Positions 1-64,000 of a stretch of 64,000 bases of DNA are shown here, in pieces; position 1 is the first letter of the stretch; each line of letters starts with the position of its first letter. Origin of the DNA: Dehalococcoidia bacterium (GTDB lineage: Bacteria > Chloroflexota > Dehalococcoidia > UBA6926). The stretch spans positions 154,450 through 218,449 of the forward strand of contig CBDEUZ010000007.1 of the NCBI GenBank assembly GCA_965243495.1. The letters run 5' to 3'. Position numbers and translations under genes: made by a program. The notes beneath the pieces were generated by a model. The model ran no database searches. It worked only from the letters and a program-made list of their open reading frames with translations, and was not told where the DNA came from.

Positions 1-805
1 CGCCGAACCGGTCGCCGAATTTGATCCGGATGAGTTTTTCAACTTCACGGACTACCGCCCAATCGTAAACGTCGATGACTCCGGCGTACGGTCTCTCACG
101 TGGCCGCAGAACCGCTTCAACCTCGCCCCCGGCACGGACGCGACGGAGCCCCTTTTGCTCTTCTCCGGCATTGAGCCGCATCTGCGGTGGAAGCGATTCA
201 GCGACCAGTTCGTTGATTTTCTCCTCGAGTGTGGCGTTGAGCACATGATCTCATTCGGCGCGCTGCTGAACGCCGTGCCCCACACCCGCAAGCCGTTCGT
301 GAACGGCAGCAGCAGGAGGCCGGAGATCAAGGCAACAATGGAACGCCTCGGAATCTCGCGCGGCGGCTCCTACAACGGCCCGACGGGAATTTCGTCCGCC
401 ATCGCGGAGGCATGCCAACGGCGCGGCATCAGCACCTCCGGCTTCTGGGGTCATGTGCCGCACTACATCCAGACGTCGCCGAACCCCACCATGATCCACG
501 CCATTCTGGACACGTTGCGTCAGTCAATCGGGATCGGCGCGGATCTCCGTGAGCTGGAGGGCGAGTCCGCGGCGTTCTATGAGCAATGCGAAGAGGCCAT
601 CGAGGAAGAGCCGTCCATGCGCCAGTACGTTCGGAAACTTGAGCAGTACTACGACGAGACGGAGGCGGAACAGCAGACCGGTCGCCCAAGCAGCACGGGA
701 ATTATCACCCCCGGCTCGCCGGAATTCCCTGACGCGCAGGACCTCGTCGACGACCTTGAAGATTTCCTCCGCCGCCGCCCACCCTTCAACGGCTCCTCTT
801 CCTAG
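1..805 (+). CDS. PAC2 (proteasome assembly chaperone-like) family protein, 5' partial
   Basis: Frame 2 is open from the window edge. The translation (...DPDEFFNFTDYRPIVNVDDSGVRSLTWPQNRF...GIEPHLRWKRFSDQF...) resembles actinobacterial/Chloroflexi PAC2 family proteins. It ends with an acidic tail. Confidence 0.55.
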   Translation, partial: AEPVAEFDPDEFFNFTDYRPIVNVDDSGVRSLTWPQNRFNLAPGTDATEPLLLFSGIEPHLRWKRFSDQFVDFLLECGVEHMISFGALLNAVPHTRKPFVNGSSRRPEIKATMERLGISRGGSYNGPTGISSAIAEACQRRGISTSGFWGHVPHYIQTSPNPTMIHAILDTLRQSIGIGADLRELEGESAAFYEQCEEAIEEEPSMRQYVRKLEQYYDETEAEQQTGRPSSTGIITPGSPEFPDAQDLVDDLEDFLRRRPPFNGSSS

Positions 806-853
806 ACCCCAACACCCCACCCCGCTCCCTACCCCGCGCTAGAATGGGATGGA

Positions 854-927
854 CGGGGCGTAGCGCAGCCCGGCAGCGCGCCTGCTTTGGGAGCAGGAAG
901 TCCCCGGTTCAAATCCGGGCGCCCCGA
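854..927 (+). tRNA. tRNA-Pro (anticodon TGG)
   Basis: Cloverleaf folded by hand. Acceptor CGGGGCG/CGCCCCG, D-stem GCGC, anticodon stem CCTGC/GCAGG with loop TTTGGGA, T-arm CCCGG-TTCAAAT-CCGGG, discriminator A. CCA is not encoded. Confidence 0.85.
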
Positions 928-937
928 CTTTTCTAGT

Positions 938-966
938 CGTCATTCCCGCGAAAGCGGGAATCTGAA
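938..966 (+). repeat. Isolated copy of repeat module A (gtcattcccgcgaaagcgggaatc) just downstream of tRNA-Pro
   Basis: Exact match to the CCCGC-GAAA-GCGGG hairpin module seen more than 15 times in the window. Confidence 0.8.
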
Positions 967-990
967 TCTTGTTGGGCAGGTCAGACCACC

Positions 991-2226
991 CTACGCCGCC
1001 CCACCCTCACCCCTCACCGCCCCGATCCCACGACTCATGGCGGCTAAGGAAACAACAATGCTGACCACAACGATCAGAGCCGCAACCGTGTACGGCGTTC
1101 CGGTTAGCCCATCTGCCGCGTCCGCGATGCGGCCGCTCATAGCTGCTCCGGCAGCCACACCCAGTGAGTACGCGCCGTAGAAAATGCCGAACGCTCGGCC
1201 CCGATGGCGGGTTCCGCCTGAATCCGCCACCAGAGCGGCAGCGGCGGGAAACAGGAGCCCGAACCCCAGCCCGACAACACCCATACCCAGGAACACTGCC
1301 CACACGTCCTGGTTGGCTGCCATAAGCACAAGGCCCGCCCCGAAGAGCAACAGTCCTCCGCTAACGATGGCGAGTCGGTTGAAGCGGTCGCCAAAGACAC
1401 CCATCGCGCCCACCATCATAATCAGCGCCATCACAGCGTACAGGGTGAAAGCCGTCCCTGACGTCCTCGACGTCTCCCCCAACTCCTCAACGTGCAGCGG
1501 CAGATAGGCCGCAAGCGTGCCGATACCAATCGTCAGCGCAACAACAACCACAGACGCTACCGTCAGACCCACAGCGTCCAAACGGCTGCCTTCTGGTTCG
1601 TCAACAGGTTCGGCAATCTCTTGCGTGGTAGGTATCTCTCCCACCCCGCGCGACCCAATCACATAGATCACTGCCGTCGCCGCCATCAACCCTGCTGCAA
1701 TGAGAAACACTGGTTCATATCCAAACCTGTCGGCGAGGATTCCGGCAGACGCCGGACCAACCACAGCGGCGACCGCGATGCCTGCCGCGCTGCGCCCCAT
1801 TCTCCTGGCACGTTGGCCCTGCTGGGTGGAATCTCCAAGCATGGCGAATGCTCCGGGAGTCAGTACAGCGGCTGCGATTCCATGCAGTCCCCTGACAGCA
1901 AGAAGTACTTCCGCGCTGTTGGCCACGGCATATCCTGCAAGAGCGAGCGAAGTGACTACCAAGCCCGTCGTGATGGGGATTCTCCGACCAAACCGATCCA
2001 AAAAATATCCCGCCACGACATTGCCCGGAAGGTTCGTGATTGAGTACGCCGCGACGATGATGCCGACCATCGTGGCAGACGCGCCCAGATCATCGGCATA
2101 CGTCGGAACAAGCGGCAGTCCAATGAAGAAATCAAGGAATGCGACGAAGACAACAAGTGTCGCGAGTTGAGCGCTGCGCTGCCCGGTCATTCCCGGTGCG
2201 ACAGCAATGTGATTCGATGAAGACAT
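991..2226 (-). CDS. MFS transporter
   Basis: 12-TM hydrophobic profile with MFS signature (GYFLDRFGRR...). The likely start is MSSSNHIAV at 2226; the longest ORF extends to 2274. Confidence 0.8.
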   Translation of the reverse strand: MSSSNHIAVAPGMTGQRSAQLATLVVFVAFLDFFIGLPLVPTYADDLGASATMVGIIVAAYSITNLPGNVVAGYFLDRFGRRIPITTGLVVTSLALAGYAVANSAEVLLAVRGLHGIAAAVLTPGAFAMLGDSTQQGQRARRMGRSAAGIAVAAVVGPASAGILADRFGYEPVFLIAAGLMAATAVIYVIGSRGVGEIPTTQEIAEPVDEPEGSRLDAVGLTVASVVVVALTIGIGTLAAYLPLHVEELGETSRTSGTAFTLYAVMALIMMVGAMGVFGDRFNRLAIVSGGLLLFGAGLVLMAANQDVWAVFLGMGVVGLGFGLLFPAAAALVADSGGTRHRGRAFGIFYGAYSLGVAAGAAMSGRIADAADGLTGTPYTVAALIVVVSIVVSLAAMSRGIGAVRGEGGAA

Positions 2227-2339
2227 GGCGTATAGTCTGACCCTGCGCTGACGCGCGTTGAGGCGATGCCACACTAACGTATCACGGACGACGCTCGGGC
2301 TATCATCAATAAGAGTCCACAGAGAGATAGGGAGGCGTT

Positions 2340-2705
2340 GTGGCGGCGGTTCGATACATCGTCAGAGACGTAGAGCAGGCGGTGACGTTTTATACGTCTC
2401 TACTGGGTTTCTCGGTGGCCGAACAATACGGCCCCGCAATGGCAATCGTGACGCGCGGCGATCTGAGCCTTTGGCTGGCAGGGCCGCGCGCATCCGCCTC
2501 CCGCCCCATGCCGGACGGCCGCCAACCTGAGCCGGGCGGCTGGGCACGCATCGTCATCGAAACCGACGATATCGAGTCCACCACCGCCGCCCTCCATGAC
2601 GCGGGCGCGGCTTTCCGCAATGACATCATCAGCGGCCCGGGAGGTAGACAGGTCATCGTGGAAGACCCCTCCGGCAACCCAATCGAGATATTCCAACCCA
2701 GCTGA
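2340..2705 (+). CDS. VOC family protein (glyoxalase/bleomycin-resistance fold)
   Basis: 121-aa product MAAVRYIVRDVEQAVTFYTSLLGF... GTG start preceded by GGGAGG. Confidence 0.7.
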   Translation: MAAVRYIVRDVEQAVTFYTSLLGFSVAEQYGPAMAIVTRGDLSLWLAGPRASASRPMPDGRQPEPGGWARIVIETDDIESTTAALHDAGAAFRNDIISGPGGRQVIVEDPSGNPIEIFQPS

Positions 2706-3075
2706 GGCCGCCGTCATTCCCGCGAAAGCCCCCGTTCGCCCTGAGCCTGTCGAAGGGGGCTCCCGAACGGGGACCTATCATACCCATGTCATTCCGAGCG
2801 CAGTCGAGGAATCTAAAGTCTCAATTGCCCACCCAAGAAGGAACGCGGCACACCAAACACAGCGGCCACCCGCGCCGGACCGCGAACCGAGAGCCGTAAC
2901 GCAGTTACCCCGTTCGCCCTGAGCTTGTCGAAGGGTGAACCCCGCGCCACCCCTAATCCTTCAGTCGAAGCACTTCCCCACTGTCATTCTGAACGCAGCG
3001 CAGCGGAGTGAAGAATCCAAAGACTCATTGAGCTTCCCAACACGGCTTTAGATTCCTCGCTCCGCTCGGAATGAC
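2706..3075. repeat. Mosaic intergenic repeat array (modules A-partial, B, C, F, B, C, inverted C)
   Basis: Module B at 2730-2773 and 2911-2945. Module C at 2797-2835 and 2983-3025, with an inverted copy at 3040-3072. Module F (gagagccgtaacgcagttacccc) at about 2885-2910. Confidence 0.85.
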
Positions 3076-3136
3076 ATGCGCAGTAGTATTGTCAGAGAGC
3101 AGCACGACTGCATTTCGAACCAATAGTGGAGGAACT

Positions 3137-3934
3137 ATGCCCGGCCTGAACGAATTCAGCCTTGACGGAAAGACGGCAATCGTCACCGGCGCCGGTCAGG
3201 GAATCGGCAAGGGCATCGCCCTCGCGCTGGCTGAGGCCGGAGCAGACGTGGTCGTCGCCGGCATCACCGTCGCGGACCGCTCGCGTTCCGAAGCCGACCT
3301 CGAAGCAACGGCGGACGAGATCCGCCTCCTTGGCCGCTCTGCCCTGCCCGTCGTCGCGGACGCCCGCGATGACGCCGATGTCCGCGCGTTGGTTGACGCC
3401 ACTCTTGCGGAGTTCGGCGGGTTGGACATCATGGTCAACAACGCGGGCGGAAGCTTCTATGCCCGCTTTCCGGACATCAGCGAGGGTGGCTTTGAGGCGA
3501 TTGTCCGGAACAACCTCAAAAGCACCTTCCTCTGCTGTCAGGCCGCAGGGGCCGTCATGAGGGAAAGGCAGACCGGAGTAATCATCAACCTCTCGTCCGG
3601 CGCGGCCTTCGCAGGTTCCATTGCCCAGCCTGTCTACGCCGCAACGAAAGCGGGCATCACCAACCTGACACAGACGCTGGCCGCTGAGTTCGCCCCTCAC
3701 GTCCGCGTTGTCTCCCTCGCCCCCGGCCTCACGGATACCGTCGGGATGAGAGCGGGCTACGGCGACGAGGCCGAAGCGAGGGTCGCGGCGCAGGCCCAGA
3801 CCATGGCCGCCAAACGTCTCGCCACGCCGCGTGACATGGGGCTGGCCTGTGTCTTCCTTGCCAGCGACGCGGCCTCCTACGTCAGCGGCATCACCCTGCG
3901 CGTTGATGGCGGCGGACGCGCGGCAGATGACTAA
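3137..3934 (+). CDS. SDR family NAD(P)-dependent oxidoreductase
   Basis: TGAGQGIGKGIALALAEAGADVVV Rossmann motif and NNAG motif. RBS GGAGGA 5 nt before ATG 3137. The ORF track start at 3071 lies inside a repeat. Confidence 0.85.
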   Translation: MPGLNEFSLDGKTAIVTGAGQGIGKGIALALAEAGADVVVAGITVADRSRSEADLEATADEIRLLGRSALPVVADARDDADVRALVDATLAEFGGLDIMVNNAGGSFYARFPDISEGGFEAIVRNNLKSTFLCCQAAGAVMRERQTGVIINLSSGAAFAGSIAQPVYAATKAGITNLTQTLAAEFAPHVRVVSLAPGLTDTVGMRAGYGDEAEARVAAQAQTMAAKRLATPRDMGLACVFLASDAASYVSGITLRVDGGGRAADD

Positions 3935-3965
3935 GAGGCGTACGAGTCCATAAGGTCACGACGGC

Positions 3966-5189
3966 ATGACCCTCGACGATACCCTTTCCGAAGAGCTGCG
4001 CCTGCTGCGCCATTCCGTGCGTGAGCCTGTGCGCGATAAGGTCGCTCCCCGCGCATGGCAGATCGACCAGGATCGCGAATACCCGCAAGACATCTTTGAG
4101 ACCTTTCGCGACCAGGGCTTGTTCGCCTTGGCGCTCCCTGAGAACGAGGGTGGAACCGGCGCGGGAACAATGGGATTGGCCATCGCCGTTGAAGAGGTCG
4201 CGCGGGCCTGTGCCTCGTCGGCTCAGATGCTCATCCTCTCCGCCCTTGTCACGTGGCCCATGCGCCTGTTCGGCACGGACGCCATGCGGCAAAACGACGT
4301 CCGCGCCGTTGCGGACGGCAGCAAACGCGGCTCCTTCGCCCTGACGGAACCCAACGCCTCCTCGGATCTCGGCTCCATGGTCACTCGCGCCGAAAAAGCA
4401 GGCTCCGACTACATCATCAGCGGAGAAAAAGATTTCATCAGCGGCTCCCCTCAGGCTGATTTCTTCATCGTCTTTGCCGGAGCAGGCGATAACTCAGACA
4501 TGCGAGAAAGCATGACCGCGTTCCTCGTCGACGTGCCCCAGCCCGGCGTCATCTTTCTCCGGCGCGACGAGGGTATGGGTCTCAAGGGAATGCCCCACTG
4601 CGATTGGTCTTTTGACGGCTGCCGCACACCGGAGTCGCACGTGATCGGCGATATCGGACAGGGAGAGGAGATTGCCCGCCTGAGCATGAACGCCATCCAG
4701 CCGCTACTCGCCGCCCGCGGACTCGGCGCGGCGGAGGAGGCGCTGGCATTCGCGCGAGACTACGCCAACACGCGCCGCATCTACGACGGACTGCTCGCAG
4801 ACCTGCAGACCACCCAACTCCACCTCGCCGAAATGGCCGTCAACGTTGAAGCGACGCGTCTGCTGACGTACCAGGCGGCACGCATGGTGGATGAAAATCG
4901 ATTCCGTGACGAGGGTGATGCCGCTTACCTAAACGCCGCCAAGCTCATGTCCGCCCGCACTGCCGCCCACGCCACCGATCACGCCATGCAGGCCGTCGGC
5001 GGCCACGGCTACATGGAAGTCCACCCGCTTGAGCGTATGTATCGTGACGCCCGCCACCTGAGCCTCTACATGGGAACAAGCGAGGTGCTCAGCCTGCGTG
5101 TGGCCCGCGCAGTTCTGGACGGCTCGCTCGGCTACGGCCCGTCCGTCTCTCGCCAATCAACCGAGGAACGTTCGCGGCGGCAGGGGTAG
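3966..5189 (+). CDS. acyl-CoA dehydrogenase family protein
   Basis: 407-aa product with ACAD-like N-terminal, middle and C-terminal regions (..FALTEPNASSDLGSM.., ..GGHGYMEVHPLERMYRDAR..). Confidence 0.85.
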   Translation: MTLDDTLSEELRLLRHSVREPVRDKVAPRAWQIDQDREYPQDIFETFRDQGLFALALPENEGGTGAGTMGLAIAVEEVARACASSAQMLILSALVTWPMRLFGTDAMRQNDVRAVADGSKRGSFALTEPNASSDLGSMVTRAEKAGSDYIISGEKDFISGSPQADFFIVFAGAGDNSDMRESMTAFLVDVPQPGVIFLRRDEGMGLKGMPHCDWSFDGCRTPESHVIGDIGQGEEIARLSMNAIQPLLAARGLGAAEEALAFARDYANTRRIYDGLLADLQTTQLHLAEMAVNVEATRLLTYQAARMVDENRFRDEGDAAYLNAAKLMSARTAAHATDHAMQAVGGHGYMEVHPLERMYRDARHLSLYMGTSEVLSLRVARAVLDGSLGYGPSVSRQSTEERSRRQG

Positions 5190-5210
5190 GATAGGGGTGG
5201 AGGGGGTAGC

Positions 5211-6086
5211 ATGTCTGAATTCACGATGCATGTCGGCAACGCTGAAATCATCGCCGTGACGGACATGAACATCATCTATCCGAGGCCCCTGTCGGAACTA
5301 TTCCCTGCCGTGCCTGTGGAGGCATGGGACGACTATCGCGACGAATTTGCGGACACGTTCGCAGGCAACCACATCCGGCTGGAGATTGGGTGCTACGTCG
5401 TCCGCTCGCAGGGACAGACAATCCTCATTGACACCGGCTACGGCCCCGGCCCCATCGAGGGAGAGGATGGCCAGCTCATGGACAATCTCTCAGCCGCCGG
5501 CGTTGAAGCTGCGGATGTGGATGTTGTCTTCTTCTCGCACCTGCACCCCGATCACACCGGCTGGAACATGGTTTGGGGAGAAGAGATTCCCACTGAGCCG
5601 ACCTTTCCAAACGCGCGCTACGTCGTCCACGAGCTTGACCTCGAGCACTTCCGCAAGCCGGAAACGCAGGCGGCAATGTCGTTCCCCTTCATGCACCATG
5701 ATGTGGAGCCGCTGGACACGCTCGGCATACTCGACACGATCGATGAAGATACGGACCTCACGCCTGAGGTGAGAGCCGTCCACACGCCCGGCCACACCCC
5801 GGGTCACATGAGCGTCGTGGTTGAGTCCGGCGGCCAGGACGCCATCATCCAGGGCGATGTGTTCATCCACCCGGCGCAGGTTGTCGAGGACGACTGGAAT
5901 TGCATCTTTGACGTCGATTGGCCGTTGGCGACCGAGGGGCGTCGCAAGATGCTGGACGAGGCCGCTGACAAGGGTACGCCACTGATTTCATGCCACTTCC
6001 CCCTGCCCGGTTTCGGACGAATCGGACGCAGGGGAGGCAAGAGATACTACCAGGTCGGCCTGGACATCATGCCGGTCAACAACTAG
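5211..6086 (+). CDS. MBL-fold metallo-hydrolase
   Basis: HLHPDHTGW (HxHxDH) motif plus downstream His/Asp ligands. 291 aa. Confidence 0.8.
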   Translation: MSEFTMHVGNAEIIAVTDMNIIYPRPLSELFPAVPVEAWDDYRDEFADTFAGNHIRLEIGCYVVRSQGQTILIDTGYGPGPIEGEDGQLMDNLSAAGVEAADVDVVFFSHLHPDHTGWNMVWGEEIPTEPTFPNARYVVHELDLEHFRKPETQAAMSFPFMHHDVEPLDTLGILDTIDEDTDLTPEVRAVHTPGHTPGHMSVVVESGGQDAIIQGDVFIHPAQVVEDDWNCIFDVDWPLATEGRRKMLDEAADKGTPLISCHFPLPGFGRIGRRGGKRYYQVGLDIMPVNN

Positions 6087-6097
6087 GAGAAATCGAC

Positions 6098-7345
6098 ATG
6101 GCAACCGACGCAGAGCAACGGGTTCTCGACAGCATCAATACCGCCGAGATGACGAGTCTTGCGGAACAGCTTGTCAGCATTCCTAGCTTCAAGACGGAGG
6201 AGACGGAAGTCGCTCGTTTTCTGGAGGGATATTTCTCAGATCGCGGCTACGAAGTCCAGGTGCAGGAGGTGGAGCCCGGACGCCTTCAGACCATCGCTAT
6301 CCTTCGCGGTTCAGGCGGCGGCAAGTCCTTCATGCTCAACGGCCATACGGACATCGACCCACTCGCCATGGGCTGGAAACGCGATCCGTGGACGCCCAGC
6401 GTCGAGGATGACCGCATCTACGGCGCAGGCATCCGCAACATGAAGGCCGGCGTTGCCTCCATGATTACCGCGGCGGAGGCGCTGCGAACATCAGGCGTAG
6501 AACGGCGCGGCGACATCGTCATCGCGTGTGTCGTCGGCGAACTGCAGGGCGGCGTGGGGACCATCTACCTCTGTGAGAACGGCCCGCTTGCGGACATGGC
6601 CGTCATCCCGGAACCGCACGGCGCGAACAATATCCTGACCACCCACGCAGGCGTCGTCGAATTCGCAGTCCACATCATCGGCAACTCGCGTCACATCGTT
6701 CGCAAGGATGAAGCGGTGGACGCCATCGCCAACATGGCCAAGGCCGTCCCTGCCCTCAACAGCGTCGAATTCACCCACACACCGCGTGAAGACCTGCCCG
6801 GCCTCCCTCGCATCAACGTCGGTGCCATCATCGGCGGCCGCGGACGCGACTATGACCTCCGCGGCCCCAACTGGGTCGCGGACTTCTGCACCGCCCTTGT
6901 CGACGTGCGATTCCTGCCCGGCATGTCCTCGGAATCCGTCAGGGCTGACATCGAGCGCGCTCTGGACGCCATCAAGAGTGACGACCCCGATTTCAACTAT
7001 GAAATCGAGATGCCGCCCGACCCGAAATACCGCGTGTTCACGCGTGTGATGGAGCCGTTCGATCTACCGAAGGACGAGTACATCGTGGACGCCGTTTTGC
7101 GGAGTTTCCGTGCCGTCACGGGGCGCGAACCGGACGGATTCGGCACGGTGCTGCCCGGCTCCTACACCGGCGACGACACCACGCACCTCTGGCGCGCCGG
7201 CGTCTCGTGCCTCCTCTATGGCGCTGGTGGGGCATCTGAATCCGAGACCATCCCGGATGAATACGTCCGCATCCCTGACATGGACCAAGTCGCCCGCGTC
7301 CTCGCGCTCACCGCCCTGGACGTAATCAGCTTGCCCAGCGATTAG
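6098..7345 (+). CDS. M20 family metallopeptidase (ArgE/DapE-like deacylase)
   Basis: LVSIPSFKTEE..NGHTDIDP motifs. RBS AGGAG before ATG 6098. The ORF track start at 5990 overlaps the upstream gene. Confidence 0.8.
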   Translation: MATDAEQRVLDSINTAEMTSLAEQLVSIPSFKTEETEVARFLEGYFSDRGYEVQVQEVEPGRLQTIAILRGSGGGKSFMLNGHTDIDPLAMGWKRDPWTPSVEDDRIYGAGIRNMKAGVASMITAAEALRTSGVERRGDIVIACVVGELQGGVGTIYLCENGPLADMAVIPEPHGANNILTTHAGVVEFAVHIIGNSRHIVRKDEAVDAIANMAKAVPALNSVEFTHTPREDLPGLPRINVGAIIGGRGRDYDLRGPNWVADFCTALVDVRFLPGMSSESVRADIERALDAIKSDDPDFNYEIEMPPDPKYRVFTRVMEPFDLPKDEYIVDAVLRSFRAVTGREPDGFGTVLPGSYTGDDTTHLWRAGVSCLLYGAGGASESETIPDEYVRIPDMDQVARVLALTALDVISLPSD

Positions 7346-7640
7346 ACCATCATCCCCGTCTTCATCTCGTCATTCCCGCGAAAGCGGAAATCCAGTGCGG
7401 CGCACAGCGCCGTCTCCTCCACTCAGGCTGAAGCCCGCCGCCTCCCCCGTTCGCCCTGAGCTTGTCGAAGGGGGCTCCCGAACGGGGAAATATACCTTCC
7501 CTCATTCCCGCGAAAGCGGGAATCCAGTGCGGCGCACAGCGCCGCCTCCCCCGTTCGCCCTGAGCTTGTCGAAGGGGGCTCCCGAACAGGGGAATATACC
7601 ACCCCTCATTCCACTGCCACGCCGGAACGTCCAGCACGAA
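7346..7640. repeat. Mosaic repeat array with internal tandem duplication of an A+B composite (about 105-125 nt unit x2)
   Basis: Unit 1 at 7371-7496 and unit 2 at 7497-7601 share A (cattcccgcgaaagcgg[g/a]aatccagtgcggcgcacagcgccg) followed by B (ccccgttcgccctgagcttgtcgaagggggctcccgaac). Unit 1 carries a 25-nt extra insert. Confidence 0.85.
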
Positions 7641-7754
7641 CTCACTGACCCATCAACACAGCTCGCGAACCCCAGAATCCACACATCAGTTACGCCGGAA
7701 CGCGGCGGACCAACTGATTCCTAAACCAAAGCCGGATCGCGAACTCCAAAAAAC

Positions 7755-9308
7755 TCACATCATGCGGGCGTCATCAGGGCCCATGCCGGGCGGCGGGCTT
7801 TCCTCGTGTGGCCGGAGGTCCGGACGGACACGCATCCAGCGCGGCAACGGGGCGCGAACCGGACCTTCTTCGGTTGCCGTAGCAGCGGGCTTCCTCTCCG
7901 GTCGATGGCGCGGAGGCGGATACAGTTCTCGGATGTTAGACCAGATGGCACGGAGCTGCCCAACGTCCTCACGGGACGGCGGGATGCCGCCGTACCGCGC
8001 CCGCACGAACGAGTCCGTGAAGATGGCGATATCCTGCCCCACGAAGAGTCGACTGAGTTCCGGATGAAACTCCTCCGGCGTCTCCCACCCCTCGCGTGCC
8101 ACTCCGTGGTCGTCGGCCAGTGCTACCAGTCCCCGGTACGCGCCCAGCGCAACGGAAACTGGGTTGTTGGGGTCCAGATCAGTCGTAATGTCGGCATGCT
8201 TGGGTGAGCGTCGGAATCGGGCGGCCAGTGCTGACATCGCGGAAGAAAGGTCTTCAACAATCGTCGTCTCGCCCTGCAGCCGCTCGCGCTCTTCGCCCAT
8301 CTCTGCTTGCGAGCGCCGCCCCCGAAAACCGCTGAACAGCCGCCACAGGAACCACGCCACCCCAACGACGGCTGCCGTAACGGCCGCCCAGCCGAATATT
8401 CTGGACAGCCAATACAGCAGCCTGTTCTCTTCTTCGTCGCGTGTGAAGATCCGCTCAAAATCCGGCGCGGACGGCAGTTGAAGTTCGGGGCTCTCTCCCT
8501 CCGTGGCGAAGAGGCCTATCACCTGAAAGAACGCCCAGACGAACGCCTGGATGACTATCTCAAAGACCCAGCCGACAACAACCAACACGGGTATGAACAG
8601 CCGCCCTGCGAACCCGAATACCGTCGCTGCGACTCGCCCCAGTTCGCCCTCCGCCAGAACGGCCAGCAGAACACTGCCGATGAGGATGCCACCCACGGTA
8701 AGCGCCATCATGCGCGGCCAGTCTTTCAGTCCGGCGCTCTGCTCCGGGTCCATTGACGTGATATGGATCAACGCAAATGATGCGATACCCATCCCAAAGA
8801 AGAGGAACGTGGGAATCGGCGCGCCGGAATAGCTCTCGATTAAGACATCGATTACCACCCCCACCACCACAACGGCAACACCGATGCGGAAGGACTGCGC
8901 TAGTGAATTGACCCAAACGGATTCCTGTCCAAGATGTGTGCCGCGCCACCAGAAAACGCCGAGCATGATGCCGCCGACGATTGGGTGGCGGCCCTCCTGC
9001 CAGTCCTGCCAGAACCACAGCGGCCATGAAAAATCCCAGCCCACCTGCGGAAGCATGGCAATACCGAGATAGATGACGATTGCGCCGCCCCCGGCCACGA
9101 TACCCCGCGCCGCGGGCATGGTCGCGCCCGCGGGCACAATCCAGCGGGTGAGGATATACCCGGAAGCGGCGACGATCAAAGCCAGCCACACGGGCACCAG
9201 GCTCTCCCCCGCCCCGATCATCAGCAGAGCGAGAGCGCCGGCAATGGTGATCCACGCCACCTCCATCGTGAGGCGCGCCCCCTCCAATGCCAGCGGCGCC
9301 CATCTCAT
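7755..9308 (-). CDS. Polytopic membrane protein with C-terminal DUF4129-like domain (MoxR/DUF58-associated)
   Basis: Multiple TM helices, then a soluble C-terminal region (..ETPEEFHPELSRLF..DSFVRARYGG..). It sits as third gene of a MoxR-DUF58 operon; its start overlaps the DUF58 stop. Confidence 0.55.
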   Translation of the reverse strand: MRWAPLALEGARLTMEVAWITIAGALALLMIGAGESLVPVWLALIVAASGYILTRWIVPAGATMPAARGIVAGGGAIVIYLGIAMLPQVGWDFSWPLWFWQDWQEGRHPIVGGIMLGVFWWRGTHLGQESVWVNSLAQSFRIGVAVVVVGVVIDVLIESYSGAPIPTFLFFGMGIASFALIHITSMDPEQSAGLKDWPRMMALTVGGILIGSVLLAVLAEGELGRVAATVFGFAGRLFIPVLVVVGWVFEIVIQAFVWAFFQVIGLFATEGESPELQLPSAPDFERIFTRDEEENRLLYWLSRIFGWAAVTAAVVGVAWFLWRLFSGFRGRRSQAEMGEERERLQGETTIVEDLSSAMSALAARFRRSPKHADITTDLDPNNPVSVALGAYRGLVALADDHGVAREGWETPEEFHPELSRLFVGQDIAIFTDSFVRARYGGIPPSREDVGQLRAIWSNIRELYPPPRHRPERKPAATATEEGPVRAPLPRWMRVRPDLRPHEESPPPGMGPDDARMM

Positions 9309-10591
9309 TCCATCACCGCCTGTGCCGGAACGACGTGCTCAACACGACGAGTCACACCCGGTCGGAAGACCGATTCGTGCTCTAATTGCGCCATCTGATG
9401 ACCAATCTCATGCACGATGATGTCCGGATCAGACAGTAGCGGCGATGGTGTTTCCGATGTCCAGACCACACTCGGCTTAGCCCCTGCTCGCCGCAGGCTG
9501 TGCAGCGCATCGATGGTTTCCTCGTCCATCACGCTTGTGACCAAAACAACAGTCGCGCCAACCGGTAGTCGACGTGTCTGCTCCAGCAGGAACTGCCCCA
9601 TAGCTTGGCGTCCCAGCGGTGTCACGACCGCGAGGTTTTCAAGGACCGTCGCCAGCTGCTCCCGCCTGCGATTCGGCAGCACCCGGATTGGCTCATCTGT
9701 TAAAGGTGAAACGCTATTCGTCATCAGCCCGAATGACATCTTTTGCGCATACGCCCATTCCGCAATGGACGCCGCCGCCGTCACTCCCCGCTCCAACAGC
9801 AGGGGCGAATAACCCCATTGCCCCTCCGCTGCAGTTAGCGTCTGGGCGTTCAGGGCAAGAATCATGGTCTCCGAGACGGACGGAGAAAAGAGCCGCACAG
9901 TCAGCGCCTGCGAACGCGCCGTAGCTTTCCAATCCACGCGTCTCAGCGAGTCGCCCGCCTCATACGGCCGCAGACCCCGCAGTCTGCTCGGATCCTCGTG
10001 ATACGGCTGACCTCCGCGCTGCTCCCCGAACGGGCGCCTCGCGGGAATCCCCAGCGCAGGCAGCGGCAGCGTCTGCGGATAGACGATGACGTGATCCCAC
10101 TTCGGCTCAAGACGCTCAGAGAAGAAGAACCCGAACACGTCTCCGCTCGTCACGCTTGCCGGGCCGAATCGATACAGCCCACGCTTCCTGCACTCCATCG
10201 TGAATCGCCATGTGACCCGTTCATACCGCGCCAATGATGTTGAGCGCGTCGTGGTGTACGTCCCCTGCTCCACGCGAATCGTGCGCGGCTTGTCCGCCTC
10301 CTCAAGTCCGGATGGGAATTGATCCTCAAGCGTGATCCACGGCATGGGAATCGCCTTGCGGTTGGTCACCCGCAACTGAACGGTCACGTCATCACCGACA
10401 AACGCCCGCGTCTCGGAGAGCGACCGTTCAAACGTCACCCGCCCCAGTGAAACGCGATTCCACCCATACGCAACCAGGTACGTCAGGATAATCAGCGCGC
10501 CCAGTCCCACCAACAGCCCCTGCCCCGTCGCGAGGCCGATAATTAGCAGCAGGCCGAACGTGGCTACCCAGCCCCCGGTGAGCGTGAGCAT
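9305..10591 (-). CDS. DUF58 domain-containing protein (vWA-like, MoxR partner)
   Basis: N-terminal 2 TM, RRVDWKATARS motif typical of DUF58. Directly downstream of MoxR with a 3-nt gap. Confidence 0.75.
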   Translation of the reverse strand: MLTLTGGWVATFGLLLIIGLATGQGLLVGLGALIILTYLVAYGWNRVSLGRVTFERSLSETRAFVGDDVTVQLRVTNRKAIPMPWITLEDQFPSGLEEADKPRTIRVEQGTYTTTRSTSLARYERVTWRFTMECRKRGLYRFGPASVTSGDVFGFFFSERLEPKWDHVIVYPQTLPLPALGIPARRPFGEQRGGQPYHEDPSRLRGLRPYEAGDSLRRVDWKATARSQALTVRLFSPSVSETMILALNAQTLTAAEGQWGYSPLLLERGVTAAASIAEWAYAQKMSFGLMTNSVSPLTDEPIRVLPNRRREQLATVLENLAVVTPLGRQAMGQFLLEQTRRLPVGATVVLVTSVMDEETIDALHSLRRAGAKPSVVWTSETPSPLLSDPDIIVHEIGHQMAQLEHESVFRPGVTRRVEHVVPAQAVME

Positions 10592-10593
10592 CT

Positions 10594-11550
10594 CTAGCGG
10601 TCCGCGGCTACCTCTTCGGCCACGGCATCGTCCTCCGGCTGCCCGCTGATCGGCACGGGCACAGTGCGGAGAACGTCGTCCACTACATCAATGGACGTCA
10701 GACCGCGCAGCCGCGCCTGCGCATTCAGGATGACGCGATGGGTCAACACGTATGGCGCAAGACGCTTCACATCATCAGGTGTCACATAGTCCCGCCCCTG
10801 CTGCAGCGCCAATGCCTGCGAGGTGTGATGAAGCGCCAGCGACGCCCGCGGGCTCGCGCCGAGATCCAGTGACGGATGGTCGCGCGTCGAGTGAACGATA
10901 CCGATGATGTAGTCCTCCAGCGCCGGCTCCACCCGCGCGGTTGCAATCTGGTCCTGCATGGACAGAAGCTCCTGTGTCGAAAGAACCGGCCGCACCCGTT
11001 CAAGCGGGTCGTCTGCGTTGAACCGGTGAATCATCCGCGCCTCTTCCTCCGGCGAGGGCAAGCCGAGGCTTAGCCGCATCAGGAACCGATCCAACTGTGC
11101 TTCCGGCAGCGGGAATGTCCCCTCAAGTTCGATAGGATTCTGGGTGGCCATCACAAGGAACGGCGCGGGCAGCGGCAGGGTCTCCCCCTCAATAGTCACC
11201 TGCCCTTCCTGCATCGCCTCCAGCAGCGCCGACTGCGTCCGCGGCGTCGCGCGATTCACCTCATCGGCCAGCATGACCTGCGAGAATATCGGCCCGTTCC
11301 GTAGCTCGAAATCCCCGGACCGCTGATTGTAGTAGTTGATGCCCGTGATGTCCGCGGGCATCAGGTCCGGCGTGAACTGTACGCGGCTGAACGTGCATCC
11401 CAATGAGGCGGCCAACGCCTTGGCCAGCGTCGTCTTCCCGCTCCCCGGCACATCCTCAAAGAGCAGGTGGCCACGGCACAACAACGCTGTGATGGCCAAC
11501 TCGATGACGTTATCCTTGCCGACGATGACCGAGGCCACGCTCTCTGCCAC
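10594..11550 (-). CDS. MoxR family AAA+ ATPase
   Basis: GKDNVIELAITALLCRGHLLFEDVPGSGKTTLAKALA Walker A; whole-length MoxR signature. 318 aa. Confidence 0.9.
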   Translation of the reverse strand: MAESVASVIVGKDNVIELAITALLCRGHLLFEDVPGSGKTTLAKALAASLGCTFSRVQFTPDLMPADITGINYYNQRSGDFELRNGPIFSQVMLADEVNRATPRTQSALLEAMQEGQVTIEGETLPLPAPFLVMATQNPIELEGTFPLPEAQLDRFLMRLSLGLPSPEEEARMIHRFNADDPLERVRPVLSTQELLSMQDQIATARVEPALEDYIIGIVHSTRDHPSLDLGASPRASLALHHTSQALALQQGRDYVTPDDVKRLAPYVLTHRVILNAQARLRGLTSIDVVDDVLRTVPVPISGQPEDDAVAEEVAADR

Positions 11551-11779
11551 ACGCCGCGCGGCCTCTTGAACAGTTAAGGATTGGTTAGCGATTGCACGCC
11601 CCCTCCTGTTGGTTCACACAAGTCTACGGGCTGCCCTGCCAAGCGGCAAGGAACCGCACTGCTTCTCTCTATACACTCCCATCGCTGACTGCTAGGATGA
11701 GGCGTGGTGGGGGAATGTCTACGCGTGGCGTGGCGTCTGGCCCGCACGAGAAACGAGCCAAAGATTCTGGGAGGAAGAA

Positions 11780-12442
11780 ATGCCGGACACGATTGTCTCT
11801 CACGACGTTGACCTGGTGAAGGGCTACGCTGCCTATCCGATGGCGGAGGGCAAGTACCCGGGCATCGTCGTGATCCAGGAGTGGTGGGGACTTGATGAGC
11901 ACATCCGGGACGTAACCCGCCGATTCGCTCGACAGGGCTACACCGCCATCGCGCCTGACCTGTTCCACGGCGACGTGGTAAATGAGCCGTCCGAGGCGCA
12001 GAAGCTGGCGATGGGTCTTGATCGCGGCCGTGCGGTTCGCGACACCCGCGCAGCTATCGATTACATCAAGAGTTGCGAATCTTCAAACGGCAGCGTGGCT
12101 GTCATCGGCTACTGCCTCGGCGGCGGCGTTTCCCTGCTGACCGCAACGGAGGACGACGGCGTCTCCGCGACCATCGTCTACTACGGCGGCATCCCTGATC
12201 CCGCCGACCTGCTGGACAACGTGAATTCGCCTGTGCTCTCCGTCTATGGCAGCGACGAGGCGGACCGCGCCAACCAGCTGGAAAGCGAGTTGAACGCGCG
12301 CGGCAAGTCCGTCGAGACGCACATCTATGAGGGCGCGACGCACGGCTTCTTCAACGACTCCGGCCAGGGCCACCACGCAGAGGCCTCCGCCGACGCATGG
12401 GAGAAGACCCTCGCCTTCCTCAAGGCAAACGTCCCGGCCTAG
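11780..12442 (+). CDS. dienelactone hydrolase family protein
   Basis: 220 aa. IVVIQEWWGLDEHIRDVTRRFARQGYTAIAPDLFHG and GYCLGGG nucleophile elbow. RBS GGGAGGAAG. Confidence 0.85.
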   Translation: MPDTIVSHDVDLVKGYAAYPMAEGKYPGIVVIQEWWGLDEHIRDVTRRFARQGYTAIAPDLFHGDVVNEPSEAQKLAMGLDRGRAVRDTRAAIDYIKSCESSNGSVAVIGYCLGGGVSLLTATEDDGVSATIVYYGGIPDPADLLDNVNSPVLSVYGSDEADRANQLESELNARGKSVETHIYEGATHGFFNDSGQGHHAEASADAWEKTLAFLKANVPA

Positions 12443-12466
12443 CAGCCGTAATCCCGACTAAACAAG

Positions 12467-12498
12467 GCGGGGCGGGTCAATGACCCGCCCCGCCTTTG
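12467..12498 (+). terminator. Rho-independent terminator after the dienelactone hydrolase gene
   Basis: Perfect GC-rich palindrome GGCGGGGCGGGTCA / TGACCCGCCCCGCC followed by TTTG. Confidence 0.6.
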
Positions 12499-12850
12499 TC
12501 ATTCTGAGCATGTCGAAGAATCCCCGTTCGCCCTGAGCCTGTCGAAGGGGGCTCCTGAACGGGGAATCACTTATCCGTCATTCCGCGCCCCCATTCGTCA
12601 TTCCCGCGAAAGCGGGAATCCAGTGCCGCCCATAGGGCGGCCTCCCCTCTCCCTCGGGGAGAGGGCTAGGGTGAGGGCCCTGTCATTCCAGGCGCCCCTC
12701 CGTCATTCCGAGCGCAGCCGAGGAATCTAAAAACTCATTTGGCAAACATGCCGGAACGCGGTGCCAAACTTGGATGCCATTCAACCCTAATCGCGAACCT
12801 TGGCTGTAGGCACTGCCTACCCCACTCCAGCCACCCTTCCCTATAATGTC
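12497..12850. repeat. Mosaic repeat array (C-variant, B, A, D, C, E)
   Basis: Module C variant at 12497-12525, B at 12524-12570, A at 12596-12650, D (ctctccctcggggagagggctagggtgaggg) at 12650-12690, C at 12700-12740, E (..cttggctgtaggcactgcctaccc) at 12745-12840. Confidence 0.85.
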
Positions 12851-12908
12851 CCTTAACGTGCCCGACTAACACGCAGCAAACCTTGTCGGGATAAGCCGGA
12901 GAATCGCA

Positions 12909-15900
12909 ATGGCGAGAACCCCCCGTTCTGGCTTGATTATTCTTTTGATTGCCGCGGCAATCATTCTTATCGTCTTCGCTTGCGAAAGACCAAGCCCCAC
13001 CCCTACCCCGCCGCCTCCCTCCCCTACACCGACGCCCGAGCCGACACCCGAACCAACCGCCATAGAGCGCCTTGCCTGGTTCGATGCCCGACCTGACACC
13101 GCCCATTGGATCGCGTGGAACGCTCTCCGTCGGATGGCCATCGATGACGAACCGCTCACCCAGCAGATCGCCTCTCTCGACTGGGTGGTTGACGGCATAA
13201 CTGCTGAAGAAGCCGGTGCCCTCGATGATGTGTCGTGGCTCCTTCGGGAGAATCCTGCCATCGCCGACACAGCCCTGAACTTGCCGTGGATGGCGACGGA
13301 CAGCGTCATAAGCGCGGAAGACCGGCGCGCCCTCCGTGCAATTCGCGCCGCAGCGTCCACCGACGAGGACCTTGGCGCAACCCTCGCCGGGTATGAGTGG
13401 CTGACGAACGGACTCACGCAGGATGAGGCAGAGGCGCTGGAAACCATTGGAGAAATCGTCACTCCCGGCTTCACCACCCAAACCGCAACTGGCATCGGCG
13501 CAATCCGGTTAGACCGCTCCGGTACCGCAACACCGCCGTCGGTCTCCCCACGAACGCTTCAGTTCGCCACGTCTGTCTCTCAATTTCCCTGGATGCAAGA
13601 CGACGTCACCTCGCTTGAGACCGTGTTCATTGCCAACCTCAATGGACTAGTTGAAACGGCTGGCAGCATGCACGCAGGTGCAGCGGACACCATCGTGTCC
13701 TATGACTGGATACAGGACGGGATAGAGCTGAATGAGTCGCGTTCACCGCTTCTCTACGAACCGCTCTTCAGGGCGGCAGGTGTGGAAGATACCGACATCC
13801 TGCCGATCATGCTCGAATATGAGTGGATTGCGGATGGACTGGGTTCTAACGAATCACGCGCTATCAGCGGGCTCACACCCCTCCTCAACGCCAGTTCTTC
13901 GGATGACGTAGACGTTATGCGAACCATGGTGAGCTACCCATGGCTCACGGATTCAATCGAAGGCCCTGAATATACTTTGCTAGATGAATTCGCTTACCTC
14001 CTGCGCTTGGAAGAGTCTGCAGGCGCGACATATCGCCAGACCGTACTCGGCTATGACTGGCTCCTAGACGACGTCACCCCAACGGAAATCGCATTCATTC
14101 ATGAACTAACCGAACTCACCCGGACGGCCGATGATTTCCACGCAGAGTCTCTTGACATCGTCGCGTCATACGACTGGGCAGTAGACGGCATTGACGAGCC
14201 AGAGGTTGCTTTCTTGCGGCGCCTCACCCTCCTGTTTGAACACGCAGGAACCGAAGACGCAGTAGCCCTGCAAACCGTGCTTGGATACGAGTGGATCACG
14301 GATGGCGTGATTGTGTCCGAGTTAGACTTTGTGAGGAAAATTGCCTACCTCTTTAACGCAAGTTCTCAGGAAGATGCTCAGGCAATAACCATTATCTCTG
14401 AGTACCCGTGGCTGGCAGATTCTGTGGAGGGCTTTTATGAGAGGGACGCGTTGCGAGCGTTCGATGCTCTGTTGCGACCACAGGGAAGCCAGTACGTAGT
14501 CCCCCAGGAAACGATTCTCGCTTTCGATTGGGTATCCGACGGCATGAGCGTCTATGGGGACGTCTATGAGCATATTGCTCTGGCTGATCTTGTGGAAACG
14601 ATACTTCTCCTTGCCTCGGAACGACCGGAACTCATGGTTTCTTTTGTGGAATCCGAATGGCTCTTGGACAGTCTCTCATTTGAGGAACGTGATGGCCTAT
14701 CCAGAGTCAGAGACATAGTTCCTGACATAAAACTGTTGAACCGATTGGTAGACGCCCTTCCTTACACTGTCAACGATGAGCTGACGAACATATCGGTTGG
14801 AGACGAATGGTTGCAGGGTCAATTCTCCGACTCATTCCTTGAGGAACTTCACTCGACCCAACAGATACTGGCGCAACGCATTTCTCTTATCGATCGAGTC
14901 AGCAACGCCTTGGATGTCGCCCCCGAATTTGCTTGGTTGCAAGACGGACTTTCGCCTATGGAAATGGAATGGCTGCTGGCTTTCAATGAATTGTTTGATG
15001 TAATCGGCCAACCGGAAGCTCTTAACTTCGCTTCCCTGCCATGGTTTCAGGACAACATTGATGCCTTTGACATGAGTGTTATGAACCTCTTGATGTGGAG
15101 AAAACTTATCTTGAGGCCGGAAATTGCCGACTTGAATCTGTCTGCTGATGGTATCTCTGAAAATGATGGTTTCTACTTGATGGCTCTCGGCGATGCCCTG
15201 AACCGTTCCGAGCACCAATATCAGGATCTCCTCAACCAACATCACATCGCCAGCCGAACGCTCACCATGCCCTTGGCGGGAGACATTGACGTTACAGTGG
15301 TTCGTCACACACCTTTTCCAAACAACGACCCTACCCTTGATCTGACAGAGGACATCGCACTCCAGCTAGAAGAGTTCATGGGAGTACCCTTCCCTTTGGA
15401 CAACATCCTGATACTCATACTGGAAGCCAGTGTCCGCAACGGAGAGAGACCGATGATCGGCGTCGCCTATGCCATCTGGGGTCATCTCGTCATGGTTCCC
15501 CCTCGCCATAATCCCGGCTTCCACCTTGCCGTCTTCCATGAGGTTAGTCACTTGTACTGGGGCGGCCACACCGGAGCTCCACCCTGGTGGACGGAGGGGG
15601 CCGCAGGCTTTCTGCCGGACATCGCGCGAGACGCCCTGGGGCATGAAACCCTGGAAGAGCGACGCAAGCAATTGCTCTGGGACACGAGCCGTGAATGTTG
15701 GAATCAGGGCATCAGAACTGTTTCCACTTACTACCATTTACAGAGAACTCAACCCCACGTTGCGCAAGATCGCGGCATCTGCATATACGCCTTGGGAGAG
15801 ATTTTCCTGGTGGAGATGTACCTCCTGCTCGGCCATGACGCCACCTCCACCGCCATGCGACAGCTCTACGTCGATGCCCGTGATTCCGGGTGGCTTGACC

Positions 15901-16031
15901 CCATCACCGATCAGAAAATCTATGATGCCTTTCGGGCCAACACCCCGGATGACAAGGTGGAAGAGTTCCGCAAACTGTTCCTCCGCCTCCACGGCGGCGC
16001 CAACGTCAACCTCTCCGAATCAACCACCTAG
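12909..16031 (+). CDS. Large lipoprotein: signal peptide/lipobox, PT-rich linker, about 16 tandem ~40-aa repeats, C-terminal M1-like (gluzincin) zinc-metallopeptidase domain
   Basis: N-terminus MARTPRSGLIILLIAAAIILIVFAC has lipobox VFAC, followed by PSPTPTPPPPSPTPTPEPTPEPT. The repeat motif x-Y-[DEP]-W-[ILV]-x-D-[GSD]-[ILV]-x3-E recurs about 16 times between aa 95-710. The C-terminus has AVFHEVSHLYWGGHTGAPPWWTEGAAGF, i.e. HExxH(x)nWWxEG as in M1 aminopeptidases. GC is visibly lower than flanking DNA over about 13.9-15.4 kb. Confidence 0.7.
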   Translation: MARTPRSGLIILLIAAAIILIVFACERPSPTPTPPPPSPTPTPEPTPEPTAIERLAWFDARPDTAHWIAWNALRRMAIDDEPLTQQIASLDWVVDGITAEEAGALDDVSWLLRENPAIADTALNLPWMATDSVISAEDRRALRAIRAAASTDEDLGATLAGYEWLTNGLTQDEAEALETIGEIVTPGFTTQTATGIGAIRLDRSGTATPPSVSPRTLQFATSVSQFPWMQDDVTSLETVFIANLNGLVETAGSMHAGAADTIVSYDWIQDGIELNESRSPLLYEPLFRAAGVEDTDILPIMLEYEWIADGLGSNESRAISGLTPLLNASSSDDVDVMRTMVSYPWLTDSIEGPEYTLLDEFAYLLRLEESAGATYRQTVLGYDWLLDDVTPTEIAFIHELTELTRTADDFHAESLDIVASYDWAVDGIDEPEVAFLRRLTLLFEHAGTEDAVALQTVLGYEWITDGVIVSELDFVRKIAYLFNASSQEDAQAITIISEYPWLADSVEGFYERDALRAFDALLRPQGSQYVVPQETILAFDWVSDGMSVYGDVYEHIALADLVETILLLASERPELMVSFVESEWLLDSLSFEERDGLSRVRDIVPDIKLLNRLVDALPYTVNDELTNISVGDEWLQGQFSDSFLEELHSTQQILAQRISLIDRVSNALDVAPEFAWLQDGLSPMEMEWLLAFNELFDVIGQPEALNFASLPWFQDNIDAFDMSVMNLLMWRKLILRPEIADLNLSADGISENDGFYLMALGDALNRSEHQYQDLLNQHHIASRTLTMPLAGDIDVTVVRHTPFPNNDPTLDLTEDIALQLEEFMGVPFPLDNILILILEASVRNGERPMIGVAYAIWGHLVMVPPRHNPGFHLAVFHEVSHLYWGGHTGAPPWWTEGAAGFLPDIARDALGHETLEERRKQLLWDTSRECWNQGIRTVSTYYHLQRTQPHVAQDRGICIYALGEIFLVEMYLLLGHDATSTAMRQLYVDARDSGWLDPITDQKIYDAFRANTPDDKVEEFRKLFLRLHGGANVNLSESTT

Positions 16032-16035
16032 CCCC

Positions 16036-17538
16036 ATGCTGCCATTCCGACCGCCTCCGTCCGTCATTCTGCTGGCACTGTGCATCCAGTTGGCTCTTCT
16101 TGCAGGGTGCGAGTCAGATGACGCTCCAAGCTCAGGCCGTGATCCGGCGAGCCAGTTGATCCCCACACCAACCCCCCATGCGGATGTCCTGCCCTACTTG
16201 CCCTACACGGTTCCCCCCTCACTGGAAGAGCAGGTCGGCTCAGCAGTGATCGTGCGCGCCACTCTTGTGTCGGTGACACCGGATGCTGAGACGATGCCCA
16301 GCGGCGAGGGTGTCGCCCCCACCTACCGTCCGATGCAGACACTCCGATTCAGGGTTCACGAGTACCTGAGAGGCAGCGGTCCAACAGAAGCCATCGTGGT
16401 GGTGCGTGGCGACCACACGTACCTGACGGAAGCAGAGGCGCGTCGTGCGGCCAGCCGGCGCAACAGCACATGGGACGAACGGGAAGCGGTGCTGTTCTTG
16501 GATCCACCATTCGGAGCTGCGGGCGGCGCCTCCGGTATGTCGCAGTCTACGAGGGAACTCACATTCTTTCTGAACAATCACACGGACACACCGTTTGATT
16601 ACTCAGTGGACACGCTGAGCCGCGTTTGGCTGCCTGCAAGGGACGCCCCGAGGTCCAGGGGCGCTGCTGGTGAATCATCGACGCCTGGGCCGTACATCAC
16701 CGACGGCGCGGCGTCCCAACCGCCGACCGTCTCACTGGCCGACATCAAGGCCGCTATCGCCAACCTGGAGGCGGAGATCGAGCGAGGAGCGGGCATAGAG
16801 GGTTACTACGACTGCATGAGCTACAGGACTCTCTACAAGCGGACTCGCCGCGCCGCGCCGTGGGTGCCGATCCGGGAGTCAACGGCGTTGGTGTCCGGTT
16901 CAGCCGCCGGGATCAAGTTCTACACGCATGACTACACTTACAGGGATCCACAGTACGATCGGTTCTGGCTCTCCGGCCCCGACGGGAACCTTTTCACGGC
17001 CCCCATCGACGACGATGACACCGACCCTTCCAACGGCTATCACTTCGCGCTTGCCGCCGCACGTCCGTTGCCTGCGGGCAGCTATCAAATCCATCACCAC
17101 CTTCAGATCTCCGAGTACATCCCCTGCAACTTCAAGCCAACCGATGCTTACGACGTCTTTACGGTGACTGTGACATCGTCTGCTGGCACCCTGCATGAAG
17201 CCTTCTTTGATCCGGTGACCATCGGCACGACGGTCGGCGCGGACGCTTCCAACGGCGTTATTGATCCGGATGAGTTCACCGTCGGCAGCGATGACTATGA
17301 GATCGAGAGCATCGTGTGGGATAACGATGACGATGAGGTCGTCCTGACACTGGATGACCATGTCTCGTTGTCCGGGAAGACGCTGGACTTCATCGAGTTG
17401 GACGGCTCCATCGACACCTCCCTGGACGTTTCGGACGCCACCGTTAACAAGACAGCGACCACGTGGACATGGAGCCTCACAAGCGCGCCATGGGAAGACG
17501 GCGACACCTTGATGCTCCGCATCCGCGACACGGAGTGA
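16036..17538 (+). CDS. Hypothetical lipoprotein (translationally coupled to the upstream repeat-peptidase gene)
   Basis: ATG is 5 nt after the upstream stop. MLPFRPPPSVILLALCIQLALLAGC has lipobox LLAGC, followed by a PT-rich stretch. No recognisable catalytic motif. The ORF track version from 15469 is an artefactual upstream extension overlapping the previous gene. Confidence 0.6.
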   Translation: MLPFRPPPSVILLALCIQLALLAGCESDDAPSSGRDPASQLIPTPTPHADVLPYLPYTVPPSLEEQVGSAVIVRATLVSVTPDAETMPSGEGVAPTYRPMQTLRFRVHEYLRGSGPTEAIVVVRGDHTYLTEAEARRAASRRNSTWDEREAVLFLDPPFGAAGGASGMSQSTRELTFFLNNHTDTPFDYSVDTLSRVWLPARDAPRSRGAAGESSTPGPYITDGAASQPPTVSLADIKAAIANLEAEIERGAGIEGYYDCMSYRTLYKRTRRAAPWVPIRESTALVSGSAAGIKFYTHDYTYRDPQYDRFWLSGPDGNLFTAPIDDDDTDPSNGYHFALAAARPLPAGSYQIHHHLQISEYIPCNFKPTDAYDVFTVTVTSSAGTLHEAFFDPVTIGTTVGADASNGVIDPDEFTVGSDDYEIESIVWDNDDDEVVLTLDDHVSLSGKTLDFIELDGSIDTSLDVSDATVNKTATTWTWSLTSAPWEDGDTLMLRIRDTE

Positions 17539-17545
17539 CAGACCG

Positions 17546-18553
17546 CTAATTCGGCCGATTGATCAGATAATCCCCGATCTCGAGCAGCGCCGCTGCGCCG
17601 CTCTCCGGCAGCCCCGCCGACTCAATCAGCGCGCGCGCCTGAGCCCAGTGCGAGGCCGCCTCCGCCGCGCAGAAGTCGGACGCGCCCAACGACTCCAATA
17701 GAGTAACGATGTCACCCACCGCATCCGGGCCAAACCCACTCCGATACATCTCGCGGAGCCGCTCAGCTTCCGGCGAGTCCCCCTGCATGAGACCATAGAT
17801 GACGGGAAGGCTCTTTTTGCCGTCCCGTATATCCAGCGCGGTCTCCTTGCCGATGATGTCCCCACCCCAGATATCAAGCACGTCGTCATGGATCTGGAAT
17901 GCGATTCCCATCTCGAACCCCGCCTCGCCAAGCAGCCTTCCCCGCTCCGCTGATCCGCCTGCAAACGCGCTGCCGATCTCCAGGGCGCACCGGAACGCCT
18001 CAGCCGTCTTGTTGCCGATCATCCCCTTATAGTCGTCAACTGTCACGTCGGTTCGGCTCTCAAACTCCATGTCCGATGTCTGTCCCTCACACAGCGCAAG
18101 GCACGTCTCATCCAGCATCTTTACGGCGTGGAGAACACTCTGTGGCGGCGCGCCGTCCTCCGCCATCCGGAGCACCACAAGCTGCGAGAGAGCGTGCATC
18201 GCGTCCCCCGCGTTGATGGCCTGTGACGCCCCCCATCGGCTCCACACCGTTGGGCGATTGCGCCGATACGTGCTTTCATCCTGGATATCATCGTGGATCA
18301 GTGAGAAGTTGTGCAGCAGCTCCAGCCCAACCGCGGCCGGCAGCGCGTCCTCCCACTTCCCGCCGCACGCCTCCGCGGTCACCAGCGCAAGAGTAGGCCG
18401 AAGGTATTTGCCGCCCTGCGTCAACTCGCCGTCCTCCCACCCAAGGTGGTGGCGCATCATGTCGAAAAGCTGGCCCTGACGACCGGTCAGAATACGAGCG
18501 ATAGCCTCATCTATGGTGGAGCGGAATCTGTCGAGAGACGTCGGGGCTTCCAT
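17546..18553 (-). CDS. polyprenyl synthetase family protein (short-chain trans-prenyl diphosphate synthase, e.g. GGPP synthase-like)
   Basis: First aspartate-rich motif LIHDDIQDES and second FQIHDDVLD. 335 aa. Confidence 0.85.
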   Translation of the reverse strand: MEAPTSLDRFRSTIDEAIARILTGRQGQLFDMMRHHLGWEDGELTQGGKYLRPTLALVTAEACGGKWEDALPAAVGLELLHNFSLIHDDIQDESTYRRNRPTVWSRWGASQAINAGDAMHALSQLVVLRMAEDGAPPQSVLHAVKMLDETCLALCEGQTSDMEFESRTDVTVDDYKGMIGNKTAEAFRCALEIGSAFAGGSAERGRLLGEAGFEMGIAFQIHDDVLDIWGGDIIGKETALDIRDGKKSLPVIYGLMQGDSPEAERLREMYRSGFGPDAVGDIVTLLESLGASDFCAAEAASHWAQARALIESAGLPESGAAALLEIGDYLINRPN

Positions 18554-18612
18554 CGGAACGTCCCTCCCACACCGGTTCGTCCGTCCGGATGAAACCCGCT
18601 CGTCGCCGATGC

Positions 18613-19311
18613 CTAGCTGACGCGCGTCCGCCTGCCCCGCGGATTCTGCCCCTCGTTGGAGTCGGAATCGGCGATGGCGGCAATGACTTCATCCGACGGG
18701 ATCGCGCCCTCGCGAAGCACTTGGGGCCGGCTGGTTGTCAGATCAACGATGGTAGACGGCTGACCGGCGGGCAGAGTTCCCTCACCCACCGCATAGTCCA
18801 GCCACGGGCCAAGCTCCTCCAGGACATCATCAAGTGAGCGGGCATCCGACGAGCCGGAGCGATTGGCGCTCGTGCCAATAACAGGCCGCCCAAATTCCTG
18901 GATCAGGTCGCGTGCGATTGGATGATCCGGTACGCGAACAGCGACGGTTGTCGCCCCGCCGCTCACGATATCCGGTAGGTCCGGCGAGCGCTTCACGACC
19001 ATCGTCAGCGCGCCCGGCCAATACCGATTCGCCAGCTTCCATGCGCTGTCAGGCAGGTCGATGGCTACTTTGTTGAGCTGCTCGGCGTCCGCAAGAAGTA
19101 CGGGCAGTCCCTGCCCATGGTCGCGGCCCTTTGCTCGATAAACCCGTTCGACCGCCTCGGCATTAAAAGCGTCAGCGCCAAGCGCGAAAAGGGTATCCGT
19201 CGGAAAGCACACAATCCCGCCAACCCGAAGCATCACGACTGCTGCGCGAATCTGAAGCTCTGGGTCGGTTGCCTTGACTTCTGCCTCGTCTACGACGGTT
19301 TGATCGGTCAC
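18613..19311 (-). CDS. tsaC: L-threonylcarbamoyladenylate synthase (TsaC/YrdC/Sua5 family)
   Basis: YrdC fold motifs (..CFPTDTLFALGADAFN..AVERVYRAKGR..LPVLL.., ..GTSANRSG..). GTG start at 19311 is preceded by AAGGAG; the longest ORF reaches 19482. Confidence 0.75.
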   Translation of the reverse strand: MTDQTVVDEAEVKATDPELQIRAAVVMLRVGGIVCFPTDTLFALGADAFNAEAVERVYRAKGRDHGQGLPVLLADAEQLNKVAIDLPDSAWKLANRYWPGALTMVVKRSPDLPDIVSGGATTVAVRVPDHPIARDLIQEFGRPVIGTSANRSGSSDARSLDDVLEELGPWLDYAVGEGTLPAGQPSTIVDLTTSRPQVLREGAIPSDEVIAAIADSDSNEGQNPRGRRTRVS

Positions 19312-19441
19312 GTTGTGACTCCTTGACCAAGTATAGCACCGGTTAGTAGGCTGAGCGTCAATGGGGACGCTGTGATGGTCACGGCGTCGGCGTGGCGCGG
19401 GAGTCGGTTCCGCGAACGCCTCTGGGGGACTGGCAGCGCAC

Positions 19442-21112
19442 GTGAGCAATGAGCAACCTGGGGTGAGCCACCGCATCGCCACGGGCGATGATCGCGAAAT
19501 CGCGACCTACCTTGAGATTGCCCAGCACGCCGAGGCGCGCCACCCTGACGCAGACACGGAACAGCCCCCTGCCCGTGACCTCATCATCGTCATTGATTTC
19601 GGCTCCCAGTACAGCCGTCTTATCGCCCGACGCATCCGTGAACTGAACGTCTATTGCGAGGTGGTGCCTGCCACGACGCCATGGACAGAAATCCAACGGC
19701 TGCGTCCAAAGGGATTCATCTTCTCCGGTGGTCCGGCAAGTGTCTATGAGCCGGACGCGCCCATGGCTCCTGCAGAGGTCTATGAGGCGGGCGTGCCGAT
19801 CCTCGGCATCTGCTACGGAATGCAGCTCCTTGCCCACCAGCTTGGCGGAGCCGTCGAGAACTCCACCCACCGCGAATACGGCCACTCCGTGCTTCACCGC
19901 GCCGCCACGATTACCGATCCGCTCCTCGAAGACCTGCCGCCAACCATGCCCGTTTGGATGAGCCACGGCGACCACGTGACGACCCCTCCGGCGGGTTTCC
20001 AGACGCTGGCATTCACGGACAACTCCCCCATCGCGGCAATGGCCAATGAGTCCGGCTACTACGGCATCCAATTCCACCCAGAAGTCGTGCACACGCCCAA
20101 CGGCAAGCAGCTGCTTGAGAATTTTCTGTTCAGGGTCTGCAAGTGCGAGCCGACGTGGACCGCGGCCAACTTCGTCGAGGCCACGGTGGCGCACATCCAC
20201 GAGCAGGTGGGAGACGGCCACGCAATCTGCGCCCTCTCCGGCGGGGTCGATTCAGCAGTAGCCGCCGCCCTCGTCCACCGCGCCATCGGAGACCGGCTCA
20301 CCTGCATCTTCGTCAATAACGGCCTCCTTCGTAAGGATGAACCGGAACGACTGCGCGAGACGTTCGAGCGCAACCTCCACATGAATCTCATCGTCAGCGA
20401 GTCCACGGACAGGTTTCTTGACCGCCTTGAGGGAATCACCGACCCGGAAACAAAGCGAAAGACCATCGGCGAGGAGTTCATCTGGGTGTTCGAGGAGGAG
20501 GCGGGCAAGCTCGGCGAGGTCGATTTCCTCGTGCAGGGCACCACCTACCCTGATGTCATCGAGAGCCTGACCGCGGACAACACCGCCTCCGCCGTCATCA
20601 AGACCCACCACAACGTCGGCGGCCTGCCGGAGGAGATGCGACTGGAACTGGTTGAGCCGCTGCGCTACCTCTTTAAGGACGAGGTTCGCGCTGTCGGCTC
20701 TGAGTTGGGTCTGCCCGATGAAATCGTCTGGCGGCAGCCGTTCCCCGGACCGGGCCTGGCCATCCGCATCCTCGGCGAGGTGACACGCGAAGGATTGCAT
20801 ACGCTCCGCGAGGCCGACGCCATCGTCAACGAGGAGATCCGCAACGCCAACCTGACACGGGAGCTCTGGCAGTCGTTTGCCGTCCTGACCGCCTCCCGAA
20901 CCGTCGGCGTGCAGGGCGACTTTCGGACGTATGGAAACGTCATCGCCATCCGCGCCGTCACCTCTGAAGACGCCATGACCGCCGATTGGGCGCGCCTGCC
21001 CTACGACCTGCTGGCCCGTATATCTTCGCGAATCGCCAACGAGGCCCCAAACGTCAACCGCGTCGTCTACGACATCACCAGCAAACCCCCGGGAACAATA
21101 GAGTGGGAATAG
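19442..21112 (+). CDS. guaA: GMP synthase (glutamine-hydrolysing)
   Basis: Class I GATase domain ([11 protein letters not shown], catalytic Cys) plus ATP-pyrophosphatase domain ([14 protein letters not shown]-loop) and C-terminal dimerisation domain. There is a roughly 45-aa N-terminal extension if ATG 19442 is used. Confidence 0.9.
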
Positions 21113-21117
21113 CTGCT

Positions 21118-21165
21118 CCCTACTGTCATTCTGAGCGCAGCGAAGAATCTAAAGACTCATTGCCC
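21118..21165 (+). repeat. Single module C copy (gtcattctgagcgcagcgaagaatctaaagactcattg)
   Basis: Exact family C consensus between guaA and purD. Confidence 0.8.
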
Positions 21166-21199
21166 AACCACCTCTGCCCCCTCCTGATATGGTGACCCC

Positions 21200-23077
21200 A
21201 TGTTAAAAACAATCCTGCTGCGCGTGACCCTCATGGCGCTTGCCGTCGTGTTCATGCTCATCGGCGTCGTCACCGCCCTTTTCCCGCGACCCGTCATCGA
21301 ACTCCTGGATCTCGGGCAGGTAAATGTCATCCTCCTCGGGATGTGGGGCGCTATGCTCGTTCTGCTCGGCGTCGGCGCATTCCTTGCAAACCGTGACCCC
21401 ATACGACACATCCTTTGGCTGCGGCTCACAATTGGATTCCTCTTTGGCATCGCGCTCTACGCCGGACTCGTGTACTGGGGCGGCGGCATCTCCCGGGACA
21501 CGGCAATCGTCCTAGCCGTCATCGGCATCGTCCCCGGCGTCGGGTTGCTTATCCTCTTCCCGCGCTCCCCGCGTTTCGTTTCCACCCGTGTTCGCTCCCC
21601 CGACGGTGTGCTCTTCACGGACGCGGACGACGGCGGCCTCTTCGTGCGCCGGAGCGGCGGCAGGTTCAACCCCTATGTCATCCGCCTCCCTCGCGAGCCC
21701 GCCATGCCGGACACGCATCACCGCCTCCACCCGACTACGGTCACAAACCCCTCCCGCGTCATGGTCGTCGGCGGCGGCGCGCGAGAACACGCCATCGCCG
21801 TCAAACTCCGGCAGAGCGCCGGACTCGAAGAACTCTACATGGCCCCAGGCAACGGCGGCACGGCATCGATCGCCGAGAATCTCCCCATATCAGCCACCGA
21901 CACCGAAGCCATCGTGCAGGCGGCACAGGAACGAAACGTCGAGCTTGTCATCATCGGCCCCGAAGCTCCGCTGGCCCTCGGCCTCGGCGACGCCGTCCGT
22001 GAGGCCGGTATCCTCTGCCTCGGCCCCTCACAAGAGGCGGCGCGCATTGAGTGGAGCAAGTCTTTCGCCAAGCAGGTCATGGACGACGCCGGAGTTCCCA
22101 CCGCCGCATGGACGAAATTTGACAACTACTCACAGGCCACGGAGTACGTCCGCGCGCACCCCGCTCCCCACGTCATCAAGGCGGACGGCCTCACAGCCGG
22201 AAAGGGCGTTGCCGTCTGCGAAACGGAACAGGATGCCGTCACATTCCTGCACCACGTCATGCGACTCCGCGACTTCGGCGAGTCAGGAGATTCCGTGGTG
22301 ATCGAGGAGACACTGTCGGGCGTCGAACTCTCCGTCTTTGCGTTCTGCGACGGCGAGCAGATGCTGCTCGTTCCCCCCGCCTGCGACTACAAGCGCATCT
22401 ACGACGACGATGAAGGTCCCAACACCGGCGGCATGGGATCATATAGCCCGCCGGAGTTCGTCACGGACAAACTCATGGCGGACATCCGTGACACCATCAT
22501 CCGCCCCGTCCTGCGCCGCATGGTTGAACTCGGCACGCCTTACAGCGGCATCCTTTACGCCGGACTCATGCTCACAGACGATGGCCCCAAGGTCATTGAA
22601 TTCAACTCCCGCATGGGCGACCCCGAGGCTCAGGTCGTCCTGCCCCGTATCACGTCCGATTTCCTGCAGCTCGCCGCCGCAACGGCCGCAGGCAAACTTG
22701 AAGACGTGCATCTTGAGTGGACGCCCCAGCCCGCCGTCGGCATCGCCATCGCTTCCGAGGGCTACCCCGGCGACTACCCAACCGGCCTGGAAATCACCGG
22801 ACTCAACACCCTTGACTACGATGCAATTGCCTTCCATGCCGGCACCCGCCTCGAACCCGCCCCTTCCGCTCACCCTGAGCCTGTCGAAGGGCCCAAACTC
22901 GTAACCGCCGGAGGCCGTGTCCTCACCATCACCGCGCTCGGCGACACGATGGAGCAGGCACGCGAGAAAGCCTACGCGAACGCCGCCCGCGTCCAGTTCC
23001 AGGGCGCGCACTACCGCAAAGACATCGCCCTCCGCGCCGTACCCGCTAAGCCCACCGAAGAACACCCTTCACCCTGA
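21200..23077 (+). CDS. purD: Phosphoribosylamine--glycine ligase with in-frame N-terminal 4-TM membrane extension
   Basis: Residues from MVVGGGAREHAIAV (ATG 21761) to the end are a complete PurD (438 aa). Upstream, the same frame is open back to ATG 21200 and encodes about 120 aa of clear TM helices with coding-like GC3. There is no stop between the two parts. A family B repeat fragment is embedded at 22855-22895 (..AHPEPVEG..). Confidence 0.8.
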   Translation: MLKTILLRVTLMALAVVFMLIGVVTALFPRPVIELLDLGQVNVILLGMWGAMLVLLGVGAFLANRDPIRHILWLRLTIGFLFGIALYAGLVYWGGGISRDTAIVLAVIGIVPGVGLLILFPRSPRFVSTRVRSPDGVLFTDADDGGLFVRRSGGRFNPYVIRLPREPAMPDTHHRLHPTTVTNPSRVMVVGGGAREHAIAVKLRQSAGLEELYMAPGNGGTASIAENLPISATDTEAIVQAAQERNVELVIIGPEAPLALGLGDAVREAGILCLGPSQEAARIEWSKSFAKQVMDDAGVPTAAWTKFDNYSQATEYVRAHPAPHVIKADGLTAGKGVAVCETEQDAVTFLHHVMRLRDFGESGDSVVIEETLSGVELSVFAFCDGEQMLLVPPACDYKRIYDDDEGPNTGGMGSYSPPEFVTDKLMADIRDTIIRPVLRRMVELGTPYSGILYAGLMLTDDGPKVIEFNSRMGDPEAQVVLPRITSDFLQLAAATAAGKLEDVHLEWTPQPAVGIAIASEGYPGDYPTGLEITGLNTLDYDAIAFHAGTRLEPAPSAHPEPVEGPKLVTAGGRVLTITALGDTMEQAREKAYANAARVQFQGAHYRKDIALRAVPAKPTEEHPSP

Positions 23078-23079
23078 AC

Positions 23080-23345
23080 CCATTTGAAAAGTCCCCGTTC
23101 GCCCTGAGCGTAGTCGAAGGGGGCTCTCGAACGGGGAGCCGCTCCCACTCTTACTTCGTCATTCCCGCGAAAGCGGGAATCCAGTACGGCGCGCAGCGCC
23201 GTCTAACTTGTCATTCCGAGCGTAGCCGAGGAATCTAAAGCCTCAATTGACCGCCAAAGCCGGAACGCGGCGGACAAACGCCACAAACCAACCTCACCTG
23301 AACGCGAACTTTGGCCGTAGGCACTGCCTACCCCACCCCCACTAA
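23080..23345. repeat. Mosaic repeat array (B, A, C, E)
   Basis: B at 23095-23140, A at 23155-23205, C at 23208-23250, E (..cgcgaactttggccgtaggcactgcctaccc) at 23255-23335. Confidence 0.85.
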
Positions 23346-23388
23346 TGCCATAATCTCTGTAGGTGCATCACCAAAGGGGGTAACACGA

Positions 23389-23850
23389 ATGGCCGCAATC
23401 GTTGGCATTCTCATGGGCAGCCGCTCCGATGAAGAGCTCGTTCAACAGACGCAGAAAGTCCTTGAGGACCTCGGCATCGAGTACGAGACAAACGTCCACT
23501 CCGCGCACCGCACCCCGGACAAGGTCGCCGAATACGTCCGAACCGCCCAGGATCGCGGCATCGATGTCCTCATCGGCGTCGCAGGCGCAGCAGCGCACCT
23601 ACCGGGTGTTATGTCTGCCTACACCACCCTGCCCGTCATCGGCGTCCCCGCCACCGGCAGCGCCCTCAACGGCCTCGACGCCCTCTACTCCATCGTCCAG
23701 ATGCCGCCCGGCGTCCCCGTCGCATCCGTCGCCGTCGGCTCAATGGGCGCGCGCAACGCCGCCTACCTAGCCGCGTCCATCCTCGCCCTCAAACATCCTC
23801 ACGTCCGTGAAAGCTATGAAGCGTTCCGCCGAAAGCAGTCAGAGGGCTAA
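23389..23850 (+). CDS. purE: 5-(carboxyamino)imidazole ribonucleotide mutase
   Basis: Classic PurE sequence (IVGILMGSRSD..HRTP..AGAAAHLPGVMSAYTTLPVIGVP). RBS AAGGGGG before ATG 23389. Confidence 0.9.
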   Translation: MAAIVGILMGSRSDEELVQQTQKVLEDLGIEYETNVHSAHRTPDKVAEYVRTAQDRGIDVLIGVAGAAAHLPGVMSAYTTLPVIGVPATGSALNGLDALYSIVQMPPGVPVASVAVGSMGARNAAYLAASILALKHPHVRESYEAFRRKQSEG

Positions 23851-23928
23851 ATCAACAGTCGGACCCGAAGAAGGAACAACCCAAGAGTCCCTCTCCCACT
23901 GAGAGAGGGTTAGGGTGAGGGCAACAGA

Positions 23929-25218
23929 ATGATCGACCGCTACGCCCGGGACGCCATGAAGGCCGTCTGGCAGGACCAATTCAAGTTCGAAACATGGCTT
24001 GAGGTGGAGCTTGCCGTCTGCAGGGCGTGGGCGGAGCATGGCGAGATTCCTGCCGAGGACATTCCCCTGCTGGAACGCGCCACTTTTGACATGCCCCACT
24101 GGCAAGAGGCGTTCAAGACGACGCGCCATGACGTGACCGCGTTTCTCTCCTCCATCTCCCGCGATCTCGGCCCGGAGAGCCGCCACATCCACAAGGGCCT
24201 CACGTCCAACGACGTGTGGGACACGGCCACCGCGCTGCAGCTCCGCGCCGCCGCCAACATCCTCCTTGAGGACATCGACAAGCTCGAAGAAGCCATCACC
24301 CGCCGCGCCGTCGAGCACAAGAACACCCTGATGATGGGGCGAACACACGGCGTCCACGCGGAGCCCACCACCCTTGGCCTCAAACTTGCCCTCTGGGTGG
24401 AAGAGACGCGCCGCATGAAGCAGCGACTTGAGCAGGCCGCGCGCGGTGTCAGCGTCGGCAAGTTCTCGGGCGCAGTCGGCACCCACGCCACCCTGCCGCC
24501 CGAGGTCGAGAAAACGGCCTGCCGATTCCTGGGGTTGGAAGTTGAAAATATCTCGAGCCAGATCGTGCCGCGTGATCGCCACGCCGAGTTCGTCACAGCG
24601 CTCGCCCTCTGTGCCGCCTCCCTTGAGAAATTCGCCACGGAGATCCGCAGCCTCCAGCGCACGGAGGTGCTTGAGCTGGAAGAACCGTTCCATGCAGGTC
24701 AGACCGGCTCATCCGCCATGCCCCACAAGCGCAACCCCGAGTTGTCCGAGCGCATCTGCGGTCTTGCCCGGCTCATCCGCGGCCATGCTGTCACCGCTCT
24801 CGAGAACGTCGCTCTCTGGCATGAGCGGGATATCTCCCACTCCTCCGCCGAGCGCATCATCCTGCCCGACGCCACCATGGCCCTCGACTACATCCTCGAC
24901 CTCGCCACCTATGTCATCGGCGGCATGGTTGTGTACCCCGACAACATGATGGCGAACGTAGAAAAGACACATGGCCTCGTCTTTTCCCAGCGCGTCATGC
25001 TCGCACTCATCGACAAAGGTCTCACCCGTGACGAGGCCTACAAGGTCACCCAGACCGCCTCCATGGAGAGTTGGAACACCGGCCAGGACTTCCGCGACCT
25101 CCTCCGCCAGAACGCGGATGTCGCCCAACACCTCACCCCGAACGAACTCGAATCCCTCTTCGACTACACCTACTACACCCGCTACGTAGACCAGTCCTTC
25201 GAGAGGATTGGGCTGTAA
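23929..25218 (+). CDS. purB: adenylosuccinate lyase
   Basis: Full-length PurB (MIDRYARDAMKAVWQDQFKFETWLEVELAV..., fumarate-lyase signature GSSAMPHKRNP). Confidence 0.9.
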   Translation: MIDRYARDAMKAVWQDQFKFETWLEVELAVCRAWAEHGEIPAEDIPLLERATFDMPHWQEAFKTTRHDVTAFLSSISRDLGPESRHIHKGLTSNDVWDTATALQLRAAANILLEDIDKLEEAITRRAVEHKNTLMMGRTHGVHAEPTTLGLKLALWVEETRRMKQRLEQAARGVSVGKFSGAVGTHATLPPEVEKTACRFLGLEVENISSQIVPRDRHAEFVTALALCAASLEKFATEIRSLQRTEVLELEEPFHAGQTGSSAMPHKRNPELSERICGLARLIRGHAVTALENVALWHERDISHSSAERIILPDATMALDYILDLATYVIGGMVVYPDNMMANVEKTHGLVFSQRVMLALIDKGLTRDEAYKVTQTASMESWNTGQDFRDLLRQNADVAQHLTPNELESLFDYTYYTRYVDQSFERIGL

Positions 25219-25323
25219 TTGCCCATGCCCACCACCCGCATGTCATTCTGAGCGTAGCGAAGAATCCAAAGACTCGCCCTGCATGTCGACGGGACTCTCA
25301 CACGAACGCCAGGAGCGCTGACC

Positions 25324-25506
25324 ATGCCCGCCAGAGAGGATAATGGTGGCCACGCGCCCACCCGTGGTGAAAAACGCCAGGACAAAAGGCGCCGAGCCCG
25401 CAAGATGGGCGTCAGCGGCAAGAGCTACGTCAACGCCGTCCGCAACGCCATGCTCAAACGCAAAGCCGAGATCGAAGTCCGCGACCGTGAGAATAAATCC
25501 CAATAG
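25324..25506 (+). CDS. Hypothetical small basic protein (60 aa)
   Basis: ORF in a short lower-GC patch after a module C repeat; product is Lys/Arg-rich. Weak evidence and no recognisable family. Confidence 0.25.
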   Translation: MPAREDNGGHAPTRGEKRQDKRRRARKMGVSGKSYVNAVRNAMLKRKAEIEVRDRENKSQ

Positions 25507-25600
25507 GACAATCTATTATTCTGTTGAAACCCGCAAACCATCAATTGCCGTAGAAAAACAATAACTCTGTAGATATTCCCAATACAGAAACAATAAAGAA

Positions 25601-25640
25601 GCGCCCCCGCCGTACGGCGGGGGCGCTTTCGTCGTTCTTG
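25601..25640. terminator. Bidirectional rho-independent terminator
   Basis: GCGCCCCCGCCG-TA-CGGCGGGGGCGC hairpin with T-rich runs on both sides (TTTCGTCGTTCTT plus strand; TTCTTTATTGTTTCTG minus strand). It lies at the 3' end of the minus-strand ABC ATPase pair. Confidence 0.6.
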
Positions 25641-25653
25641 TCAGGGTAGTACT

Positions 25654-26676
25654 TTACACCCGGTGGCACGCCACCCAGTGGTCGCCGCCCATATCCCGGA
25701 ACTCCGGATCCTCCTCATTGCACACATCGATCGCGATGGGGCAGCGGGTGTGGAACCGGCAGCCGGACGGCGGGCGGATCGGGCTCGGCACGTCGCCTGT
25801 AAGCACGATGCGCTCTCGCTGACGCTCAACGATTGGGTCCGGAATCGGCACCGCTGACATCAGCGCGCGCGTGTACGGGTGAAGCGGGTTCTCATACAGC
25901 TCCTCGCGCGTCGCAATCTCCACAATCTTGCCGAGGTACATCACGGCGACCCGGTCGCTGATGTGCCGGACGACGGAAAGATCGTGCGCGATGAAGATGT
26001 ATGTCAGGTCGAACTGCTCCTGCAACTCTTCCAGAAGGTTGATGACCTGCGCCTGGATGGACACGTCGAGCGCCGACACCGGCTCGTCGCAGATGATCAG
26101 GCTTGGTCGCACCGCCAAAGCGCGTGCGATGCCGATGCGCTGCCGCTGGCCGCCGGAGAACTCGTGGGGATAGCGATCGCGCATGTACGGGTTCAGTCCC
26201 ACAACGCGCAGCAGTTCCTCCACCTGGTCCACGTAGTCACCGCGGCTACTCGACATATTGTGGATGCGGATCGGCTCTCCAATGATGGAACCGGCGGTCA
26301 TGCGTGGATTGAGGGAGCTGTACGGATCCTGGAAGATCATCTGCAGTCGACGGCGCATGCGGCGCATCCGACCCGGGCTCAGCTTGGCGAGGTCAGTTCC
26401 TTCGAAAATGACCTCGCCCTGTGTGATGTTGTAGACCTGCATGATGCAGCGCCCCACGGTGGTCTTGCCGCAGCCGGACTCACCCACCACGCCCAGCGTC
26501 TCGCCCTTGCGGACGAAGAAGCTGATGTCATCAACCGCCTTCACGTCGGCGACGTGGCGCGGAATGATTCCCCGGGAATTCACCGGAAAATACATCTTCA
26601 GATTGTTGACTTGAAGAAGAGTATCGTCGGCCAAATTGGTTGCTTCAGCCGAGGCTGCGCTGTCTGCCTGCGTCAT
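25654..26676 (-). CDS. ABC transporter ATP-binding protein (Opp/Dpp F-type)
   Basis: Walker [10 protein letters not shown], signature LSGGQRQR, Walker B, C-terminal oligopeptide-type extension. ATG at 26676 (RBS AGGGAG) overlaps the upstream stop (TAATG). Confidence 0.85.
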
Positions 26677-27698
26677 TAGTTGCTCCCTGCCTGCGCGCCG
26701 GACACCTGCGTCACGTCCACCCAGCACGCCTTGTGTTGATCTGTCGTTCCCTCCACCAGTTCGAAGGGCGGGTATTCGGCGCAACGATCGATTGCGAACG
26801 GACACCGTGGGCGGAAAGAGCATCCACCCGGAAGATTCATGAGATCAGGGGGCATCCCCTCAATCGGATCAAGCTTCGCCCTGCGCGGTTCATCCAGCCG
26901 CGGAACCGAAGAGAGCAGCCCGATCGTATACGGATGCCGCGGGTCCTTGAAGATTTTCTCAGCCGGACCGGACTCGACGATCTTTCCGGCGTACATCACA
27001 TTGATCCAGTGCGCGTAGCGCGCCACCACGCCAAGGTTGTGCGTGATGATGATGACAGCCGTACCCAACTCTTCATTCAGCCGCTGCATCAACTCAAGAA
27101 TCTGCGCCTGAATCGTCACGTCCAGCGCCGTTGTCGGCTCGTCCGCAATCAGCAGGCGTGGCTCGCAGCTCAGCCCCATCGCGATCATCACACGCTGCCT
27201 CATCCCGCCGCTGAACTGGTGCGGGTAGTCGCTCAGGCGATTTCGCCCGTCGGGGATGCCGACCATTTCCAGCAGTTCACCGGCGCGGCTTGAAGCCTGC
27301 TCCCGGTTCATCCCCAAGTGCGTCTCAAGCGCCTCTGTCAACTGGCGGCCGATGGTGAGAACGGGATTGAGAGAGGTCATCGGCTCCTGGAAAATCATGG
27401 CGATCTTCGCGCCGCGCACCTCAAGAACACGCTCCTCGCTCATCTTCAGCATGTCCTCGCCGTCAAGAAGTGCCTCGCCGGCCTCAATGCGCCCCCCGGG
27501 CGGGGGGATCAGCCTCATCACGGAGAGCGCAGTCACGCTCTTGCCGGAGCCACTCTCACCCACGACGCCGACGATCTCGCCCGCATGCACGTCGTAGCTA
27601 ACGCCATCAACGGCCTTGACGATGCCGTCTGTCGTATAAAACCTCGTTACCAGGTCCTTGATTTCCAGAACCTTGGTCTGAGACGTCTCGGTTGCCAC
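26676..27698 (-). CDS. ABC transporter ATP-binding protein (Opp/Dpp D-type)
   Basis: Walker [10 protein letters not shown], signature [11 protein letters not shown] start at 27698 is preceded by GAGGAGG; the longest ORF reaches 27749. Confidence 0.85.
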
Positions 27699-27795
27699 AG
27701 AGCCTCCTCGCTGCACTCCCCCAGGGCACGCATGCCCGCTGCTTACCAACCTTGACCGAACAATCCGGTCGCCACACCTGCCGGTTTCGTTCTCG

Positions 27796-27877
27796 TGGGG
27801 AAGAGGAGACTCGAACTCCTACGCCTTGCGGCACATGATCCTAAATCATGCTCGTCTGCCAGTTCCGACACTTCCCC
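27796..27877 (-). tRNA. tRNA-Leu (anticodon TAG), type II with long variable arm
   Basis: Reverse complement folds as GGGGAAG / D-arm / CATGA-TTTAGGA-TCATG / long variable arm TGCCGCAAGGCGT / AGGAG-TTCGAGT-CTCCT / CTTCCCC + A. Confidence 0.8.
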
Positions 27878-27892
27878 CATTTATTCACCGTG

Positions 27893-27966
<74 letters not shown>

Positions 27967-28149
27967 GCAGTGAATATCTATTGTATGCGTGTTTCGGTCG
28001 GATGACGACAGTACGCCCCGAGTTTCCTCTCCTCCCCATACGTCCATAAGAACGATGCCGTAGCGCCTTCCAAGCGTTACGACAATGCGCGGACGGTAGC
28101 ATACCCCCCGTTCACCGTCAAGCAGCGCACCCACATCCCCACCATTAAA

Positions 28150-28520
28150 GAACCTCTCACCCTAACCCCGTCGAAGGACTTTCGTCATTCCCGCGAAAGC
28201 GGGAATCCAGTGCGGCGCGCAGCGCCGTCTAACTTGTCATTCAGAGCGCAGCGAAGAATCTAAGGAGACTCATCTGGCAAGCATGCCGGAACGCGGCTAG
28301 CCGACTGCAGAGGCAAGACAACCCGGAACGCGAACCTTGGCCGTAGGCACTGCCTACCACGTTCGCCCTGAGCCTGTCGAAGGGGGCTCCCGAACGGGGA
28401 CCTAGTCCCGCCTCCCATGTCATTCCGAGCGCAGTCGAGGAATCCAAAGCCTCACCTGTGCCTTCCCCCTCATTCCGAGCGCAGCCGCGTAATCCGAAAT
28501 CGGATTCCTCAGCCCAAACC
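28150..28520. repeat. Mosaic repeat array (A, C, E, B, C, C-variant)
   Basis: A at 28185-28232, C at 28238-28275, E at 28280-28350, B at 28360-28410, C at 28420-28455. A variant C at 28462-28500 has a different internal hairpin (aatccgaaatcggatt). Confidence 0.85.
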
Positions 28521-28552
28521 GTCACGCCGTATGTATTATCATTTCCCTGCTC

Positions 28553-29509
28553 ATGCTCTCCATATGGTGGGACGGCCTTACCCTCAATGCCCTGGCGCTT
28601 CTTCTGGCTGTTGGGTTGGATCGCGTTTTGCCGGAGCCCCCTGCGAGAATCCACCCGGTCGTTTGGATAGGACGCACCATCGCCGCCCTGGAACGCGCGG
28701 CGCCCCGGAGGCCGACGCCTGCATTCATTTATGGGTGCATCATCGTCATCACGGTGACCGTAATTTCGACAGCTTTAGCATGGCTCGCGGTGATTGCGCT
28801 CGCCTCCATACACCCACTGGTTTACGTGACGGGCAGCGCAATAATCCTGCGCACCACCTTTACGGTAAGGGGTCTCTCCTCCGCGGCAAGGCAGACCCGG
28901 GAGGCCCTGCGAGAGGGTCGACTGGAACCGGCGCAGGCCAGCCTGCGTAACTTGGTCAGTCGCGACCCGACAACCCTGACCCCGCCACTGGTGGCTGCAT
29001 CCGCCATAGAGTCCGTGGCTGAGAACACCACGGACAGCTTCGTGGGTCCCTGGCTGGCATTCGCAGTGTTCGGGGTGCCGGGCGCAGTGGCCTATAGAGC
29101 CGTAAACACGCTGGACAGCATGCTGGGATATCGCGGCAGGTATGAGTACCTTGGCAAGGCCTCCGCTCGTCTGGACGACGCCCTCAACTTTGTACCGGCG
29201 CGGCTGAGCGCCCTCTTCCTATTGCTCGGTGGGGCGCTGGGTCGCCTGCCCGTGCGCCGCGCGTGGTTGATCATGCTGAGAGACCGTCAAAGCACCGCCA
29301 GTCCCAACGCAGGGTGGACTATGAGCGTAATGGCAGGGCTCCTGGGAGTACGGCTGGAGAAGCCGGAGCACTACGTCCTCGGCGAGGGCATGCGAGAGCC
29401 AAACACCGAGGACATTGGCGCGGCAATCAGACTCGCTGAGTGGACTGCGATACTGGGAATATTAGCGGCGCTGGGCTTGCTGACGATGAGGCACGCCATC
29501 ATGGGCTAG
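28553..29509 (+). CDS. cbiB: adenosylcobinamide-phosphate synthase CbiB/CobD
   Basis: 318-aa membrane protein with characteristic N-terminus (LLLAVGLDRVLPEPPARIHPVVWIGRTI) and full-length similarity to CobD/CbiB. Confidence 0.85.
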   Translation: MLSIWWDGLTLNALALLLAVGLDRVLPEPPARIHPVVWIGRTIAALERAAPRRPTPAFIYGCIIVITVTVISTALAWLAVIALASIHPLVYVTGSAIILRTTFTVRGLSSAARQTREALREGRLEPAQASLRNLVSRDPTTLTPPLVAASAIESVAENTTDSFVGPWLAFAVFGVPGAVAYRAVNTLDSMLGYRGRYEYLGKASARLDDALNFVPARLSALFLLLGGALGRLPVRRAWLIMLRDRQSTASPNAGWTMSVMAGLLGVRLEKPEHYVLGEGMREPNTEDIGAAIRLAEWTAILGILAALGLLTMRHAIMG

Positions 29510-29516
29510 GGCGAGG

Positions 29517-30584
29517 TTGATGGGGTTGAAAATGATTCATGGGGGTTTGGACGAAGGAGAGTTGCGCTCTCTGGGCCTACGGCCGGAGCGGGTGCTCGAC
29601 TTTAGCGCCAACATCAACCCCTTGGGCCCGTCCCTCGGCGTTAGCCGCGCCGCAGCTCAGGCGAACGTGTCTGCCTACCCGGACCGCCATAGCTTGGCCT
29701 TGCGTGAGGCTCTTGCGGAAAGGCTGGGGGTTGGTATCGACAACCTCATCATCGGTAACGGCTCCACGGAGCTCATCCATCTTCTGGCCCGCGCTTATCT
29801 TGGACCTGGAGTCACGTCCCTGATCTTTGCTCCGACGTTCGGGGAATACGAAACTGCCGCAGCACTGGCCGGAGCCAACGTATGCCACTTTCACGCCGAT
29901 GAGTCTCAGGACTTTCGATGGCCGCTTAATGAAGCGGTAAAGACAATCGAACGGACGCGACCCGCCCTGGTCTTCCTCTGTAATCCCAACAATCCAACAG
30001 GCGTCTATCTGGATCGCAGCGATGTCGAGAAGATTCATGGAGCTTTGAGAGGGGACTCGTTGCTGGTGTTGGACGACGCCTATAGCTCCCTGGCAGATCG
30101 CGCATGGGATCCCATCCCACTGCTCCGCAAAGGCAACATCGCGATATTGCGTTCCATGACAAAGGATCACGCGCTTGCAGGCGTAAGGCTCGGGTACATG
30201 GTCGCCGAGCCTCATGTCATCTCAAGCGTGCGTCGACTTCAACCGGCCTGGAGCGTCAACGCCGTCGCTCAGGCGGCGGGCATTGCCGCGTTGAATGATC
30301 AGCAGCATGTTGCCGCGGCGAGAAAAATCATCGCGGAGGCGAAAGAATATCTTTCGGGTCAGCTTGCAGCATTGGGGATTCCGGTAACCGTCTCTGCCGC
30401 CAATTTCGTGCTTGCAAAAGTGGGGGCGGCATCGGAAGTGCGCCAGGAGCTGCTGCGCCGACACATCGCCGTGCGTGACTGCGCATCCTTCGGTCTTCCC
30501 GAACACATACGCATCGCCGTCCGGCGGCGCGAGGACTGCGACAGGCTCATAGAATCGCTGCGAGAGGTGTTGGGGCATGAGTAG
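29517..30584 (+). CDS. PLP-dependent aminotransferase-fold enzyme, HisC/CobD family (candidate L-threonine-O-3-phosphate decarboxylase)
   Basis: HisC-like class II aminotransferase fold (..LDFSANINPLGPS.., conserved Lys region ..LRSMTKDHALAGVRLGY..). Its position directly after cbiB suggests the CobD decarboxylase role. Confidence 0.7.
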   Translation: MMGLKMIHGGLDEGELRSLGLRPERVLDFSANINPLGPSLGVSRAAAQANVSAYPDRHSLALREALAERLGVGIDNLIIGNGSTELIHLLARAYLGPGVTSLIFAPTFGEYETAAALAGANVCHFHADESQDFRWPLNEAVKTIERTRPALVFLCNPNNPTGVYLDRSDVEKIHGALRGDSLLVLDDAYSSLADRAWDPIPLLRKGNIAILRSMTKDHALAGVRLGYMVAEPHVISSVRRLQPAWSVNAVAQAAGIAALNDQQHVAAARKIIAEAKEYLSGQLAALGIPVTVSAANFVLAKVGAASEVRQELLRRHIAVRDCASFGLPEHIRIAVRRREDCDRLIESLREVLGHE

Positions 30585-31479
30585 TCGCCAACGTGCCGGA
30601 GGCATCGGAGTAGCCTCAGCTCCCGCAACCTGCGGCGAGTTGGCACAAGGAATCCTGGACGGAACGCCGGTCATGGCAACCTGCCCCATCAACATGTTCT
30701 CAACAGTCACCGTCGACCTGGTGAAAGGCTCGGGTCGCGTTCATGGCTCGGCCAACTCTCGTAAAGCCTGCCGCGCCGTGGAGCTGACGCTGGCGCTCAT
30801 GGAACGGACTGACGTGGATGCCCGTCTGAACATTGAGAGCTGCATCCCGCGCAAGAAGGGAATGGCAAGCAGCACCGCGGACATCATTGCAGCCATCGCA
30901 GCGACGGGTGCTGCGCTCGACACTGACATATCGGTCTCCCAGCAAGCCGAGTTGGCCCTTTCCATCGAACCGAGCGACGGGACAATGCTGCCGGGTATTG
31001 CGCTCTTTGATTACAGGCATGGAAGCATCGCGCGATCCCTGGGGCACCCGCCTGGCATGCGAATCCTGGTGTTGGAGTTCGAGGGAGACCTTGACACTGA
31101 ATCATTCAATGCAGTGAACCGGGAGGCTGAACTCCGGGGGCAGTCGCCGCGTCTCCGCGACGCGCTTGAGTTGATCACAGAGGGGTTGGAGTCATGCGAC
31201 GCCGAGGCCGTTGGCCGCGGCGCGACACTGAGCGCCCTGACATACCAGGCGGTGCTCCCCAAGCCGCAACTGCCCACAGTGCTCTCACTTGCACAGGACG
31301 CCGGGGCAGTAGGTGTGAACGTCGCCCATAGCGGTACCGTCATCGGGCTGCTCTTCAGAGACGACTCGGATCGGACAGCATGGGCAGCAACTGAAGCCTC
31401 GAAGCGCCTCCCCAACCTCACAGCGATACACAACTGCAAGCTCATAGGCGGCGGTGTACAACAAACCGTCCCGCGCTAG
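30577..31479 (+). CDS. GHMP kinase family protein (candidate L-threonine kinase, PduX/BluE-like)
   Basis: GHMP motif KGMASSTADIIAAIAA. Overlaps the preceding gene by 8 nt. The functional call rests on its position after cbiB and the decarboxylase. Confidence 0.6.
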   Translation: MSSRQRAGGIGVASAPATCGELAQGILDGTPVMATCPINMFSTVTVDLVKGSGRVHGSANSRKACRAVELTLALMERTDVDARLNIESCIPRKKGMASSTADIIAAIAATGAALDTDISVSQQAELALSIEPSDGTMLPGIALFDYRHGSIARSLGHPPGMRILVLEFEGDLDTESFNAVNREAELRGQSPRLRDALELITEGLESCDAEAVGRGATLSALTYQAVLPKPQLPTVLSLAQDAGAVGVNVAHSGTVIGLLFRDDSDRTAWAATEASKRLPNLTAIHNCKLIGGGVQQTVPR

Positions 31480-31484
31480 GCACG

Positions 31485-32095
31485 CTCTCCCCCATCGTCA
31501 TTCCCGCGAAAGCATGCCCCGTACTCTGATACGGGGCGGCAATGGATTCTCGCCCGCAGGACGGCCTCTTCCGTCATTCCGAGCGCAGTCGAGAAATCCA
31601 AAGGCTCAATAGACCGCCAAAGCGGGAACGCGGTGTGCAACATACACAGGTCATTCAGAGTTCGACCGCGAACCTTGGCTGTAGGCACTGCCTACCCGAG
31701 AGCCGTAGCGCAGCTACCCGTTCGCCCTGAGCCTGTCGAAGGGGGCTCCCGAACGGGGATCTAGCCCCCCTCGTCATTCCCGCTAAAGCATGTCCCGTAC
31801 TTGATACGGGGCGGGAATCCAGTGCGGTCCGTAGGGCAGCCTCTTCTGTCATTCCGAGCGCAGTCGAGGAATCCAAAGACTCATATGGCAAGCATGCTGG
31901 AACGCGGGTGCCAGACTGCACTGGCCAGACGACCCGGAACGCGAACTAAAAGCCGTAGCGCAGCTACCCGTTCGCCCTGAGCCTGTCGAAGGGGGATCCC
32001 GAACGGGGGTCTAGCCCCTCTTCGTCATTCCCGCGAAAGCGGGAATCCAGTGCGGCGCGCAGCGCCGCCCAACCTCACCCCTTTGCTATCATCAC
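31485..32095. repeat. Mosaic repeat array, about 610 nt, the longest in the window (A-variants with nested hairpin, C, E, F, B, A ...)
   Basis: A-variant at 31497-31545 and 31785-31850 carries a second hairpin (atg[c/t]cccgtact[c]tgatacgggg) inserted in the A loop. C at 31562-31600 and 31845-31885, E at 31620-31700, B at 31720-31765 and 31965-32010, A at 32025-32080. Confidence 0.85.
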
Positions 32096-32099
32096 CAAT

Positions 32100-33371
32100 A
32101 TGAAAAAGACGGTCAGCGATATCGACGTGTCCGGCGCGCGATGCCTCGTGCGCGTCGATTTCAACGTTCCGTTCGAACCCGGCACAACCACAATCTCCGA
32201 CGACTCCCGCATCCGCGCCGCCCTACCAACCATCAACTACCTTCGTGAGCGGGGCGCGCGCGTCATCCTCGCAACCCATGTGGGCAGACCAAAGGGCATC
32301 GACGACGGCTTGCGCGTAGCGCCCATGGCCGCACGGCTCTCCGAACTCCTCTCATCGCCCGTCACTGTCGCGCCCGACTCCATCGGCGAGGAAACCGAAA
32401 AGCTCGCCGCCGCGCTCGGCCCCGGTGATGTCCTCTTCCTTGAAAACACGAGGTTCCACCCCGAAGAGGAGAAGAACGCTCCTGATCACTCAGCCGCCCT
32501 CGCCCGTCTTGCGGACTTCTATGTGAACGATGCCTTTGGGTCCGCCCACCGCGCCCACGCCTCCACGGAGGGCGTCGCCCATCTCCTGCCCGCCGTCGCG
32601 GGGTTCCTCCTTGATAAGGAGATCCGCATGTTGGGCGGCATCCTTGAATCGCCCCGCCGTCCGCTGGCAACGCTCATGGGCGGCGCAAAGGTCGGCGACA
32701 AGATGGCCGTCATGGAGCGACTCATCGAGAGCTCGGACATGCTCATCGTCGGCGGTGGCATGGCCGCCGCGTTCCTGGAAGCCCGTGGAATGCGAACCGG
32801 TAAGAGCCTGCTCGAAGCGGACGGCCCGCAGATGGCAGGGCGAATCGAAAGCGCCGCAAGGGCCCGAGGCATCCAACTGCTGATTCCGACGGACGTGATC
32901 GTGGCAACCGAACTCTCCGCCGATGCCCCCGTGTCCGCCGTAAGCAGCGACGCCATCCCTGCAGATGGAATGCTCCTGGACATCGGCCCCGAGACGCGCG
33001 ATACCTACACGCGCGCCTTGCGACTCTGCCAGACAGTACTTTGGAACGGCCCGATGGGTGTATTCGAGTACGACCAATTCGCCGGAGGCACACGCGCTAT
33101 CGCCGAATGCCTCGCCCAACACGCCGGCGCTCCCACCTCCCTTCGTCATTCCCGCGAAAGCGGGAATCCAGTGCGGCGCGCAGCGCCGCCACCTTCTCAC
33201 GCCCCACACGGCGCAACCGTCGTCGTTGGCGGCGGCTCGACGGCTGAGGCCGTCGACGCCCTCGGATATGCCGACGCCATGACCCATGTGTCCACCGGCG
33301 GCGGCGCGGCCCTCGAATTCCTTGAAGGCCGTGTCCTCCCCGGCATCGCCGCCCTCCAGGACATGGACTGA
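32100..33371 (+). CDS. pgk: phosphoglycerate kinase carrying an in-frame repeat-element insertion
   Basis: Full-length PGK (..VRVDFNVP.., ..VWNGPMGVFE.., ..GGGSTAEAV..STGGGAALEFLEG..). Between ..ECLAQHAGA and TVVVGGG, 27 extra residues (PTSLRHSRESGNPVRRAAPPPSHAPHG) are encoded by an exact copy of repeat module A at 33143-33189. Confidence 0.9.
   Translation: MKKTVSDIDVSGARCLVRVDFNVPFEPGTTTISDDSRIRAALPTINYLRERGARVILATHVGRPKGIDDGLRVAPMAARLSELLSSPVTVAPDSIGEETEKLAAALGPGDVLFLENTRFHPEEEKNAPDHSAALARLADFYVNDAFGSAHRAHASTEGVAHLLPAVAGFLLDKEIRMLGGILESPRRPLATLMGGAKVGDKMAVMERLIESSDMLIVGGGMAAAFLEARGMRTGKSLLEADGPQMAGRIESAARARGIQLLIPTDVIVATELSADAPVSAVSSDAIPADGMLLDIGPETRDTYTRALRLCQTVLWNGPMGVFEYDQFAGGTRAIAECLAQHAGAPTSLRHSRESGNPVRRAAPPPSHAPHGATVVVGGGSTAEAVDALGYADAMTHVSTGGGAALEFLEGRVLPGIAALQDMD
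33143..33189 (+). repeat. Module A copy inside the pgk coding frame
   Basis: cgtcattcccgcgaaagcgggaatccagtgcggcgcgcagcgccgcc is identical to the intergenic copy at 32035-32080. Total inserted length keeps the frame open. Confidence 0.9.
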
Positions 33372-34140
33372 ACTTTTCTCTGCCATTCCAAGCGCAACTA
33401 AAGGGTCCCCGTTCGGGAGCCCCCTCGTCATTCCCGCGAAAGCGGGAATCCAGTGCGGCGCGTAGCGCCGCCATTAATCCCCTCTCCCTGAGGGGGAGGG
33501 TTAGGGTGGGGGTGACTCCCCCGTCATTCCGAGCGCAGCCGAGGAATCCAAAGACTCCACAGACCGCCAAAACCGGAACGCGGCACACCAAACCCAACGA
33601 CGACCCTCCCCGGCATCGCCGCCCTCCAGGACGCGGACTAGTCCCCGTTCGCCCTGAGCCTGTCGAAGGGGGCTCCCGAACGGGGAACCAACATCCCCTC
33701 CCCCTCGTCATTCCCGCGAAAGCGGGAATCCAGTGCGGCGCGCTGCGCCGCCATTAATCCCCTCTCCCTCAGGGAGAGGGTTAGGGTGAGGGGGGCTGTA
33801 ATTCCGAGCGCCCTTACTGTCATTCCGAGCGCAGTCGAGGAATCCAAAGCCTCAATAGACCGCCAGAGCAGGAACGCGCATCCGAACCCAACGGCCGCCC
33901 GCACCGGAACGTGAACTTTGGCCGTAGCGCAGCTACCGAGAGCCGTAACGCAGTTACCCCGTTCGCCCTGAGCTTGTCGAAGGGGGCTCCCGAACGGGGA
34001 CCTAGCTCCCCTTCGTCATTCCGGCGCAGGCCGGAATCCACCCCGTGGCCCGTAGGGCCACAACACTCTCCTGCAAACCTTTGTGCTATTCTCAAATTCG
34101 GTGTACAGCGGCATCAAGAGTACAAAGGAATAATTTGAGG
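33372..34140. repeat. Mosaic repeat array (A, D, C, E, B, A, D, C, E, F, B, A-variant)
   Basis: Two successive composite blocks A-D-C-E at about 33420-33600 and 33705-33900, then F+B at 33911-34005 and an A-variant (cgtcattccggcgcaggccggaatcc) at 34015-34045. The D copies contain (G3N3)3G3 tracts. Confidence 0.85.
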
Positions 34141-35196
34141 ATGGAAACCTTTGACGAAGTAATACGGGCAGCGCTGGAGGCAGCCCGGCAGCGTGAAGGC
34201 TATATCGGCCCGCTTGAGGACTTTACGATTGCCCTTGCTAGCAGAGACTGGCAGGAGAGAGACCCCGTTATTGAAGGAATACTCACCGACATCAGGGCTG
34301 GCTCACAAGAACCTCTGACACTATGGCATGCACAGCATCATGGTGTTGAGGACACGATTCTCCAGAAGTGGAACGAACCCCTGCGACTTCTTGATCTCCT
34401 GATTGTCCTTGCTGGGCAATTCGGCACAGATTTCTACAGGGAACGCATAGCAACAGTGGAAGACGGTGGTGAGCGTTTACTGCTCACGGTGCTCACTGAG
34501 CTACACGCCAGAGCTTGCCAAATATCCTCCGCTATACATCTGCTGCTGCGTTCAGGATATGCGGATGACGCTCACGCGCGATGGCGCACACTGCACGAGA
34601 TTTCAGTAATAGCCAATTTTGTGAAGGACGGCGGGGCATCACTTGCTGAAAGATACCAAGAGCATGGAACCATACAGCGGTGCAAGGAATTACGTGCATT
34701 CCGTGAACGTAGTCAGTTATTCGGGAACGAGCCGGAATGGACTGTTGCTGACCATTGGTTCGAGGAACGCTATGAATTGCTTATACAAAAGTATGGCTCG
34801 TCCTTCAAGGAGGACTACGGCTGGGCTGCGGATGCACTCGGCAAGAAGAAGCCAACTTTCAGAGACATTGAGAATAACGTGAAGATAGCCGATACAGTGC
34901 CTATGGCGCTGATGCGCGCGCAATACAGGATGGCAAGCGCAAATGTTCATGCATCCGCACACGGCACTCAATTTCGGTTAGGACTGGGTAAGCATAGTAG
35001 CACTGGAATCCTGTTTGGCCCTAGTATTCAAGGTCTAGGTGACCCAGGGTTTGCGACTGCAAATGCTCTTTGTGAAACGGCACTTACGCTTCTTCAGACA
35101 AGATCGAATGAAGACGATGTCGTGCGCATCTCGATACTGACGAATCTCACCGAGACAACTTCGAACGTATTCCTCACAACGCCGGACGATGATTAG
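34141..35196 (+). CDS. Hypothetical protein (351 aa), lower-GC, first gene of the two-gene island
   Basis: RBS GAGG before ATG 34141. No recognisable catalytic family from sequence. It contains an R-x4-H stretch (RWRTLHE), weakly reminiscent of HEPN-type motifs. GC is about 52% against about 65% in flanking DNA. Confidence 0.55.
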   Translation: METFDEVIRAALEAARQREGYIGPLEDFTIALASRDWQERDPVIEGILTDIRAGSQEPLTLWHAQHHGVEDTILQKWNEPLRLLDLLIVLAGQFGTDFYRERIATVEDGGERLLLTVLTELHARACQISSAIHLLLRSGYADDAHARWRTLHEISVIANFVKDGGASLAERYQEHGTIQRCKELRAFRERSQLFGNEPEWTVADHWFEERYELLIQKYGSSFKEDYGWAADALGKKKPTFRDIENNVKIADTVPMALMRAQYRMASANVHASAHGTQFRLGLGKHSSTGILFGPSIQGLGDPGFATANALCETALTLLQTRSNEDDVVRISILTNLTETTSNVFLTTPDDD

Positions 35197-35240
35197 GCTG
35201 GTAACCGTCCTGAACTTGTCCATGAAAGAGGCAGCACCCT

Positions 35241-36884
35241 ATGACGACCGACTGGAAAAACAAACTCTACTTCGGCGATAACCTCCCCATCATGCGGGAG
35301 CACATCCCGGACGAGTCCGTCGATCTCATCTACCTCGATCCGCCCTTCAACTCCAACGCCACCTACAACGTCCTCTTCCGCGAGCACGATTCCTCGGAGT
35401 CCGCCGCCCAGATTCAGGCATTCGACGATACCTGGCACTGGAGCACGGACGCCGAATGGCATTACCAGCAGGTCGTCACCACCGGCCCGCGAAAACTCGC
35501 GGACATGCTTGGGGCCATGCGCACATTCCTCGGCCAGAACGACATGATGGCCTACCTCACCATGATGGCCCCGCGCATGGTGGAACTGCACCGCGTCCTC
35601 AAGCCCACCGGCAGCATCTACCTCCATTGCGACCCCACCGCCAGCCACTACCTCAAGCTCCTCATGGACGCCGTGTTCGGGCCGACAAGGTTCAGGAACG
35701 AAATCACGTGGAAACGCTCTCATCCCAAGGGATTAGCATTCACTCGCTTCGCATCAAACCATGACGTGATTTTGGTGTACGGCTCCACCAGCGATGCCAC
35801 CTGGAATGCAATGTATACGGAGAACCCTCGCGCCCACGAGCAATACAACCTCATTGAAGAAGGCACAGGACGTAGATACCAGTTGACCAGTCTATTGAAT
35901 CCAAATCCAGATCGCCCAAACCTGACATACGAATTCAAGGGCGTAACGAGAGTATGGCGATGGACAAAAGAACGCATGGAACAAGCTGATAAAGACGGGC
36001 TAATCGTTGTTCCGCGTGAGGGACAAGGGGTTCCGAGACTGAAGAGGTATCTTGATAAACAGGAAGGGATTCCAGTAGGCGACACTTGGGATGACATCCC
36101 AATTGCGGCTGGCAAAGAGCGCCTCGGCTATCCCACCCAGAAGCCCGAGGCCCTGCTTGAACGCATCATCTCCGCCTCCAGCAACGAGGGCGATGTCATC
36201 CTCGACCCCTTCTGCGGCTGCGGCACCGCCGTCGCCGTCGCGGAACGCCTGAACCGCAAGTGGATCGGCATCGACGTCACCCATCTCGCCATCTCCCTCA
36301 TGCGCAGCCGCCTGCGTGACTCGTTCGGCGATGACCTGTCCGACTATGAGGTCGTCGGCTCCCCCGCGGACGCGGAGAGCGCCCGCGCACTGTCGCTTGA
36401 GGGCGGCAACACCGGCCGATACCAGTTCGAATACTGGGCGCTCGGCCTGGTTGAGGCCCGCCCTGCCCGCGACATGAAGAGGGGCGCGGACGCCGGTATC
36501 GACGGCTACATCAACTTCTTTGACGACAACTCCGGCAAAGCCAAGTCCGTCATCGTCCAGGTCAAGAGCGGTAACGTGGGCCGCAACGTCATCGCCACCC
36601 TGAAGGGCGACATGGAACGCGAAAACGCCGAAATGTCTCTGCTGATCACCTTGCGTCCGCCCACCAAACCGATGCTTGATGAGGCTGCGTCCGCCGGATT
36701 CTACACGCCGGAGGCCTACCCGGACCGACAATTTCCCCGCGTCCAGATCGCCACCATTGAGGACATCCTCAACGGCAACGGCCCCGCGATACCCCAACTC
36801 GGCCTCTCCCAACCCCCGACCTTCCGCCGCGCCCCCCGCCGCCGCCGAACAGACTCCACATCCCCCCGCATGAACATCGGCTAG
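35241..36884 (+). CDS. Beta-class N6-adenine/N4-cytosine DNA methyltransferase fused to a C-terminal Mrr-like (PD-(D/E)xK) nuclease-type domain
   Basis: Motif IV LIYLDPPFNS near the N-terminus, motif I/X ..GYPTQKPEALLERII..VILDPFCGCGTAV.. after a central target-recognition region (beta-class order). The C-terminal approximately 190 aa carry ..DAGIDGYINFF..SVIVQVKSGNVGRNVIATLKG..LLITL.., matching the Mrr catalytic-domain pattern. The central TRD segment (about 35700-36110) is about 48% GC while both flanks are about 65%. Confidence 0.8.
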   Translation: MTTDWKNKLYFGDNLPIMREHIPDESVDLIYLDPPFNSNATYNVLFREHDSSESAAQIQAFDDTWHWSTDAEWHYQQVVTTGPRKLADMLGAMRTFLGQNDMMAYLTMMAPRMVELHRVLKPTGSIYLHCDPTASHYLKLLMDAVFGPTRFRNEITWKRSHPKGLAFTRFASNHDVILVYGSTSDATWNAMYTENPRAHEQYNLIEEGTGRRYQLTSLLNPNPDRPNLTYEFKGVTRVWRWTKERMEQADKDGLIVVPREGQGVPRLKRYLDKQEGIPVGDTWDDIPIAAGKERLGYPTQKPEALLERIISASSNEGDVILDPFCGCGTAVAVAERLNRKWIGIDVTHLAISLMRSRLRDSFGDDLSDYEVVGSPADAESARALSLEGGNTGRYQFEYWALGLVEARPARDMKRGADAGIDGYINFFDDNSGKAKSVIVQVKSGNVGRNVIATLKGDMERENAEMSLLITLRPPTKPMLDEAASAGFYTPEAYPDRQFPRVQIATIEDILNGNGPAIPQLGLSQPPTFRRAPRRRRTDSTSPRMNIG

Positions 36885-37277
36885 CCCTGCCCACCCTGAG
36901 CCTGTCGAAAGGCCTTCCACTTCCCGTTCGCCCTGAGCCTGTCGAAGGGGGCTCCCGAACGGGTACCTAGCCCCCTCGTCATTCCCGCGAAAGCGGGAAT
37001 CCAGTGCGGCGCGCAGCGCCGCCTCTCATGTCATTCCGAGCACAGCCGAGGAATCTAAAGACTCCACAGACCGCCAAAGCCGGAACGCGACACACCAGCC
37101 TCACGCACAAATCGACGCTGATCGCGAGCTATGGTTGTAGGCACTGCCTACCCGCCCAAAGCCGGAACGCGGCACACCAAACCCACGAACCGTTCTCGCC
37201 GGAACGTGAACTTTGGCCGTAGCGCAGCTACCCGAGAGCCGTAACGCAGTTACCCCCGCTATACTGTCCACACGCAT
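36885..37277. repeat. Mosaic repeat array (B-partial, B, A, C, E, E, F)
   Basis: B fragments at 36895-36965, A at 36975-37020, C at 37025-37065, E at 37065-37200, F (gaactttggccgtagcgcagctacccgagagccgtaacgcagttacccc) at 37198-37255. The F copy is a direct repeat of 33905-33961 on the other side of the island. Confidence 0.85.
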
Positions 37278-38495
37278 ATGGCCGACTTTGAACTGATCAA
37301 GAGCCTCGCCCGCAAGACGGACACAAAGGTCGTCCTGCTTGTCATGGACGGCTTGGGTGGCATTCCACACCCAAAGACACTGCGCACCGAACTGGAGGTT
37401 GCCGAGAAGGATAATCTCGATCGCCTCGCGCGCTCCTCACAGACCGGCCTGTCCATCCCCGTCGCGCACGGCATCACGCCCGGCAGTGGACCTGGCCACC
37501 TTGCCCTCTTCGGGTATGACCCCATCAAGTACCTCATCGGCCGTGGCATCCTTGAAGCTCTTGGGTTGGACATGGATGTCCGCGACGGAGACGTTGCCGC
37601 CCGAGGAAACTTCTGCACCATCGGCGAAGACGGCACCATTACCGACCGCCGCGCCGGGCGCATCGCAACCGATCTCAACCGTGAGCTGACCGAGCAGCTG
37701 AATGCCATCTCCGTCGAAAATGCGCAGCCCATCATCGCCTCGGGCCGCGAGCATCGCTTTGCCCTGCTTTTTCGACCGGAGGACGGAGGCCCCCAGCTCA
37801 GCGATGCCCTGACGGACAGTGACCCCCAAAGAGAAGGTTTGGCTCCCTTAGCGGTCACCCCAACTGAGCCATGGGCGGATAACACCGCCAACATTGTGAA
37901 TTCCTTCCTTAGGGCTGCAATGTCCGTTATTGCCGACGCCCACCCCGCAAACGGCCTTGTTCTACGCGGTTTTGCGACAATACCGGACCTCCCGCAAATG
38001 TCGGACGTTTACGCCCTGAATCCTGCCGCAATCGCCGCCTATCCAATGTACCGGGGCCTCGCGCAGCTGGTGGGCATGAACGTCGTGCCAACCGGCGAAA
38101 CATTCGAAGACGAAATCCAAACCGCCCGAGACATCTGGGACGATCACGACTTCTTTTTCATCCACTACAAGTACACGGACAGCACCGGCGAGGACGGCGA
38201 CTACGATGCTAAGGTAGCCGCCATCGAGCAGCTGGATCGCGCCCTGCCCGCCCTGCTGGACCTGGATCCTGATGTGTTGATCGTGGCGGGGGATCATTCA
38301 ACTCCCAGCGCCATGGCCGCCCACAGCTGGCACCCGGTTCCCGTGATGATTCGGTCGCGGCACATTGCTGCCGGCTTTTCGGAGGCGTTCACGGAACGGG
38401 AATGCGCGAAGGGAATGCTGGGAACCATGGCGGCAACAGACATCATGCCGATAGCCCTCGCAAATGCCGGGAAACTGGACAAATTCGGCGCTTAG
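37278..38495 (+). CDS. apgM: 2,3-bisphosphoglycerate-independent phosphoglycerate mutase, archaeal type
   Basis: 405 aa with ..VVLLVMDGLGG.. N-terminus and ..LIVAGDHSTPS.. metal-binding region characteristic of ApgM-type iPGM. Confidence 0.85.
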   Translation: MADFELIKSLARKTDTKVVLLVMDGLGGIPHPKTLRTELEVAEKDNLDRLARSSQTGLSIPVAHGITPGSGPGHLALFGYDPIKYLIGRGILEALGLDMDVRDGDVAARGNFCTIGEDGTITDRRAGRIATDLNRELTEQLNAISVENAQPIIASGREHRFALLFRPEDGGPQLSDALTDSDPQREGLAPLAVTPTEPWADNTANIVNSFLRAAMSVIADAHPANGLVLRGFATIPDLPQMSDVYALNPAAIAAYPMYRGLAQLVGMNVVPTGETFEDEIQTARDIWDDHDFFFIHYKYTDSTGEDGDYDAKVAAIEQLDRALPALLDLDPDVLIVAGDHSTPSAMAAHSWHPVPVMIRSRHIAAGFSEAFTERECAKGMLGTMAATDIMPIALANAGKLDKFGA

Positions 38496-38521
38496 AGACC
38501 CTGCATTGTGAAAAAGTGAAC

Positions 38522-39292
38522 ATGACATCTGAACGCAGGCCGCTGATTGCCGGCAATTGGAAAATGAACACGACGCTGGCAGAGGCGCGAATACTTGCCT
38601 ACAACATCGTTCATATGGTTGGCGTTCCCAAGGACGTTGACGTGGCCGTGTGCCCGCCCTTCGTTTCCCTACCCATCGTTGCCGAGGCATTGCGTGGATC
38701 ACCAGTTGCGCTTGGCGCGCAGAACCTGTATCCGGCAGAGTCAGGCGCCTACACGGGAGAGGTTGCGCCCAACATGCTGCAAGGATTGTGCCGTTACGTG
38801 ATTGTTGGACACTCCGAGCGCCGCGCCTATTTCGCTGAGGCTGACGAATTCGTCAATGCAAAGGTTCGCACGGCCCTTGAATACGACCTCACTCCAATCA
38901 TGTGCGTCGGCGAAACCCTACAACAGCGAGAGGCGGGCGAAACGGAAGACGTCCTCAGGACACAAACATCCGGTGGTTTGGCTGACGTGGACGATGTACC
39001 GGCAGTTGTCATCGCCTACGAACCCGTGTGGGCTATCGGCACCGGTGTGGCTGCGACGCCCGACGATGCGCGCGAGGGAATCGCCGTCATCCGCAACACA
39101 GTTGCCGAGGCGCATGGGCAAGACACAGCTGACTCCGTCCGCATCCTGTACGGCGGCTCCATGAACCCGCAGAACGTTGCATCACTGCTTGAACAATCGG
39201 GCATTGACGGTGGGCTGATCGGCGGCGCGGCGCTCAACGCAGAGCAGTTCGTTGCACTCGTGCGGGCGGCGGAAGAACACGAGCGCGAATAA
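38522..39292 (+). CDS. tpiA: triose-phosphate isomerase
   Basis: MTSERRPLIAGNWKMN.., ..VGHSERR.., ..AYEPVWAIGTG.. The ORF track start at 38402 is an upstream extension. Confidence 0.9.
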   Translation: MTSERRPLIAGNWKMNTTLAEARILAYNIVHMVGVPKDVDVAVCPPFVSLPIVAEALRGSPVALGAQNLYPAESGAYTGEVAPNMLQGLCRYVIVGHSERRAYFAEADEFVNAKVRTALEYDLTPIMCVGETLQQREAGETEDVLRTQTSGGLADVDDVPAVVIAYEPVWAIGTGVAATPDDAREGIAVIRNTVAEAHGQDTADSVRILYGGSMNPQNVASLLEQSGIDGGLIGGAALNAEQFVALVRAAEEHERE

Positions 39293-39315
39293 CCCTTGCT
39301 CCATCCCAATTCCAG

Positions 39316-39344
39316 TTAGAACAGTCCGTTCCGTTGTCTATACT
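39316..39344 (+). promoter_or_regulatory. Putative sigma-70-type promoter for the Gfo/Idh/MocA gene
   Basis: TTAGAA - 17 nt - TATACT in an unusually AT-rich spacer about 100 nt upstream of ATG 39451. Confidence 0.3.
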
Positions 39345-39450
39345 GAACGCAGGCAAATTGCATAGCCAAACAACATCCATAGCAACCTGACTCACTACTA
39401 CTGCCACATCGTTCTTAGAGAGCAGTCATTTCCAGGAGGAAAGCATCAGC

Positions 39451-40452
39451 ATGTCCACAGGATCCACTCTTCGTATCGGCCTCGTTGGCGCAGGTCGATT
39501 CTCTCAGCGGCGTGTCGTTCCGGAACTCGCAAAGGTTCCGGGGATTGAGTTCGTAGCTGTCGCGAATAACAGCGCCGAGTCCACTGCTCGTGTCGCCGAG
39601 CAATTCAACGTTGCCACACAAGCATCCTCCTGGCAGGACGTTGTTTCCTCGCCGGATGTGGATCTTGTCTTCAACGGGACCCAGGCGCCGCAGCATCGCG
39701 ATATCCTGCTTGGCGCACTGGAGAACGATAAACATCTGCTCACAATGAACCCGCTGGCCATGACAGGCGCGGAGGGACGTGAAATCGTGGCGGCGCTTGA
39801 GGCACGTCCGCAGCTAAAGGCGCGGCAATATCCGGCATTTCCCGGCGGCCCATATGACCGTGAAGATGCGCTTGTCCTGCGGCTTCTGTCTGAGGGGCGC
39901 ATCGGACGCGTTTTGAGCGCGGAGATGCAGTGGCACACACCCTTCCTCGCCTTCGGCAGCTACTTTGACATCCTGAATCGATGGCTTGGACGGCACCGCC
40001 GTTTGCTGGTCGTTCGCAAGCAGCACGAGGTGGATAACCGGCGCGTCGGATTCTCAGCCATCGTGGCCGAACTCGATGATGACGTTGCCGTGCGGTATTT
40101 GCATGACAACCTCGCGCCGAAAGCCACACACAATGCCCACATCGCCCTGCACGGCGAGGAGGGCTCCATCATTATTGAGGGTTATCCTGCCGACCCTTTC
40201 TCGTCTGTACGGATCGCTTCAGGCGACGGCGAGGCTGAGGTCGTGCCGGTGCCGGACGACCTACGGCAGGCGTATGAAGATGAACGACGCGTCAATATCG
40301 AGGAGCAGTTCCTTGGATGGGTGACGGGCGGCGCCGAACCGACTCCACTCCTCCTGACCTTACAGGAGGGCCTGCAATCCATTGACGCGGCGGAGGCGTT
40401 TGTCTCCTCAATGCGGCAGGGCGGCGCGTGGGTGGAGCTGCCACAAGACTAG
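39451..40452 (+). CDS. Gfo/Idh/MocA family oxidoreductase
   Basis: N-terminal Rossmann LRIGLVGAGRFSQRRVVPEL. 333 aa. RBS AGGAGGA. Confidence 0.85.
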   Translation: MSTGSTLRIGLVGAGRFSQRRVVPELAKVPGIEFVAVANNSAESTARVAEQFNVATQASSWQDVVSSPDVDLVFNGTQAPQHRDILLGALENDKHLLTMNPLAMTGAEGREIVAALEARPQLKARQYPAFPGGPYDREDALVLRLLSEGRIGRVLSAEMQWHTPFLAFGSYFDILNRWLGRHRRLLVVRKQHEVDNRRVGFSAIVAELDDDVAVRYLHDNLAPKATHNAHIALHGEEGSIIIEGYPADPFSSVRIASGDGEAEVVPVPDDLRQAYEDERRVNIEEQFLGWVTGGAEPTPLLLTLQEGLQSIDAAEAFVSSMRQGGAWVELPQD

Positions 40453-40496
40453 GTTCCCCCGCATCGCGCGCCATCAAGCAAAGTCAGATCTCAGCC

Positions 40497-41414
40497 ATGG
40501 GCACACCAGTCATTGCGCTTGTCGGGGCAACGGCGGTTGGAAAGTCGGCCGTCGCAGTAGAACTTGCTCGACGCATTGGCGGAGAAATCATCAACGCGGA
40601 TAGCCGACAGGTCTACCGTGGCATGGCAATCGGTACAGGCGTGCCGCCTGAGGATGAACGGGGCGACGTGCCACACCATCTCTATGGCATATCTGAGCCC
40701 GATGACGACTTTTCATTGGGGCGGTTTCTCACTGCCGCCACGTGCGCCATACAGGACATCCTTGAGCGGGAAAAGACACCAATCGTCGTGGGCGGCACCG
40801 GCCAATACGTGTGGGCTCTCCTTGAAGGATGGAACGTTCCTGAGGTGGCTCCAAACCCGGACTTGCGGCAGGAGTTGATGGAGCGCGCCGAAGCCGAAGG
40901 GCGAGACGCCCTGCACGAGGAACTCCGCCGTCTTGATCCTGCCGCCGCCGAACTCATCCACCCTAACAATCTGATCCGCACTGTGCGCGCGCTGGAAGTT
41001 GTCGTGACGACTGGCCGCCCTTTCTCCGAGCAGCGGACCCAGACTGTCCCGCCTTGGAACACACACATCAGCGGAGTCAGCATGGAGCGCGCGGCGCTGG
41101 ACGCCCGCATAGAACAGCGCATCGACCACCAGTTGCAGGACGGCTGGGGCGACGAGGTCAAAAATCTCCTGGAGCAGGGCTACTCACCGTCGCTGTCGTC
41201 TTTCCGCAGCATCGGCTACAGGGAGATCTCTGCGCATCTTGAAGGTCGCATGCCGTTTGAAGAAATGCGGCAAGCCATCATTAACAAGACACGTCGATTC
41301 GCCCGAACACAATTCGCGTGGTTCCGTCATGATGACGAACGCATCACATGGATCGATGCAAGCGAGGACTCAAGACAAATGGCGGAACAGATACAGGCTA
41401 CGCTGGGACTATGA
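40497..41414 (+). CDS. miaA: tRNA dimethylallyltransferase
   Basis: P-loop VIALVGATAVGKSAVAVELA, ..INADSRQVYRGMAIGT.. The longest ORF starts at 40428, overlapping the upstream gene. Confidence 0.85.
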   Translation: MGTPVIALVGATAVGKSAVAVELARRIGGEIINADSRQVYRGMAIGTGVPPEDERGDVPHHLYGISEPDDDFSLGRFLTAATCAIQDILEREKTPIVVGGTGQYVWALLEGWNVPEVAPNPDLRQELMERAEAEGRDALHEELRRLDPAAAELIHPNNLIRTVRALEVVVTTGRPFSEQRTQTVPPWNTHISGVSMERAALDARIEQRIDHQLQDGWGDEVKNLLEQGYSPSLSSFRSIGYREISAHLEGRMPFEEMRQAIINKTRRFARTQFAWFRHDDERITWIDASEDSRQMAEQIQATLGL

Positions 41415-41439
41415 CAGCGGACAACGGTATACTTGGCGC

Positions 41440-42315
41440 ATGAACTTCACAAAGATGCACGGTACAGGCAACGACTTCATTGTTGTCGAAGGCGGTTCTG
41501 CTGAGGCCGATTCCACGAATTGGCCGAAGGTCGCGCGGGAGGCGTGCAGCCGCCGATTCGGCGTGGGCGCGGACGGAATCCTTGTCATTCGCCCCTCAGA
41601 TGACGCCGCCCTGCGCATGCAAATCTTCAACCCGGACGGCTCCGAGGCGGAGATGTGCGGCAACGGCATCCGCTGCGTCACCAAATACGCCATCGAGCGC
41701 GGTGTTGTCGACAGCTCGGCGCTCCGCAACGAGGCCGGTCTGCCAATCGAGACCCTTGGCGGGCTGATGACTGTTTGGCCACAGAACGGAAGCGTGGGCG
41801 GAGCCATCGAGGCCGTTCGCGTCGGAATGGGCGCGCCGATACTTCAACCCCGTGAAATCCCCGTCGCCGTGGATGGTCCGGGACCTGTACAGGGCCACGC
41901 GCTAGAGATAGGCGGCTATGCCCTGAACCTTTCCTTTGTTTCCATGGGGAATCCCCACGCCGTCGCATTCATCGACACGCCGGTTGCGGACTTCCCGCTC
42001 GAGACCATCGGGCCGATGGTGGAGAATCACTCCCTGTTCCCAGAGCGCGTCAACTTTGAGATTGTCAATGTCCAGTCTCGCGAAGAGATAACCATGCGTG
42101 TGTGGGAGCGTGGCGCGGGCCTCACCATGGCGTGCGGCACAGGCGCTTGCGCCACGGTTGTCGCGGCGCGTATCGCCGGTTTCGTGGATGATTGCGTGTC
42201 AGTGGAGTTGCCGGGTGGATCGCTCACCATCGAGTGGGACGGCAACCCGGACAGCCAGGTCTACATGACCGGCCCCGCCACAACGGTCTACGCCGGCCAG
42301 TTGCTCACGAGCTAG
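41440..42315 (+). CDS. dapF: diaminopimelate epimerase
   Basis: MNFTKMHGTGNDFIVV.., active-site Cys motifs ..EMCGNGIRC.. and ..MACGTGACA.. The ORF track start at 41239 overlaps miaA. Confidence 0.85.
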   Translation: MNFTKMHGTGNDFIVVEGGSAEADSTNWPKVAREACSRRFGVGADGILVIRPSDDAALRMQIFNPDGSEAEMCGNGIRCVTKYAIERGVVDSSALRNEAGLPIETLGGLMTVWPQNGSVGGAIEAVRVGMGAPILQPREIPVAVDGPGPVQGHALEIGGYALNLSFVSMGNPHAVAFIDTPVADFPLETIGPMVENHSLFPERVNFEIVNVQSREEITMRVWERGAGLTMACGTGACATVVAARIAGFVDDCVSVELPGGSLTIEWDGNPDSQVYMTGPATTVYAGQLLTS

Positions 42316-43588
42316 AGCGCTCTCCGGTTCCGGTTTCGGCGGTAGTTCCTGATTCGACGTACGTTTGCCGGAGGCGGGCAGGTAGCTGCGGCCGCTTCAT
42401 CGTCATATACATGTACAGCGAGATAATGGCCATCATCCCGAGCGCGAAGAATGCCCAACGGTAGCCGTCAGCGCCGAATTCGTCATACATGAAACCGGCG
42501 AAGACGGGAGCAAAGATCCCTCCGAGCGCCGTGAAAGTAAATTGAAGTCCTAGCAACTGCCCGTACACCTGGCGTCCAAAGAGTTCGCCCAGGAGAGCAG
42601 ACCGCGGCGGGTTGCCGAGGCCGAACCCGAATCCAAAGAACACTGCAAAGAGCACGGCGGTAATCGGATCCCGCGCCAGGAAGAGCAGCACTGCGCCGAT
42701 TATCTGCATCGTGAACGAGATCGAGACAATCTTACGCTTGTCATACATATCGGCAAGAATGCCGCCCAGGATACGAGCCGGGAAACTGGAGAGCGGGAGG
42801 AGTGTCACTAGAAACGTGACCCACCCTGTAGAAAAACCAAACGACTCCCACAACACAAACTGGTGAATGATGAACGAGCCGAAGAAGATGAACCCGAAAA
42901 TGTTCGCCACAACGTACTTCCAGTACGTCGTCGTTCTAATCGCTTCCTTTACCGTGAACGTCGTATCGGAGTAGCGCTCGTCCGTGTCCATTTCCGCGTG
43001 TCGAGCGGCCTCCTCATCGCTCATGCCATCCGGCCTCAGCCCGTACTTCTCGGGAGCGTCACGCATCATGAGGCCGAGCGGCAGCCCGACGACAAACGTC
43101 GCTATCCCGAGATAGAACAGCGCATCTCTCCACGCGAAGAGGGCGATCAGGCCCACGACGAGCGGCACAATCAGGGCACTCACTCCCGCTCCGTAGGACA
43201 CGATGGCCATGGCAGTGCCACGCCGACGGATGAACCAGGCGTTGACGGCGGTGTTGACGGTAAGGAAGGAGCCGAATGCGAGGCCAAGGGCCATCACTGC
43301 AAAGGCCGCAAAGAATTGCCAGAGCTCCTGCACGAAACTCAACCCAATGAATCCACAGCCGAGAATAAACATCCCGCCAAGGACGGACTTTCTGGGCCCA
43401 AATCGATCGACGACGTATCCAACCAGGGGCCCGAAGATGCCCTGCTCCATGCGCTGAAACGCAAAGGCGATGGAGGCCACGCCCGCCGGCCACCCAAACT
43501 CGTCAAGAATTTCCGCAAAGAACGGCGAGAAGCCGTAGAAGAACACACCGGCTGTGTAAAAGAGGACGCCGAAACTGGCAATCGCCAA
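42305..43588 (-). CDS. MFS transporter (OFA-like)
   Basis: 12 TM with MFS motifs; N-terminal region similar to the four upstream paralogs. Confidence 0.8.
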   Translation of the reverse strand: MAIASFGVLFYTAGVFFYGFSPFFAEILDEFGWPAGVASIAFAFQRMEQGIFGPLVGYVVDRFGPRKSVLGGMFILGCGFIGLSFVQELWQFFAAFAVMALGLAFGSFLTVNTAVNAWFIRRRGTAMAIVSYGAGVSALIVPLVVGLIALFAWRDALFYLGIATFVVGLPLGLMMRDAPEKYGLRPDGMSDEEAARHAEMDTDERYSDTTFTVKEAIRTTTYWKYVVANIFGFIFFGSFIIHQFVLWESFGFSTGWVTFLVTLLPLSSFPARILGGILADMYDKRKIVSISFTMQIIGAVLLFLARDPITAVLFAVFFGFGFGLGNPPRSALLGELFGRQVYGQLLGLQFTFTALGGIFAPVFAGFMYDEFGADGYRWAFFALGMMAIISLYMYMTMKRPQLPARLRQTYVESGTTAETGTGERSSS

Positions 43589-43745
43589 CCACCAGCCGTA
43601 GAAAACGCGGTTGGGGTGGATCAGAACCGATAATGCAGCGTTTACGGCGACCTCCCAACAAAAACCAAAGCCCGCGAACGGGCGGATTGAATAAGTATAG
43701 CCCCGCTACGCTATCGGGCGGGCATTTCCTATGTAACCAGTCTGA

Positions 43746-45044
43746 CTATGGGGATGCCGGTGGCGGCGCAGTGGATTGCCTCGGCCGAGTAACGGTTAGT
43801 GTCAACGGTACCGAAAGACTCAGAATCGCGGCTACAATTACGAACCCGATCACGTAGCTGTCCGTCTGATCGTAGAGCCAGCCGATAGCAACGGGCGACA
43901 AGATGGCCGGTAGCGAGGCCAGACCCTGTTGGATACCGGCTACACGTCCGAATATTGCGAGTCCCCAATATTCGGCTTGGAGCGCCAGCCGTACCGATGA
44001 TTGTGAGCCGATGGCGCTCCCCAGGAGAAATCCAGCGAGTATCGTCAGCCACGGAATGGTAGACAAGGGTATTAGCACAATTGCGATCCCCTGCACGGTA
44101 ATTCCGATTGCAAGCACCACTCGCTTGTCCACATAGTCGGCTATCGTCCCGGCGATGACGCGGATGGGAATGCTGGAAGCTGTTTGCCAAGCGAACATGA
44201 AGGCGATGAATTCTTTGGAGAATCCATTCTTCTGCAGGATGAGCGCCTCATACGTGACGATTGCCCAGGACCCTCCCAACAACGCGCTCGCGATGACGTA
44301 CTGCCAATAACCCCGGCTGCGAAGCACATCCCGCAGTGTGAAGTTGGCTTCCGGCAAAACGTTCGCGCGAGACGACGGCGCGGTTTGGTTCTCGGGAGCT
44401 TCGCCGCCGTCAGGTTCCATCCCATAGTCCTGCGGCCTGTTGCGGATGAGGGGAATCAGGAGCATCCCGACAACCCAGAACCCCACACCCGCGCCAAACA
44501 AGACAGACCGCCATCCAAACTCTGGGATTATCCAGGCCCACACCCCTGCCAGCAGCCCGGACATGCCCGGCCCAACAATCATGATGCCGTTGGCACGTCC
44601 TCGAAATCGCCTAAACCATGCGTTGATCGCCGCAGCCGTGACGATGAACGACCCCGCGCTCAAACCGAACGCAAAGACGATGAAGACACCGTAGTACTGC
44701 CAAATATTGTTGACCTGGCTCATCAGCATGCAGCCGCCACCGGACACGAAGTAGCCGACTATCAGAATCTTGCGAGCGCCATATCGATCGACCAGGTAAC
44801 CGGTCAAGGGAGCTGTGATGCCGGATTCAAGCCGTTGTAACGAGGGGCCAATGCCTGCCAGCGCTTGCGACCATCCAAAGTGCGTCACCATCGCCGCGAA
44901 GAAGTTTGAGAAGCCCCAGAAGCCGATGCCGTCTGTGTAGGCGGCGAGGCCCGTGCCCGACAGCGTCACCCACCAGCCGTAGAAAACCTGCCGCGGATGT
45001 CTGGCGAACATCCACGCCGTCATAACGGTTTTCTGGGTCCTCAT
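43746..45044 (-). CDS. MFS transporter (OFA-like), tandem paralog 1
   Basis: MRTQKTVMTAWMFARHPRQVFYGWWVTLSGTGLAAYTDGIGFWGFSNFFAAMV.. is near-identical at the N-terminus to the next gene upstream. Confidence 0.8.
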   Translation of the reverse strand: MRTQKTVMTAWMFARHPRQVFYGWWVTLSGTGLAAYTDGIGFWGFSNFFAAMVTHFGWSQALAGIGPSLQRLESGITAPLTGYLVDRYGARKILIVGYFVSGGGCMLMSQVNNIWQYYGVFIVFAFGLSAGSFIVTAAAINAWFRRFRGRANGIMIVGPGMSGLLAGVWAWIIPEFGWRSVLFGAGVGFWVVGMLLIPLIRNRPQDYGMEPDGGEAPENQTAPSSRANVLPEANFTLRDVLRSRGYWQYVIASALLGGSWAIVTYEALILQKNGFSKEFIAFMFAWQTASSIPIRVIAGTIADYVDKRVVLAIGITVQGIAIVLIPLSTIPWLTILAGFLLGSAIGSQSSVRLALQAEYWGLAIFGRVAGIQQGLASLPAILSPVAIGWLYDQTDSYVIGFVIVAAILSLSVPLTLTVTRPRQSTAPPPASP

Positions 45045-46342
45045 GTCCTGGCAAGCCTCGTTCCATCAGCGGTGCTGCTCTTCGGGCGTGTCATCGTGAG
45101 CGTCAACGGAACGGAGATGCTCAGAACCGCAGCAACAATCATGAATCCAACAAGGTAGCTGCCCGTCTCGTCGTAGAGCCAGCCGATGGCGAACGGCGCA
45201 ATGATGGACGGTATGGACGCCAGTCCCTGCTGAATGCCAACGACACGCCCAAAGATTGCCAGGCCCCAATACTCAGCTTGTAAAGCAAGCCTCACAGATG
45301 ACTGTGAACCGATCGCGCTGCCCAGCAAGAACCCCGCTATCATCGCGATCCACAGTTCAGTCGCCAGAGGGAACAGCACAATAGCTACACCCTGCACGAT
45401 GATGGCAACGGCAAGGACAACGCGCTTGTCTATGTAGTCGGCGACTGTGCCTGCAACCACACGGATCGGAATACTGGAGGAGGTCTGCCAGATGAAAACG
45501 AGTGCAATTGCCCTGTCCGTTAAGCCATTCTCACTCAGCATCAGAGCCTCGAACGTGATGACCGACCAGGACGCGCCGAGCAGTGAACTAGCGATTACGA
45601 ACTGCCAGTATCCCCGGCTTCGTAGCACATCCCGCAGGGCATAGTTGGCATCAGGCAGTACGCTGCTGCGGGCAGTCGGAGCGGTCTCACTTTCGGGCGC
45701 CGGGCCGCCGTCCGGTTCCATCCCATAGTTCTCCGGCCTGTTGCGAATCAGGGGAATCAAAGCCATACCGACGATCCAGAATCCGATACCGGCGGCAAAC
45801 AGCACCGTGCGCCAACCGAATTCCGGTATCACCAGCGCCCAGAATCCAGACAACACTCCCGACAGTCCCGGTCCCACAAGCATGATGCCGTTCGCGCGTC
45901 CCCGATAACGACGGAACCATGCATTGATCGCCGCCGACGTCACAGTGAAAGCGCCCGCGCTGAGACCGAACGCAAGAATGATGAATGAACCATAGTATTG
46001 CCACAGGTTTTCGATCTGGCTCATCAGGATGCAGCCGCACCCCGCCGCGATGTAGCCGATAACCAGCACCTTTCGAGCTCCGTAGCGATCCACCATCGCG
46101 CCGGTGATTGGCGCGGCAATGCCGGATTCAAGCCGATGCAGGGACGGACCGATAGCCGCGATGGCTTGAGGCCAGCCGAAATGGCGGACTATTGCCGCAA
46201 AGAAATTGGTGAATCCCCAGAAGCCGATGCCGTCCGTGTAGGCGGCGAGACCGGTTCCCGCCAGCGTTACCCACCAGCCGTAGAAGACCTGCCGCGGATG
46301 CCGCGCGAACATCCACGCCGTCATAACGACCATTTCGGTTCT
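45041..46342 (-). CDS. MFS transporter (OFA-like), tandem paralog 2
   Basis: (V)RTEMVVMTAWMFARHPRQVFYGWWVTLAGTGLAAYTDGIGFWGFTNFFAAIV.. GTG start at 46342 or ATG at 46333; the longest ORF extends to 46609. Confidence 0.8.
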   Translation of the reverse strand, partial: RTEMVVMTAWMFARHPRQVFYGWWVTLAGTGLAAYTDGIGFWGFTNFFAAIVRHFGWPQAIAAIGPSLHRLESGIAAPITGAMVDRYGARKVLVIGYIAAGCGCILMSQIENLWQYYGSFIILAFGLSAGAFTVTSAAINAWFRRYRGRANGIMLVGPGLSGVLSGFWALVIPEFGWRTVLFAAGIGFWIVGMALIPLIRNRPENYGMEPDGGPAPESETAPTARSSVLPDANYALRDVLRSRGYWQFVIASSLLGASWSVITFEALMLSENGLTDRAIALVFIWQTSSSIPIRVVAGTVADYIDKRVVLAVAIIVQGVAIVLFPLATELWIAMIAGFLLGSAIGSQSSVRLALQAEYWGLAIFGRVVGIQQGLASIPSIIAPFAIGWLYDETGSYLVGFMIVAAVLSISVPLTLTMTRPKSSTADGTRLART

Positions 46343-47634
46343 CACGCGGCGAGTCTCACAGTATCGGCAGCGCCTCTCTGTGGGCGGGTCATGAGAAGAA
46401 CCATGATTACGGCTAGAGCAAGCGGAATCACGACGGTCATAAACGCTATGCGGTAATCGTAAACATCCGCGAGCCAGCCGACCAGCACGGGTGAGATCAA
46501 ACCGCCCACCGCCCCTGCCCCAACCTGCAAACCCATCAGCGAGCCGAATATGCCACGGCCCCAATAGTCGCCTTGTAATGACAGCCGCGCCGCGTTGCTG
46601 CCTCCCCACCCCGTGCCATAGATGATCTCAAAGATGATTGCCACCCAGATGTTGGCGATGAAGATGAACAGAATGCCCCCTGCAAGCTGGAAGCTCAGCA
46701 TCGTTGCGACCACTAACTTCTTGTTGAACCTGTCCGCGAGCGCGCCGGAGAAGAAACGCATCGGGATGCTGGCGACGGTGAACACAACGACCATCGCACC
46801 GGCTGTTTCCATGGAGAAGCCGTAGCTGACAAGCGCAGGGATGTGGTGGACGACCATCGCAGTGATGGCCACCTGCTGCATGGAGAGAGCGCCGACATAG
46901 AGCAAGTATGACCGACTCAGCAGGATGGAGCGCACCGCTCCGGGCGACGGTTCAGGCTCAGCCGCCTCTCCGGCCTGACCTGATTCCGAGTCGGCTGTTT
47001 CCGGTGGATCACCATCCATACGCAAGCCGTAGTGCTCCGGCCGTCTCCTCAGAACCATCGCAAGCGGGATGCACGTTATCCATGTGCCAATTCCCGTGAA
47101 CAGGGCGGCGTCGCGCCAGCCATACTCGCGTATCAGCACGACCAGCAGCGCCGTCATGATGCCCCCAAAGCCCGGCCCGATGAAGGTCAGGCCCAGCGCC
47201 TTGCCGCGATTGCGCAGGAACCAGTTGCTGATTGCCGTCGCCACCATGACGTAGGATGTTGCGCCCATGCCGCTGCCGATGAGAACGAACGCGACATAGT
47301 ATTGCCACGCATGCTCAACTTGGCTCAGGACAATGAATCCCGTCCCGCCGCTGAACATCGCTACGGCCGTGACAAAGCGAGGCCCTAACCGGTCCGTAAG
47401 GGCGCCAATCGTTGGACTCAAAATCGCCGTGAACACTGCCATCATCGCGGGTCCGCGTGAGACCTGCTCACGCGTCCAGTTGAGATCGAGGCGGATGCTG
47501 TCAAAGAACGCGCTGAACCCAAAGAAACTGACGCCCGTCGTATAGAACATCAGGTACATGCCGGACAGCGCCATCCACCACCCATAGAAAAGGCGTGGAC
47601 GACGCCGGCGCGGGGTTGAGACACCGGCACTCAT
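46342..47634 (-). CDS. MFS transporter (OFA-like)
   Basis: ..RLFYGWWMALSGMYLMFYTTGVSFFGFSAFF.. 12 TM. Confidence 0.8.
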   Translation of the reverse strand: MSAGVSTPRRRRPRLFYGWWMALSGMYLMFYTTGVSFFGFSAFFDSIRLDLNWTREQVSRGPAMMAVFTAILSPTIGALTDRLGPRFVTAVAMFSGGTGFIVLSQVEHAWQYYVAFVLIGSGMGATSYVMVATAISNWFLRNRGKALGLTFIGPGFGGIMTALLVVLIREYGWRDAALFTGIGTWITCIPLAMVLRRRPEHYGLRMDGDPPETADSESGQAGEAAEPEPSPGAVRSILLSRSYLLYVGALSMQQVAITAMVVHHIPALVSYGFSMETAGAMVVVFTVASIPMRFFSGALADRFNKKLVVATMLSFQLAGGILFIFIANIWVAIIFEIIYGTGWGGSNAARLSLQGDYWGRGIFGSLMGLQVGAGAVGGLISPVLVGWLADVYDYRIAFMTVVIPLALAVIMVLLMTRPQRGAADTVRLAA

Positions 47635-49043
47635 GCCGCCACCTGCGGCTCGTTCTCAGCCGACGGGGTTCTGTCCCGAGGCTTCTTCATTAGCAGGACA
47701 AGGAGGAGGGCGATGGAGAGAAGGGCAACGACGACATAAGGGATAACTTCACTTTGTGTCTCCGGTGTGACAAATGACAGTAATTCTCTGAAAAGCACAA
47801 ACACACCAAGTGAAGTAGCGGCCAGTATACCCAGAGCCAGACCGAAACGTTCGATACCCCAATATTCGACTTGCAGCACAATAATTGGAACACAGAGGAT
47901 TCCAGCGCCAGTGCCGATCACTACAGCAAGTGCCAAAGTACTCCAATCCCCGATGCCTATGTATATTGCAGTCACACATATCAGTTGCGTAACCATCGCG
48001 CCCATCACAACTCGTCGAGCGCCATATAAATCCACCAAAACACCAGTTACGACTACTGCAAGAACACCCACCAACACCACTTCGGGTTGAGGCTCTTGAA
48101 ATAGCCAAAGTCCTTCCGCCAACCGCGCCGGAAAGTAGTGTGGGGAGAAACTATAGAGACCTGCTCCAATGAGGACACGAGGAAGCAACAGAATCGCGCT
48201 TGTCTGACAGGCGCTAGCCAAGAGTAGGAGCAGGTGGGGATGATTAAGTAAAACTGAACGCAATGGTAATGACGATTCAGGAGTTATCTGAACAGTTGGC
48301 TTCTGTTCTTTCGCTACCTCAGGATCATCTGAGACAAACTGCCCTTTGCTATGAGCGAATACATCATTGGCGAGGAGGCGTCTTAGCAGCAAATAGGCAA
48401 GTATGATGCCCGGAACGAACAAAAAAGCAATATCGATGAGCGAAAGGGGCTGGAATCCGGGTACATCAGGCCGGACAACCCGAGCGAGATCGGAAGGCAG
48501 AATCCAGTACAGAAAACGATGAATACGTGGCAAAGGAAGTATCGTCGCAAGAATGACGGCGGCCAACAACGCTGAAAGAGCCCTTCCACGATTCGAAATG
48601 AACAGCGCTGTGGTCGCCTTGGCAAATCCAATCAGCAGTGCCCCTGCCAGAGCGCCATCAATTACTAGCCAGGCGAGGTACAGTACCCAGTTATCCTCGA
48701 TCAATTCAGCAGCTACAAATATGACTGCCGCTCCGCTCATGATTGGAATGACCGCAGAGACCAGTCTCATACGATCCGCCGCATACCCGGCAATGGCAGC
48801 CACAATGATTGCGAGCGAGAGAAACAGGTAGATGTCGAACGCTGATGGAAACGCGTCGGACCCCGCTCTTGTGCTGGCTCTATCCATTTCAAAGATAAGG
48901 TCCGTATGTGTCTGTGCCCTGATCGCCACAGCCAACAAGAAGAAACCAACCAGCACCACCCACCAGCCGCGATAGAGGCGGCGGCTGGTCAGCCACTCAG
49001 GAAGCAGGGGCTCGGTTCGATAATCCCTATCCTGCTCGTTCAT
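47631..49043 (-). CDS. MFS-like polytopic membrane protein (divergent fifth member of the array)
   Basis: ..RRLYRGWWVVLVGFF.. resembles the FYGWW N-terminal motif of the neighbours, with many TM helices. The ATG at 49043 was chosen; the longest ORF reaches 49187. Confidence 0.55.
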   Translation of the reverse strand: MNEQDRDYRTEPLLPEWLTSRRLYRGWWVVLVGFFLLAVAIRAQTHTDLIFEMDRASTRAGSDAFPSAFDIYLFLSLAIIVAAIAGYAADRMRLVSAVIPIMSGAAVIFVAAELIEDNWVLYLAWLVIDGALAGALLIGFAKATTALFISNRGRALSALLAAVILATILPLPRIHRFLYWILPSDLARVVRPDVPGFQPLSLIDIAFLFVPGIILAYLLLRRLLANDVFAHSKGQFVSDDPEVAKEQKPTVQITPESSLPLRSVLLNHPHLLLLLASACQTSAILLLPRVLIGAGLYSFSPHYFPARLAEGLWLFQEPQPEVVLVGVLAVVVTGVLVDLYGARRVVMGAMVTQLICVTAIYIGIGDWSTLALAVVIGTGAGILCVPIIVLQVEYWGIERFGLALGILAATSLGVFVLFRELLSFVTPETQSEVIPYVVVALLSIALLLVLLMKKPRDRTPSAENEPQVAA

Positions 49044-49165
49044 GCCCCATGCTAGGCGCGGGCGTATCCCAAACACAAACATAAGGTGGCAGTCAGAAGG
49101 ATTGCTACAATAGGTTTCAGCGCGCAGTTCACTCGTCAAACCAGATACAGAGGAGACCCAGCCAA

Positions 49166-50347
49166 ATGCCCCTACCTGAGCAGGCACGTCGCGTCGCGCA
49201 GCTACCCCCGTACCTCTTTGTGGAGGTCACACGCAAGATCAACGAGAAGCGCGCCCGCGGCGAGGACGTCATCTCGCTCGCCATCGGCGACCCTGACCTG
49301 CCCTCCGCCCCGCACGTCATCAGCGCGCTCGTCACATCACTGGAGGATGTAGCCAACCACCGCTACCCGGAATCCGACGGCCTGCCGGCCTTCAGGCGCT
49401 CAGTCGCCGACTGGTACAAGAAGCGGTTTGGTGTGGAGTTTGATCCCGATACAGAAGTCCTGCCCACCATCGGCTCGAAGGAAGGCATCGCCCACATCGC
49501 ATGGTGTTACATCGACCAGGGAGACATCGCGCTGGTGCCGGACCCCGGCTACCCCGTCTACAGTGTCGGCACCATGCTGGCTGGGGGCGAGTCGTACTAC
49601 ATGCCGCTCCACCGGGAGACAGGCTTCCTGCCAGACCTTGATGCCATCCCTGAGGACGTGGCCCGGAAAGCCAAGCTCCTATGGATCAACTACCCCAACA
49701 ACCCGACGGCTGCGGTGGCCGAGCTGGATTTCTATGAGCGGGTCGTCGAGTTCGCCAAGAAGTACGATATCGTCGTCTGTCACGACGGCCCCTACACAGA
49801 GGTCGCTTTTGACGGATACAAACCCGTGAGCTTCATGCAGGTGGACGGGGCAAAGGATGTGGGCATTGAGTTCCACTCACTGTCCAAGTCGTACAACATG
49901 ACAGGCTGGCGAATCGGCATGACCGTCGGCAACGCGGAGGTCACCAACGCGCTGATGCGTATCAAGTCCAACGTGGACTCCGGCGTGTTCCAGGCCGTGC
50001 AGTTGGCAGGGATCGCTGCGATTGAGGGACCGCAGGACATCATCGACCACCACAACGCCGTCTACCAGGCAAGGCGAGACAAGCTTATCCCTGCCCTGCG
50101 CAAGATGGGCCTCGAGGTCGATCCTCCCAAGGCGAGCCTCTACGTCTGGGCTAAACTGCCGGATGGTGTCTTATCCGGCGACTTCGCGTCACGCCTCATC
50201 GAAGAGGCGAACGTCGTTGTGACGCCCGGCCGCGGCTACGGCGAGGCGGGCGAGGGATATATCCGCTGCTCACTGACCGTCAGTGACGACGCCCTTGATC
50301 GCGCGCTGGAGCGGCTAAGCAACGTCAACATCTCTGATCTTGTCTAG
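49166..50347 (+). CDS. Class I/II PLP aminotransferase, LL-diaminopimelate aminotransferase-like
   Basis: ..[34 protein letters not shown].. pattern typical of DapL-type enzymes. PLP Lys region ..[14 protein letters not shown].. dapF lies 7 kb upstream. Confidence 0.75.
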
Positions 50348-50355
50348 GTATACGA

Positions 50356-50697
50356 ATGGATATGGCACAAGTGAACAACACGCGGCACACAGAGAACGCT
50401 GTCAGCCCATTTCACGTTGACGAGGAGCGTGTGATACTCGTTTTGGCGTGGGCGGAGCGCTCTATGACGTTGCGTGAGTTGTCTGCGAGCCTTGAGACCT
50501 CTGCGGAGAGTTTACGCGAAGCGATGCGTTCGCTTTACCGACGTCATTTCATCCTGGTATCACGGGGCATCGGTCAGATTGAAGATACGTACCTGCTTTC
50601 GCAATCTGCCCGCTTGTATGCCCGCCGTTACCTGCTCCCCGAAACGCCGCGTGATCTGCCGATAGAGACTCTCTCTACCCCGAACAAGCGGCGCTAA
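50356..50697 (+). CDS. Hypothetical protein (113 aa)
   Basis: ORF with a reasonable codon pattern. It may be a small winged-helix-like regulator (..LRELSASLETSAESLREAMRSLYRRHFI..), which is speculative. Confidence 0.4.
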   Translation: MDMAQVNNTRHTENAVSPFHVDEERVILVLAWAERSMTLRELSASLETSAESLREAMRSLYRRHFILVSRGIGQIEDTYLLSQSARLYARRYLLPETPRDLPIETLSTPNKRR

Positions 50698-51413
50698 AGG
50701 TCCGCGTTGAACGCGAACCAGTTGACCCACCAGTAGTAGGTGATATACGCGCCCGCGCCGATGAGCATGACCGGGCTCGCCCACTCCACGATCGGCATCG
50801 CCTGGCGAATCACCACGCGGATAAGATCCTTGAAGACTGCGGCTCCCAGCGTCAGGCCAATCAGGCCCACACCCATCCCCGCGCCATAGATCAGGAACAT
50901 GATGAAAGCCGCATAGCCGCCGATGACCTGCCCCTGCGCGAGAATGGCCAGGAAGATGGGAAACGTGCAGCTTAACGTGGCGAGCGCATAAGCCAGCCCG
51001 AACAGGAAAACGGACGTCAACCCCCGGCTCCCTGTGCCCCAATTGACTCCAATGGTCGGAATGAGCGCGATGGAGCGCTTGTTCACCAGCATGAATACGA
51101 TCATGTACGCGCCCAAAAGCGCGAGCGCCACCCCGACGATGATCGCGATATAGGGGATGATGTCGCGCAGGATAGTTCCCACCGCACTCCACACGACGCC
51201 GAAAGCGCCGAACAAAAACAGGAACGCGAGTGCCGCTGTGCCACCGACAAGCATCGCCTGCCCTAGGCGAAGCGCAATGGGACGCTCCTCGTAGCCTTCT
51301 TCGCGTGAGCCGATGTAGTAGCCGATGTACGCCGGCAGCATCGCCACGCCGCATGGACTCGCCAATGCGACAAAACCGGCGCTGAAAGCAAAGGCAAAGG
51401 GGAGGTTGAACAT
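50694..51413 (-). CDS. ccdA: cytochrome c-type biogenesis / thiol-disulfide transmembrane electron transfer protein CcdA
   Basis: 6 TM with the two conserved Cys motifs (..ALASPCGVAMLPAY.. and ..LATLSCTFPIFL..). Confidence 0.75.
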   Translation of the reverse strand: MFNLPFAFAFSAGFVALASPCGVAMLPAYIGYYIGSREEGYEERPIALRLGQAMLVGGTAALAFLFLFGAFGVVWSAVGTILRDIIPYIAIIVGVALALLGAYMIVFMLVNKRSIALIPTIGVNWGTGSRGLTSVFLFGLAYALATLSCTFPIFLAILAQGQVIGGYAAFIMFLIYGAGMGVGLIGLTLGAAVFKDLIRVVIRQAMPIVEWASPVMLIGAGAYITYYWWVNWFAFNADL

Positions 51414-51503
51414 TATCCGGCCCTCATATACCAAAAGTATACGGGCGCGGCATTATCCCTTGTCGGCTTGCGCCAACGACGTTCGTTGAGAAAGAGGCTG
51501 CTC

Positions 51504-51887
51504 CTAGACGTTTACAGCCTCTTGGTCAATGACCGCGCAGGACATCAGGCGCTCTGTCGTCTCCGTAAGCATGGCATCACCTAGGGCAAGGATGTCCTTC
51601 ACACGCTGATCCGTTACTGAATAGAAGACGTTGCGGCCACGCCGATCCGCGTCAACGAAACCACACCAGCGAAGGCAGGAAAGGTGACTGGAAACGCGGC
51701 CCTGCGGTGCGCCCAGCATCTCTACAAGTTCAGAGACGCTGCGCTCTGACTCCAAAAGGATATGGAGGATCCGCAGCCTCGTTGGGTCTCCAAGTCCGCG
51801 GAAGAATCGGGCGGTCGCCTCTGCGCCGGAGGGCGCAGCAATCATAGGGCCTGTTTGCGTGAGGGTCATTGCGTGCATTGCGCTCAT
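51504..51887 (-). CDS. ArsR/SmtB family transcriptional regulator
   Basis: ..GLGDPTRLRILHILLESERSVSELVEMLGAPQGRVSSHLSCLRWCGFV..GRNVFYS.. winged-helix motif. The longest ORF extends to 51968. Confidence 0.7.
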   Translation of the reverse strand: MSAMHAMTLTQTGPMIAAPSGAEATARFFRGLGDPTRLRILHILLESERSVSELVEMLGAPQGRVSSHLSCLRWCGFVDADRRGRNVFYSVTDQRVKDILALGDAMLTETTERLMSCAVIDQEAVNV

Positions 51888-52033
51888 TACGTGAGTCCGT
51901 CCAATCCCGGTTCTTCCGCTCGTCCTACCCTGTCCATTTCGGAGGGCGCACAATGCACCGCTCCTCACACGTCATGGACTTCTTAACTATATCGTATGTC
52001 ACAGAGTGAGTCCGCCCGTACAATTGAAAGCAG

Positions 52034-53200
52034 ATGCACACGCCCAGTTATGCTCAGACCCTCCTTCGACGCTTGTTGACCCCGTTGCGACACGCGGCCA
52101 TTCTCACCGTGGGCATTGTTGCCATACTCGCGGCGTCCTGCGCCAGCGAGCCAACTCCAACACCCACCCCACAGCCCACTCACACAAGCACTCCAACGGC
52201 GACATCGATCCCAACAGCAATCCCGATCCCCACTACCTTCCACACACCACGCCCGATCAGCCTGCCCGCGGATGAAGCGTCACACACCGATCCGGTGGAG
52301 TGGTGGTACTACAGCGGCGTCATGGAGGATGAGGATGATGCCGGTTATGGATTCCACTTCGTCATATTCCAGGTGACGAACCCGGAAAACGGCGATGCGG
52401 GCTACATGTCCCACGCCTCCGTGTTTGATGTGGGCTCGGGACTCAGGGAACAGTCGGTGCGCTTCGGGACGGGCGCACAGGCGCAACCGCCTTCGGGATT
52501 TGATTTCTCCGTGGCGGACTGGACGCTCAGCGGCGACGATGGCAAACACTCATTCGCCGCAACGACGGACACGTTCGCATTCAATCTCTCCGTGGAGGCC
52601 AACAAGCCTGCCATTCTCCACAACAAGACAGGCTACCTGGAGGCGCTGAACGGCTGGACCTACTACTACAGCTGGACAGACATGGACGTGCGCGGCACGC
52701 TCACCGTCAATGGGCAAGAGCTGGATGTCACTGGCGAAGCCTGGATGGACCACCAATGGGGCGATTTTGTCGTCAGGGGATACCCGAGCGGCTGGCAGTG
52801 GTTCGCCGTCTCCATGGACAACAACTACGAGTTGATGGTGGCCGAGGCCCGTGAGTCCGATGGGCAGGTCATCACGTACGGCACGCTGGTTGACCCGTCC
52901 GGTGTGACAACGCACATCGACGCCGAGGACATCGAAATCGAAGTTCTCAGCACATGGACAAGCCCCCATACCGGTGGGGAATATCCTGCAGGATGGCTCA
53001 TCACGATCTTCGAGCATGAACTCTCCATAAAGCTCACGCCCTTGCTGGATGACCAGGAATTCACGCTCGCCTTTCCGCCGAACACCATCTACTGGGAAGG
53101 GCTGACGGAAACGGACATCACATTCGGCGGCCAGCCCGTTGGCGGTTCTGCTTACGTAGAACTTGTCGGATACGCGCCGCTCCCGACTCCGACTTCCTGA
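52034..53200 (+). CDS. AttH/CrtC-like (lipocalin-like hydratase superfamily) lipoprotein
   Basis: Lipobox ILAASC, PT-rich linker, then ..PVEWWYYSGVM.. and ..WMDHQWGDF.. motifs characteristic of the hydroxyneurosporene-synthase/AttH fold. Confidence 0.55.
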   Translation: MHTPSYAQTLLRRLLTPLRHAAILTVGIVAILAASCASEPTPTPTPQPTHTSTPTATSIPTAIPIPTTFHTPRPISLPADEASHTDPVEWWYYSGVMEDEDDAGYGFHFVIFQVTNPENGDAGYMSHASVFDVGSGLREQSVRFGTGAQAQPPSGFDFSVADWTLSGDDGKHSFAATTDTFAFNLSVEANKPAILHNKTGYLEALNGWTYYYSWTDMDVRGTLTVNGQELDVTGEAWMDHQWGDFVVRGYPSGWQWFAVSMDNNYELMVAEARESDGQVITYGTLVDPSGVTTHIDAEDIEIEVLSTWTSPHTGGEYPAGWLITIFEHELSIKLTPLLDDQEFTLAFPPNTIYWEGLTETDITFGGQPVGGSAYVELVGYAPLPTPTS

Positions 53201-53230
53201 ATCACTGTAAGGAGATTCGGGGAACCTGCG

Positions 53231-53956
53231 CTATTCGTCGTCCTCATCCTCCATCCCGTATGTGCGAAATGTTGCGCCCCAACGGTCTGAATGCTTGTAC
53301 GTGAGATCTTCAAATAGCCCGGTGAATTGTGGGGTGTCGATTGGGTCTGTCGTCATGACGTAAGCATCCTCACCGTTGTCGGAGTAGTAGCGCTTGCGTC
53401 GCCCAACAATTCTGAATCCGTACTTCTTATAGAGATTCTGAGCGACTTCATTGGATACCCGAACCTCAAGCGTCACAGCACGGCAATTGAGCAGCTTGCT
53501 CGCCTCCACTGCGCCGATGATCAACAGTTCACCGATTCCCTGTCCTCGATGCGACTTACGAACGCCTACGCTTGTCACGTGCCCTTCATCAATGACAGCC
53601 CACAAGCCGAGATAACCGGCGATCAACTCCTCAGTTGGAGGCGGCAAGTCTGTACTGACCCTGAGCAGCCTCTTGACAGTGTTCGTGATGCCTCCACCAC
53701 GTCCCCGGCCATTACCGCCGGATCCCCCGATACGTGGTAGTTCGTGCGTGAGGGCATAATCGTTATAGGCCGCATCATGGGCAACCGCAACCAGATAATG
53801 TGCATACTTCCGATCACGGATATCGCGCCGGAACGGCGGCGGGTACCTGTTCTCCGGAAATGCGTCGCGGTCAATCTGGGCGGCTTGAGTGATATCACCC
53901 TCATGCATGGGGCGAAGCAGCCAGGGCATTTCGTCAAACGCGTTGTTGTCCACCAT
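53231..53956 (-). CDS. GNAT family N-acetyltransferase (RimI-like) with internal Gly/Arg-rich insertion
   Basis: ..YLGLWAVIDEGHVTSVGVRKSHRGQGIGELLI..NEVAQNLYKKYGFRIVGRRKRYY.. acetyl-CoA binding motifs. A GSGGNGRGRGGG insertion sits in the N-terminal half. Confidence 0.7.
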   Translation of the reverse strand: MVDNNAFDEMPWLLRPMHEGDITQAAQIDRDAFPENRYPPPFRRDIRDRKYAHYLVAVAHDAAYNDYALTHELPRIGGSGGNGRGRGGGITNTVKRLLRVSTDLPPPTEELIAGYLGLWAVIDEGHVTSVGVRKSHRGQGIGELLIIGAVEASKLLNCRAVTLEVRVSNEVAQNLYKKYGFRIVGRRKRYYSDNGEDAYVMTTDPIDTPQFTGLFEDLTYKHSDRWGATFRTYGMEDEDDE

Positions 53957-54050
53957 TGATCTCTCGTCGCCTGCAAAGAGGATAAAGTGAAACAGTCGTC
54001 AACGCGCAGCTAACCCTGAGAGGAACCTAAACGTTATCTGGATGTAGTGA

Positions 54051-54665
54051 ATGAACCAGGAGCCAGCACGCATTCACTCGGGGACGGAAACATCACTGAC
54101 AGATGGTGACATCGCAGCCATTGTTCAGAGGGCACAGAACGGGGAGGCAGCTGCGTTTGGTCAACTCTATGAAATCTATTCCGACAGGGTCTTTCGATAC
54201 GTCGCATATCGCGTAGATAGTGACGCGGACGCGGAGGACATCACGGAGGATGTGTTCATTCGTATGTTAGAGGCAATCGGCTCATTCAAATGGAGGGCCG
54301 TACCGTTCTCGGCGTGGCTTATGCGCATAGCGCACAACCGAGTCATTGACCACTACCGTCGTGGCCGGCTCCGAACGGCAACGCCGCTTGATGATGCGCC
54401 GCCTCTTCCCTCCCGCGACCGAGACCCCCAGGAAAGAGTGGACACATTCTCAGATCTCCAGGAATTGCGCGTGGCGATGGCCGGCCTTACTGACCTGCAG
54501 CGGCAGGTGATATCCCTCAGATTCGGCTCGGATCTGTCAATCGCTGAAACCGCTCATGTGATGAATCGCAATGAGGGCGCGGTGAAGGCGCTGCAGCACA
54601 GCGCGATTCGGGCTCTGCGTCGGCTCATGTTGCCAAGAAGTGCAGAAGGCGGTGCAACGCCATGA
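54051..54665 (+). CDS. RNA polymerase sigma-70 factor, ECF subfamily
   Basis: Region 2 (..FGQLYEIYSDRVFRYVAYRV..AEDITEDVFIRM..) and region 4 (..LQRQVISLRFGSDLSIAETAHVM..). Confidence 0.85.
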   Translation: MNQEPARIHSGTETSLTDGDIAAIVQRAQNGEAAAFGQLYEIYSDRVFRYVAYRVDSDADAEDITEDVFIRMLEAIGSFKWRAVPFSAWLMRIAHNRVIDHYRRGRLRTATPLDDAPPLPSRDRDPQERVDTFSDLQELRVAMAGLTDLQRQVISLRFGSDLSIAETAHVMNRNEGAVKALQHSAIRALRRLMLPRSAEGGATP

Positions 54666-56035
54666 CAACGCTGCCTCCTGACGACCCTGCCCTTGCGGAA
54701 GTCGTAAATGACTGCCTGGAAGCGCTCCGACACGGTGAGTCGATTGACGACTGTCTGAGCCGTCATCCTGACATCGCGGATGAGCTACGGCCTCTACTGA
54801 CCGCCGCCCTGGCAATGGCCGAAGTTGCTCCGGCTCGTGATGGCACAGCACGCCGTATGGCACACACCCGCTTCGAGGGTGCCGTAAGGCATCACCTCGC
54901 CACAAACCGGCGGATTGCTGCGAGATTCTCAATTCGTGACTGGTGGAACACACGCGCCTCAGGGTGGAGACGTGTTTGGGCCGCTGGATTCGCCAGCATG
55001 GCGCTGTTTGTCATCCTCAGTACGGGAGCTGCGTATGCCTCCAACGACGCACTGCCTGATAGCCCGCTCTACCCTGTCAAGCGCGCGACTGAGCACGCGC
55101 GGCTCGCGATCACGTTCTCAGACGAGAGCCGGGCCATCTATCACCTGGAACTTATAGAACGCCGCACTTTGGAACTGGCAGCTGTCGCTGAATCCGGCGA
55201 TCAGACAAGGGCGGAGGCGCTCAGTCGTGACGTGCTCAAGAACATTGAATTCGCGCGCGTGGAAGCAGGGTACACAGAGGCTGGTGTTGCACAGCAAGAG
55301 GCCGTGCAACAGACAGAGGCTACTGACCAATTGGCCGGCGAGACAGCGGCGACAATCACGCTTGCTCCTGACGACAGTGACGCAAGCTCTGCCGAGGTCA
55401 CCGATATCGTGCAGGTCCGCGTGGATCCGCGTCTTCATGCATACATTGAAGCCGAGCGAGAAACCGCCGCCCGCGCGTACGCCACGCTCCAAATCGCCCA
55501 CCAACTCGCTCCGCCACATATGCGACCGCATGTCTTGAACGCGCTAACTCTCGCAGAGCAGCGCTATAGAACAACCCGTTTCCCCGGCGAGCCGGCCCCA
55601 ATCTCCCGCACACTCTTTGCGCAGGGAATCGCCCGTATCACCGACCGTGGTATGACCATCAGCGGCAAACTTCCGTTTGAAATCTCCCACAATGCTCTCG
55701 GTAATCGTCCGCCGCAGGATGGTGATGCTGTAACCGTCGGAGGATACGTTCGGGACGATGGCGTCCTCCTTGTACTGCGCCTGTATGCATTCGAGGCGGG
55801 GGAAATTACAGAGGATCAAATCTGGCTACAGTCTGAAGCGCTTGGCCGGAACGAAGGTGTCCTCTTTATCCCCGGGTTCAACGTCTCAGTGGACGACTGG
55901 GCACAGGTGGGGAACCCGGCAACCAATCAAGGTAGCTGGGTCTACGTAGAAGGAACGGTGAGGGACTACGGCGAAGTTGATGGGGAGGACATTCACCTGC
56001 TCGGGGAAGGCCCTATTCTCTTCCCACGCCCATAA
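54662..56035 (+). CDS. Putative anti-sigma factor (single TM, DUF5667-like extracytoplasmic domain)
   Basis: Overlaps the sigma gene stop (ATGA). N-terminal cytoplasmic segment, TM (WAAGFASMALFVILSTGAAYA), then ..PDSPLYPVKRATEHARL.. Confidence 0.6.
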   Translation: MTTLPPDDPALAEVVNDCLEALRHGESIDDCLSRHPDIADELRPLLTAALAMAEVAPARDGTARRMAHTRFEGAVRHHLATNRRIAARFSIRDWWNTRASGWRRVWAAGFASMALFVILSTGAAYASNDALPDSPLYPVKRATEHARLAITFSDESRAIYHLELIERRTLELAAVAESGDQTRAEALSRDVLKNIEFARVEAGYTEAGVAQQEAVQQTEATDQLAGETAATITLAPDDSDASSAEVTDIVQVRVDPRLHAYIEAERETAARAYATLQIAHQLAPPHMRPHVLNALTLAEQRYRTTRFPGEPAPISRTLFAQGIARITDRGMTISGKLPFEISHNALGNRPPQDGDAVTVGGYVRDDGVLLVLRLYAFEAGEITEDQIWLQSEALGRNEGVLFIPGFNVSVDDWAQVGNPATNQGSWVYVEGTVRDYGEVDGEDIHLLGEGPILFPRP

Positions 56036-56085
56036 TGCTTTGCCTGGCGTACAGGCGGGCAAACGTAACGTAACTCGCGCTATAC

Positions 56086-57912
56086 TTGGATGTTATGAAC
56101 CGTCCCGCCCAAAAGTCGGGCGTTTGGTATAACGTTCGGATCTTTCTGCGACTGCAGACTTTCCTCCTGCCGTATTGGCATCGGGCGACCCTGACGTATG
56201 TCCTTTTGTTCGTCTCCAGCGCCAGCGCCCTGGTGATCCCTTGGCTCTTTGGACGAGCAGTCGATCGACTCGTTGAGCAGGCTTCCTTAGGAACGATTCT
56301 CACCGTCGCTGGATGGATCCTGGCTGCCGCCATCGTCCGTGGAGCCACGTCGTACGGGCAGAGCTATTTCAGCCAGGCCGTTTCGCAGCTCGTTGCGTAC
56401 GACCTACGCAACGCCATGTACGACCGATTCCAACGGCAGAGTTTCTCGTTCTTCGATACGTCGCGGACGGCCGAGCTAATGTCACGGGCAACGGCGGACG
56501 TGGAGTCCGTACGCATGCTGATGAGCTTCGCGCTGGTTCGCATCGTCCAAGTCGCCGTGATGCTCTTAATGGTGACCGTCGTACTGCTCCAATCCAATTG
56601 GCAGTTGGCATTGGTCACGCTGGCCGTCCTGCCGTTCATCGCCTACCGCACGACGCGAACAAGCCGCCGCCTGCGCCCTGTTTGGCTCTCCGTGCAGCAG
56701 GAAATGGCGGCCTTGAGCACTGTTCTTCAGGAAAGCCTGTCCGGAATGCGCGTCGTCAAGGCGTTCGGACGCGAGAAAGAGGAGACGAATCGCTTCAGCA
56801 AGCAGGCATACAAGCTCTACGAACGCAACATCACTGCGAACGATGAGCAGGCCCTCAACACGTCCCTAATGACGTTCTCCGTTTATTTCGCCGCAGGCAT
56901 CCAGTTGCTCTACGGCGGGTACATGGTCATGCAGGGTAATCTCACACCCGGCGACCTCACCGCCTTCCTCTTCTATCTGCTAACCATTACGGTCTACATT
57001 CGCATGATCGGCTGGCTCGGCAATCAGCTTTCTCGCGCCGTCGCCTCCGGTGAACGCATCTTTGAGATCCTGGACGCCCGCCCGGAGGTACGCGAGAAGC
57101 CGGATGCGACGGATAACGCCGTTCTTGACGGTCGAGTCGCGTTCAATACAGTCTCGTTCGGTTATGGCGGGCGGGACGATGTTCTGCAGGACGTGACTTT
57201 CGTGGCGGAGCCGGGCCAGGTCATCGCCGTCGTGGGAGCAACAGGCAGCGGAAAAACAACCCTCGTTAGCCTGATTCCACGGTTCTACGACCCGACGCGT
57301 GGGGCGGTCGTTATCGATGGCGAGGACGTGCGGAACATGACGCTGGACCACCTGCGCGGCTCAATCGGCCTTGTCCAGCAGGATGTCTTCCTATTCTCGG
57401 CGACGATTCGCGACAACATTGCTTACGGAGTGCCTGACGCGCCGGAGGAAGAAATCATCGCCGCGGCCAGTGCCGCCCGCCTTGACAGCTTTATCCGCAG
57501 CCTGCCCGACCAATATGACACGTGGTTGGGCGAGCGTGGCATCAACCTCTCTGGCGGACAGCGGCAGCGGCTCGCCATCGCCCGAACCCTGCTGCTCGAC
57601 CCTCGCATCCTGATCCTGGATGATTCCCTCTCCAGCGTGGACGCGGAAACAGAGAGGTCAATCCAGCAGGCTCTTGATCGCGTGATGCAAGGGCGAACGA
57701 CAATCGTTGTCGCCCAGCGGTTGGCCAGTGTTCTGCGAGCCGATCAGATACTCGTGTTGGATGAGGGCCGCATCGTCCAGCGCGGGACCCACGCGGAACT
57801 TGTCGCATACCCGGGGCCTTACCGCCAGATCTACGAATTGCAGTTGCGTCACCAGGAGGAGGCGTATGCAGCCGCTCCGGATACGATGACCGTTGGGGGA
57901 ACGCAGCCATGA
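56086..57912 (+). CDS. ABC transporter permease/ATP-binding protein (exporter half-transporter A)
   Basis: 6-TM domain plus NBD ([23 protein letters not shown]). Confidence 0.9.
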   Translation: MDVMNRPAQKSGVWYNVRIFLRLQTFLLPYWHRATLTYVLLFVSSASALVIPWLFGRAVDRLVEQASLGTILTVAGWILAAAIVRGATSYGQSYFSQAVSQLVAYDLRNAMYDRFQRQSFSFFDTSRTAELMSRATADVESVRMLMSFALVRIVQVAVMLLMVTVVLLQSNWQLALVTLAVLPFIAYRTTRTSRRLRPVWLSVQQEMAALSTVLQESLSGMRVVKAFGREKEETNRFSKQAYKLYERNITANDEQALNTSLMTFSVYFAAGIQLLYGGYMVMQGNLTPGDLTAFLFYLLTITVYIRMIGWLGNQLSRAVASGERIFEILDARPEVREKPDATDNAVLDGRVAFNTVSFGYGGRDDVLQDVTFVAEPGQVIAVVGATGSGKTTLVSLIPRFYDPTRGAVVIDGEDVRNMTLDHLRGSIGLVQQDVFLFSATIRDNIAYGVPDAPEEEIIAAASAARLDSFIRSLPDQYDTWLGERGINLSGGQRQRLAIARTLLLDPRILILDDSLSSVDAETERSIQQALDRVMQGRTTIVVAQRLASVLRADQILVLDEGRIVQRGTHAELVAYPGPYRQIYELQLRHQEEAYAAAPDTMTVGGTQP

Positions 57913-59789
57913 TGGGCGGCTACTATGACGGCTGGGACGACGAACAGCTTGGTGCGGTCTATGACCGACGCGTCGCCGTCAGGTTGATCCCCTACATCGC
58001 TCAATTCAAGCTATGGGCGGCCATCGCCGTCGTCGGTATGTTGGCCGCGACGTTCAGCAGCGTCGCCATGCCTTTGTTTATCGGCCTCACCGTCGATACT
58101 GCCATCGCCACGGGCAACACAGCGCGGCTCGCGTGGATGGCGGGCATTTTCTTCGGACTCGTCGTAATCAACGCCATCGGCCTCTGGCTCCAGTCCCGCT
58201 ACATGGCCAAGGTGGCGCACGCGATGCTCGTCAACATCCGGACGGAGCTCTTCGGCCACCTGCAGAAGCAATCGCTGAGCTTCTATGACAAGCAGCAGGT
58301 GGGACGACTCATGTCCCGCGTCGTGAGTGACGTTGAGCAGATTCAACAGGTCATGACGGGCGGAGTCATCGGGACGCTCAGTGACGTTCTTACGCTGGTA
58401 GGCATCGTTGTAATCATGTTCGTCATGGACTGGTCGCTTGCGTCAGTTACGCTCAGCGTTGTTCCTGCCCTGATCATCATCTCGATCTTCTGGCAGAAGC
58501 GTGCGCGTGTGGCGTTCCTGCGCGTCCGCCGGGCCATCTCCGTCGTGAACGGTAGTTTGCAGGAGAACGTCTCCGGTGTGCGTGTCGTCCAGAGCATGAA
58601 CCGCGAGGACGAGAACATGCGCCGCTTTGATCGGATCAACTACGACCACCTTGCCGCCAATCTGCGCGCCTCTCGTCTGACTGCCGGCATGTTCCCTGCC
58701 GTGGAAATCATGGTTGGCATCTCCATGGCCGTAGTAATCATCTACGGCGGTTGGCAGGTATTACAGGGCGCTTTGACGGTGGGCTTCCTGGTGGCGTTCA
58801 CATTGTGGGTGCAGCGGTTCTTCGATCCCATCCGCAACATCACCATGCAATACACGGAAGTCCAGCGTGCCATGGCCTCCGGTCAACGGATATTCGAGCT
58901 GTTGGACACCCGGCCCAAAGTCGCTGACAAGGAAGGCGCACAGCCAATACCGTCAATTGCAGGCCGTGTCAATTTCGAGAACGTCTCGTTCTCATATGAA
59001 GACGACATCCCCGTGCTGCGTAACGTCTCGCTCAATGCGGAGCCGGGGGAGACTATCGCGCTTGTAGGTGAGACGGGAGCAGGCAAGACGACGTTTGTAA
59101 GTCTTATCTCCCGTTTCTATGACGTCACGAGCGGCCGGCTAACCATCGACGGCCACGACGTGCGGGACGTGCAGCACGAGAGCCTGGCGCACCAGATGGG
59201 CATCGTGCCACAGGAGCCGTTCCTGTTCTCTGACACCATCGAGGAGAATATACGCTTCGGAAAGCCTGACGCGACACGCGCGGAGGTGGAGGAGGCGGCG
59301 AAGGCGGCCGGACTGCACGAGATCATCATGCACATGGACAACGGCTACGACACGGAGCTGCAGGAGCGCGGCGCGAACCTCAGCGTCGGCCATCGACAGC
59401 TCGTCAGCTTCGCCCGCGCCATCCTCGCCGACCCCCGCATCGTGATCCTGGATGAGGCGACGGCCAACATCGATACACGCACCGAGGCCCGCATACAGGA
59501 CGCGCTGCGACGGCTCCTGCCGGGCCGCACGTCATTCGTCATCGCCCACCGGCTGTCCACCATCCGTGAGGCTTCACGCATTCTGGTGATGGACAACGGC
59601 GCGATCGTTGAGAGCGGCACACACAATCAACTGCTGGCCAATGACGGCATCTACGCCCGCCTCAACGCCATCTCTTACGGCGCAGATGCGATAAATGGCC
59701 ACGTGGATGACCCGGCAACTCCTCTTCCCGCCCCGATACGCAGAATGGAGGACGAGCAGGCGTTCAGAGACCCAGGCTTACGCTTTTAG
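57909..59789 (+). CDS. ABC transporter permease/ATP-binding protein (exporter half-transporter B)
   Basis: Overlaps the previous gene by 4 nt. 6 TM plus NBD (GETGAGKTT, LSVGHRQL, IVILDE). Confidence 0.9.
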   Translation: MMGGYYDGWDDEQLGAVYDRRVAVRLIPYIAQFKLWAAIAVVGMLAATFSSVAMPLFIGLTVDTAIATGNTARLAWMAGIFFGLVVINAIGLWLQSRYMAKVAHAMLVNIRTELFGHLQKQSLSFYDKQQVGRLMSRVVSDVEQIQQVMTGGVIGTLSDVLTLVGIVVIMFVMDWSLASVTLSVVPALIIISIFWQKRARVAFLRVRRAISVVNGSLQENVSGVRVVQSMNREDENMRRFDRINYDHLAANLRASRLTAGMFPAVEIMVGISMAVVIIYGGWQVLQGALTVGFLVAFTLWVQRFFDPIRNITMQYTEVQRAMASGQRIFELLDTRPKVADKEGAQPIPSIAGRVNFENVSFSYEDDIPVLRNVSLNAEPGETIALVGETGAGKTTFVSLISRFYDVTSGRLTIDGHDVRDVQHESLAHQMGIVPQEPFLFSDTIEENIRFGKPDATRAEVEEAAKAAGLHEIIMHMDNGYDTELQERGANLSVGHRQLVSFARAILADPRIVILDEATANIDTRTEARIQDALRRLLPGRTSFVIAHRLSTIREASRILVMDNGAIVESGTHNQLLANDGIYARLNAISYGADAINGHVDDPATPLPAPIRRMEDEQAFRDPGLRF

Positions 59790-60341
59790 ATACTCCGCCA
59801 ACCGCCCCAACGCCGCTTTCCAGTAGGCGCGACGCGCCTCCACATCTTCTGTATCGGCGAGCTTCGACTGCATAACCGTGATGCGGCTCTTCGCATCACC
59901 GTTCGAGTAGAAGCTGATATCGAGGCTTGATTCAGTGCCGTCGCCGTCTGTCCACGTCGCGCGGGTCGTTTTCTCAGGGGTGTCCTTGCGAATCGTGATT
60001 GGCGCCTCCGGCAGCCATTGTCCACGGTGTGAGAGATTGGCAAACGTGCCATAGAGTTCCGATAGAGACACGGGGAGTGTCTTACTCACGCTGACCTGGT
60101 AGCCACGCGTGGTCTGATACCGCTCCCGCATCCCGCGCGCCCGTTCATAGTCAACGGTCACGTGCTGACTCCACCACGGAGTTACGCCGTGGTTCTCCCG
60201 AAGCATCGTCGCGATCTCCTTGTGCGTCAGATCCCGCGCCCCCGCCGCATCGAGGATGGAGTTCCACTCCTCCGGCGTCTTGCCCGTGGCCTTAACTACA
60301 GCCTCCGGTGAGGCTTCAGAACGGCTCTTGCGTGCAGTCAT
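59778..60341 (-). CDS. DUF4287-like hypothetical protein
   Basis: ..GKTPEEWNSILDAAGARDLTHKEIATMLRENHGVTPWWSQHVTVDYE.. resembles DUF4287 N-terminal domains. Start MTARK at 60341; the longest ORF extends to 60374. Confidence 0.5.
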   Translation of the reverse strand: MTARKSRSEASPEAVVKATGKTPEEWNSILDAAGARDLTHKEIATMLRENHGVTPWWSQHVTVDYERARGMRERYQTTRGYQVSVSKTLPVSLSELYGTFANLSHRGQWLPEAPITIRKDTPEKTTRATWTDGDGTESSLDISFYSNGDAKSRITVMQSKLADTEDVEARRAYWKAALGRLAEYLKA

Positions 60342-60518
60342 AGTGTTCAGTGTAGCGCAGGGCACTCCCCCCATTGACCACCTACACGCCCTCCAATAGA
60401 GTGGGTATAGTCACCGACCGACTGGTCAGTCGGTTTTGTATGGAGGACGAATATCTCAACGGTTTCAGACACCGGCAAGGCGTCGACGCGAGAGCGCATT
60501 CTTGAGGCGGCGGCGCAG

Positions 60519-61079
60519 GTGTTCGCAGAGTCCGGCTACCACGGCGCAAGCGTCGATGACATCGCCACCGCCTCCGGCGGCTCCAAGGGCGGCATCTATT
60601 TCCATTTCCCCGGCAAACGCGAGATTTTCTTTGCGCTTGTCAATCGCTTCGCTGATCGACTGCTTGCCGACGCAAACACATCCATCGCCAACCAAACCAG
60701 CGGTGTTGAGCAGGCCGGCGCGGTCATTGAAGCCACGCTTCAGACCTTCGCGAACCATGCCCGGCTCGCGAAGGTGCTGATGGCAGTTGGCCTGGGCCCC
60801 TCTTTTGATGAGCCGCTGCTAAATCTCCATGACAAGTTTGCTGACCTGATTCGTGAACGGCTGGACGCCGCTGTGGAAGATGGCTCAATCCCGCCGCTCG
60901 ATACTACCCTCGCCGCTTACGCGTGGATGGGGGCACTGAATGAAATCATCCTCCGGTGGCTGTACACGGGAGAGCCTTCTCCCCTCACGTCAGCCGCGCC
61001 ACAGCTGAAATCGATCCTGCTGTCAAGCGTGGGCGTGAGCAAGGCGGGCTTGCCAACCACTGACGAGGGGGCTGACTAA
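60519..61079 (+). CDS. TetR/AcrR family transcriptional regulator (start uncertain)
   Basis: ..RERILEAAAQVFAESGYHGASVDDIATASGGSKGGIYFHFPGKREIF.. HTH. The first canonical start (GTG 60519) lies inside the HTH. The same frame is open upstream to 60411 and already encodes ..SDTGKASTRERILEAA.. there. Confidence 0.7.
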   Translation: MFAESGYHGASVDDIATASGGSKGGIYFHFPGKREIFFALVNRFADRLLADANTSIANQTSGVEQAGAVIEATLQTFANHARLAKVLMAVGLGPSFDEPLLNLHDKFADLIRERLDAAVEDGSIPPLDTTLAAYAWMGALNEIILRWLYTGEPSPLTSAAPQLKSILLSSVGVSKAGLPTTDEGAD

Positions 61080-61081
61080 TC

Positions 61082-62557
61082 ATGGCGAAGGCTTTTCGAG
61101 ACCTCAGCGAGTTCATTAAGTTCCTCGAGGGACATGGCGAACTAAAGCGCATCACGGCGCCCGTGACGTGGGATCTTGAGATTACGGAGATTACCCAGCG
61201 CGTCCTGCGCGAGGGTGGTCCTGCCCTCCTTTTCGAGAACGTTGAGGGCTACAGCGACACGCCGGTGCTCATCAACCTCTATGGGACTGAGCAGCGCGCG
61301 GCGTGGGCACTCGGCGTCGATGAGCTCAACGAGCTTCCCGCGCAGATTGAGAAGATGATGGCGATGGCGCAGGGCGGCCCCCCCGAAGGCTTGATGAGCA
61401 AGCTGCGTATGCTAGGTGACCTGGTCAAGCTCGGACGCATCGGTCCGCGCACTGTGGAGCGTGAGGATGCTCCCTCTCAGGAAGTCATCATGCAGGATGA
61501 CGATGTCGATCTCCTGTCGCTGCCCATTCTCAAGACGTGGCCGCAGGACGCCGGCCGCTATATCACACTGCCGCTCGTCATCACCAAAGACCCTGACAAC
61601 GGCACCCACAACCTCGGCATGTACCGCATGCAGGTCTATGACAAGAACACCACCGGAATGCACTGGCAGACGCATAAAGTTGGAACGCAACATGAGCGAG
61701 CGTCGGCAGAGCGCGGCGCGGGACGCATGGAGGTCGCGGTAGCGCTGGGCGGCGATCCGGCTCTCATTTGGGCCGGATCCGCCCCGTTGCCCGCGGACGT
61801 CAGCGAGTACGTGCTGGCCGGATTCTTGCGGGGCCAGCCGGTGCCTGTTACGAAAGGCATCACGGTCGATCTCGATGTGCCCGCGCAAGCCGAGTACATC
61901 CTTGAGGGCTACGTCGATCCGTCGGAGCGGCGTCCTGAGGGCCCGTTCGGCGACCACACCGGCTACTATTCCATCCAGGATGGGTATCCCGTCTTTCACG
62001 TGACGGCCATCACACGCCGCCGCAGCCCAATCTACCCGACCATCGTCGTGGGCCGACCACCCCAGGAAGACTACTGGATGGGCGTTGCCACTGAGCGGCT
62101 CTTCCTACCCCTGATGCGGCTGATGCTGCCGGAGATCGTTGATGTTCACATGCCTGCGGAGGGCGTCTTTCACAACCTCGTGCTTGTCTCCGTCAAGAAG
62201 GAGTACCCCGGCCATGTGCAGAAGACGGTGAGCGGGATGTGGGGACTGGGGCTGATGTCACTGGCGCGCGCAATCGCTGTTTTTGATGATGACGTGGATA
62301 TCCATGATCCGTCAGAGGTCGTGTGGCGGCTGTCGAACAACGTTGATCCCCGGCGCGACATTTTCTTCGCAGACGGGCCGATTGACGACCTTGATGTTGC
62401 ATCACCCACCGCGCGCGTCGGCAGCAAGATCGGCATCGACGCCACGCGTAAGTCCGGCGAGGGTGAGATGGGTGAGCGTCAATGGATGCCGGACATCACT
62501 ATGGATTCGGCGATGGTCGAGCAGGTAACGCGACGCTGGAAGGAATACGGATTCTGA
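61082..62557 (+). CDS. ubiD: UbiD family decarboxylase (prenylated-FMN dependent)
   Basis: 491 aa with full-length UbiD similarity (MAKAFRDLSEFIKFLEGHGELKRITAPV..). Confidence 0.9.
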   Translation: MAKAFRDLSEFIKFLEGHGELKRITAPVTWDLEITEITQRVLREGGPALLFENVEGYSDTPVLINLYGTEQRAAWALGVDELNELPAQIEKMMAMAQGGPPEGLMSKLRMLGDLVKLGRIGPRTVEREDAPSQEVIMQDDDVDLLSLPILKTWPQDAGRYITLPLVITKDPDNGTHNLGMYRMQVYDKNTTGMHWQTHKVGTQHERASAERGAGRMEVAVALGGDPALIWAGSAPLPADVSEYVLAGFLRGQPVPVTKGITVDLDVPAQAEYILEGYVDPSERRPEGPFGDHTGYYSIQDGYPVFHVTAITRRRSPIYPTIVVGRPPQEDYWMGVATERLFLPLMRLMLPEIVDVHMPAEGVFHNLVLVSVKKEYPGHVQKTVSGMWGLGLMSLARAIAVFDDDVDIHDPSEVVWRLSNNVDPRRDIFFADGPIDDLDVASPTARVGSKIGIDATRKSGEGEMGERQWMPDITMDSAMVEQVTRRWKEYGF

Positions 62558-63459
62558 TGGATTCTGTCGGTCGCCCGCCACTCCCACGCCCTTGGTCCTT
62601 TATGGGCCGTCTTGGCATCATGCTCGATTCCATCCGGTTCGAGCACTCCATTTTCGCCCTGCCCTTCGCCTATCTCGGCATGATTCTCGCCGCTGGCGGC
62701 TGGCCGACGCTCTCACAATTCATCTGGATTACGGTGGCAATGGTCGCCGCGCGCACCGTAGCCATGAGTGCAAATCGGCTCATCGACCGTGAGATGGACG
62801 CGGAGAACCCCCGCACCGCCATGCGTGCCCTGCCCTCCAAGCTGCTTCGTCCATCCGACATGCTCGGCATGTTGCTTGTCAGTCTCGTAATCTTTTTCTT
62901 CGCCGCATACATGCTGAACACTCTTGCGCTGATTCTCGCACCCGTCGCCGCAATCATCGTCATCACGTATTCCTACGCCAAGCGATTCACGTGGACGGGA
63001 CATTACTGGCTTGGGTTCGCGGACGGCATCGCGCCGGCTGGCGGCTGGATCGGCGTTTCTGGGGAACTGCCACTTGAGGCTGTCATTCTCGCCATGGCCG
63101 TCACAACGTGGGTGGCCGGATTCGATCTCATCTACCAATGCATGGACTATGACTTCGACATCCCACGCAAGATCCACACAATCCCTGTCAAATGGGGCAT
63201 TGCCGCAGCCCTGCGGTGGGCCCGCGTCACCCATTTCTTGACGATTGCATTCCTGGTCGCGCTTGGGGTCATGATGAGCCTTGCGTGGCCGTACTACATC
63301 GGCGTTGCCATCGCCGCCGCCTTGCTCGCGTGGGAGCATTCACTCGTCAAGGCGGACGATTTCTCCCGTGTCACCATCGCCTTCTTCAATATCAACGGCG
63401 TCATCGCCATCATCGTCTTTATCTTTACGGCGGTCGCCGTCCTGATGGGTAACGCTTGA
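62557..63459 (+). CDS. ubiA: UbiA family 4-hydroxybenzoate polyprenyltransferase
   Basis: ATG overlaps the ubiD stop (TGATGG). ..AARTVAMSANRLIDREMDAENPRT.. Asp-rich motif; 8-9 TM. Confidence 0.85.
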   Translation: MDSVGRPPLPRPWSFMGRLGIMLDSIRFEHSIFALPFAYLGMILAAGGWPTLSQFIWITVAMVAARTVAMSANRLIDREMDAENPRTAMRALPSKLLRPSDMLGMLLVSLVIFFFAAYMLNTLALILAPVAAIIVITYSYAKRFTWTGHYWLGFADGIAPAGGWIGVSGELPLEAVILAMAVTTWVAGFDLIYQCMDYDFDIPRKIHTIPVKWGIAAALRWARVTHFLTIAFLVALGVMMSLAWPYYIGVAIAAALLAWEHSLVKADDFSRVTIAFFNINGVIAIIVFIFTAVAVLMGNA

Positions 63460-64000
63460 TGCAGATGCAACAAGGTCAAGATCAACTTCCGGTGGTTGTC
63501 GGAATCTCTGGTGGCAGCGGCATGGCCATCGCAGGGCGCATCATCGACTCGCTGCTGGAGGCACAGATCCCCGTGATCTGCACCATCACCTCCGGCGGGC
63601 GGCAAGTGTGGGCTCAGGAAATGGACGAGCCATTCTCACGGGCACTCGAAGCGTGGTCGGCCAATGAGTGTTTTTCTTACTACACGTCCAAGCAGCTTGG
63701 CGCGCCCATAGCGAGCGGTGGGATCCCGACACGGGGAATGATTGTCGCCGCGTGCAGTATGGCGACGGTGGCGGCCATCTCACACGGCCTCGGCGACAAT
63801 CTTCTGCGGCGCGCGGCGGACGTGACCATCAAGGAGCGTCGTCCGCTGGTGCTCATCCCTCGTGAATCGCCCTTGTCTGCCATCCACCTGGACAATATGA
63901 AACGACTGGCGGAACTGGGAGCAACAATTCTCATGCCCGCCCCTGCTTTCTATCTGAAACCGCGCACAGTCGATGACATCGTCGACTATTTTGTGGCGCG
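63459..64000 (+). CDS. ubiX: flavin prenyltransferase UbiX, 3' partial
   Basis: ATG overlaps the ubiA stop. MQMQQGQDQLPVVVGISGGSGMAIAGRIIDSL.. The gene runs off the window edge. Confidence 0.85.
   Translation, partial: MQMQQGQDQLPVVVGISGGSGMAIAGRIIDSLLEAQIPVICTITSGGRQVWAQEMDEPFSRALEAWSANECFSYYTSKQLGAPIASGGIPTRGMIVAACSMATVAAISHGLGDNLLRRAADVTIKERRPLVLIPRESPLSAIHLDNMKRLAELGATILMPAPAFYLKPRTVDDIVDYFVA

Follow-up and report, generated by a model that had tools for sequence, protein, structure and literature searches.

CGTC-1 is a family of REPs that includes dRS3 of Neisseria and RPE-6 of R. conorii (Di Nocera et al., 2013, PMC3733652). Its unit is defined by an unpaired CGTC tag (TGTC and CCTC are allowed), an 8-bp stem with A-T at the first and second positions, a 4-nt loop and a short unpaired 3′ tail fitting CCA, and the family has been reported from Proteobacteria, Chlorobi, Bacteroidetes, Spirochaetes and Thermotogae, not from Chloroflexi (PMC3733652). 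CGTC-1 copies are mostly intergenic, lie downstream of genes and occasionally occur in frame within them; the published families are mainly head-to-head dimers. To our knowledge, no transposase is associated with CGTC REPs, and their mode of movement is open in the literature.

Four other systems invite comparison. The Rickettsia palindromic elements (RPEs) sit in frame in housekeeping genes, and the peptides that they add are considered compatible with protein fold and function (Ogata et al., 2000, 2002; see the review PMC10969869); the classic RPE-1 is about 100-150 bp long, has a conserved peptide reading and is restricted to Rickettsia. In Neisseria, NIME arrays combine dRS3 (ATTCCC-N8-GGGAAT) with RS elements and are stated to be absent outside that genus (Bentley et al., 2007, PMC1797815). 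The REP-BIMEs of E. coli and Pseudomonas, of the GTAG family and accompanied by RAYT, are intergenic mosaics of short GC-rich hairpins arranged as inverted pairs. Finally, MITEs such as the Coxiella QMITE and those of Anabaena are non-autonomous repeats that extend ORFs in frame (PMC5896051; PMC10969869), with TIRs and fixed short target-site duplications.

Here, a two-hairpin repeat is described in frame within pgk, in a 64-kb stretch of DNA from an uncultured member of the Dehalococcoidia (64,000 nucleotides, the window in what follows). An in-frame REP is a phenomenon known from Rickettsia and other bacteria; it is new for Chloroflexota and for pgk, and the range of in-frame "selfish DNA in genes", so far Rickettsia and a small number of proteobacteria, now includes this phylum and a central glycolytic enzyme. 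We consider it likely, with good confidence, that the 78 nt are a repeat insertion, selfish or neutral, in a functional gene, translated and tolerated in a surface loop that would be a recurrent hotspot.

The insert and its host gene

The first-pass annotation had seen an exact copy of a 47-nt intergenic repeat inside pgk, with the ORF staying open across it, and both observations are borne out. The copy, cgtcattcccgcgaaagcgggaatccagtgcggcgcgcagcgccgcc, lies at 33144-33190 on the + strand with 0 mismatches, identical to intergenic copies at 47 of 47 positions, and PTSLRHSRESGNPVRRAAPPPSHAPH is encoded in frame without a stop codon. The insertion itself also stands; its size, put at about 27 residues, does not, since the net gain is 78 nt or 26 aa relative to insert-free orthologues of 397-398 aa. 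Boundaries were set against the empty alleles L150, L152, L002, L004, L151 and L003 and the extended allele L153. The features of the gene are as follows.

32100-33371, + strand: intact, insert-bearing pgk ORF of 423 aa (ORF list, phmmer, Foldseek, dN/dS)
33120-33131, + strand: left target remnant CAC GCC GGC GCT, homologous to CAC GCC CGC GCG of empty alleles
33132-33209, + strand: net insertion of 78 nt (26 codons, residues 345-370, PTSLRHSRESGNPVRRAAPPPSHAPH), from codon-level comparison with empty alleles
33144-33170, + strand: REP unit of CGTC-1 type, by unit anatomy, folding and the family definition (PMC3733652)
33173-33189, + strand: second hairpin, GCGGCGC, loop GCA, GCGCCGC (7-bp stem, 3-nt loop), by folding and compensatory changes
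33198-33218, + strand: diverged second target start (CAC GCC CCA CAC, within the insert), then the target remainder GGC GCA ACC
33335-33641, + strand: second insertion of repeats, at the 3′ end of pgk, with a 37-nt duplication around a 233-nt block of repeat modules

Empty alleles read CAA CAC GCS CGC GCG / GGC GCW ACC at the insertion point. CACGCC occurs at both 33120 and 33198, and this may be an imperfect 12-nt target duplication, a reading that is ambiguous in a low-complexity, GC-rich target. At the second insertion, the last 37 nt of pgk (33335-33371), encoding LPGIAALQDAD*, recur at 33605-33641 with 33 of 37 positions identical; among 13 related loci this duplication is found in the window only.

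The product is a full-length phosphoglycerate kinase. Its best PDB match by phmmer is 1php (E = 1e-127), aligned in two stretches split by the insert, and its AF2 model retrieves 1php at E = 1e-48 and PGK structures at TM 0.80-0.87 in Foldseek. Residues 344-368 have pLDDT below 50 and are predicted as coil; this is the sole long low-confidence segment in an otherwise normal PGK fold, placed by AF2 and fold topology between the helix at 329-342 and the strand with the nucleotide-binding GGGST motif. The 26 residues probably form a disordered, Pro/Arg/Ser-rich extension of a surface loop, a position that, like its remoteness from the active site, is read from the confidence profile and fold topology rather than from measured distances.

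Outside the insert, pgk of the window and of the related, likewise insert-bearing locus L001 differ with dS 0.435 and dN 0.025 (dN/dS 0.059), and 105 of their 131 differences fall on third codon positions. Such strong purifying selection indicates that the insert-bearing gene is functional. Within the insert there are 1 synonymous and 5 nonsynonymous differences, all at its edges, and the two sequences are identical over the 68 nt from 33130 to 33197 despite the pgk dS of 0.43. This identity could reflect nucleic-acid constraint or gene conversion instead of neutrality. As proof of function it is weakened by two other identical runs elsewhere in pgk, of 95 and 68 nt.

The repeat unit and its arrays

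By its sequence, the first half of the 47-nt module has the textbook form of a CGTC-1 unit, a CGTC-tagged REP of the Neisseria dRS3 and Rickettsia RPE-6 type. In pgk, the tag CGTC (33144-33147) is followed by the stem strand ATTCCCGC (33148-33155), the loop GAAA (33156-33159), the complementary strand GCGGGAAT (33160-33167) and the tail CCA (33168-33170). The window holds 12 CGTC-tagged hairpin units, including variants at 938, 12596 and 34014. The tag is CGTC in 11 and CCTC in one; the stem ATTCCCGC/GCGGGAAT forms 8 of 8 pairs in 11; the loop always has 4 nt (GAAA in 11 units, GCAG in one); and the tail is CCA in all except the copy at 938, which has CTG. The family definition fits 11-12 of the 12 copies, and across 14 distinct units stem positions 1-3 are invariant (AT, TA, TA). 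The sequence ATTCCCGCGAAAGCGGGAAT, with 11 occurrences in the window, fits the dRS3 consensus ATTCCC-N8-GGGAAT, and the unit is identical at 34 of 35 positions to Neisseria gonorrhoeae repeats that occur at 40 or more places in each record. The Rickettsia parallel drawn by the first-pass annotation is closer than it could know, as the hairpin unit fits the family of R. conorii RPE-6. By what is a hairpin unit conserved so nearly identically across phyla, from Dehalococcoidia to Neisseria?

In a 99-nt context the two pgk hairpins fold with -37.4 kcal/mol as RNA (z = -3.05) and -22.7 kcal/mol as DNA (z = -2.86). In the 14 distinct units the second hairpin covaries at position 2 (CG<->TA, 8:6) and position 6 (GC<->CG, 7:7), and also at positions 1 and 3; pairs were counted by script, and MAFFT misaligned this hairpin between subfamilies. 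At the gathering threshold, Rfam matched only three tRNAs in the window and assigned the repeats to no known RNA family.

The number of module copies had been put at more than 15, which is an overcount. Besides the pgk copy, the full 47-nt module has 8 others at 3 mismatches or fewer, that is 9 matches against 0 expected in shuffles; for the 26-nt module head, 15 copies are reached only when truncated ones of 71-85% identity are included. The full-length copies outside pgk and the variant unit near them are listed here.

7368-7414 and 7500-7546, + strand: two copies within 7368-7546, with 3 and 2 mismatches
23157-23203, + strand: copy with 2 mismatches, of which one is compensated within hairpin 2
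28183-28229, + strand: copy with 1 mismatch
32023-32069, + strand: identical copy, 30 nt before the start codon of pgk
33426-33472, + strand: copy with 1 mismatch, just downstream of pgk
33706-33752, + strand: copy with 1 mismatch
36977-37023, + strand: identical copy, upstream of apgM
34014-34063, + strand: variant unit CGTC-ATTCCGGC-GCAG-GCCGGAAT-CCA, then the hairpin GTGGCCC-GTA-GGGCCAC

Every module copy in the window is on the + strand, and 11 of the 12 units follow a gene or tRNA of that strand. All 12 are within the first 37 kb, with none at 37-64 kb; units are present in all related loci. Modules B, C and D join them in mosaic blocks at 28150-28550, 31480-32100, 33372-34140 and 36885-37278; the repeat modules are interleaved in arrays of 0.3-0.8 kb that border variable genes and vary between close relatives. 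Module turnover is extensive between L083 and L151 even though their pgk genes are 92% identical. The GC skew of the window is negative throughout but weak, and most genes are on the + strand; the shared orientation of the units may follow either replication or transcription.

How do these repeats compare with the described systems? Like CGTC-1 REPs, they lie mainly between genes, on the downstream side, and occasionally in frame within a gene. Unlike the published dimers, all 12 window units are single and point the same way, and behind each of them comes a second hairpin of different sequence; the head-to-head arrangement is an organisational tendency in PMC3733652 and lies outside the unit definition. 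As in RPEs, the pgk insert is palindromic, in frame in a conserved gene and leaves the ORF open. However, its core is about 47-60 nt, its host is a free-living or symbiotic member of the Dehalococcoidia, and the frame of the element differs among relatives. Given this host, the insert is classed as working like an RPE rather than as a member of an RPE family.

The arrays resemble NIMEs in that a dRS3-type core is interleaved with other modules, in arrays that vary among close relatives and border variable genes. In contrast to NIMEs, neither a dRS3-integrating phage nor an IS110-like recombinase is seen in the 64-kb window, and the sections of PMC1797815 drawn on here describe no NIME mini-array that is intragenic and translated, as that of L153 (+43 aa) is. 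The short GC-rich hairpins and intergenic mosaics recall the GTAG REPs, but the tag is CGTC, the units are co-oriented, and the window has no RAYT gene or Y1 transposase domain. The likeness to MITEs ends at the in-frame extension of an ORF: there are two internal hairpins, no TIRs, and duplications of variable length. The approximately 55 ORFs of the window contain no Pfam domain of a transposase or recombinase that could mark a mobilising enzyme.

Filled and empty alleles of the PGK loop

Alignment with orthologues, as the first-pass annotation had proposed, shows that the 26-aa segment is absent from close relatives (85-93% aa identity), which read LAQ(H/Y)AR(A/G)G(A/T)TV uninterrupted; the empty site is conserved. 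L001 (pgk 89.7% identical at the nt level) bears the same segment, with 68 identical nt that include the full module; the same peptide encoded apart from module DNA, which had been suggested as the sign of an ancient loop, was not found. The +26 aa allele is shared by the window, P0145 and L001. In L081, +23 aa come from another CGTC subfamily in another frame (LIPAKAGIH), with a compensated hairpin (CCCGC/GCGGG to CCGGC/GCCGG). L154 (+30 aa) and L153 (+43 aa) combine module A with module C, translated as RPEPVEG. L083 (+31 aa) and L155 (+32 aa) carry the ATTCCGGC/GTGGCCC subfamily, the same as the variant unit at 34014, and L082 (+20 aa) and P0147 (+23 aa) consist of a 28-nt target duplication plus filler. 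Three or more related lineages thus have the same loop filled differently, by in-frame inserts of +20 to +43 aa, and the insert types form three groups on the PGK tree. The L154 hairpins are decaying through mismatches, which fits weak constraint.

Where duplications can be seen at the flanks, they are imperfect and of differing length (about 4, 10, 12, 28 and 37 nt). The loci available for comparison contain no further copy of the 32-nt filler of L082, the 36-nt leader of L083 or the window junctions. Every insert length is divisible by 3; an intein, an intron and a terminator are ruled out for a segment of just 78 nt in which the hairpins are followed by no T-tract and no terminator-like site is present.

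The first-pass annotation had offered a choice between recent mobilisation and a tolerated, perhaps selected, insert. "Recent" does not hold, for the insertion predates the split from L001 (pgk dS about 0.43). Tolerance is far better supported than selection, since relatives have at the same site unrelated peptides, the same hairpin in another frame, or nothing. That one loop receives in-frame inserts of another subfamily, another frame or a multi-module mosaic likewise argues that the peptide is probably not selected. A PGK surface loop that takes 20-43 unrelated residues is also of use to protein engineers, and the repeat family now has a matched set of filled and empty alleles.

Origin and maintenance of the insert

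In the proposed course of events, a CGTC-1 REP unit with its second small hairpin would have entered the pgk coding sequence and persisted because the loop tolerates added residues, selection retaining only in-frame, stop-free versions. The loop would be a recurrent insertion or duplication hotspot in the clade, probably through a permissive structure combined with GC-rich quasi-palindromic codons (CAC GCS CGC GCG GGC GC) favoured by hairpin-seeking insertion. In eight empty pgk genes the site ranks among the top 0.3-21% most stable ssDNA windows, the rank varying with the genome and with the window length used; this is suggestive of a favoured ssDNA hairpin target. It is a tentative and rather doubtful extension of this idea that CGTC/dRS3-type repeats are still mobile in the clade, preferring short GC-rich quasi-palindromes and leaving variable target duplications (about 4-37 nt). 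Duplications of such variable length would suggest replication template switching or a novel recombinase rather than a classical transposase. If the repeats do still move, the PGK loop alleles (at least three independent filled ones, plus empty) would be a natural before-and-after series for CGTC REP movement, and NIME-like recombination arrays, with a translated mini-array in an essential gene, would exist far beyond Neisseria.

Alternatively, a single ancient insertion in the clade ancestor may have been followed by repeated precise loss and interior replacement, an unlikely history that nonetheless has some points in its favour. The right junction of L081, CCTTCTCACNCCCCACACGG, is common to the window despite a different interior; L083/L155-type alleles are interleaved with insert-free sequences (monophyly bootstrap 5/200); and the insert-free P0149 reads HAHAGATV, which matches the L155 left flank and is what excision between short direct repeats would be expected to leave. 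However, many precise losses would be needed, and junctions and contents differ in three classes: the window type has CCCRCCTCCCTT plus CGTC, the L083 type a unique 36-nt leader plus CGTC, and the L082 type is a clean 28-nt duplication with no CGTC unit.

It is less probable still that the intragenic hairpins are kept for a nucleic-acid function, as a dRS3-type recombinase site, an allele-exchange hotspot or a structure in pgk mRNA, with the peptide as a by-product. NIME arrays are proposed as allele-exchange hotspots in Neisseria, and the arrays in the window flank variable gene cassettes as NIMEs do. The 68-nt core is identical in L001 despite the pgk dS of 0.43, but equally long identical runs occur elsewhere in the gene, for which recombination patches or gene conversion suffice. 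Both hairpins covary across subfamilies and the L081 version is compensated, yet this covariation is a constraint on the family, not on the pgk copy. All 23 units counted in the window together with 12 related loci stand singly and share one orientation; against this, close relatives lack any insert, the L154 hairpins are mismatched and L082-type alleles have no CGTC hairpin.

That the peptide is adaptive for PGK, for instance as an interaction or regulatory loop kept by protein-level selection, is very improbable. The insert is older than the split of the window and L001, and several lineages keep 20-43 aa at this loop, but the peptides there are unrelated (RHSRESGNP, LIPAKAGIH, ATAGDAARSAG, RPEPVEG) and the same DNA is read in different frames. 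Moreover, changes within the insert are mainly nonsynonymous (5 vs 1), the segment has low AF2 confidence as predicted coil, and presence and absence are interleaved among sequences at least 90% identical.

An assembly artefact or pseudogene mark is hardly credible: repeats are classic misassembly sites and this is a multi-copy element in a MAG-type genome that might form chimaeras, but both flanks are collinear pgk with dN/dS 0.06, the identical PGK protein P0145 is encoded on a 1.98-Mb NCBI contig, the same insert is present in the independent assembly of L001 on a 432-kb contig, and in-frame variants occur in five further independent assemblies. Such inserts may nevertheless resemble frameshifts or misassemblies, which makes them relevant to annotation.

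A tolerated, selfish or neutral insertion also agrees with in-frame CGTC and RPE insertions documented in other bacteria (PMC3733652; PMC10969869). HMMER, run exhaustively with the 30-aa peptide of the insert, gave 12 hits, all spurious ORFs through REP arrays of other bacteria, and a metagenome scan with a 36-nt pattern yielded just 2 contigs, in each of which the copies are intergenic and the surroundings proteobacterium-like. A further in-frame insertion of this kind is present in L143, a Prim-Pol/D5_N protein.

An in-frame insert in pgk

The module inside pgk is an exact copy of the 47-nt repeat, and the gene is otherwise a complete phosphoglycerate kinase. The features concerned are:

32100-33371, + strand: pgk, an ORF of 423 aa that stays open across the module, as claimed in the first-pass annotation
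33144-33190, + strand: the 47-nt module (exact match)
33132-33209: 78 extra nt relative to the empty site, encoding residues 345-370, PTSLRHSRESGNPVRRAAPPPSHAPH

The best PDB match of the ORF is 1php (phmmer against PDB sequences, E = 1e-127), with the alignment split in two (query 2-340 and 375-421 against 1php 3-340 and 347-393), so that about 34 residues of the window protein lie opposite 6 of 1php. The closest PGK relatives belong to uncultured Dehalococcoidia (Chloroflexota) MAGs. Most of those at 85-93% amino-acid identity lack the segment, which bears out its description as an added peptide; they are 397-398 aa long, with an unbroken LAQ(H/Y)AR(A/G)G(A/T)TV. The corresponding empty site in the DNA is CAA CAC GCS CGC GCG followed by GGC GCW ACC, the insertion point lying between the two. 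A protein from a 1.98-Mb NCBI contig (P0145) is identical to the window PGK. Misassembly is excluded as the source of the insert, since an insert-bearing allele recurs in an independent 432-kb assembly (L001) whose pgk is 89.7% identical to that of the window at the nucleotide level.

Outside the insert, the window and L001 genes differ with dS 0.435 and dN 0.025 (dN/dS 0.059), third codon positions holding 105 of the 131 differences. Because both genes carry the insert, these values point to purifying selection on the insert-bearing enzyme itself, and to a host gene that is functional. In the AlphaFold2 model, whose mean pLDDT is 81.6, the PGK fold is normal (Foldseek: 1php, E = 1e-48, TM up to 0.87) and residues 344-368 form a coil with pLDDT below 50 between helix 329-342 and strand 373-377. 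This strand ends in the GGGST nucleotide-binding motif and the insert thus enters at its N-terminal end, which from the fold topology would be the edge of the Rossmann-like domain away from the ligand. No terminator-like site was found within the insert. That an intergenic palindromic repeat has entered pgk in frame is a real observation, and its interpretation, a repeat tolerated in what is probably a surface loop, is essentially right.

In-frame palindromic repeats are already known as RPEs (PMC10969869) and as intragenic CGTC and GTAG REPs (PMC3733652). CGTC REPs have been published from five phyla, Chloroflexi not among them (PMC3733652), and a literature search found no published description of them in Chloroflexi or in pgk. 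What is new here is the phylum (Chloroflexota) and the gene (pgk) for an in-frame CGTC repeat.

A CGTC-1 unit joined to a second hairpin

The first 27 nt of the element consist of CGTC, ATTCCCGC, GAAA, GCGGGAAT and CCA, in that order. As defined by Di Nocera et al. 2013 (PMC3733652), CGTC-tagged REPs have, besides the CGTC tag, a stem of 8-9 bp that opens with A-T pairs, a loop of 4-5 nt and a tail reading CCA; in family CGTC-1, which counts Neisseria dRS3 and R. conorii RPE-6 among its members, the stem measures 8 bp and the loop 4 nt (PMC3733652). Each CGTC-1 character is present in 11 or all 12 of the 12 window units, and the core conforms to the dRS3 consensus ATTCCC-N8-GGGAAT (PMC1797815). 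With up to 3 mismatches allowed, the window contains 9 copies of the whole module, always on the + strand and against 0 expected, and its hairpin core ATTCCCGCGAAAGCGGGAAT occurs 11 times. The figure of more than 15 copies proposed earlier holds for the 26-nt head with truncated copies counted, but not for the full module.

A 50-nt query matches N. gonorrhoeae sequences with 34/35 identity at at least 40 places in the records, and has further matches in Azospirillum, Sphingopyxis, Legionella and others. A plasmid match in Sphingopyxis indica (NZ_CP076395.1, 32547-32581; CGTC unit, 91% identity) falls within an annotated ileS feature (isoleucine-tRNA ligase), and possibly represents a further intragenic copy, again in an essential gene. 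The exact 27-mer is found in 64 IMG/VR contigs. On a viral or prophage contig (L143, IMG/VR UViG 3300010345_001156), a CGTC-1 unit at 1849 lies in frame in an opposite-strand ORF (…LDSRFRGNDE…), in the linker between the domains of a 936-aa Prim-Pol + D5_N protein. An exact 36-nt pattern was retrieved from only two metagenome contigs (L084, 4042-4077; L085, 828-863), whose gene context differs and is proteobacterium-like, with gshB/xerC-like neighbours; the unit followed by the beginning of hairpin 2 thus extends beyond Dehalococcoidia.

A hairpin of its own, with a stem of 7 bp and a loop of 3 nt, makes up the second half of the module. Fourteen distinct units drawn from the window and its relatives show fully compensated changes at position 6 of hairpin 1 (CG versus GC, 8:6) and at positions 2 (CG versus TA, 8:6) and 6 (GC versus CG, 7:7) of hairpin 2. 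The predicted fold of the 99-nt context is exactly the two hairpins in both RNA and DNA (RNA: -37.4 kcal/mol, z = -3.05; DNA: -22.7 kcal/mol, z = -2.86). Positions 33130-33197 are identical in the window and L001, and such a 68-nt identity is unexpected for a neutral loop (P ~4e-4, codon-position-preserving permutation). Other identical runs in the two genes, however, measure 95 and 68 nt, and patches of gene conversion or recombination would account for the identity no less well than selection on the hairpins.

Alternative alleles and their junctions

Homologue searches, cluster look-ups and DNA retrieval brought to light no fewer than eight alleles, all in frame and all at the same codons, every insert length being a multiple of three.

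Insert alleles at the PGK loop (L, retrieved loci; P, PGK protein relatives)
Window, P0145, L001: +26 aa; CGTC-1 unit and second hairpin; in the window, CACGCC at 33120 and 33198, possibly a 12-nt duplication since diverged
L081: +23 aa; CCTC-ATTCCGGC subfamily; right junction as in the window, hairpin in another frame (LIPAKAGIH)
L154 (2001-3284; P0141): +30 aa; module A and 'CCGTTCGCCCTGAGCCTGTCGAAGGG' module (translated RPEPVEG), hairpins degraded and mismatched
L153 (2001-3323; P0144): +43 aa; module A and CCGTTCGCCCTGAGCCTGTCGAAGGG module (RPEPVEG), a small mosaic array translated inside PGK; GGCG on both sides of the second module
L083, L155: +31, +32 aa; ATTCCGGC/GTGGCCC subfamily, as in the window intergenic copy at 34014; in L155, a direct repeat of ~10 nt, CRCGCAGGCG
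L082, P0148, P0147: +20, +20, +23 aa; clean 28-nt target duplication (direct repeat, 27/28) around a unique 32-nt filler, CGTC unit absent

The subfamily of the L081 allele has intergenic copies in two other loci (L003 and L082). In L153 and L154, which correspond to PGK alleles P0144 and P0141, respectively, the insert has grown to two modules.

On a PGK tree computed without the insert columns, window-type and L082-type alleles each form a clade of their own (bootstrap 99/200 and 171/200, respectively), while L083-type alleles are mixed among insert-free sequences. This grouping argues for insertion or duplication on at least three separate occasions, with secondary accretion and replacement; precise loss of the insert is possibly also part of the history of the loop. 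Judged from these sequences, the loop is probably a recurrent insertion or duplication hotspot, for which matched empty and filled alleles are now available, a second new element of this work. The peptides have nothing in common, and one and the same DNA is translated in different frames; selection therefore seems to concern frame and freedom from stop codons alone, and not the peptide.

The junctions carry imperfect direct repeats of the target, of a length that varies between alleles. No transposase or recombinase domain was found among the ~55 window ORFs, in agreement with the published view that CGTC REPs have no transposase of their own (PMC3733652). The 3'-terminal 37 nt of pgk (33335-33371) are duplicated at 33605-33641 (33/37 identical) around a 233-nt block of repeat modules (33372-33604), the downstream copy encoding LPGIAALQDAD and a stop. 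This arrangement indicates a second insertion, in the last 12 codons, in which the duplication kept the ORF; it occurs in the window only, and 12 related loci lack it.

Elsewhere, a smaller palindrome (ATGCCCCGTAC..GATACGGGGC) interrupts CGTC hairpin units in or beside the loop, in the window (31495-31545 and 31771-31830), in L001 (~4272-4345) and in L083 (~4448-4502). Here one palindromic repeat is nested in another by insertion, which suggests that the repeats favour hairpin-forming DNA as an insertion site. In pgk, the empty site is a GC-rich quasi-palindrome and ranks within the top 0.3-21% most stable ssDNA windows of eight empty genes, which is suggestive only as a sign of target preference.

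Mosaic arrays around pgk

Arrays of 0.3-0.8 kb, in which CGTC units are mixed with three or more other repeat modules (including B, C and D), border segments present or absent in relatives:

28150-28550, 31480-32100, 33372-34140, 36885-37278: mosaic repeat arrays
28553-31479: variable segment, cobD/aminotransferase/GHMP kinase
34141-36884: variable segment between pgk and apgM-tpiA, a DUF5677 gene and an N6_N4 methyltransferase-Mrr (N6_N4_Mtase-Mrr_cat) fusion

In six related loci (L003, L005, L006, L081, L151, L152) pgk adjoins apgM-tpiA. Array content turns over rapidly between genomes with 92% identical pgk, and the CGTC units are co-oriented (23/23 in the window and 12 related loci). The arrays resemble the NIME arrays of Neisseria, which likewise flank variable genes and are said to be confined to that genus (PMC1797815); the occurrence in Dehalococcoidia of such NIME-like arrays, with a near-identical dRS3 core, is a third new element.

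Downstream of pgk in L082, two copies of the apgM 5' end (4456-4777 and 6898-7254) enclose an AAA_15/AAA_21 ATPase and HNH nuclease cassette, a defence-like insertion flanked by a long duplicated target; in L083 the same position is taken by an AbiJ_NTD4 gene. Elsewhere in the window, two long ORFs of 1040 and 689 aa (12909-17538, overlapping at 15469-16031) have no Pfam match; they occupy its lowest-GC stretch (0.568), and a repeat array (12498-12822) precedes them. The - strand carries five MFS transporter genes in a row at 42308-49187, two of them ~72% identical in DNA (repeat families D13 and D14, 43781-45821). In the purD ORF (21200-23077), GARS_N starts at residue 186 and the ~185 extra N-terminal codons begin just after a repeat at 21117-21158; the ORF is probably over-extended at its N-terminus.

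Follow-up and report, generated by a model that had tools for sequence, protein, structure and literature searches.

Type IIG/IIC enzymes such as MmeI and BpuSI, and Type ISP enzymes such as LlaGI, whose nuclease is of the Mrr family, hold nuclease, methylase and TRD in one polypeptide. They need no partner, and exchange of the TRD changes their specificity. Their methylase is of the gamma class and their nuclease is N-terminal; the Type ISP enzymes add a helicase motor. In Type III systems the Mod subunits (EcoP15I Mod, Helicobacter 6k0w, Mbo45V Mod) are beta-class methylases, i.e. motif IV precedes motif I, and the mod alleles carry a variable central TRD between conserved blocks. CcrM is a single-copy methylase of one fixed specificity, whose binding to DNA depends on an additional C-terminal domain. 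Mrr, MspJI and AspBHI have a modification-reader domain and no methylase. Finally, a link to R-M systems is described for at least 16 HEPN clades, which were proposed to operate as PrrC does with EcoprrI (Anantharaman et al. 2013, PMC3710099).

The window analysed here is a whole stretch of 64,000 nucleotides from a sponge-type Dehalococcoidia genome. Between the glycolysis genes pgk and apgM it carries two real, intact genes on the + strand, as the initial annotation had described: ORFs 34141-35196 (gene 1, 351 aa) and 35241-36884 (gene 2, 547 aa), spaced by 44 nt. Gene 1 encodes a DUF5677 protein; the product of gene 2 is a beta-class methylase resembling Type III Mod and carrying an Mrr/MspJI-type domain at its C-terminus. 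The locus is most plausibly read as serving defence, probably against phages. In the form that we prefer, and to which we give about an even chance, the locus is a single-chain R-M-like enzyme with a PrrC-style accessory DUF5677 effector, the two making up a small defence islet in a lineage-specific hot spot beside pgk.

The motifs read earlier in the 547-aa protein are all present: DPPF (aa 33-36), PTQKP, DPFCGCGT, DAGIDGY and IVQVKSG. The protein matches Pfam N6_N4_Mtase (PF01555) at 3e-42, and its motif IV DPPF lies N-terminal to the AdoMet motif I DPFCGCGT (aa 322-329), i.e. in the beta-class order of the Type III Mods. Because the motif is DPPF and not SPPF, the sequence suggests a methylase of the N6-adenine type. 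The best structural matches are EcoP15I Mod (4zcf, E 2e-13), 6k0w, CcrM and RsrI; PADLOC returns only generic methylase models for gene 2, with strong MTase_III matches; for DUF5677 none of its defence models is matched. Among solved structures, CcrM is nearest in sequence to the methylase core (6pbd, 1.4e-19).

As in the Type III mod alleles, a variable central TRD lies between conserved blocks. The N-terminal constant part (aa 1-155, 35241..35705, + strand), which holds motif IV, is near-invariant in our alignment A4: its nucleotide identity to relatives is 91-96%, versus 81-90% for their flanking genes, and its dN/dS is 0.02-0.13 against six lineage relatives and 0.13-0.31 against L085-L087. 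The TRD (aa 156-285, 35706..36095, +), the hypervariable block in A4, is a swapped cassette of low GC3 with no nucleotide similarity to relatives. We counted 27 TRD types across 90 methylases; that of the window is unique among those loci, and is also carried by P0003 and P0093. The next constant part in A4 (36096..36392, +) contains PTQKP and motif I and aligns with residues 179-274 of CcrM 6pbd. Downstream of the nuclease-like domain, a basic C-terminal tail (…PTFRRAPRRRR…) with the stop codon (36771..36884, +) is conserved in A4 and disordered in the model (pLDDT < 50). The full-length model is moderate (pLDDT 68), the TRD being poorly modelled.

The earlier proposal of a methylase fusion with a PD-(D/E)xK-type domain (aa ~385-510, 36393..36770, +) is borne out by three observations. 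Mrr_cat scores above threshold (1.3e-8, 35.4 bits for a cutoff of 21), D417, D421 and K442 hardly vary across 127 diverse members of the family, and the first non-methylase matches given by Foldseek are MspJI (4f0p, prob 0.98) and AspBHI (4oc8, prob 0.99). The model core (aa 390-510, pLDDT 74-90) has the order alpha-beta-beta-beta-alpha-beta, which fits PD-(D/E)xK. At the positions of the catalytic set the window protein has E397, D421 and Q440-V-K442. Gene 2 shares with Mrr, MspJI and AspBHI the Pfam Mrr_cat domain, the structural match and the D...QxK signature; in contrast to these, its domain is attached to a methylase. The wider family also differs from them in often having SxK with a helix-1 Gln: of the 127 members, 90 have Q and 36 have E at position 397 (Glu to Gln in ~70%), and position 440 is never acidic, with S in 73 members and Q in 54. 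Both patterns are known from active enzymes, D...QxK from MspJI and SxK from Cfr10I. Judged from its substitutions the domain is under constraint: dN/dS is 0.04-0.15 in comparisons with the six lineage relatives and rises to 0.20-0.33 for remoter loci.

The methylase family is large (>8,000 matches), and the best 120 are all of one architecture. Searching with the C-terminal domain gave 992 cluster representatives (50% identity) at E <= 1e-10, the domain being always C-terminal; nine of ten representatives checked were N6_N4_Mtase fusions, and the tenth, a 275-aa entry, was the nuclease-like domain alone. In the family, the ends of the protein barely vary, and it is the central TRD that is swapped as a cassette. 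Several genomes carry 2-3 copies. One methylase (L172) stands alone, inserted among housekeeping genes, another (L171) lies in a composite-transposon-like context, and a third (L085) is disrupted by an IS1595 element next to an intact DUF5677 gene. Plasmid-borne members (43-47% identity) have upstream a zeta toxin gene or a gene labelled ‘restriction endonuclease’. Taken together, the sequences point to an autonomous, mobile and diversifying module. In the literature on Mrr_cat-N6_N4_Mtase fusions and on NA-iREase1 we found no description of this family. It differs from CcrM in being multicopy and mobile, with a TRD that varies; gene 2 differs from the Type IIG and ISP enzymes by its beta class, its C-terminal nuclease-like domain, whose cleavage activity is putative, and the lack of a motor.

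Gene 1 (34141..35196, +) had been taken for a protein of no recognisable family. This was wrong, because it is a clear member of DUF5677 (PF18928), matched at E 3.5e-24 with 86.2 bits for a cutoff of 27.1, over aa 117-277 and profile positions 3-156 of 166. This Pfam family has no assigned function; it is distributed in bacteria, archaea and one phage. Homologues number 1,078 at E <= 1e-3, and PF18928 is found in 120/120 among the matches listed. The start ATG at 34141 is supported by homologues of 351 aa, and the nucleotide similarity shared with L085-L087 starts only at 34124-34140. Purifying selection acts on the gene (dN/dS 0.17-0.25 against L085, L086 and L087).

The AF2 model of the DUF5677 protein (pLDDT 88) consists of helices throughout, with a seemingly HEPN-like core and many invariant His, Arg, Glu and Asn residues. 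The Rx4H stretch noticed in the initial annotation is RWRTLH, aa 147-152 (codons 34579..34596, +), at the N-terminus of helix 141-193. Across 45 homologues R147, W148, R149 and E153 never vary, and at least 90% keep H152. The protein has in R147 and H152 the Rx4-6H motif of HEPN proteins at the start of a core helix; it departs from them at the residue after the Arg, usually polar (N, D or H) in HEPN families according to the available part of PMC3710099, and here an invariant Trp. The HEPN clades named in that part do not include DUF5677. No Pfam match to the HEPN clan was obtained at E <= 1, no HEPN protein was found by a profile search of PDB sequences, and Foldseek gave no significant match of the model in PDB. 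We infer that DUF5677 may be a HEPN-like RNase. The likeness to PrrC-EcoprrI is that a HEPN-type gene lies among R-M genes, for which the same source proposes a back-up abortive infection; this role is likewise putative here. The differences are that DUF5677 has no ABC ATPase, that its HEPN membership is putative and that its partner enzyme is not Type I. The AbiJ-type partners at the pgk hot spot in relatives (see below) are a further likeness to R-M-linked HEPN genes. The putative HEPN-like fold of DUF5677 and its clade-specific linkage to the methylase are observations made in this analysis.

In a synteny check, two relatives (L003 and L015) showed the expected arrangement, with no gene between pgk and apgM. 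The methylase adjoins pgk in six related genomes, in four of them in the pgk-apgM gap, with differing TRDs and differing upstream genes: TIR in L003, AbiJ_NTD4 in L015 and L007, LPD29 in L011. At a separate locus, L017, a weak HEPN match lies upstream of the methylase. The related MAGs appear to have been assembled from long reads. DUF5677 and the TRD of the window are absent from L011, L001, L012, L009, L003 and L015. By the refuting condition set in the initial annotation, the reading of the two genes as a recent island fails for the methylase, since six related genomes carry it beside pgk; what is foreign is limited to DUF5677 and the TRD. The composition divides along the same line. DUF5677 and the TRD each have a GC3 of 0.51, versus 0.88 (N-terminal) and 0.84 for the constant parts of the methylase and 0.72 +/- 0.07 for the background; the low GC noted earlier thus holds for DUF5677 and the TRD and not for the whole 3.9-kb gap. 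If an island is defined by atypical composition and absence from relatives, DUF5677 and the TRD belong to it and the methylase scaffold does not.

At the locus we found no island-specific direct repeats, no integrase and no tRNA target. The two ~57-nt F modules (33905-33961 and 37198-37255) are real repeats, of families D6 and D9. The first belongs to an upstream intergenic mosaic of repeat families D1-D10 (33372..34045, +), which is native context outside the cassette, and the second to a downstream mosaic of the same repeats (36885..37277, +), also native. Within the window such modules recur in ~10 intergenic regions, always on the + strand, and one copy lies inside pgk; they are dispersed and do not specifically bracket an island. 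The downstream F module is found at the orthologous place in L011, a genome without DUF5677 that is collinear with the window over 37139-39500. Insertion through the flanking F repeats, suggested in the initial annotation, was rejected because these repeats are ubiquitous, always in the + orientation and at orthologous sites in genomes without DUF5677.

The genes from 25.6 to 42.3 kb encode an ABC transporter, CobD, an aminotransferase, a GHMP kinase, PGK, apgM, TIM, a GFO/IDH/MocA oxidoreductase, MiaA and DapF; all neighbours are housekeeping, with no integrase and, as remarked previously, no separate Res/helicase gene. The locus differs in this from Type III systems, where an adjacent Res combines SF2 helicase and nuclease: no Res gene lies near, and the nuclease-like domain is fused instead to the C-terminus of the methylase. 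No helicase was found either among the called genes of the relatives' methylase loci examined. Rfam and tRNA scans gave no element near the locus (nearest tRNAs at 27.8 kb), and a consensus scan of 33300-37400 gave neither promoters (0) nor terminators (0). The 44-nt spacer (35197..35240, +), in which direct reading shows a Shine-Dalgarno-like GAAAGAGG at 35224-35231, is kept in three other DUF5677-methylase loci, and the two genes are probably co-transcribed.

DUF5677 precedes the methylase in 4/4 closely related copies, with differing flanks and a conserved spacer; in a distant lineage (L147) DUF5677 is paired in reversed order with a relative of the methylase fusion. The pair nevertheless does not hold as a generally conserved system: DUF5677 is present in 0 of the best 80 methylase loci, and the upstream neighbours of distant DUF5677 genes have methylase or Mrr_cat domains in 2/47, one of them (L147) a confirmed fusion relative. 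Functional coupling is not required by the data, because most methylase loci are without DUF5677 and vice versa.

In our preferred explanation the methylase fusion and DUF5677 would be two modules, each able to stand alone elsewhere. The fusion would work as a single-chain R-M enzyme: its TRD would select the site, its methylase would mark host DNA and its fused nuclease domain would cut DNA left unmarked. DUF5677 would act as a second-line abortive-infection effector whenever the restriction enzyme was inhibited, on the model of PrrC and EcoprrI. Recombination in the highly conserved methylase segments could replace the TRD and the upstream partner gene. Several points weigh against this explanation. 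Pfam NA-iREase1 (‘inactive REase’) matches the C-terminal domain at 4.1e-8, almost equal to Mrr_cat, and the wider family mostly has the helix-1 Gln and no acidic residue at position 440. The two genes mostly occur without each other. A DUF5677 ORF of Enterococcus faecalis, challenged with six phages, was not protective (PMC12632615).

The NA-iREase1 match and the E. faecalis result favour another explanation, in which gene 2 would encode an orphan enzyme serving epigenetic or anti-restriction purposes, its REase-fold domain would have lost catalysis and only bind DNA, as the extra domain of CcrM does, and DUF5677 would be an unrelated neighbour. The prevalence of Gln at position 397 and the Ser or Gln at position 440 would agree with it, as would the many solitary methylase copies and the many DUF5677 genes without methylase; retention beside pgk over a lineage with dS 0.4-1.3 also looks more like a resident than a defence gene. 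We nevertheless consider this explanation rather unlikely. D417, D421 and K442 are near-invariant over ~127 diverse members; TRD diversification, multiple copies, IS disruption and carriage on plasmids or transposons typify R-M genes and not housekeeping methylases; and the spacer and order of DUF5677 and methylase are kept in four contexts over dS ~1.

NACHT-associated inactive REase domains have been proposed as sensors, and Pfam names NA-iREase1 as such a domain. The locus could be an obligate modular two-component system, in which the methylase-REase-like protein is a conserved sensor or immunity subunit and the upstream gene an exchangeable effector toxin: DUF5677 here and, at other loci, TIR, an AbiJ-type protein, HEPN, zeta toxin or Schlafen. 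Of 79 methylase loci, 33 have a same-strand ORF no more than 110 nt upstream and 14 have one that close downstream, and the upstream domains include CAP12-PCTIR_TIR, AbiJ_NTD4, HEPN, LPD29, SLFN_AlbA_2 and AAA_21; the plasmid-borne zeta toxin and ‘restriction endonuclease’ genes and the linkage to DUF5677 in the 4/4 close homologues and L147 go in the same direction. Such a system appears quite improbable, however: many methylases are solitary or follow housekeeping genes (luciferase-like, GCV_T, nucleoside hydrolase), the neighbours of the 79 methylases are almost all unrelated singletons with no adaptor shared among those upstream, DUF5677 is mostly without any methylase, and in L085 it stays intact beside a split one. 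PADLOC run on the upstream partners was uninformative, methylase models being dominant, and no co-variation of TRD type with upstream partner was found.

That DUF5677 is the cognate endonuclease of a classical Type II pair is hardly credible, even though the genes are adjacent, co-oriented and close and Type II endonucleases are notoriously diverse, often without family: the all-helical protein has no PD-(D/E)xK, HNH, GIY-YIG or PLD fold, DUF5677-linked methylases differ in TRD (e.g. window vs L087), methylases with the TRD of the window are elsewhere solitary or in other contexts without DUF5677, DUF5677 is intact beside an IS-disrupted methylase and mostly has no methylase nearby, and we found no endonuclease co-varying with methylase specificity.

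Beyond our preferred explanation of this locus, the fusions may form an unrecognised class of single-chain R-M enzymes, a tentative proposal that we regard as unlikely in its full extent. They would derive from Type III Mod, with a beta-class methylase, a C-terminal MspJI/Mrr-type nuclease and no helicase; the conserved 5' and 3' segments would be recombination anchors, by which a resident copy swaps its TRD and its upstream effector (HEPN-like DUF5677, TIR, AbiJ-type, zeta toxin), making a self-diversifying defence locus in reduced symbiont genomes. If the fused domain is inactive, the locus comes down to a hypothetical gene beside an orphan methylase whose DNA-binding domain is unusual. If it cuts DNA, ~1,000 clusters now labelled ‘site-specific DNA-methyltransferase’ would be one-gene restriction enzymes of an undescribed layout, and the family would be a source of many ready-made specificities, judging from the 27 TRD types in only 90 genes. 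DUF5677 gains a first functional hypothesis, that of a HEPN-like effector. The hot spot beside pgk shows how small symbiont genomes may diversify their defence: the address stays fixed, and segments of a single gene, together with the gene next to it, are exchanged there.

The gene pair lies between pgk (32100-33371, upstream) and apgM (37278-38495, downstream) and consists of two intact ORFs on the + strand, DUF5677 (34141-35196, 351 aa) and the methylase (35241-36884, 547 aa), separated by 44 nt. A GAAAGAGG motif stands 9 nt 5' of the methylase ATG, and a consensus scan returned neither promoter nor terminator between the ORFs. The sequence motifs quoted in the initial annotation were all found in the two ORFs, and the lack of a separate Res/helicase subunit was borne out: the remaining genes from 25.6 to 42.3 kb are all housekeeping (ABC transporter, CobD, aminotransferase, GHMP kinase, TIM, GFO/IDH/MocA oxidoreductase, MiaA and DapF), with no helicase, Res subunit or integrase among them. 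The closest tRNAs are at 27.8 kb.

The supposed island is mostly resident. The methylase adjoins pgk in six related genomes (each ~2 Mb), which makes this address a hot spot. It lies between pgk and apgM at loci L011 (the closest relative, pgk 94% identical), L001/L005 and L012, downstream of pgk in L009, where the contig end precedes apgM, and just upstream of pgk in L003/L008 and L015, the loci in which pgk and apgM are directly adjacent as anticipated for relatives. Kept beside pgk in these genomes, the methylase fails as a recent island under the refuting condition that the initial annotation itself set; that proposal holds for DUF5677 and the TRD only, since DNA comparisons show nothing corresponding to the DUF5677 segment (about 34039-35250) or the TRD (35717-36116) in the six genomes. 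Nor does low GC extend over the whole pgk-apgM gap, as first described: it is confined to DUF5677 and the central part of the methylase (GC3 of 0.51 for both, background 0.72 +/- 0.07), whereas the N- and C-terminal parts of the methylase reach 0.88 and 0.84. The methylase gene is thus a compositional chimera. Its 5' 466 nt (35251-35716) are 91-96% identical to L011, L012, L009, L003 and L015, the flanking housekeeping genes being 81-90% identical. Synonymous divergence is 0.15-0.5 in the constant parts (0.15-0.44 in the 5' 466 nt) versus 0.4-1.3 in most flanking genes. Such low values would fit exchange between copies by recombination or gene conversion, or a segment that serves as a recombination anchor; strong codon bias (GC3 of 0.88 in the 5' part) could contribute.

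The F modules at 33905-33961 and 37198-37255, which had been taken to bracket the island, are genuine repeats but do not mark its limits, because they are dispersed in the window and the downstream one occupies the orthologous place in a relative without DUF5677. They belong to a family of mosaic repeat modules, without Rfam family, found in ~10 intergenic regions of the window and once inside pgk. All copies are on the + strand and span 900-37300, with almost none in 37.3-64 kb; examples are 2733-2935, 7369-7576, 12525-12727, 22867-23320, 28184-28494, 31489-32050, 33137-34040 and 36885-37255. The copy inside pgk (33131-33208) is a 26-aa in-frame insertion (GTCATTCCCGCGAAAGCGGGAATCCAG...), also present in L011 and missing from pgk of L001 and L015; the Pfam PGK match of the window's pgk falls into two separate stretches. 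This essential glycolytic gene appears to tolerate an inserted repeat element.

Pfam assigns the methylase to N6_N4_Mtase (3e-42) and its residues 394-484 to Mrr_cat (1.3e-8, above threshold) and NA-iREase1 (4e-8). The motif order (DPPF, TRD, then PTQKP and DPFCGCGT) is that of the beta class, the nearest solved sequence is CcrM, and the AF2 model best matches EcoP15I Mod, the Mod-like enzyme 6k0w, CcrM and RsrI; adenine is the predicted target base. The first non-methylase matches are MspJI and AspBHI (probability 0.98-0.99, E-values weak), and the C-terminal domain is modelled with an alpha-beta-beta-beta-alpha-beta core (pLDDT 74-90), in agreement with the proposed fusion to a PD-(D/E)xK-type domain. 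Ten residues are essentially invariant in 127 diverse family members (F396, W399, G415, D417, G419, D421, G422, V441, K442 and G444). At position 397, 90 members have Q and 36 have E; at position 440, 73 have S and 54 have Q, which gives the signature D...(Q/S)xK. MspJI and Mrr are catalytically active with QxK, and Cfr10I with SxK; on these residues nuclease activity is possible. Purifying selection acts on this domain: comparison with the six lineage relatives gives dN/dS of 0.04-0.15, and comparison with more distant loci 0.20-0.33. The main rival explanation, in which the methylase is an orphan, its REase-fold domain is inactive and binds DNA, and the adjoining gene is unrelated, is less probable but deserves serious consideration.

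The 351-aa protein, initially described as without recognisable family, is a clear member of Pfam DUF5677 (86 bits, cutoff 27), under purifying selection (dN/dS of 0.17-0.25). Foldseek against the PDB gave only insignificant generic bundles, no HEPN match appeared among Pfam families or PDB sequences, and the residue after the motif Arg is Trp, not the polar residue usual in HEPN families (PMC3710099). This makes a substantial case against HEPN membership; DUF5677 is treated here as a likely, though putative, HEPN member.

The gene immediately after each of the three nearest DUF5677 homologues (64-68% identity) is a methylase of the same family as the window's, with a conserved spacer and differing genomic flanks. 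The TRDs differ between these linked methylases. In one (L085:3492-5662) the TRD is interrupted by an insertion of an IS1595-family transposase, which leaves DUF5677 intact; the other two methylases, from assemblies with 3-4x coverage, carry frameshifts or are degraded. The two genes form a cassette kept together over a synonymous divergence of ~1, each from a family able to stand alone. The linkage is clade-specific: among 80 distant DUF5677 loci the fusion adjoins only in L147, in reversed order, and in L095 and L162 the methylase-like sequences in the vicinity are of other kinds. Other neighbours are diverse (GmrSD, Abi_C, nSTAND3, OLD/AAA_15, SEFIR, integrases, IS elements, housekeeping genes). 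DUF5677 also occurs on bacterial and haloarchaeal plasmids and in the SPbeta-like Bacillus phage SPR (spr_109, L173:4797-5918, 28% identity over 84% of the query), there surrounded by small hypothetical genes. A preprint reports DUF5677 enriched near serine-recombinase defence markers; a DUF5677 ORF assayed in E. faecalis with six phages was not among the protective ORFs (PMC12632615).

The methylase family exceeds 8,000 matches, the best 120 being 64-84% identical with the same architecture. Searched alone, the C-terminal 182 aa retrieve representatives of 2,289 clusters formed at 50% identity, of which 992 reach E <= 1e-10, the nuclease-like domain being always C-terminal; 9 of 10 representatives checked carry the N6_N4_Mtase fusion, and the tenth is a 275-aa entry with the nuclease-like domain only. 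In a 46-member alignment residues 1-155 and 286-547 are near-invariant and 156-285 hypervariable, and clustering of this central segment gave 27 TRD types among 90 genes: TRDs are swapped. The best 80 loci, nearly all from Dehalococcoidia MAGs, many in sponge/coral bins, include no DUF5677 beside the methylase other than the window's, and their neighbours are nearly all unrelated (97 singletons after clustering). Downstream genes are housekeeping; upstream ones are housekeeping, family-less ORFs or conflict-type domains (CAP12-PCTIR_TIR, AbiJ_NTD4, HEPN (weak), LPD29, SLFN_AlbA_2, AAA_21, DDE transposases). A close same-strand ORF is present upstream in 33/79 cases versus 14/79 downstream. Plasmid homologues (43-47% identity) have a zeta toxin, an annotated restriction endonuclease or nothing upstream. 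Several genomes hold two or three copies, e.g. L013 and L016 (OZ241912.1, 452-493 kb), and L032, L039 and L042 (OZ242281.1). The two copies in OZ241912.1 are 27 kb apart in inverted orientation, and inversion or TRD exchange between them could occur. Two other methylases that share the window's TRD lack DUF5677. One is a solitary insertion with housekeeping genes on both sides; that of L171 adjoins an NgoMIV-type R-M system with Vsr and has duplicated 381-aa and 252-aa gene pairs either side (L171:1-1196, 7009-8912), which looks like a composite transposon. An obligate sensor with an exchangeable effector is improbable because many methylase copies are solitary, and a classical Type II pair can effectively be dismissed.

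The components of the locus are already in databases, and an association between HEPN genes and R-M systems has been described before: PMC3710099 reports such links for at least 16 HEPN clades, with a proposed PrrC/EcoprrI-like action, a pattern with which our reading of the locus agrees. Literature searches turned up no account of a family of Mod-like methylases of the beta class that end in an Mrr/MspJI-type domain, of the exchange of TRD and partner at one fixed address, or of a HEPN-like assignment for DUF5677. From its unrelated neighbours, solitary copies and TRD types, the methylase is an autonomous, mobile, diversifying module. The most economical reading is that the fusion is a predicted single-chain restriction-modification-like enzyme, whose specificity TRD exchange would alter, and that DUF5677 would be a HEPN-type accessory effector, a predicted RNase, which may be functionally coupled to the methylase.

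What the first reader, a model, noticed from the sequence alone, without database searches (positions are those of the whole stretch)
35700..36110. Mosaic GC composition inside the methyltransferase gene: the target-recognition segment is about 48% GC, the catalytic flanks about 65%
Within one ORF, the central region between motif VIII and motif X/I (encoding ..KRSHPKGLAFTRF...TYEFKGVTRVWRWTKERMEQADKDGLIVVP...DTWDDI..) is markedly AT-richer than the N- and C-terminal catalytic parts. This is the position of the specificity (TRD) domain in beta-class enzymes, so the pattern suggests recent replacement of the specificity domain by recombination with foreign DNA. That would be specificity switching of an RM-like enzyme.
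Basis: seen in the sequence. Interest (0 to 1): 0.55.

Follow-up and report, generated by a model that had tools for sequence, protein, structure and literature searches.

The report
Swapped specificity cassette in a methyltransferase
A DNA methyltransferase gene has a DNA-recognition segment with a different ancestry and base composition from the rest of the gene, a known way for such enzymes to change targets, and the AT-rich dip occurs in nearly the whole gene family, so it is not evidence of a recent foreign import.

Summary
Inside ORF 35241-36884, a beta-class DNA methyltransferase fused to a C-terminal Mrr-like nuclease domain, codons 158-292 (nt 35712-36116) have GC 0.50 and GC3 0.50. 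The rest of the gene has GC3 0.86 and host genes about 0.69-0.78. GC1 and GC2 stay flat.

The segment is the central target-recognition domain (TRD), and it has a separate ancestry. Twenty homologues with 92-98% identical flanks carry 12 TRD types, only 33-48% identical to this one. This TRD type (84-90% identical) also sits on backbones whose flanks are 61-79% identical. Three related genomes hold the gene between pgk and apgM, each with a different TRD. So recombinational cassette exchange at the conserved motif VIII and motif X borders is well supported.

"Recent" and "foreign" are not supported. The nearest TRDs differ at about 50% of four-fold sites. All TRD relatives lie in the same protein architecture. 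The GC3 trough is family-wide (TRD below flanks in 140 of 153 genes).

This is a new instance, in an uncharacterised stand-alone family, of the TRD shuffling known from Type III mod alleles. A change of specificity is inferred, not shown.

The parts
35241..36884 (+). Whole gene: 547-aa beta-class DNA methyltransferase fused to a C-terminal Mrr-like PD-(D/E)xK domain. An AAGAGG Shine-Dalgarno sequence lies 8-9 nt before the ATG.
   Evidence: ORF. Pfam N6_N4_Mtase 145 bits (aa 27-347) and Mrr_cat 35 bits (aa 394-483). Upstream sequence.
35241..35711 (+). N-terminal catalytic half of the backbone, including motif IV DPPF at 35337-35348 and FRNEITW at 35691-35711. GC 0.605, GC3 about 0.88.
   Evidence: It is 93-95% nt identical to L001, L083, L084 and L085.
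35682..35720 (+). 5' crossover zone. Up to about 35716 the sequence resembles the close-backbone set (notably L085); from about 35717 it resembles the set that shares its TRD (L002, L086).
   Evidence: DNA alignment; sliding identity.
35712..36116 (+). Target-recognition domain cassette, codons 158-292. GC 0.499, GC3 0.50.
   Evidence: Change-point scan. Identity is 33-48% aa to close-backbone homologues and 84-90% to a set with divergent backbones. AF2 models it as a separate beta-rich domain bounded by low-confidence linkers at 163-166 and 287-300.
36112..36149 (+). 3' crossover zone inside the conserved ERLGYPTQKPE (motif X) coding block.
   Evidence: DNA alignment; coordinates.
36117..36365 (+). 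C-terminal catalytic part of the MTase (motif X TQKP, motif I FCGCGT at 36210-36227). GC3 about 0.88.
   Evidence: Matches to CcrM, RsrI and MboIIA over aa 286-374.
36420..36692 (+). Mrr_cat-like nuclease-fold domain. D417/D421 and Q440-x-K442 (36489-36566) are invariant in 120 homologues.
   Evidence: Pfam; invariant columns; weak Foldseek match to MspJI (E about 0.006-0.008).
34141..35196 (+). Upstream neighbour, not part of the mosaic: a DUF5677 gene with GC 0.515 and GC3 0.50. It is absent from the syntenic loci and from all 176 other loci examined at that point.

Best explanation
The gene encodes a stand-alone DNA methyltransferase related to Type III Mod. It is beta-class, probably N6-adenine, and carries a C-terminal Mrr-type nuclease-fold domain. 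Its DNA specificity should reside in a central cassette of about 135 residues (the TRD). Within this protein family the cassette and the backbone evolve as separate modules. Homologous recombination in the highly conserved DNA coding for the motifs on either side (FRNEI.W at the 5' border, ERLGYPTQKPE at the 3' border) joins a given backbone to different cassettes. The window's gene is one such recombinant: a backbone nearly identical to those of sister genomes, with a cassette otherwise seen on distant backbones.

The low GC of the cassette is a standing property of these cassettes, which track host composition only about half as steeply as the backbone does. It is not a timestamp.

Shown here: the compositional block, the discordant ancestry, the breakpoints, the family-wide trough, and the absence of a conserved partner gene. 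Inferred: that different cassettes give different methylation targets, that recombination rather than another process made the junctions, and that the nuclease domain is active, which would switch restriction and modification together.
For: 1. Composition. The GC3 block at codons 158-292 has LLR 34 against at most 9.5 in shuffles, with GC1 and GC2 flat.

2. Discordant ancestry. P0002, P0007-13 and P0015-17 have flanks 92-98% identical but TRDs only 33-48% identical. P0003-6, P0014, P0019 and P0093 have TRDs 84-90% identical but flanks 61-79%. Among 120 sequences, 505 of 674 pairs with at least 90% flank identity have under 50% TRD identity. Flank and TRD distances are nearly uncorrelated (Spearman 0.11).

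3. Breakpoints. At the nucleotide level, identity to L001 falls from about 0.95 to 0.4-0.6 between codons about 146 and 290 and then recovers. The switches lie at about 35717 and 36115-36145, inside conserved motif-coding DNA, and coincide with the GC3 change points.

4. Same locus, different TRDs. L001, L084 and L085 all have the order pgk, spacer, MTase, apgM, tpiA, gfo.

5. The TRD moves as one block. The same set is closest in all four sub-segments.

6. All TRD relatives retrieved by a TRD-only scan sit in the same MTase+Mrr architecture: 70 of 72 complete ORFs.

7. The trough is family-wide. TRD GC3 is below the flanks in 65 of 69 loci and below the host in 67 of 69, and below the flanks in 140 of 153 genes, with regression slope 0.47. 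It is independent of column conservation.

8. The TRD position is supported by the Pfam insertion and by best structural matches to EcoP15I Mod and H. pylori Mod.

9. Precedent. modA alleles have conserved flanks and a lower-GC DRD (PMC3311624). TRD movement between mod genes is described in PMC3467074.
Against: No donor with a near-identical TRD was found. The best is 90% aa and about 81-82% nt identical, with 4-fold divergence about 0.5, so the event cannot be dated or given a direction. This backbone-TRD combination is seen only once, in the window itself. No methylation or cleavage data exist for any member. The backbone has GC3 (0.86) above the host level (about 0.69-0.75) and 2-3 times lower synonymous divergence than its neighbours. 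The backbone may therefore be the recently spreading part, which the simple statement 'a TRD was replaced' does not capture.
Confidence: 0.8

Rival explanations
1. One reading: a recent replacement of the resident TRD by DNA from a foreign, AT-richer organism, with the low GC reflecting incomplete amelioration.
For: GC3 of 0.50 lies far below both host and backbone. TRD GC3 follows flank GC3 with slope of only 0.47, as expected if cassettes circulate among hosts of different GC. Nine viral contigs carry family members. The same argument was made for modA12 (PMC3311624).
Against: The nearest known TRDs differ at 47-54% of four-fold sites. The trough exists in 140 of 153 genes, including the TRDs of the sister loci. 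All TRD relatives lie within the same family, and the closest named carrier is also a Dehalococcoidia MAG (L007). In low-GC hosts the TRD is still not GC-richer than the flanks (0.35 against 0.38).
Confidence: 0.15
2. TRD types are old, long-maintained alleles, and the recently moving part is the backbone. On this view the conserved catalytic and nuclease parts are homogenised or spread among lineages and paralogues by gene conversion or HGT. The cassette is too divergent to recombine internally, so it escapes GC-biased conversion and drifts AT-ward.
For: Four-fold divergence of the MTase flanks is 0.13-0.21, against 0.34-0.52 for adjacent pgk, apgM, tpiA and gfo in the same genome pairs. Backbone GC3 (0.84-0.92) exceeds host GC3 (0.65-0.85) in the Dehalococcoidia loci. 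The gene sits at different chromosomal sites in closely related roughly 1.2-2.0 Mb genomes or large contigs, and two paralogues with 94-98% identical flanks and 44% identical TRDs lie 27 kb apart in one genome.
Against: Across all hosts the flank GC3 is not significantly above host GC3 (+0.02, p = 0.11). A high GC3 lowers the saturation level of four-fold divergence, which explains part of the low value (my estimate). This is the same physical mechanism as the best explanation and differs only in direction and timing.
Confidence: 0.4
3. Assembly chimera: a metagenome assembler joined reads from two strains with different TRDs.
For: The source appears to be a metagenome-assembled contig of 1.98 Mb. 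This backbone-TRD pair is seen only once.
Against: It would require two switches 405 bp apart, both in frame and both exactly at domain borders. The same mosaic design, conserved backbone with varied TRD, recurs in many independent assemblies. Sequence outside the block is continuous with the syntenic neighbourhood.
Confidence: 0.03
4. There was no recombination. The dip reflects amino-acid composition or weaker codon selection in a less conserved domain.
For: The TRD is the least conserved part of the protein.
Against: GC1 and GC2 are flat. Across the family, well-conserved TRD columns have GC3 0.54 while poorly conserved flank columns have 0.70. The discordant identities cannot arise without exchange.
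Confidence: 0.02

Closest known systems
Type III Mod alleles with exchangeable DNA-recognition domains (modA of Neisseria/Haemophilus, PMC3311624; mod genes of H. pylori, PMC3467074)
   Same: Both are beta-class MTases with a central TRD between highly conserved 5' and 3' parts. The same TRD appears on different backbones and many TRDs appear on one backbone. Exchange occurs at conserved flanking sequence. The DRD is lower in GC than the flanks. EcoP15I Mod is the best structural match.
   Different: There is no res gene or any other conserved partner and no simple-sequence repeat for phase variation. There is an added C-terminal Mrr-like domain. The hosts are uncultured Dehalococcoidia and many other environmental phyla rather than host-adapted pathogens.
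Single-chain Type IIG/IIL restriction-modification enzymes (MmeI family); comparison from my own knowledge
   Same: A nuclease fold, an MTase and a TRD sit in one polypeptide, so a TRD change would alter cleavage and protection together. That tolerance is the accepted reason for rapid specificity diversification in the MmeI family.
   Different: MmeI-type enzymes have an N-terminal nuclease, a gamma-class MTase and a C-terminal TRD. Here the order is beta-class MTase with an internal TRD, then the nuclease domain. Cleavage activity is unknown.
Solitary beta-class MTases such as CcrM, M.RsrI, M.MboIIA and M.BceJIV
   Same: The catalytic core and motif order are shared, with significant sequence and structure matches.
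   Different: Those enzymes have short or fixed recognition modules, and no cassette-type variability is known to me. The NCBIfam CcrM and PRK11524 scores are far below cut-off (96 against 830, and 99 against 292).
Mrr/MspJI-type PD-(D/E)xK nuclease domains of Type IV enzymes
   Same: The Pfam Mrr_cat hit is above its cut-off. An invariant D...QxK motif is present. Foldseek gives a weak match to MspJI.
   Different: The domain is fused to an MTase rather than to a modified-base reader. It is hit about equally well by the 'inactive REase' model NA-iREase1. No sequence-level PDB relative was found.

Membership tests
Beta-class N6A/N4C DNA methyltransferase (Pfam N6_N4_Mtase) | Profile match above the curated cut-off | tested here: met
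   145.4 bits against a cut-off of 26.7, aa 27-347.
Beta-class N6A/N4C DNA methyltransferase (Pfam N6_N4_Mtase) | Permuted motif order: motif IV (D/S)PP(Y/F), then the TRD, then motif X, then motif I FxGxG | tested here: met
   DPPF at aa 33-36, TRD at aa 158-292, TQKP at aa 299-302, FCGCG at aa 324-328. The definition of the motif order is from established knowledge.
Beta-class N6A/N4C DNA methyltransferase (Pfam N6_N4_Mtase) | Fold similar to solved beta-class MTases | tested here: met
   AF2 model with pLDDT 77. Foldseek E = 1e-11 to 1e-18 to EcoP15I Mod, CcrM, RsrI and MboIIA.
Type III restriction-modification system (Mod+Res) | An adjacent res gene (helicase-nuclease) forming an operon with mod | tested here: not met
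   The neighbours are DUF5677 and apgM. No gene family is shared by more than 8 of about 86 loci.
Type III restriction-modification system (Mod+Res) | Mod-like MTase with a central variable TRD | tested here: met
   PADLOC MTase_III models match at E = 6e-43, but MTase_II models score higher.
Phase-variable mod (phasevarion) | A simple-sequence repeat tract in or before the ORF | tested here: not met
   No tandem repeats in 33300-37300.
TRD/DRD cassette exchange ('domain movement') | Near-identical flanks carrying unrelated or weakly related TRDs, and the same TRD on divergent backbones | tested here: met
   There are 12 TRD clusters among 20 proteins with at least 92% flank identity. This TRD type occurs on 6 other flank clusters, besides the window's own.
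TRD/DRD cassette exchange ('domain movement') | Breakpoints in conserved DNA bordering the TRD | tested here: met
TRD/DRD cassette exchange ('domain movement') | Different TRDs confer different recognition sequences | not testable with these tools
   This needs methylome or biochemical data.
Mrr_cat / PD-(D/E)xK nuclease domain | Profile match above the cut-off and a conserved D...(E/Q)xK motif | tested here: met
   Mrr_cat scores 35.4 bits against a cut-off of 21. D417, D421, Q440 and K442 are invariant in 120 homologues.
Mrr_cat / PD-(D/E)xK nuclease domain | Endonuclease activity | not testable with these tools
   The model NA-iREase1 ('inactive') matches about equally well (33.6 bits). The structural match to MspJI is weak.
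Type IIG/IIL single-chain RM (MmeI-like) | N-terminal nuclease, gamma-class MTase, C-terminal TRD | tested here: not met
   The domain order here is beta-class MTase with an internal TRD, then a C-terminal nuclease fold.

The most novel reading that the evidence does not exclude
The family, with thousands of members across Chloroflexota, Acidobacteriota, Desulfobacterota, Proteobacteria and some viral contigs, may be an undescribed class of single-polypeptide restriction-modification enzyme. It would be built from a Type III Mod-like beta MTase and a C-terminal Mrr-type nuclease. Restriction and modification specificity would then be re-programmed together by exchange of a TRD cassette. The backbone would itself be a self-spreading, homogenised module that hops between intergenic sites in small Dehalococcoidia genomes. 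The persistent GC3 trough would be a general, computable signature of such recombination-cold specificity cassettes.
Probability: 0.25. Interest if true: 0.65.

Novelty: new member of a known kind. Interest (0 to 1): 0.4.

Why it matters
The locus is a clean natural example of modular re-assortment of DNA-recognition cassettes outside the pathogens where this has been studied. It occurs in uncultured Dehalococcoidia-like bacteria with genomes of about 2 Mb. It comes with an internal control: the same chromosomal site in sister genomes holds other cassettes.

It also gives a caution for genome scanning. A GC trough inside an MTase gene marks the exchangeable cassette but does not date the exchange.

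If the fused nuclease domain is active, the family would add a new architecture to the single-chain RM enzymes. Its many natural backbone-cassette combinations would be a ready-made resource for mapping TRD sequence to recognition motif.

Tried and rejected
- **Exact look-up of the window's protein:** no encoding contig is on record, and cluster look-ups gave no names or taxonomy. The Dehalococcoidia assignment therefore rests on the nearest named MAGs.
- **TRD-only protein search:** it returned only fragments of 245 aa or less and missed the full-length set that shares this TRD, so it says nothing about donors.
- **TRD-only scan of JGI metagenomes:** the best hit is 70% identical. In viral contigs the best is 60%. 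No near-identical donor was found.
- **Species-representative genome scan:** the best hit is 67% overall. The close relatives exist only in ENA and NCBI metagenome assemblies.
- **Co-transfer of the equally AT-rich upstream DUF5677 gene with the TRD:** rejected. The gene upstream of the MTase in L086, which carries the same TRD type, is unrelated. No DUF5677 homologue occurs in any of the other 176 loci. A 476-bp backbone segment with GC3 of 0.88 lies between the two.
- **Insertion of the module through the REP-like direct repeats that bracket it:** not specific. The same elements fill many intergenic spacers of this lineage.
- **Sub-mosaicism inside the TRD:** not seen.
- **Paralogue in the window as an internal donor:** none.
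- **First AF2 model, from 24 sequences:** unusable, pLDDT 51. The second, from 120 sequences, was used.
- **PDB sequence search with the C-terminal domain alone:** nothing meaningful.
- **Rfam and tandem repeats in 33.0-37.5 kb:** nothing.
- **Literature:** I found no paper on this fusion family or on DUF5677 function.
Full report
**What is at the coordinates**

The finding lies inside one intact ORF, 35241-36884 on the + strand, encoding 547 aa. Pfam identifies an N6_N4_Mtase domain (aa 27-347, 145 bits) followed by an Mrr_cat/NA-iREase1 restriction-endonuclease-fold domain (aa 394-484).

The motif order is that of a beta-class enzyme: DPPF at aa 33-36, FRNEITW at 151-157, TQKP at 299-302 and FCGCG at 324-328. 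The MTase match spans 321 residues for 212 profile positions, which implies an insertion of about 110 residues between motif VIII and motif X. That is the TRD position.

An AlphaFold model built on 120 homologues (pLDDT 77, pTM 0.69) shows residues about 170-285 as a separate beta-rich domain. It is bounded by low-confidence linkers at 163-166 and 287-300. The best structural matches are the Type III Mod subunits EcoP15I (E = 9e-19) and H. pylori Mod, then CcrM, RsrI and MboIIA. The C-terminal domain gives only a weak match to MspJI.

**Check of the observation**

- GC is 0.499 for 35700-36110, 0.608 upstream in the gene and 0.654 downstream. The window averages 0.603, and the segment falls in the lowest 2% of same-size windows.
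- The shift is synonymous. GC3 drops from 0.87-0.93 to 0.43-0.67 and returns to 0.83-0.93, while GC1 and GC2 do not change.
- A likelihood scan for one aberrant block puts it at codons 158-292, nt 35712-36116, with GC3 0.50 against 0.86 and LLR 34.2. The largest LLR in 100 shuffles was 9.5, and seven other genes of the window gave 4-8.
- Host genes in the window have GC3 of about 0.6-0.83, mostly 0.70-0.79. The gene therefore contains two non-host compositions: a backbone above the host level and a cassette far below it.

**Ancestry of the two parts**

A search with the whole protein found thousands of full-length homologues with the same domain set. Per-segment identities split the best hits into two groups.

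- P0002, P0007-13 and P0015-17 are 92-99% identical to the window's protein in the N-terminal, C-terminal MTase and nuclease parts, but only 33-48% identical in aa 153-290.
- P0003-6, P0014 and P0019 are 84-90% identical in aa 153-290, but 73-87% in the MTase flanks and 61-74% in the nuclease domain.

Clustering 120 sequences gives 12 TRD clusters (at least 70% identity) among the 20 proteins that share the window's backbone cluster. The window's protein is the only one of these with its TRD type, and that TRD type occurs on six other backbone clusters. Of 674 pairs with at least 90% flank identity, 505 have under 50% TRD identity. Flank and TRD distances are almost uncorrelated (Spearman 0.11). 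The same set of sequences is closest in all four quarters of the TRD, so it behaves as one block.

**Breakpoints**

In codon alignments, nt identity to L001 (P0002's gene) is 0.90-0.98 up to codon about 135. It is 0.4-0.6 (locally up to 0.77) between codons about 150 and 285, and 0.83-0.97 afterwards. Identity to L002 (P0005's gene) shows the opposite profile.

DNA alignments place the 5' switch at about 35717, just after the FRNEITW codons. The 3' switch lies between 36115 and about 36145, inside the ERLGYPTQKPE codons. Both zones are conserved at the DNA level across both groups. These positions agree, within a few bases at the 5' border and at the start of the 3' switch zone, with the independent GC3 change points.

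**Same site, other cassettes**

L001, L084 and L085 come from genomes or contigs of the same lineage. They share the gene order pgk, variable spacer, MTase, apgM, tpiA, GFO/IDH-type oxidoreductase with the window. Their TRDs are 48%, 35% and 35% identical to the window's.

In other close relatives the gene sits elsewhere:

- on the other side of pgk, next to a TIR-domain gene (L179);
- beside unrelated housekeeping genes (L083, L180);
- as two paralogues 27 kb apart in one 1.89-Mb genome (L177 and L178), with flanks 94-98% and TRDs 44% identical.

No neighbouring gene family is shared by more than 8 of about 86 loci. The protein therefore works without a dedicated partner such as Res.

**Why 'recent' and 'foreign' are not supported**

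*1. Age of the shared TRD.* The TRDs most like the window's (89-90% aa) differ from it at 47-54% of four-fold degenerate sites. Between the window and its syntenic relatives, pgk, apgM, tpiA and gfo differ at 34-52%. The shared TRD type is therefore at least about as old as those genomes' divergence. It is kept similar by purifying selection on the protein.

*2. Source of the TRD.* A TRD-only scan of metagenome and viral contigs found nothing closer than 70%. Every complete ORF carrying a TRD relative has the MTase+Mrr architecture, 70 of 72. Exchange is thus within the family. The nearest named carrier of this TRD type is another Dehalococcoidia MAG (L007, 80% TRD identity).

*3. The trough is a family property.* In 69 loci from species-representative genomes with enough flanking genes, TRD GC3 is below flank GC3 in 65 and below neighbouring-gene GC3 in 67 (mean differences -0.19 and -0.17, p about 1e-12). 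Averaged over 79 loci, the trough runs from codon about 136 to about 300. It is equally deep in conserved (0.54) and variable (0.53) TRD columns, whereas poorly conserved flank columns stay at 0.70. In 153 complete genes, TRD is below flank in 140 (p = 6e-25). TRD GC3 rises only 0.47 per unit of flank GC3. The gap is therefore small in AT-rich hosts (0.35 against 0.38) and large in GC-rich ones (0.55 against 0.93). The sister loci with other TRDs show the same dip.

The GC dip marks the exchangeable module. It cannot date the exchange.

**An unexpected point: the backbone**

The catalytic flanks differ between the window and L001, L084, L085 and L083 at only 12-21% of four-fold sites (nuclease domain 20-34%). 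The adjacent housekeeping genes in the syntenic loci L001, L084 and L085 differ at 34-52%. Homology with those loci starts and stops at the gene's ends.

In the Dehalococcoidia loci the backbone GC3 (0.84-0.92) exceeds that of the hosts (0.65-0.85) in all but one (L004, 0.55 against 0.75). Over all phyla the excess is not significant. High GC3 lowers the saturation level of four-fold divergence. Even allowing for that, by my rough estimate the backbone is several-fold less diverged than its surroundings.

Two explanations are possible: the backbone spreads or is homogenised among lineages and paralogues, or its synonymous sites are unusually constrained. This leaves the direction of the event open. 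A new cassette may have entered a resident backbone, or a circulating backbone may have been converted around a resident cassette. Both involve the same recombination at the same borders.

**Mechanism proposed**

A Mod-like beta-class MTase reads DNA through the central cassette. The DPPF motif and the adenine-MTase relatives suggest that it methylates adenine N6. Homologous recombination in the conserved DNA on either side of the cassette re-assorts cassettes and backbones.

The C-terminal domain keeps an invariant D417/D421...Q440-x-K442 signature in 120 homologues. This is compatible with an active Mrr/MspJI-type nuclease (that comparison is from my own knowledge). If it is active, cleavage and protection would change together, which would make cassette exchange harmless to the cell.

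Not shown by any of this work: specificity differences between cassettes, nuclease activity, and the cause of the low cassette GC3. For the last, the candidates are flux among hosts, the general AT-richness of mobile DNA, or escape from GC-biased conversion.

**Comparison with known systems**

The pattern is that of Type III mod alleles. In modA of Neisseria and Haemophilus the 5' and 3' parts are conserved, the central DRD defines the allele, DRDs are exchanged within and between species, and the modA12 DRD has lower GC than its flanks (PMC3311624). TRD movement between non-orthologous mod genes is described for H. pylori (PMC3467074).

The present gene is not a Type III system. It has no res gene, no repeat tract, and an added nuclease-fold domain. 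It is also not MmeI-like in domain order or MTase class. I found no paper on this fusion family.

**Verdict**

The core of the interpretation, a recombinational exchange of the specificity domain, is well supported. The inference from low GC to a recent foreign import is not. The phenomenon is a new member of a known kind, found in an uncharacterised and very widespread protein family. Interest is moderate.

Noticed in passing
window 34141-35196 (+): A DUF5677 gene with GC 0.515 and GC3 0.50 lies 45 bp upstream of the MTase. It is absent from the syntenic loci L001, L084 and L085 and from all 176 other loci fetched at that point. It has no NCBIfam or PADLOC hit. In sister genomes the spacer between pgk and the MTase holds different small genes, and in L179 a TIR-domain gene lies 38 bp upstream of the MTase. 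The site looks like an insertion hotspot or defence islet.
   Followed up: partly
window 33420-34014 and 36885-37256: Composite arrays of at least three REP-like elements (cores GTCATTCCCGCGAAAGCGGGAATCCAG, GTCATTCCGAGCGCAGCCGAGGAATC, CCTGAGCCTGTCGAAGGGG) bracket the DUF5677+MTase module as direct repeats in the same order. Two of the elements have 11 and 10 copies in the window, all on the + strand. They also fill intergenic spacers in related genomes, so the bracketing may be incidental.
   Followed up: partly
window 33130-33198 (inside pgk, 32100-33371): One REP-like copy (33145-33171) lies in frame inside the pgk coding sequence. The window's PGK is 423 aa, against 397 aa in L001, and the nucleotide alignment to L001 is interrupted exactly there. 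L085 also has a longer PGK (461 aa).
   Followed up: no
window 33335-33369 and 33605-33639: The last 35 nt of pgk are duplicated 270 nt downstream (94% identity). The duplicate is part of a composite unit of roughly 280-300 nt repeated in the spacer.
   Followed up: no
window 35241-35711 and 36117-36884; loci L001, L083, L084, L085: The MTase backbone has GC3 of 0.86, above the host's 0.69-0.78. Its four-fold divergence from sister genomes is 2-3 times lower than that of adjacent housekeeping genes. This suggests that the backbone itself spreads or is homogenised among lineages.
   Followed up: partly
L177 and L178 (same 1,893,357-bp contig, about 27 kb apart); L009 and L011 (same chromosome OZ247431.1): Some genomes carry two paralogues with highly similar backbones and different TRDs. 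The flanks are 94-98% identical in L177/L178 and 85-90% in L009/L011; the TRDs are 44% and 52% identical. These could be substrates for intragenomic gene conversion.
   Followed up: partly
window 14241-15101 (inside ORF 12909-16031) and 47621-48361 (inside ORF 47631-49187): Two other low-GC patches occur in the window (minima 0.47 and 0.48). The first lies in a 1040-aa ORF with no Pfam match. The second lies in a 517-aa ORF with a partial MFS_1 match, next to two other MFS genes.
   Followed up: no
L168-L176 (IMG/VR contigs): Nine viral contigs encode full-length members of the same MTase+Mrr family, with TRDs 32-60% identical to the window's. Phages may be one vehicle for the family.
   Followed up: no
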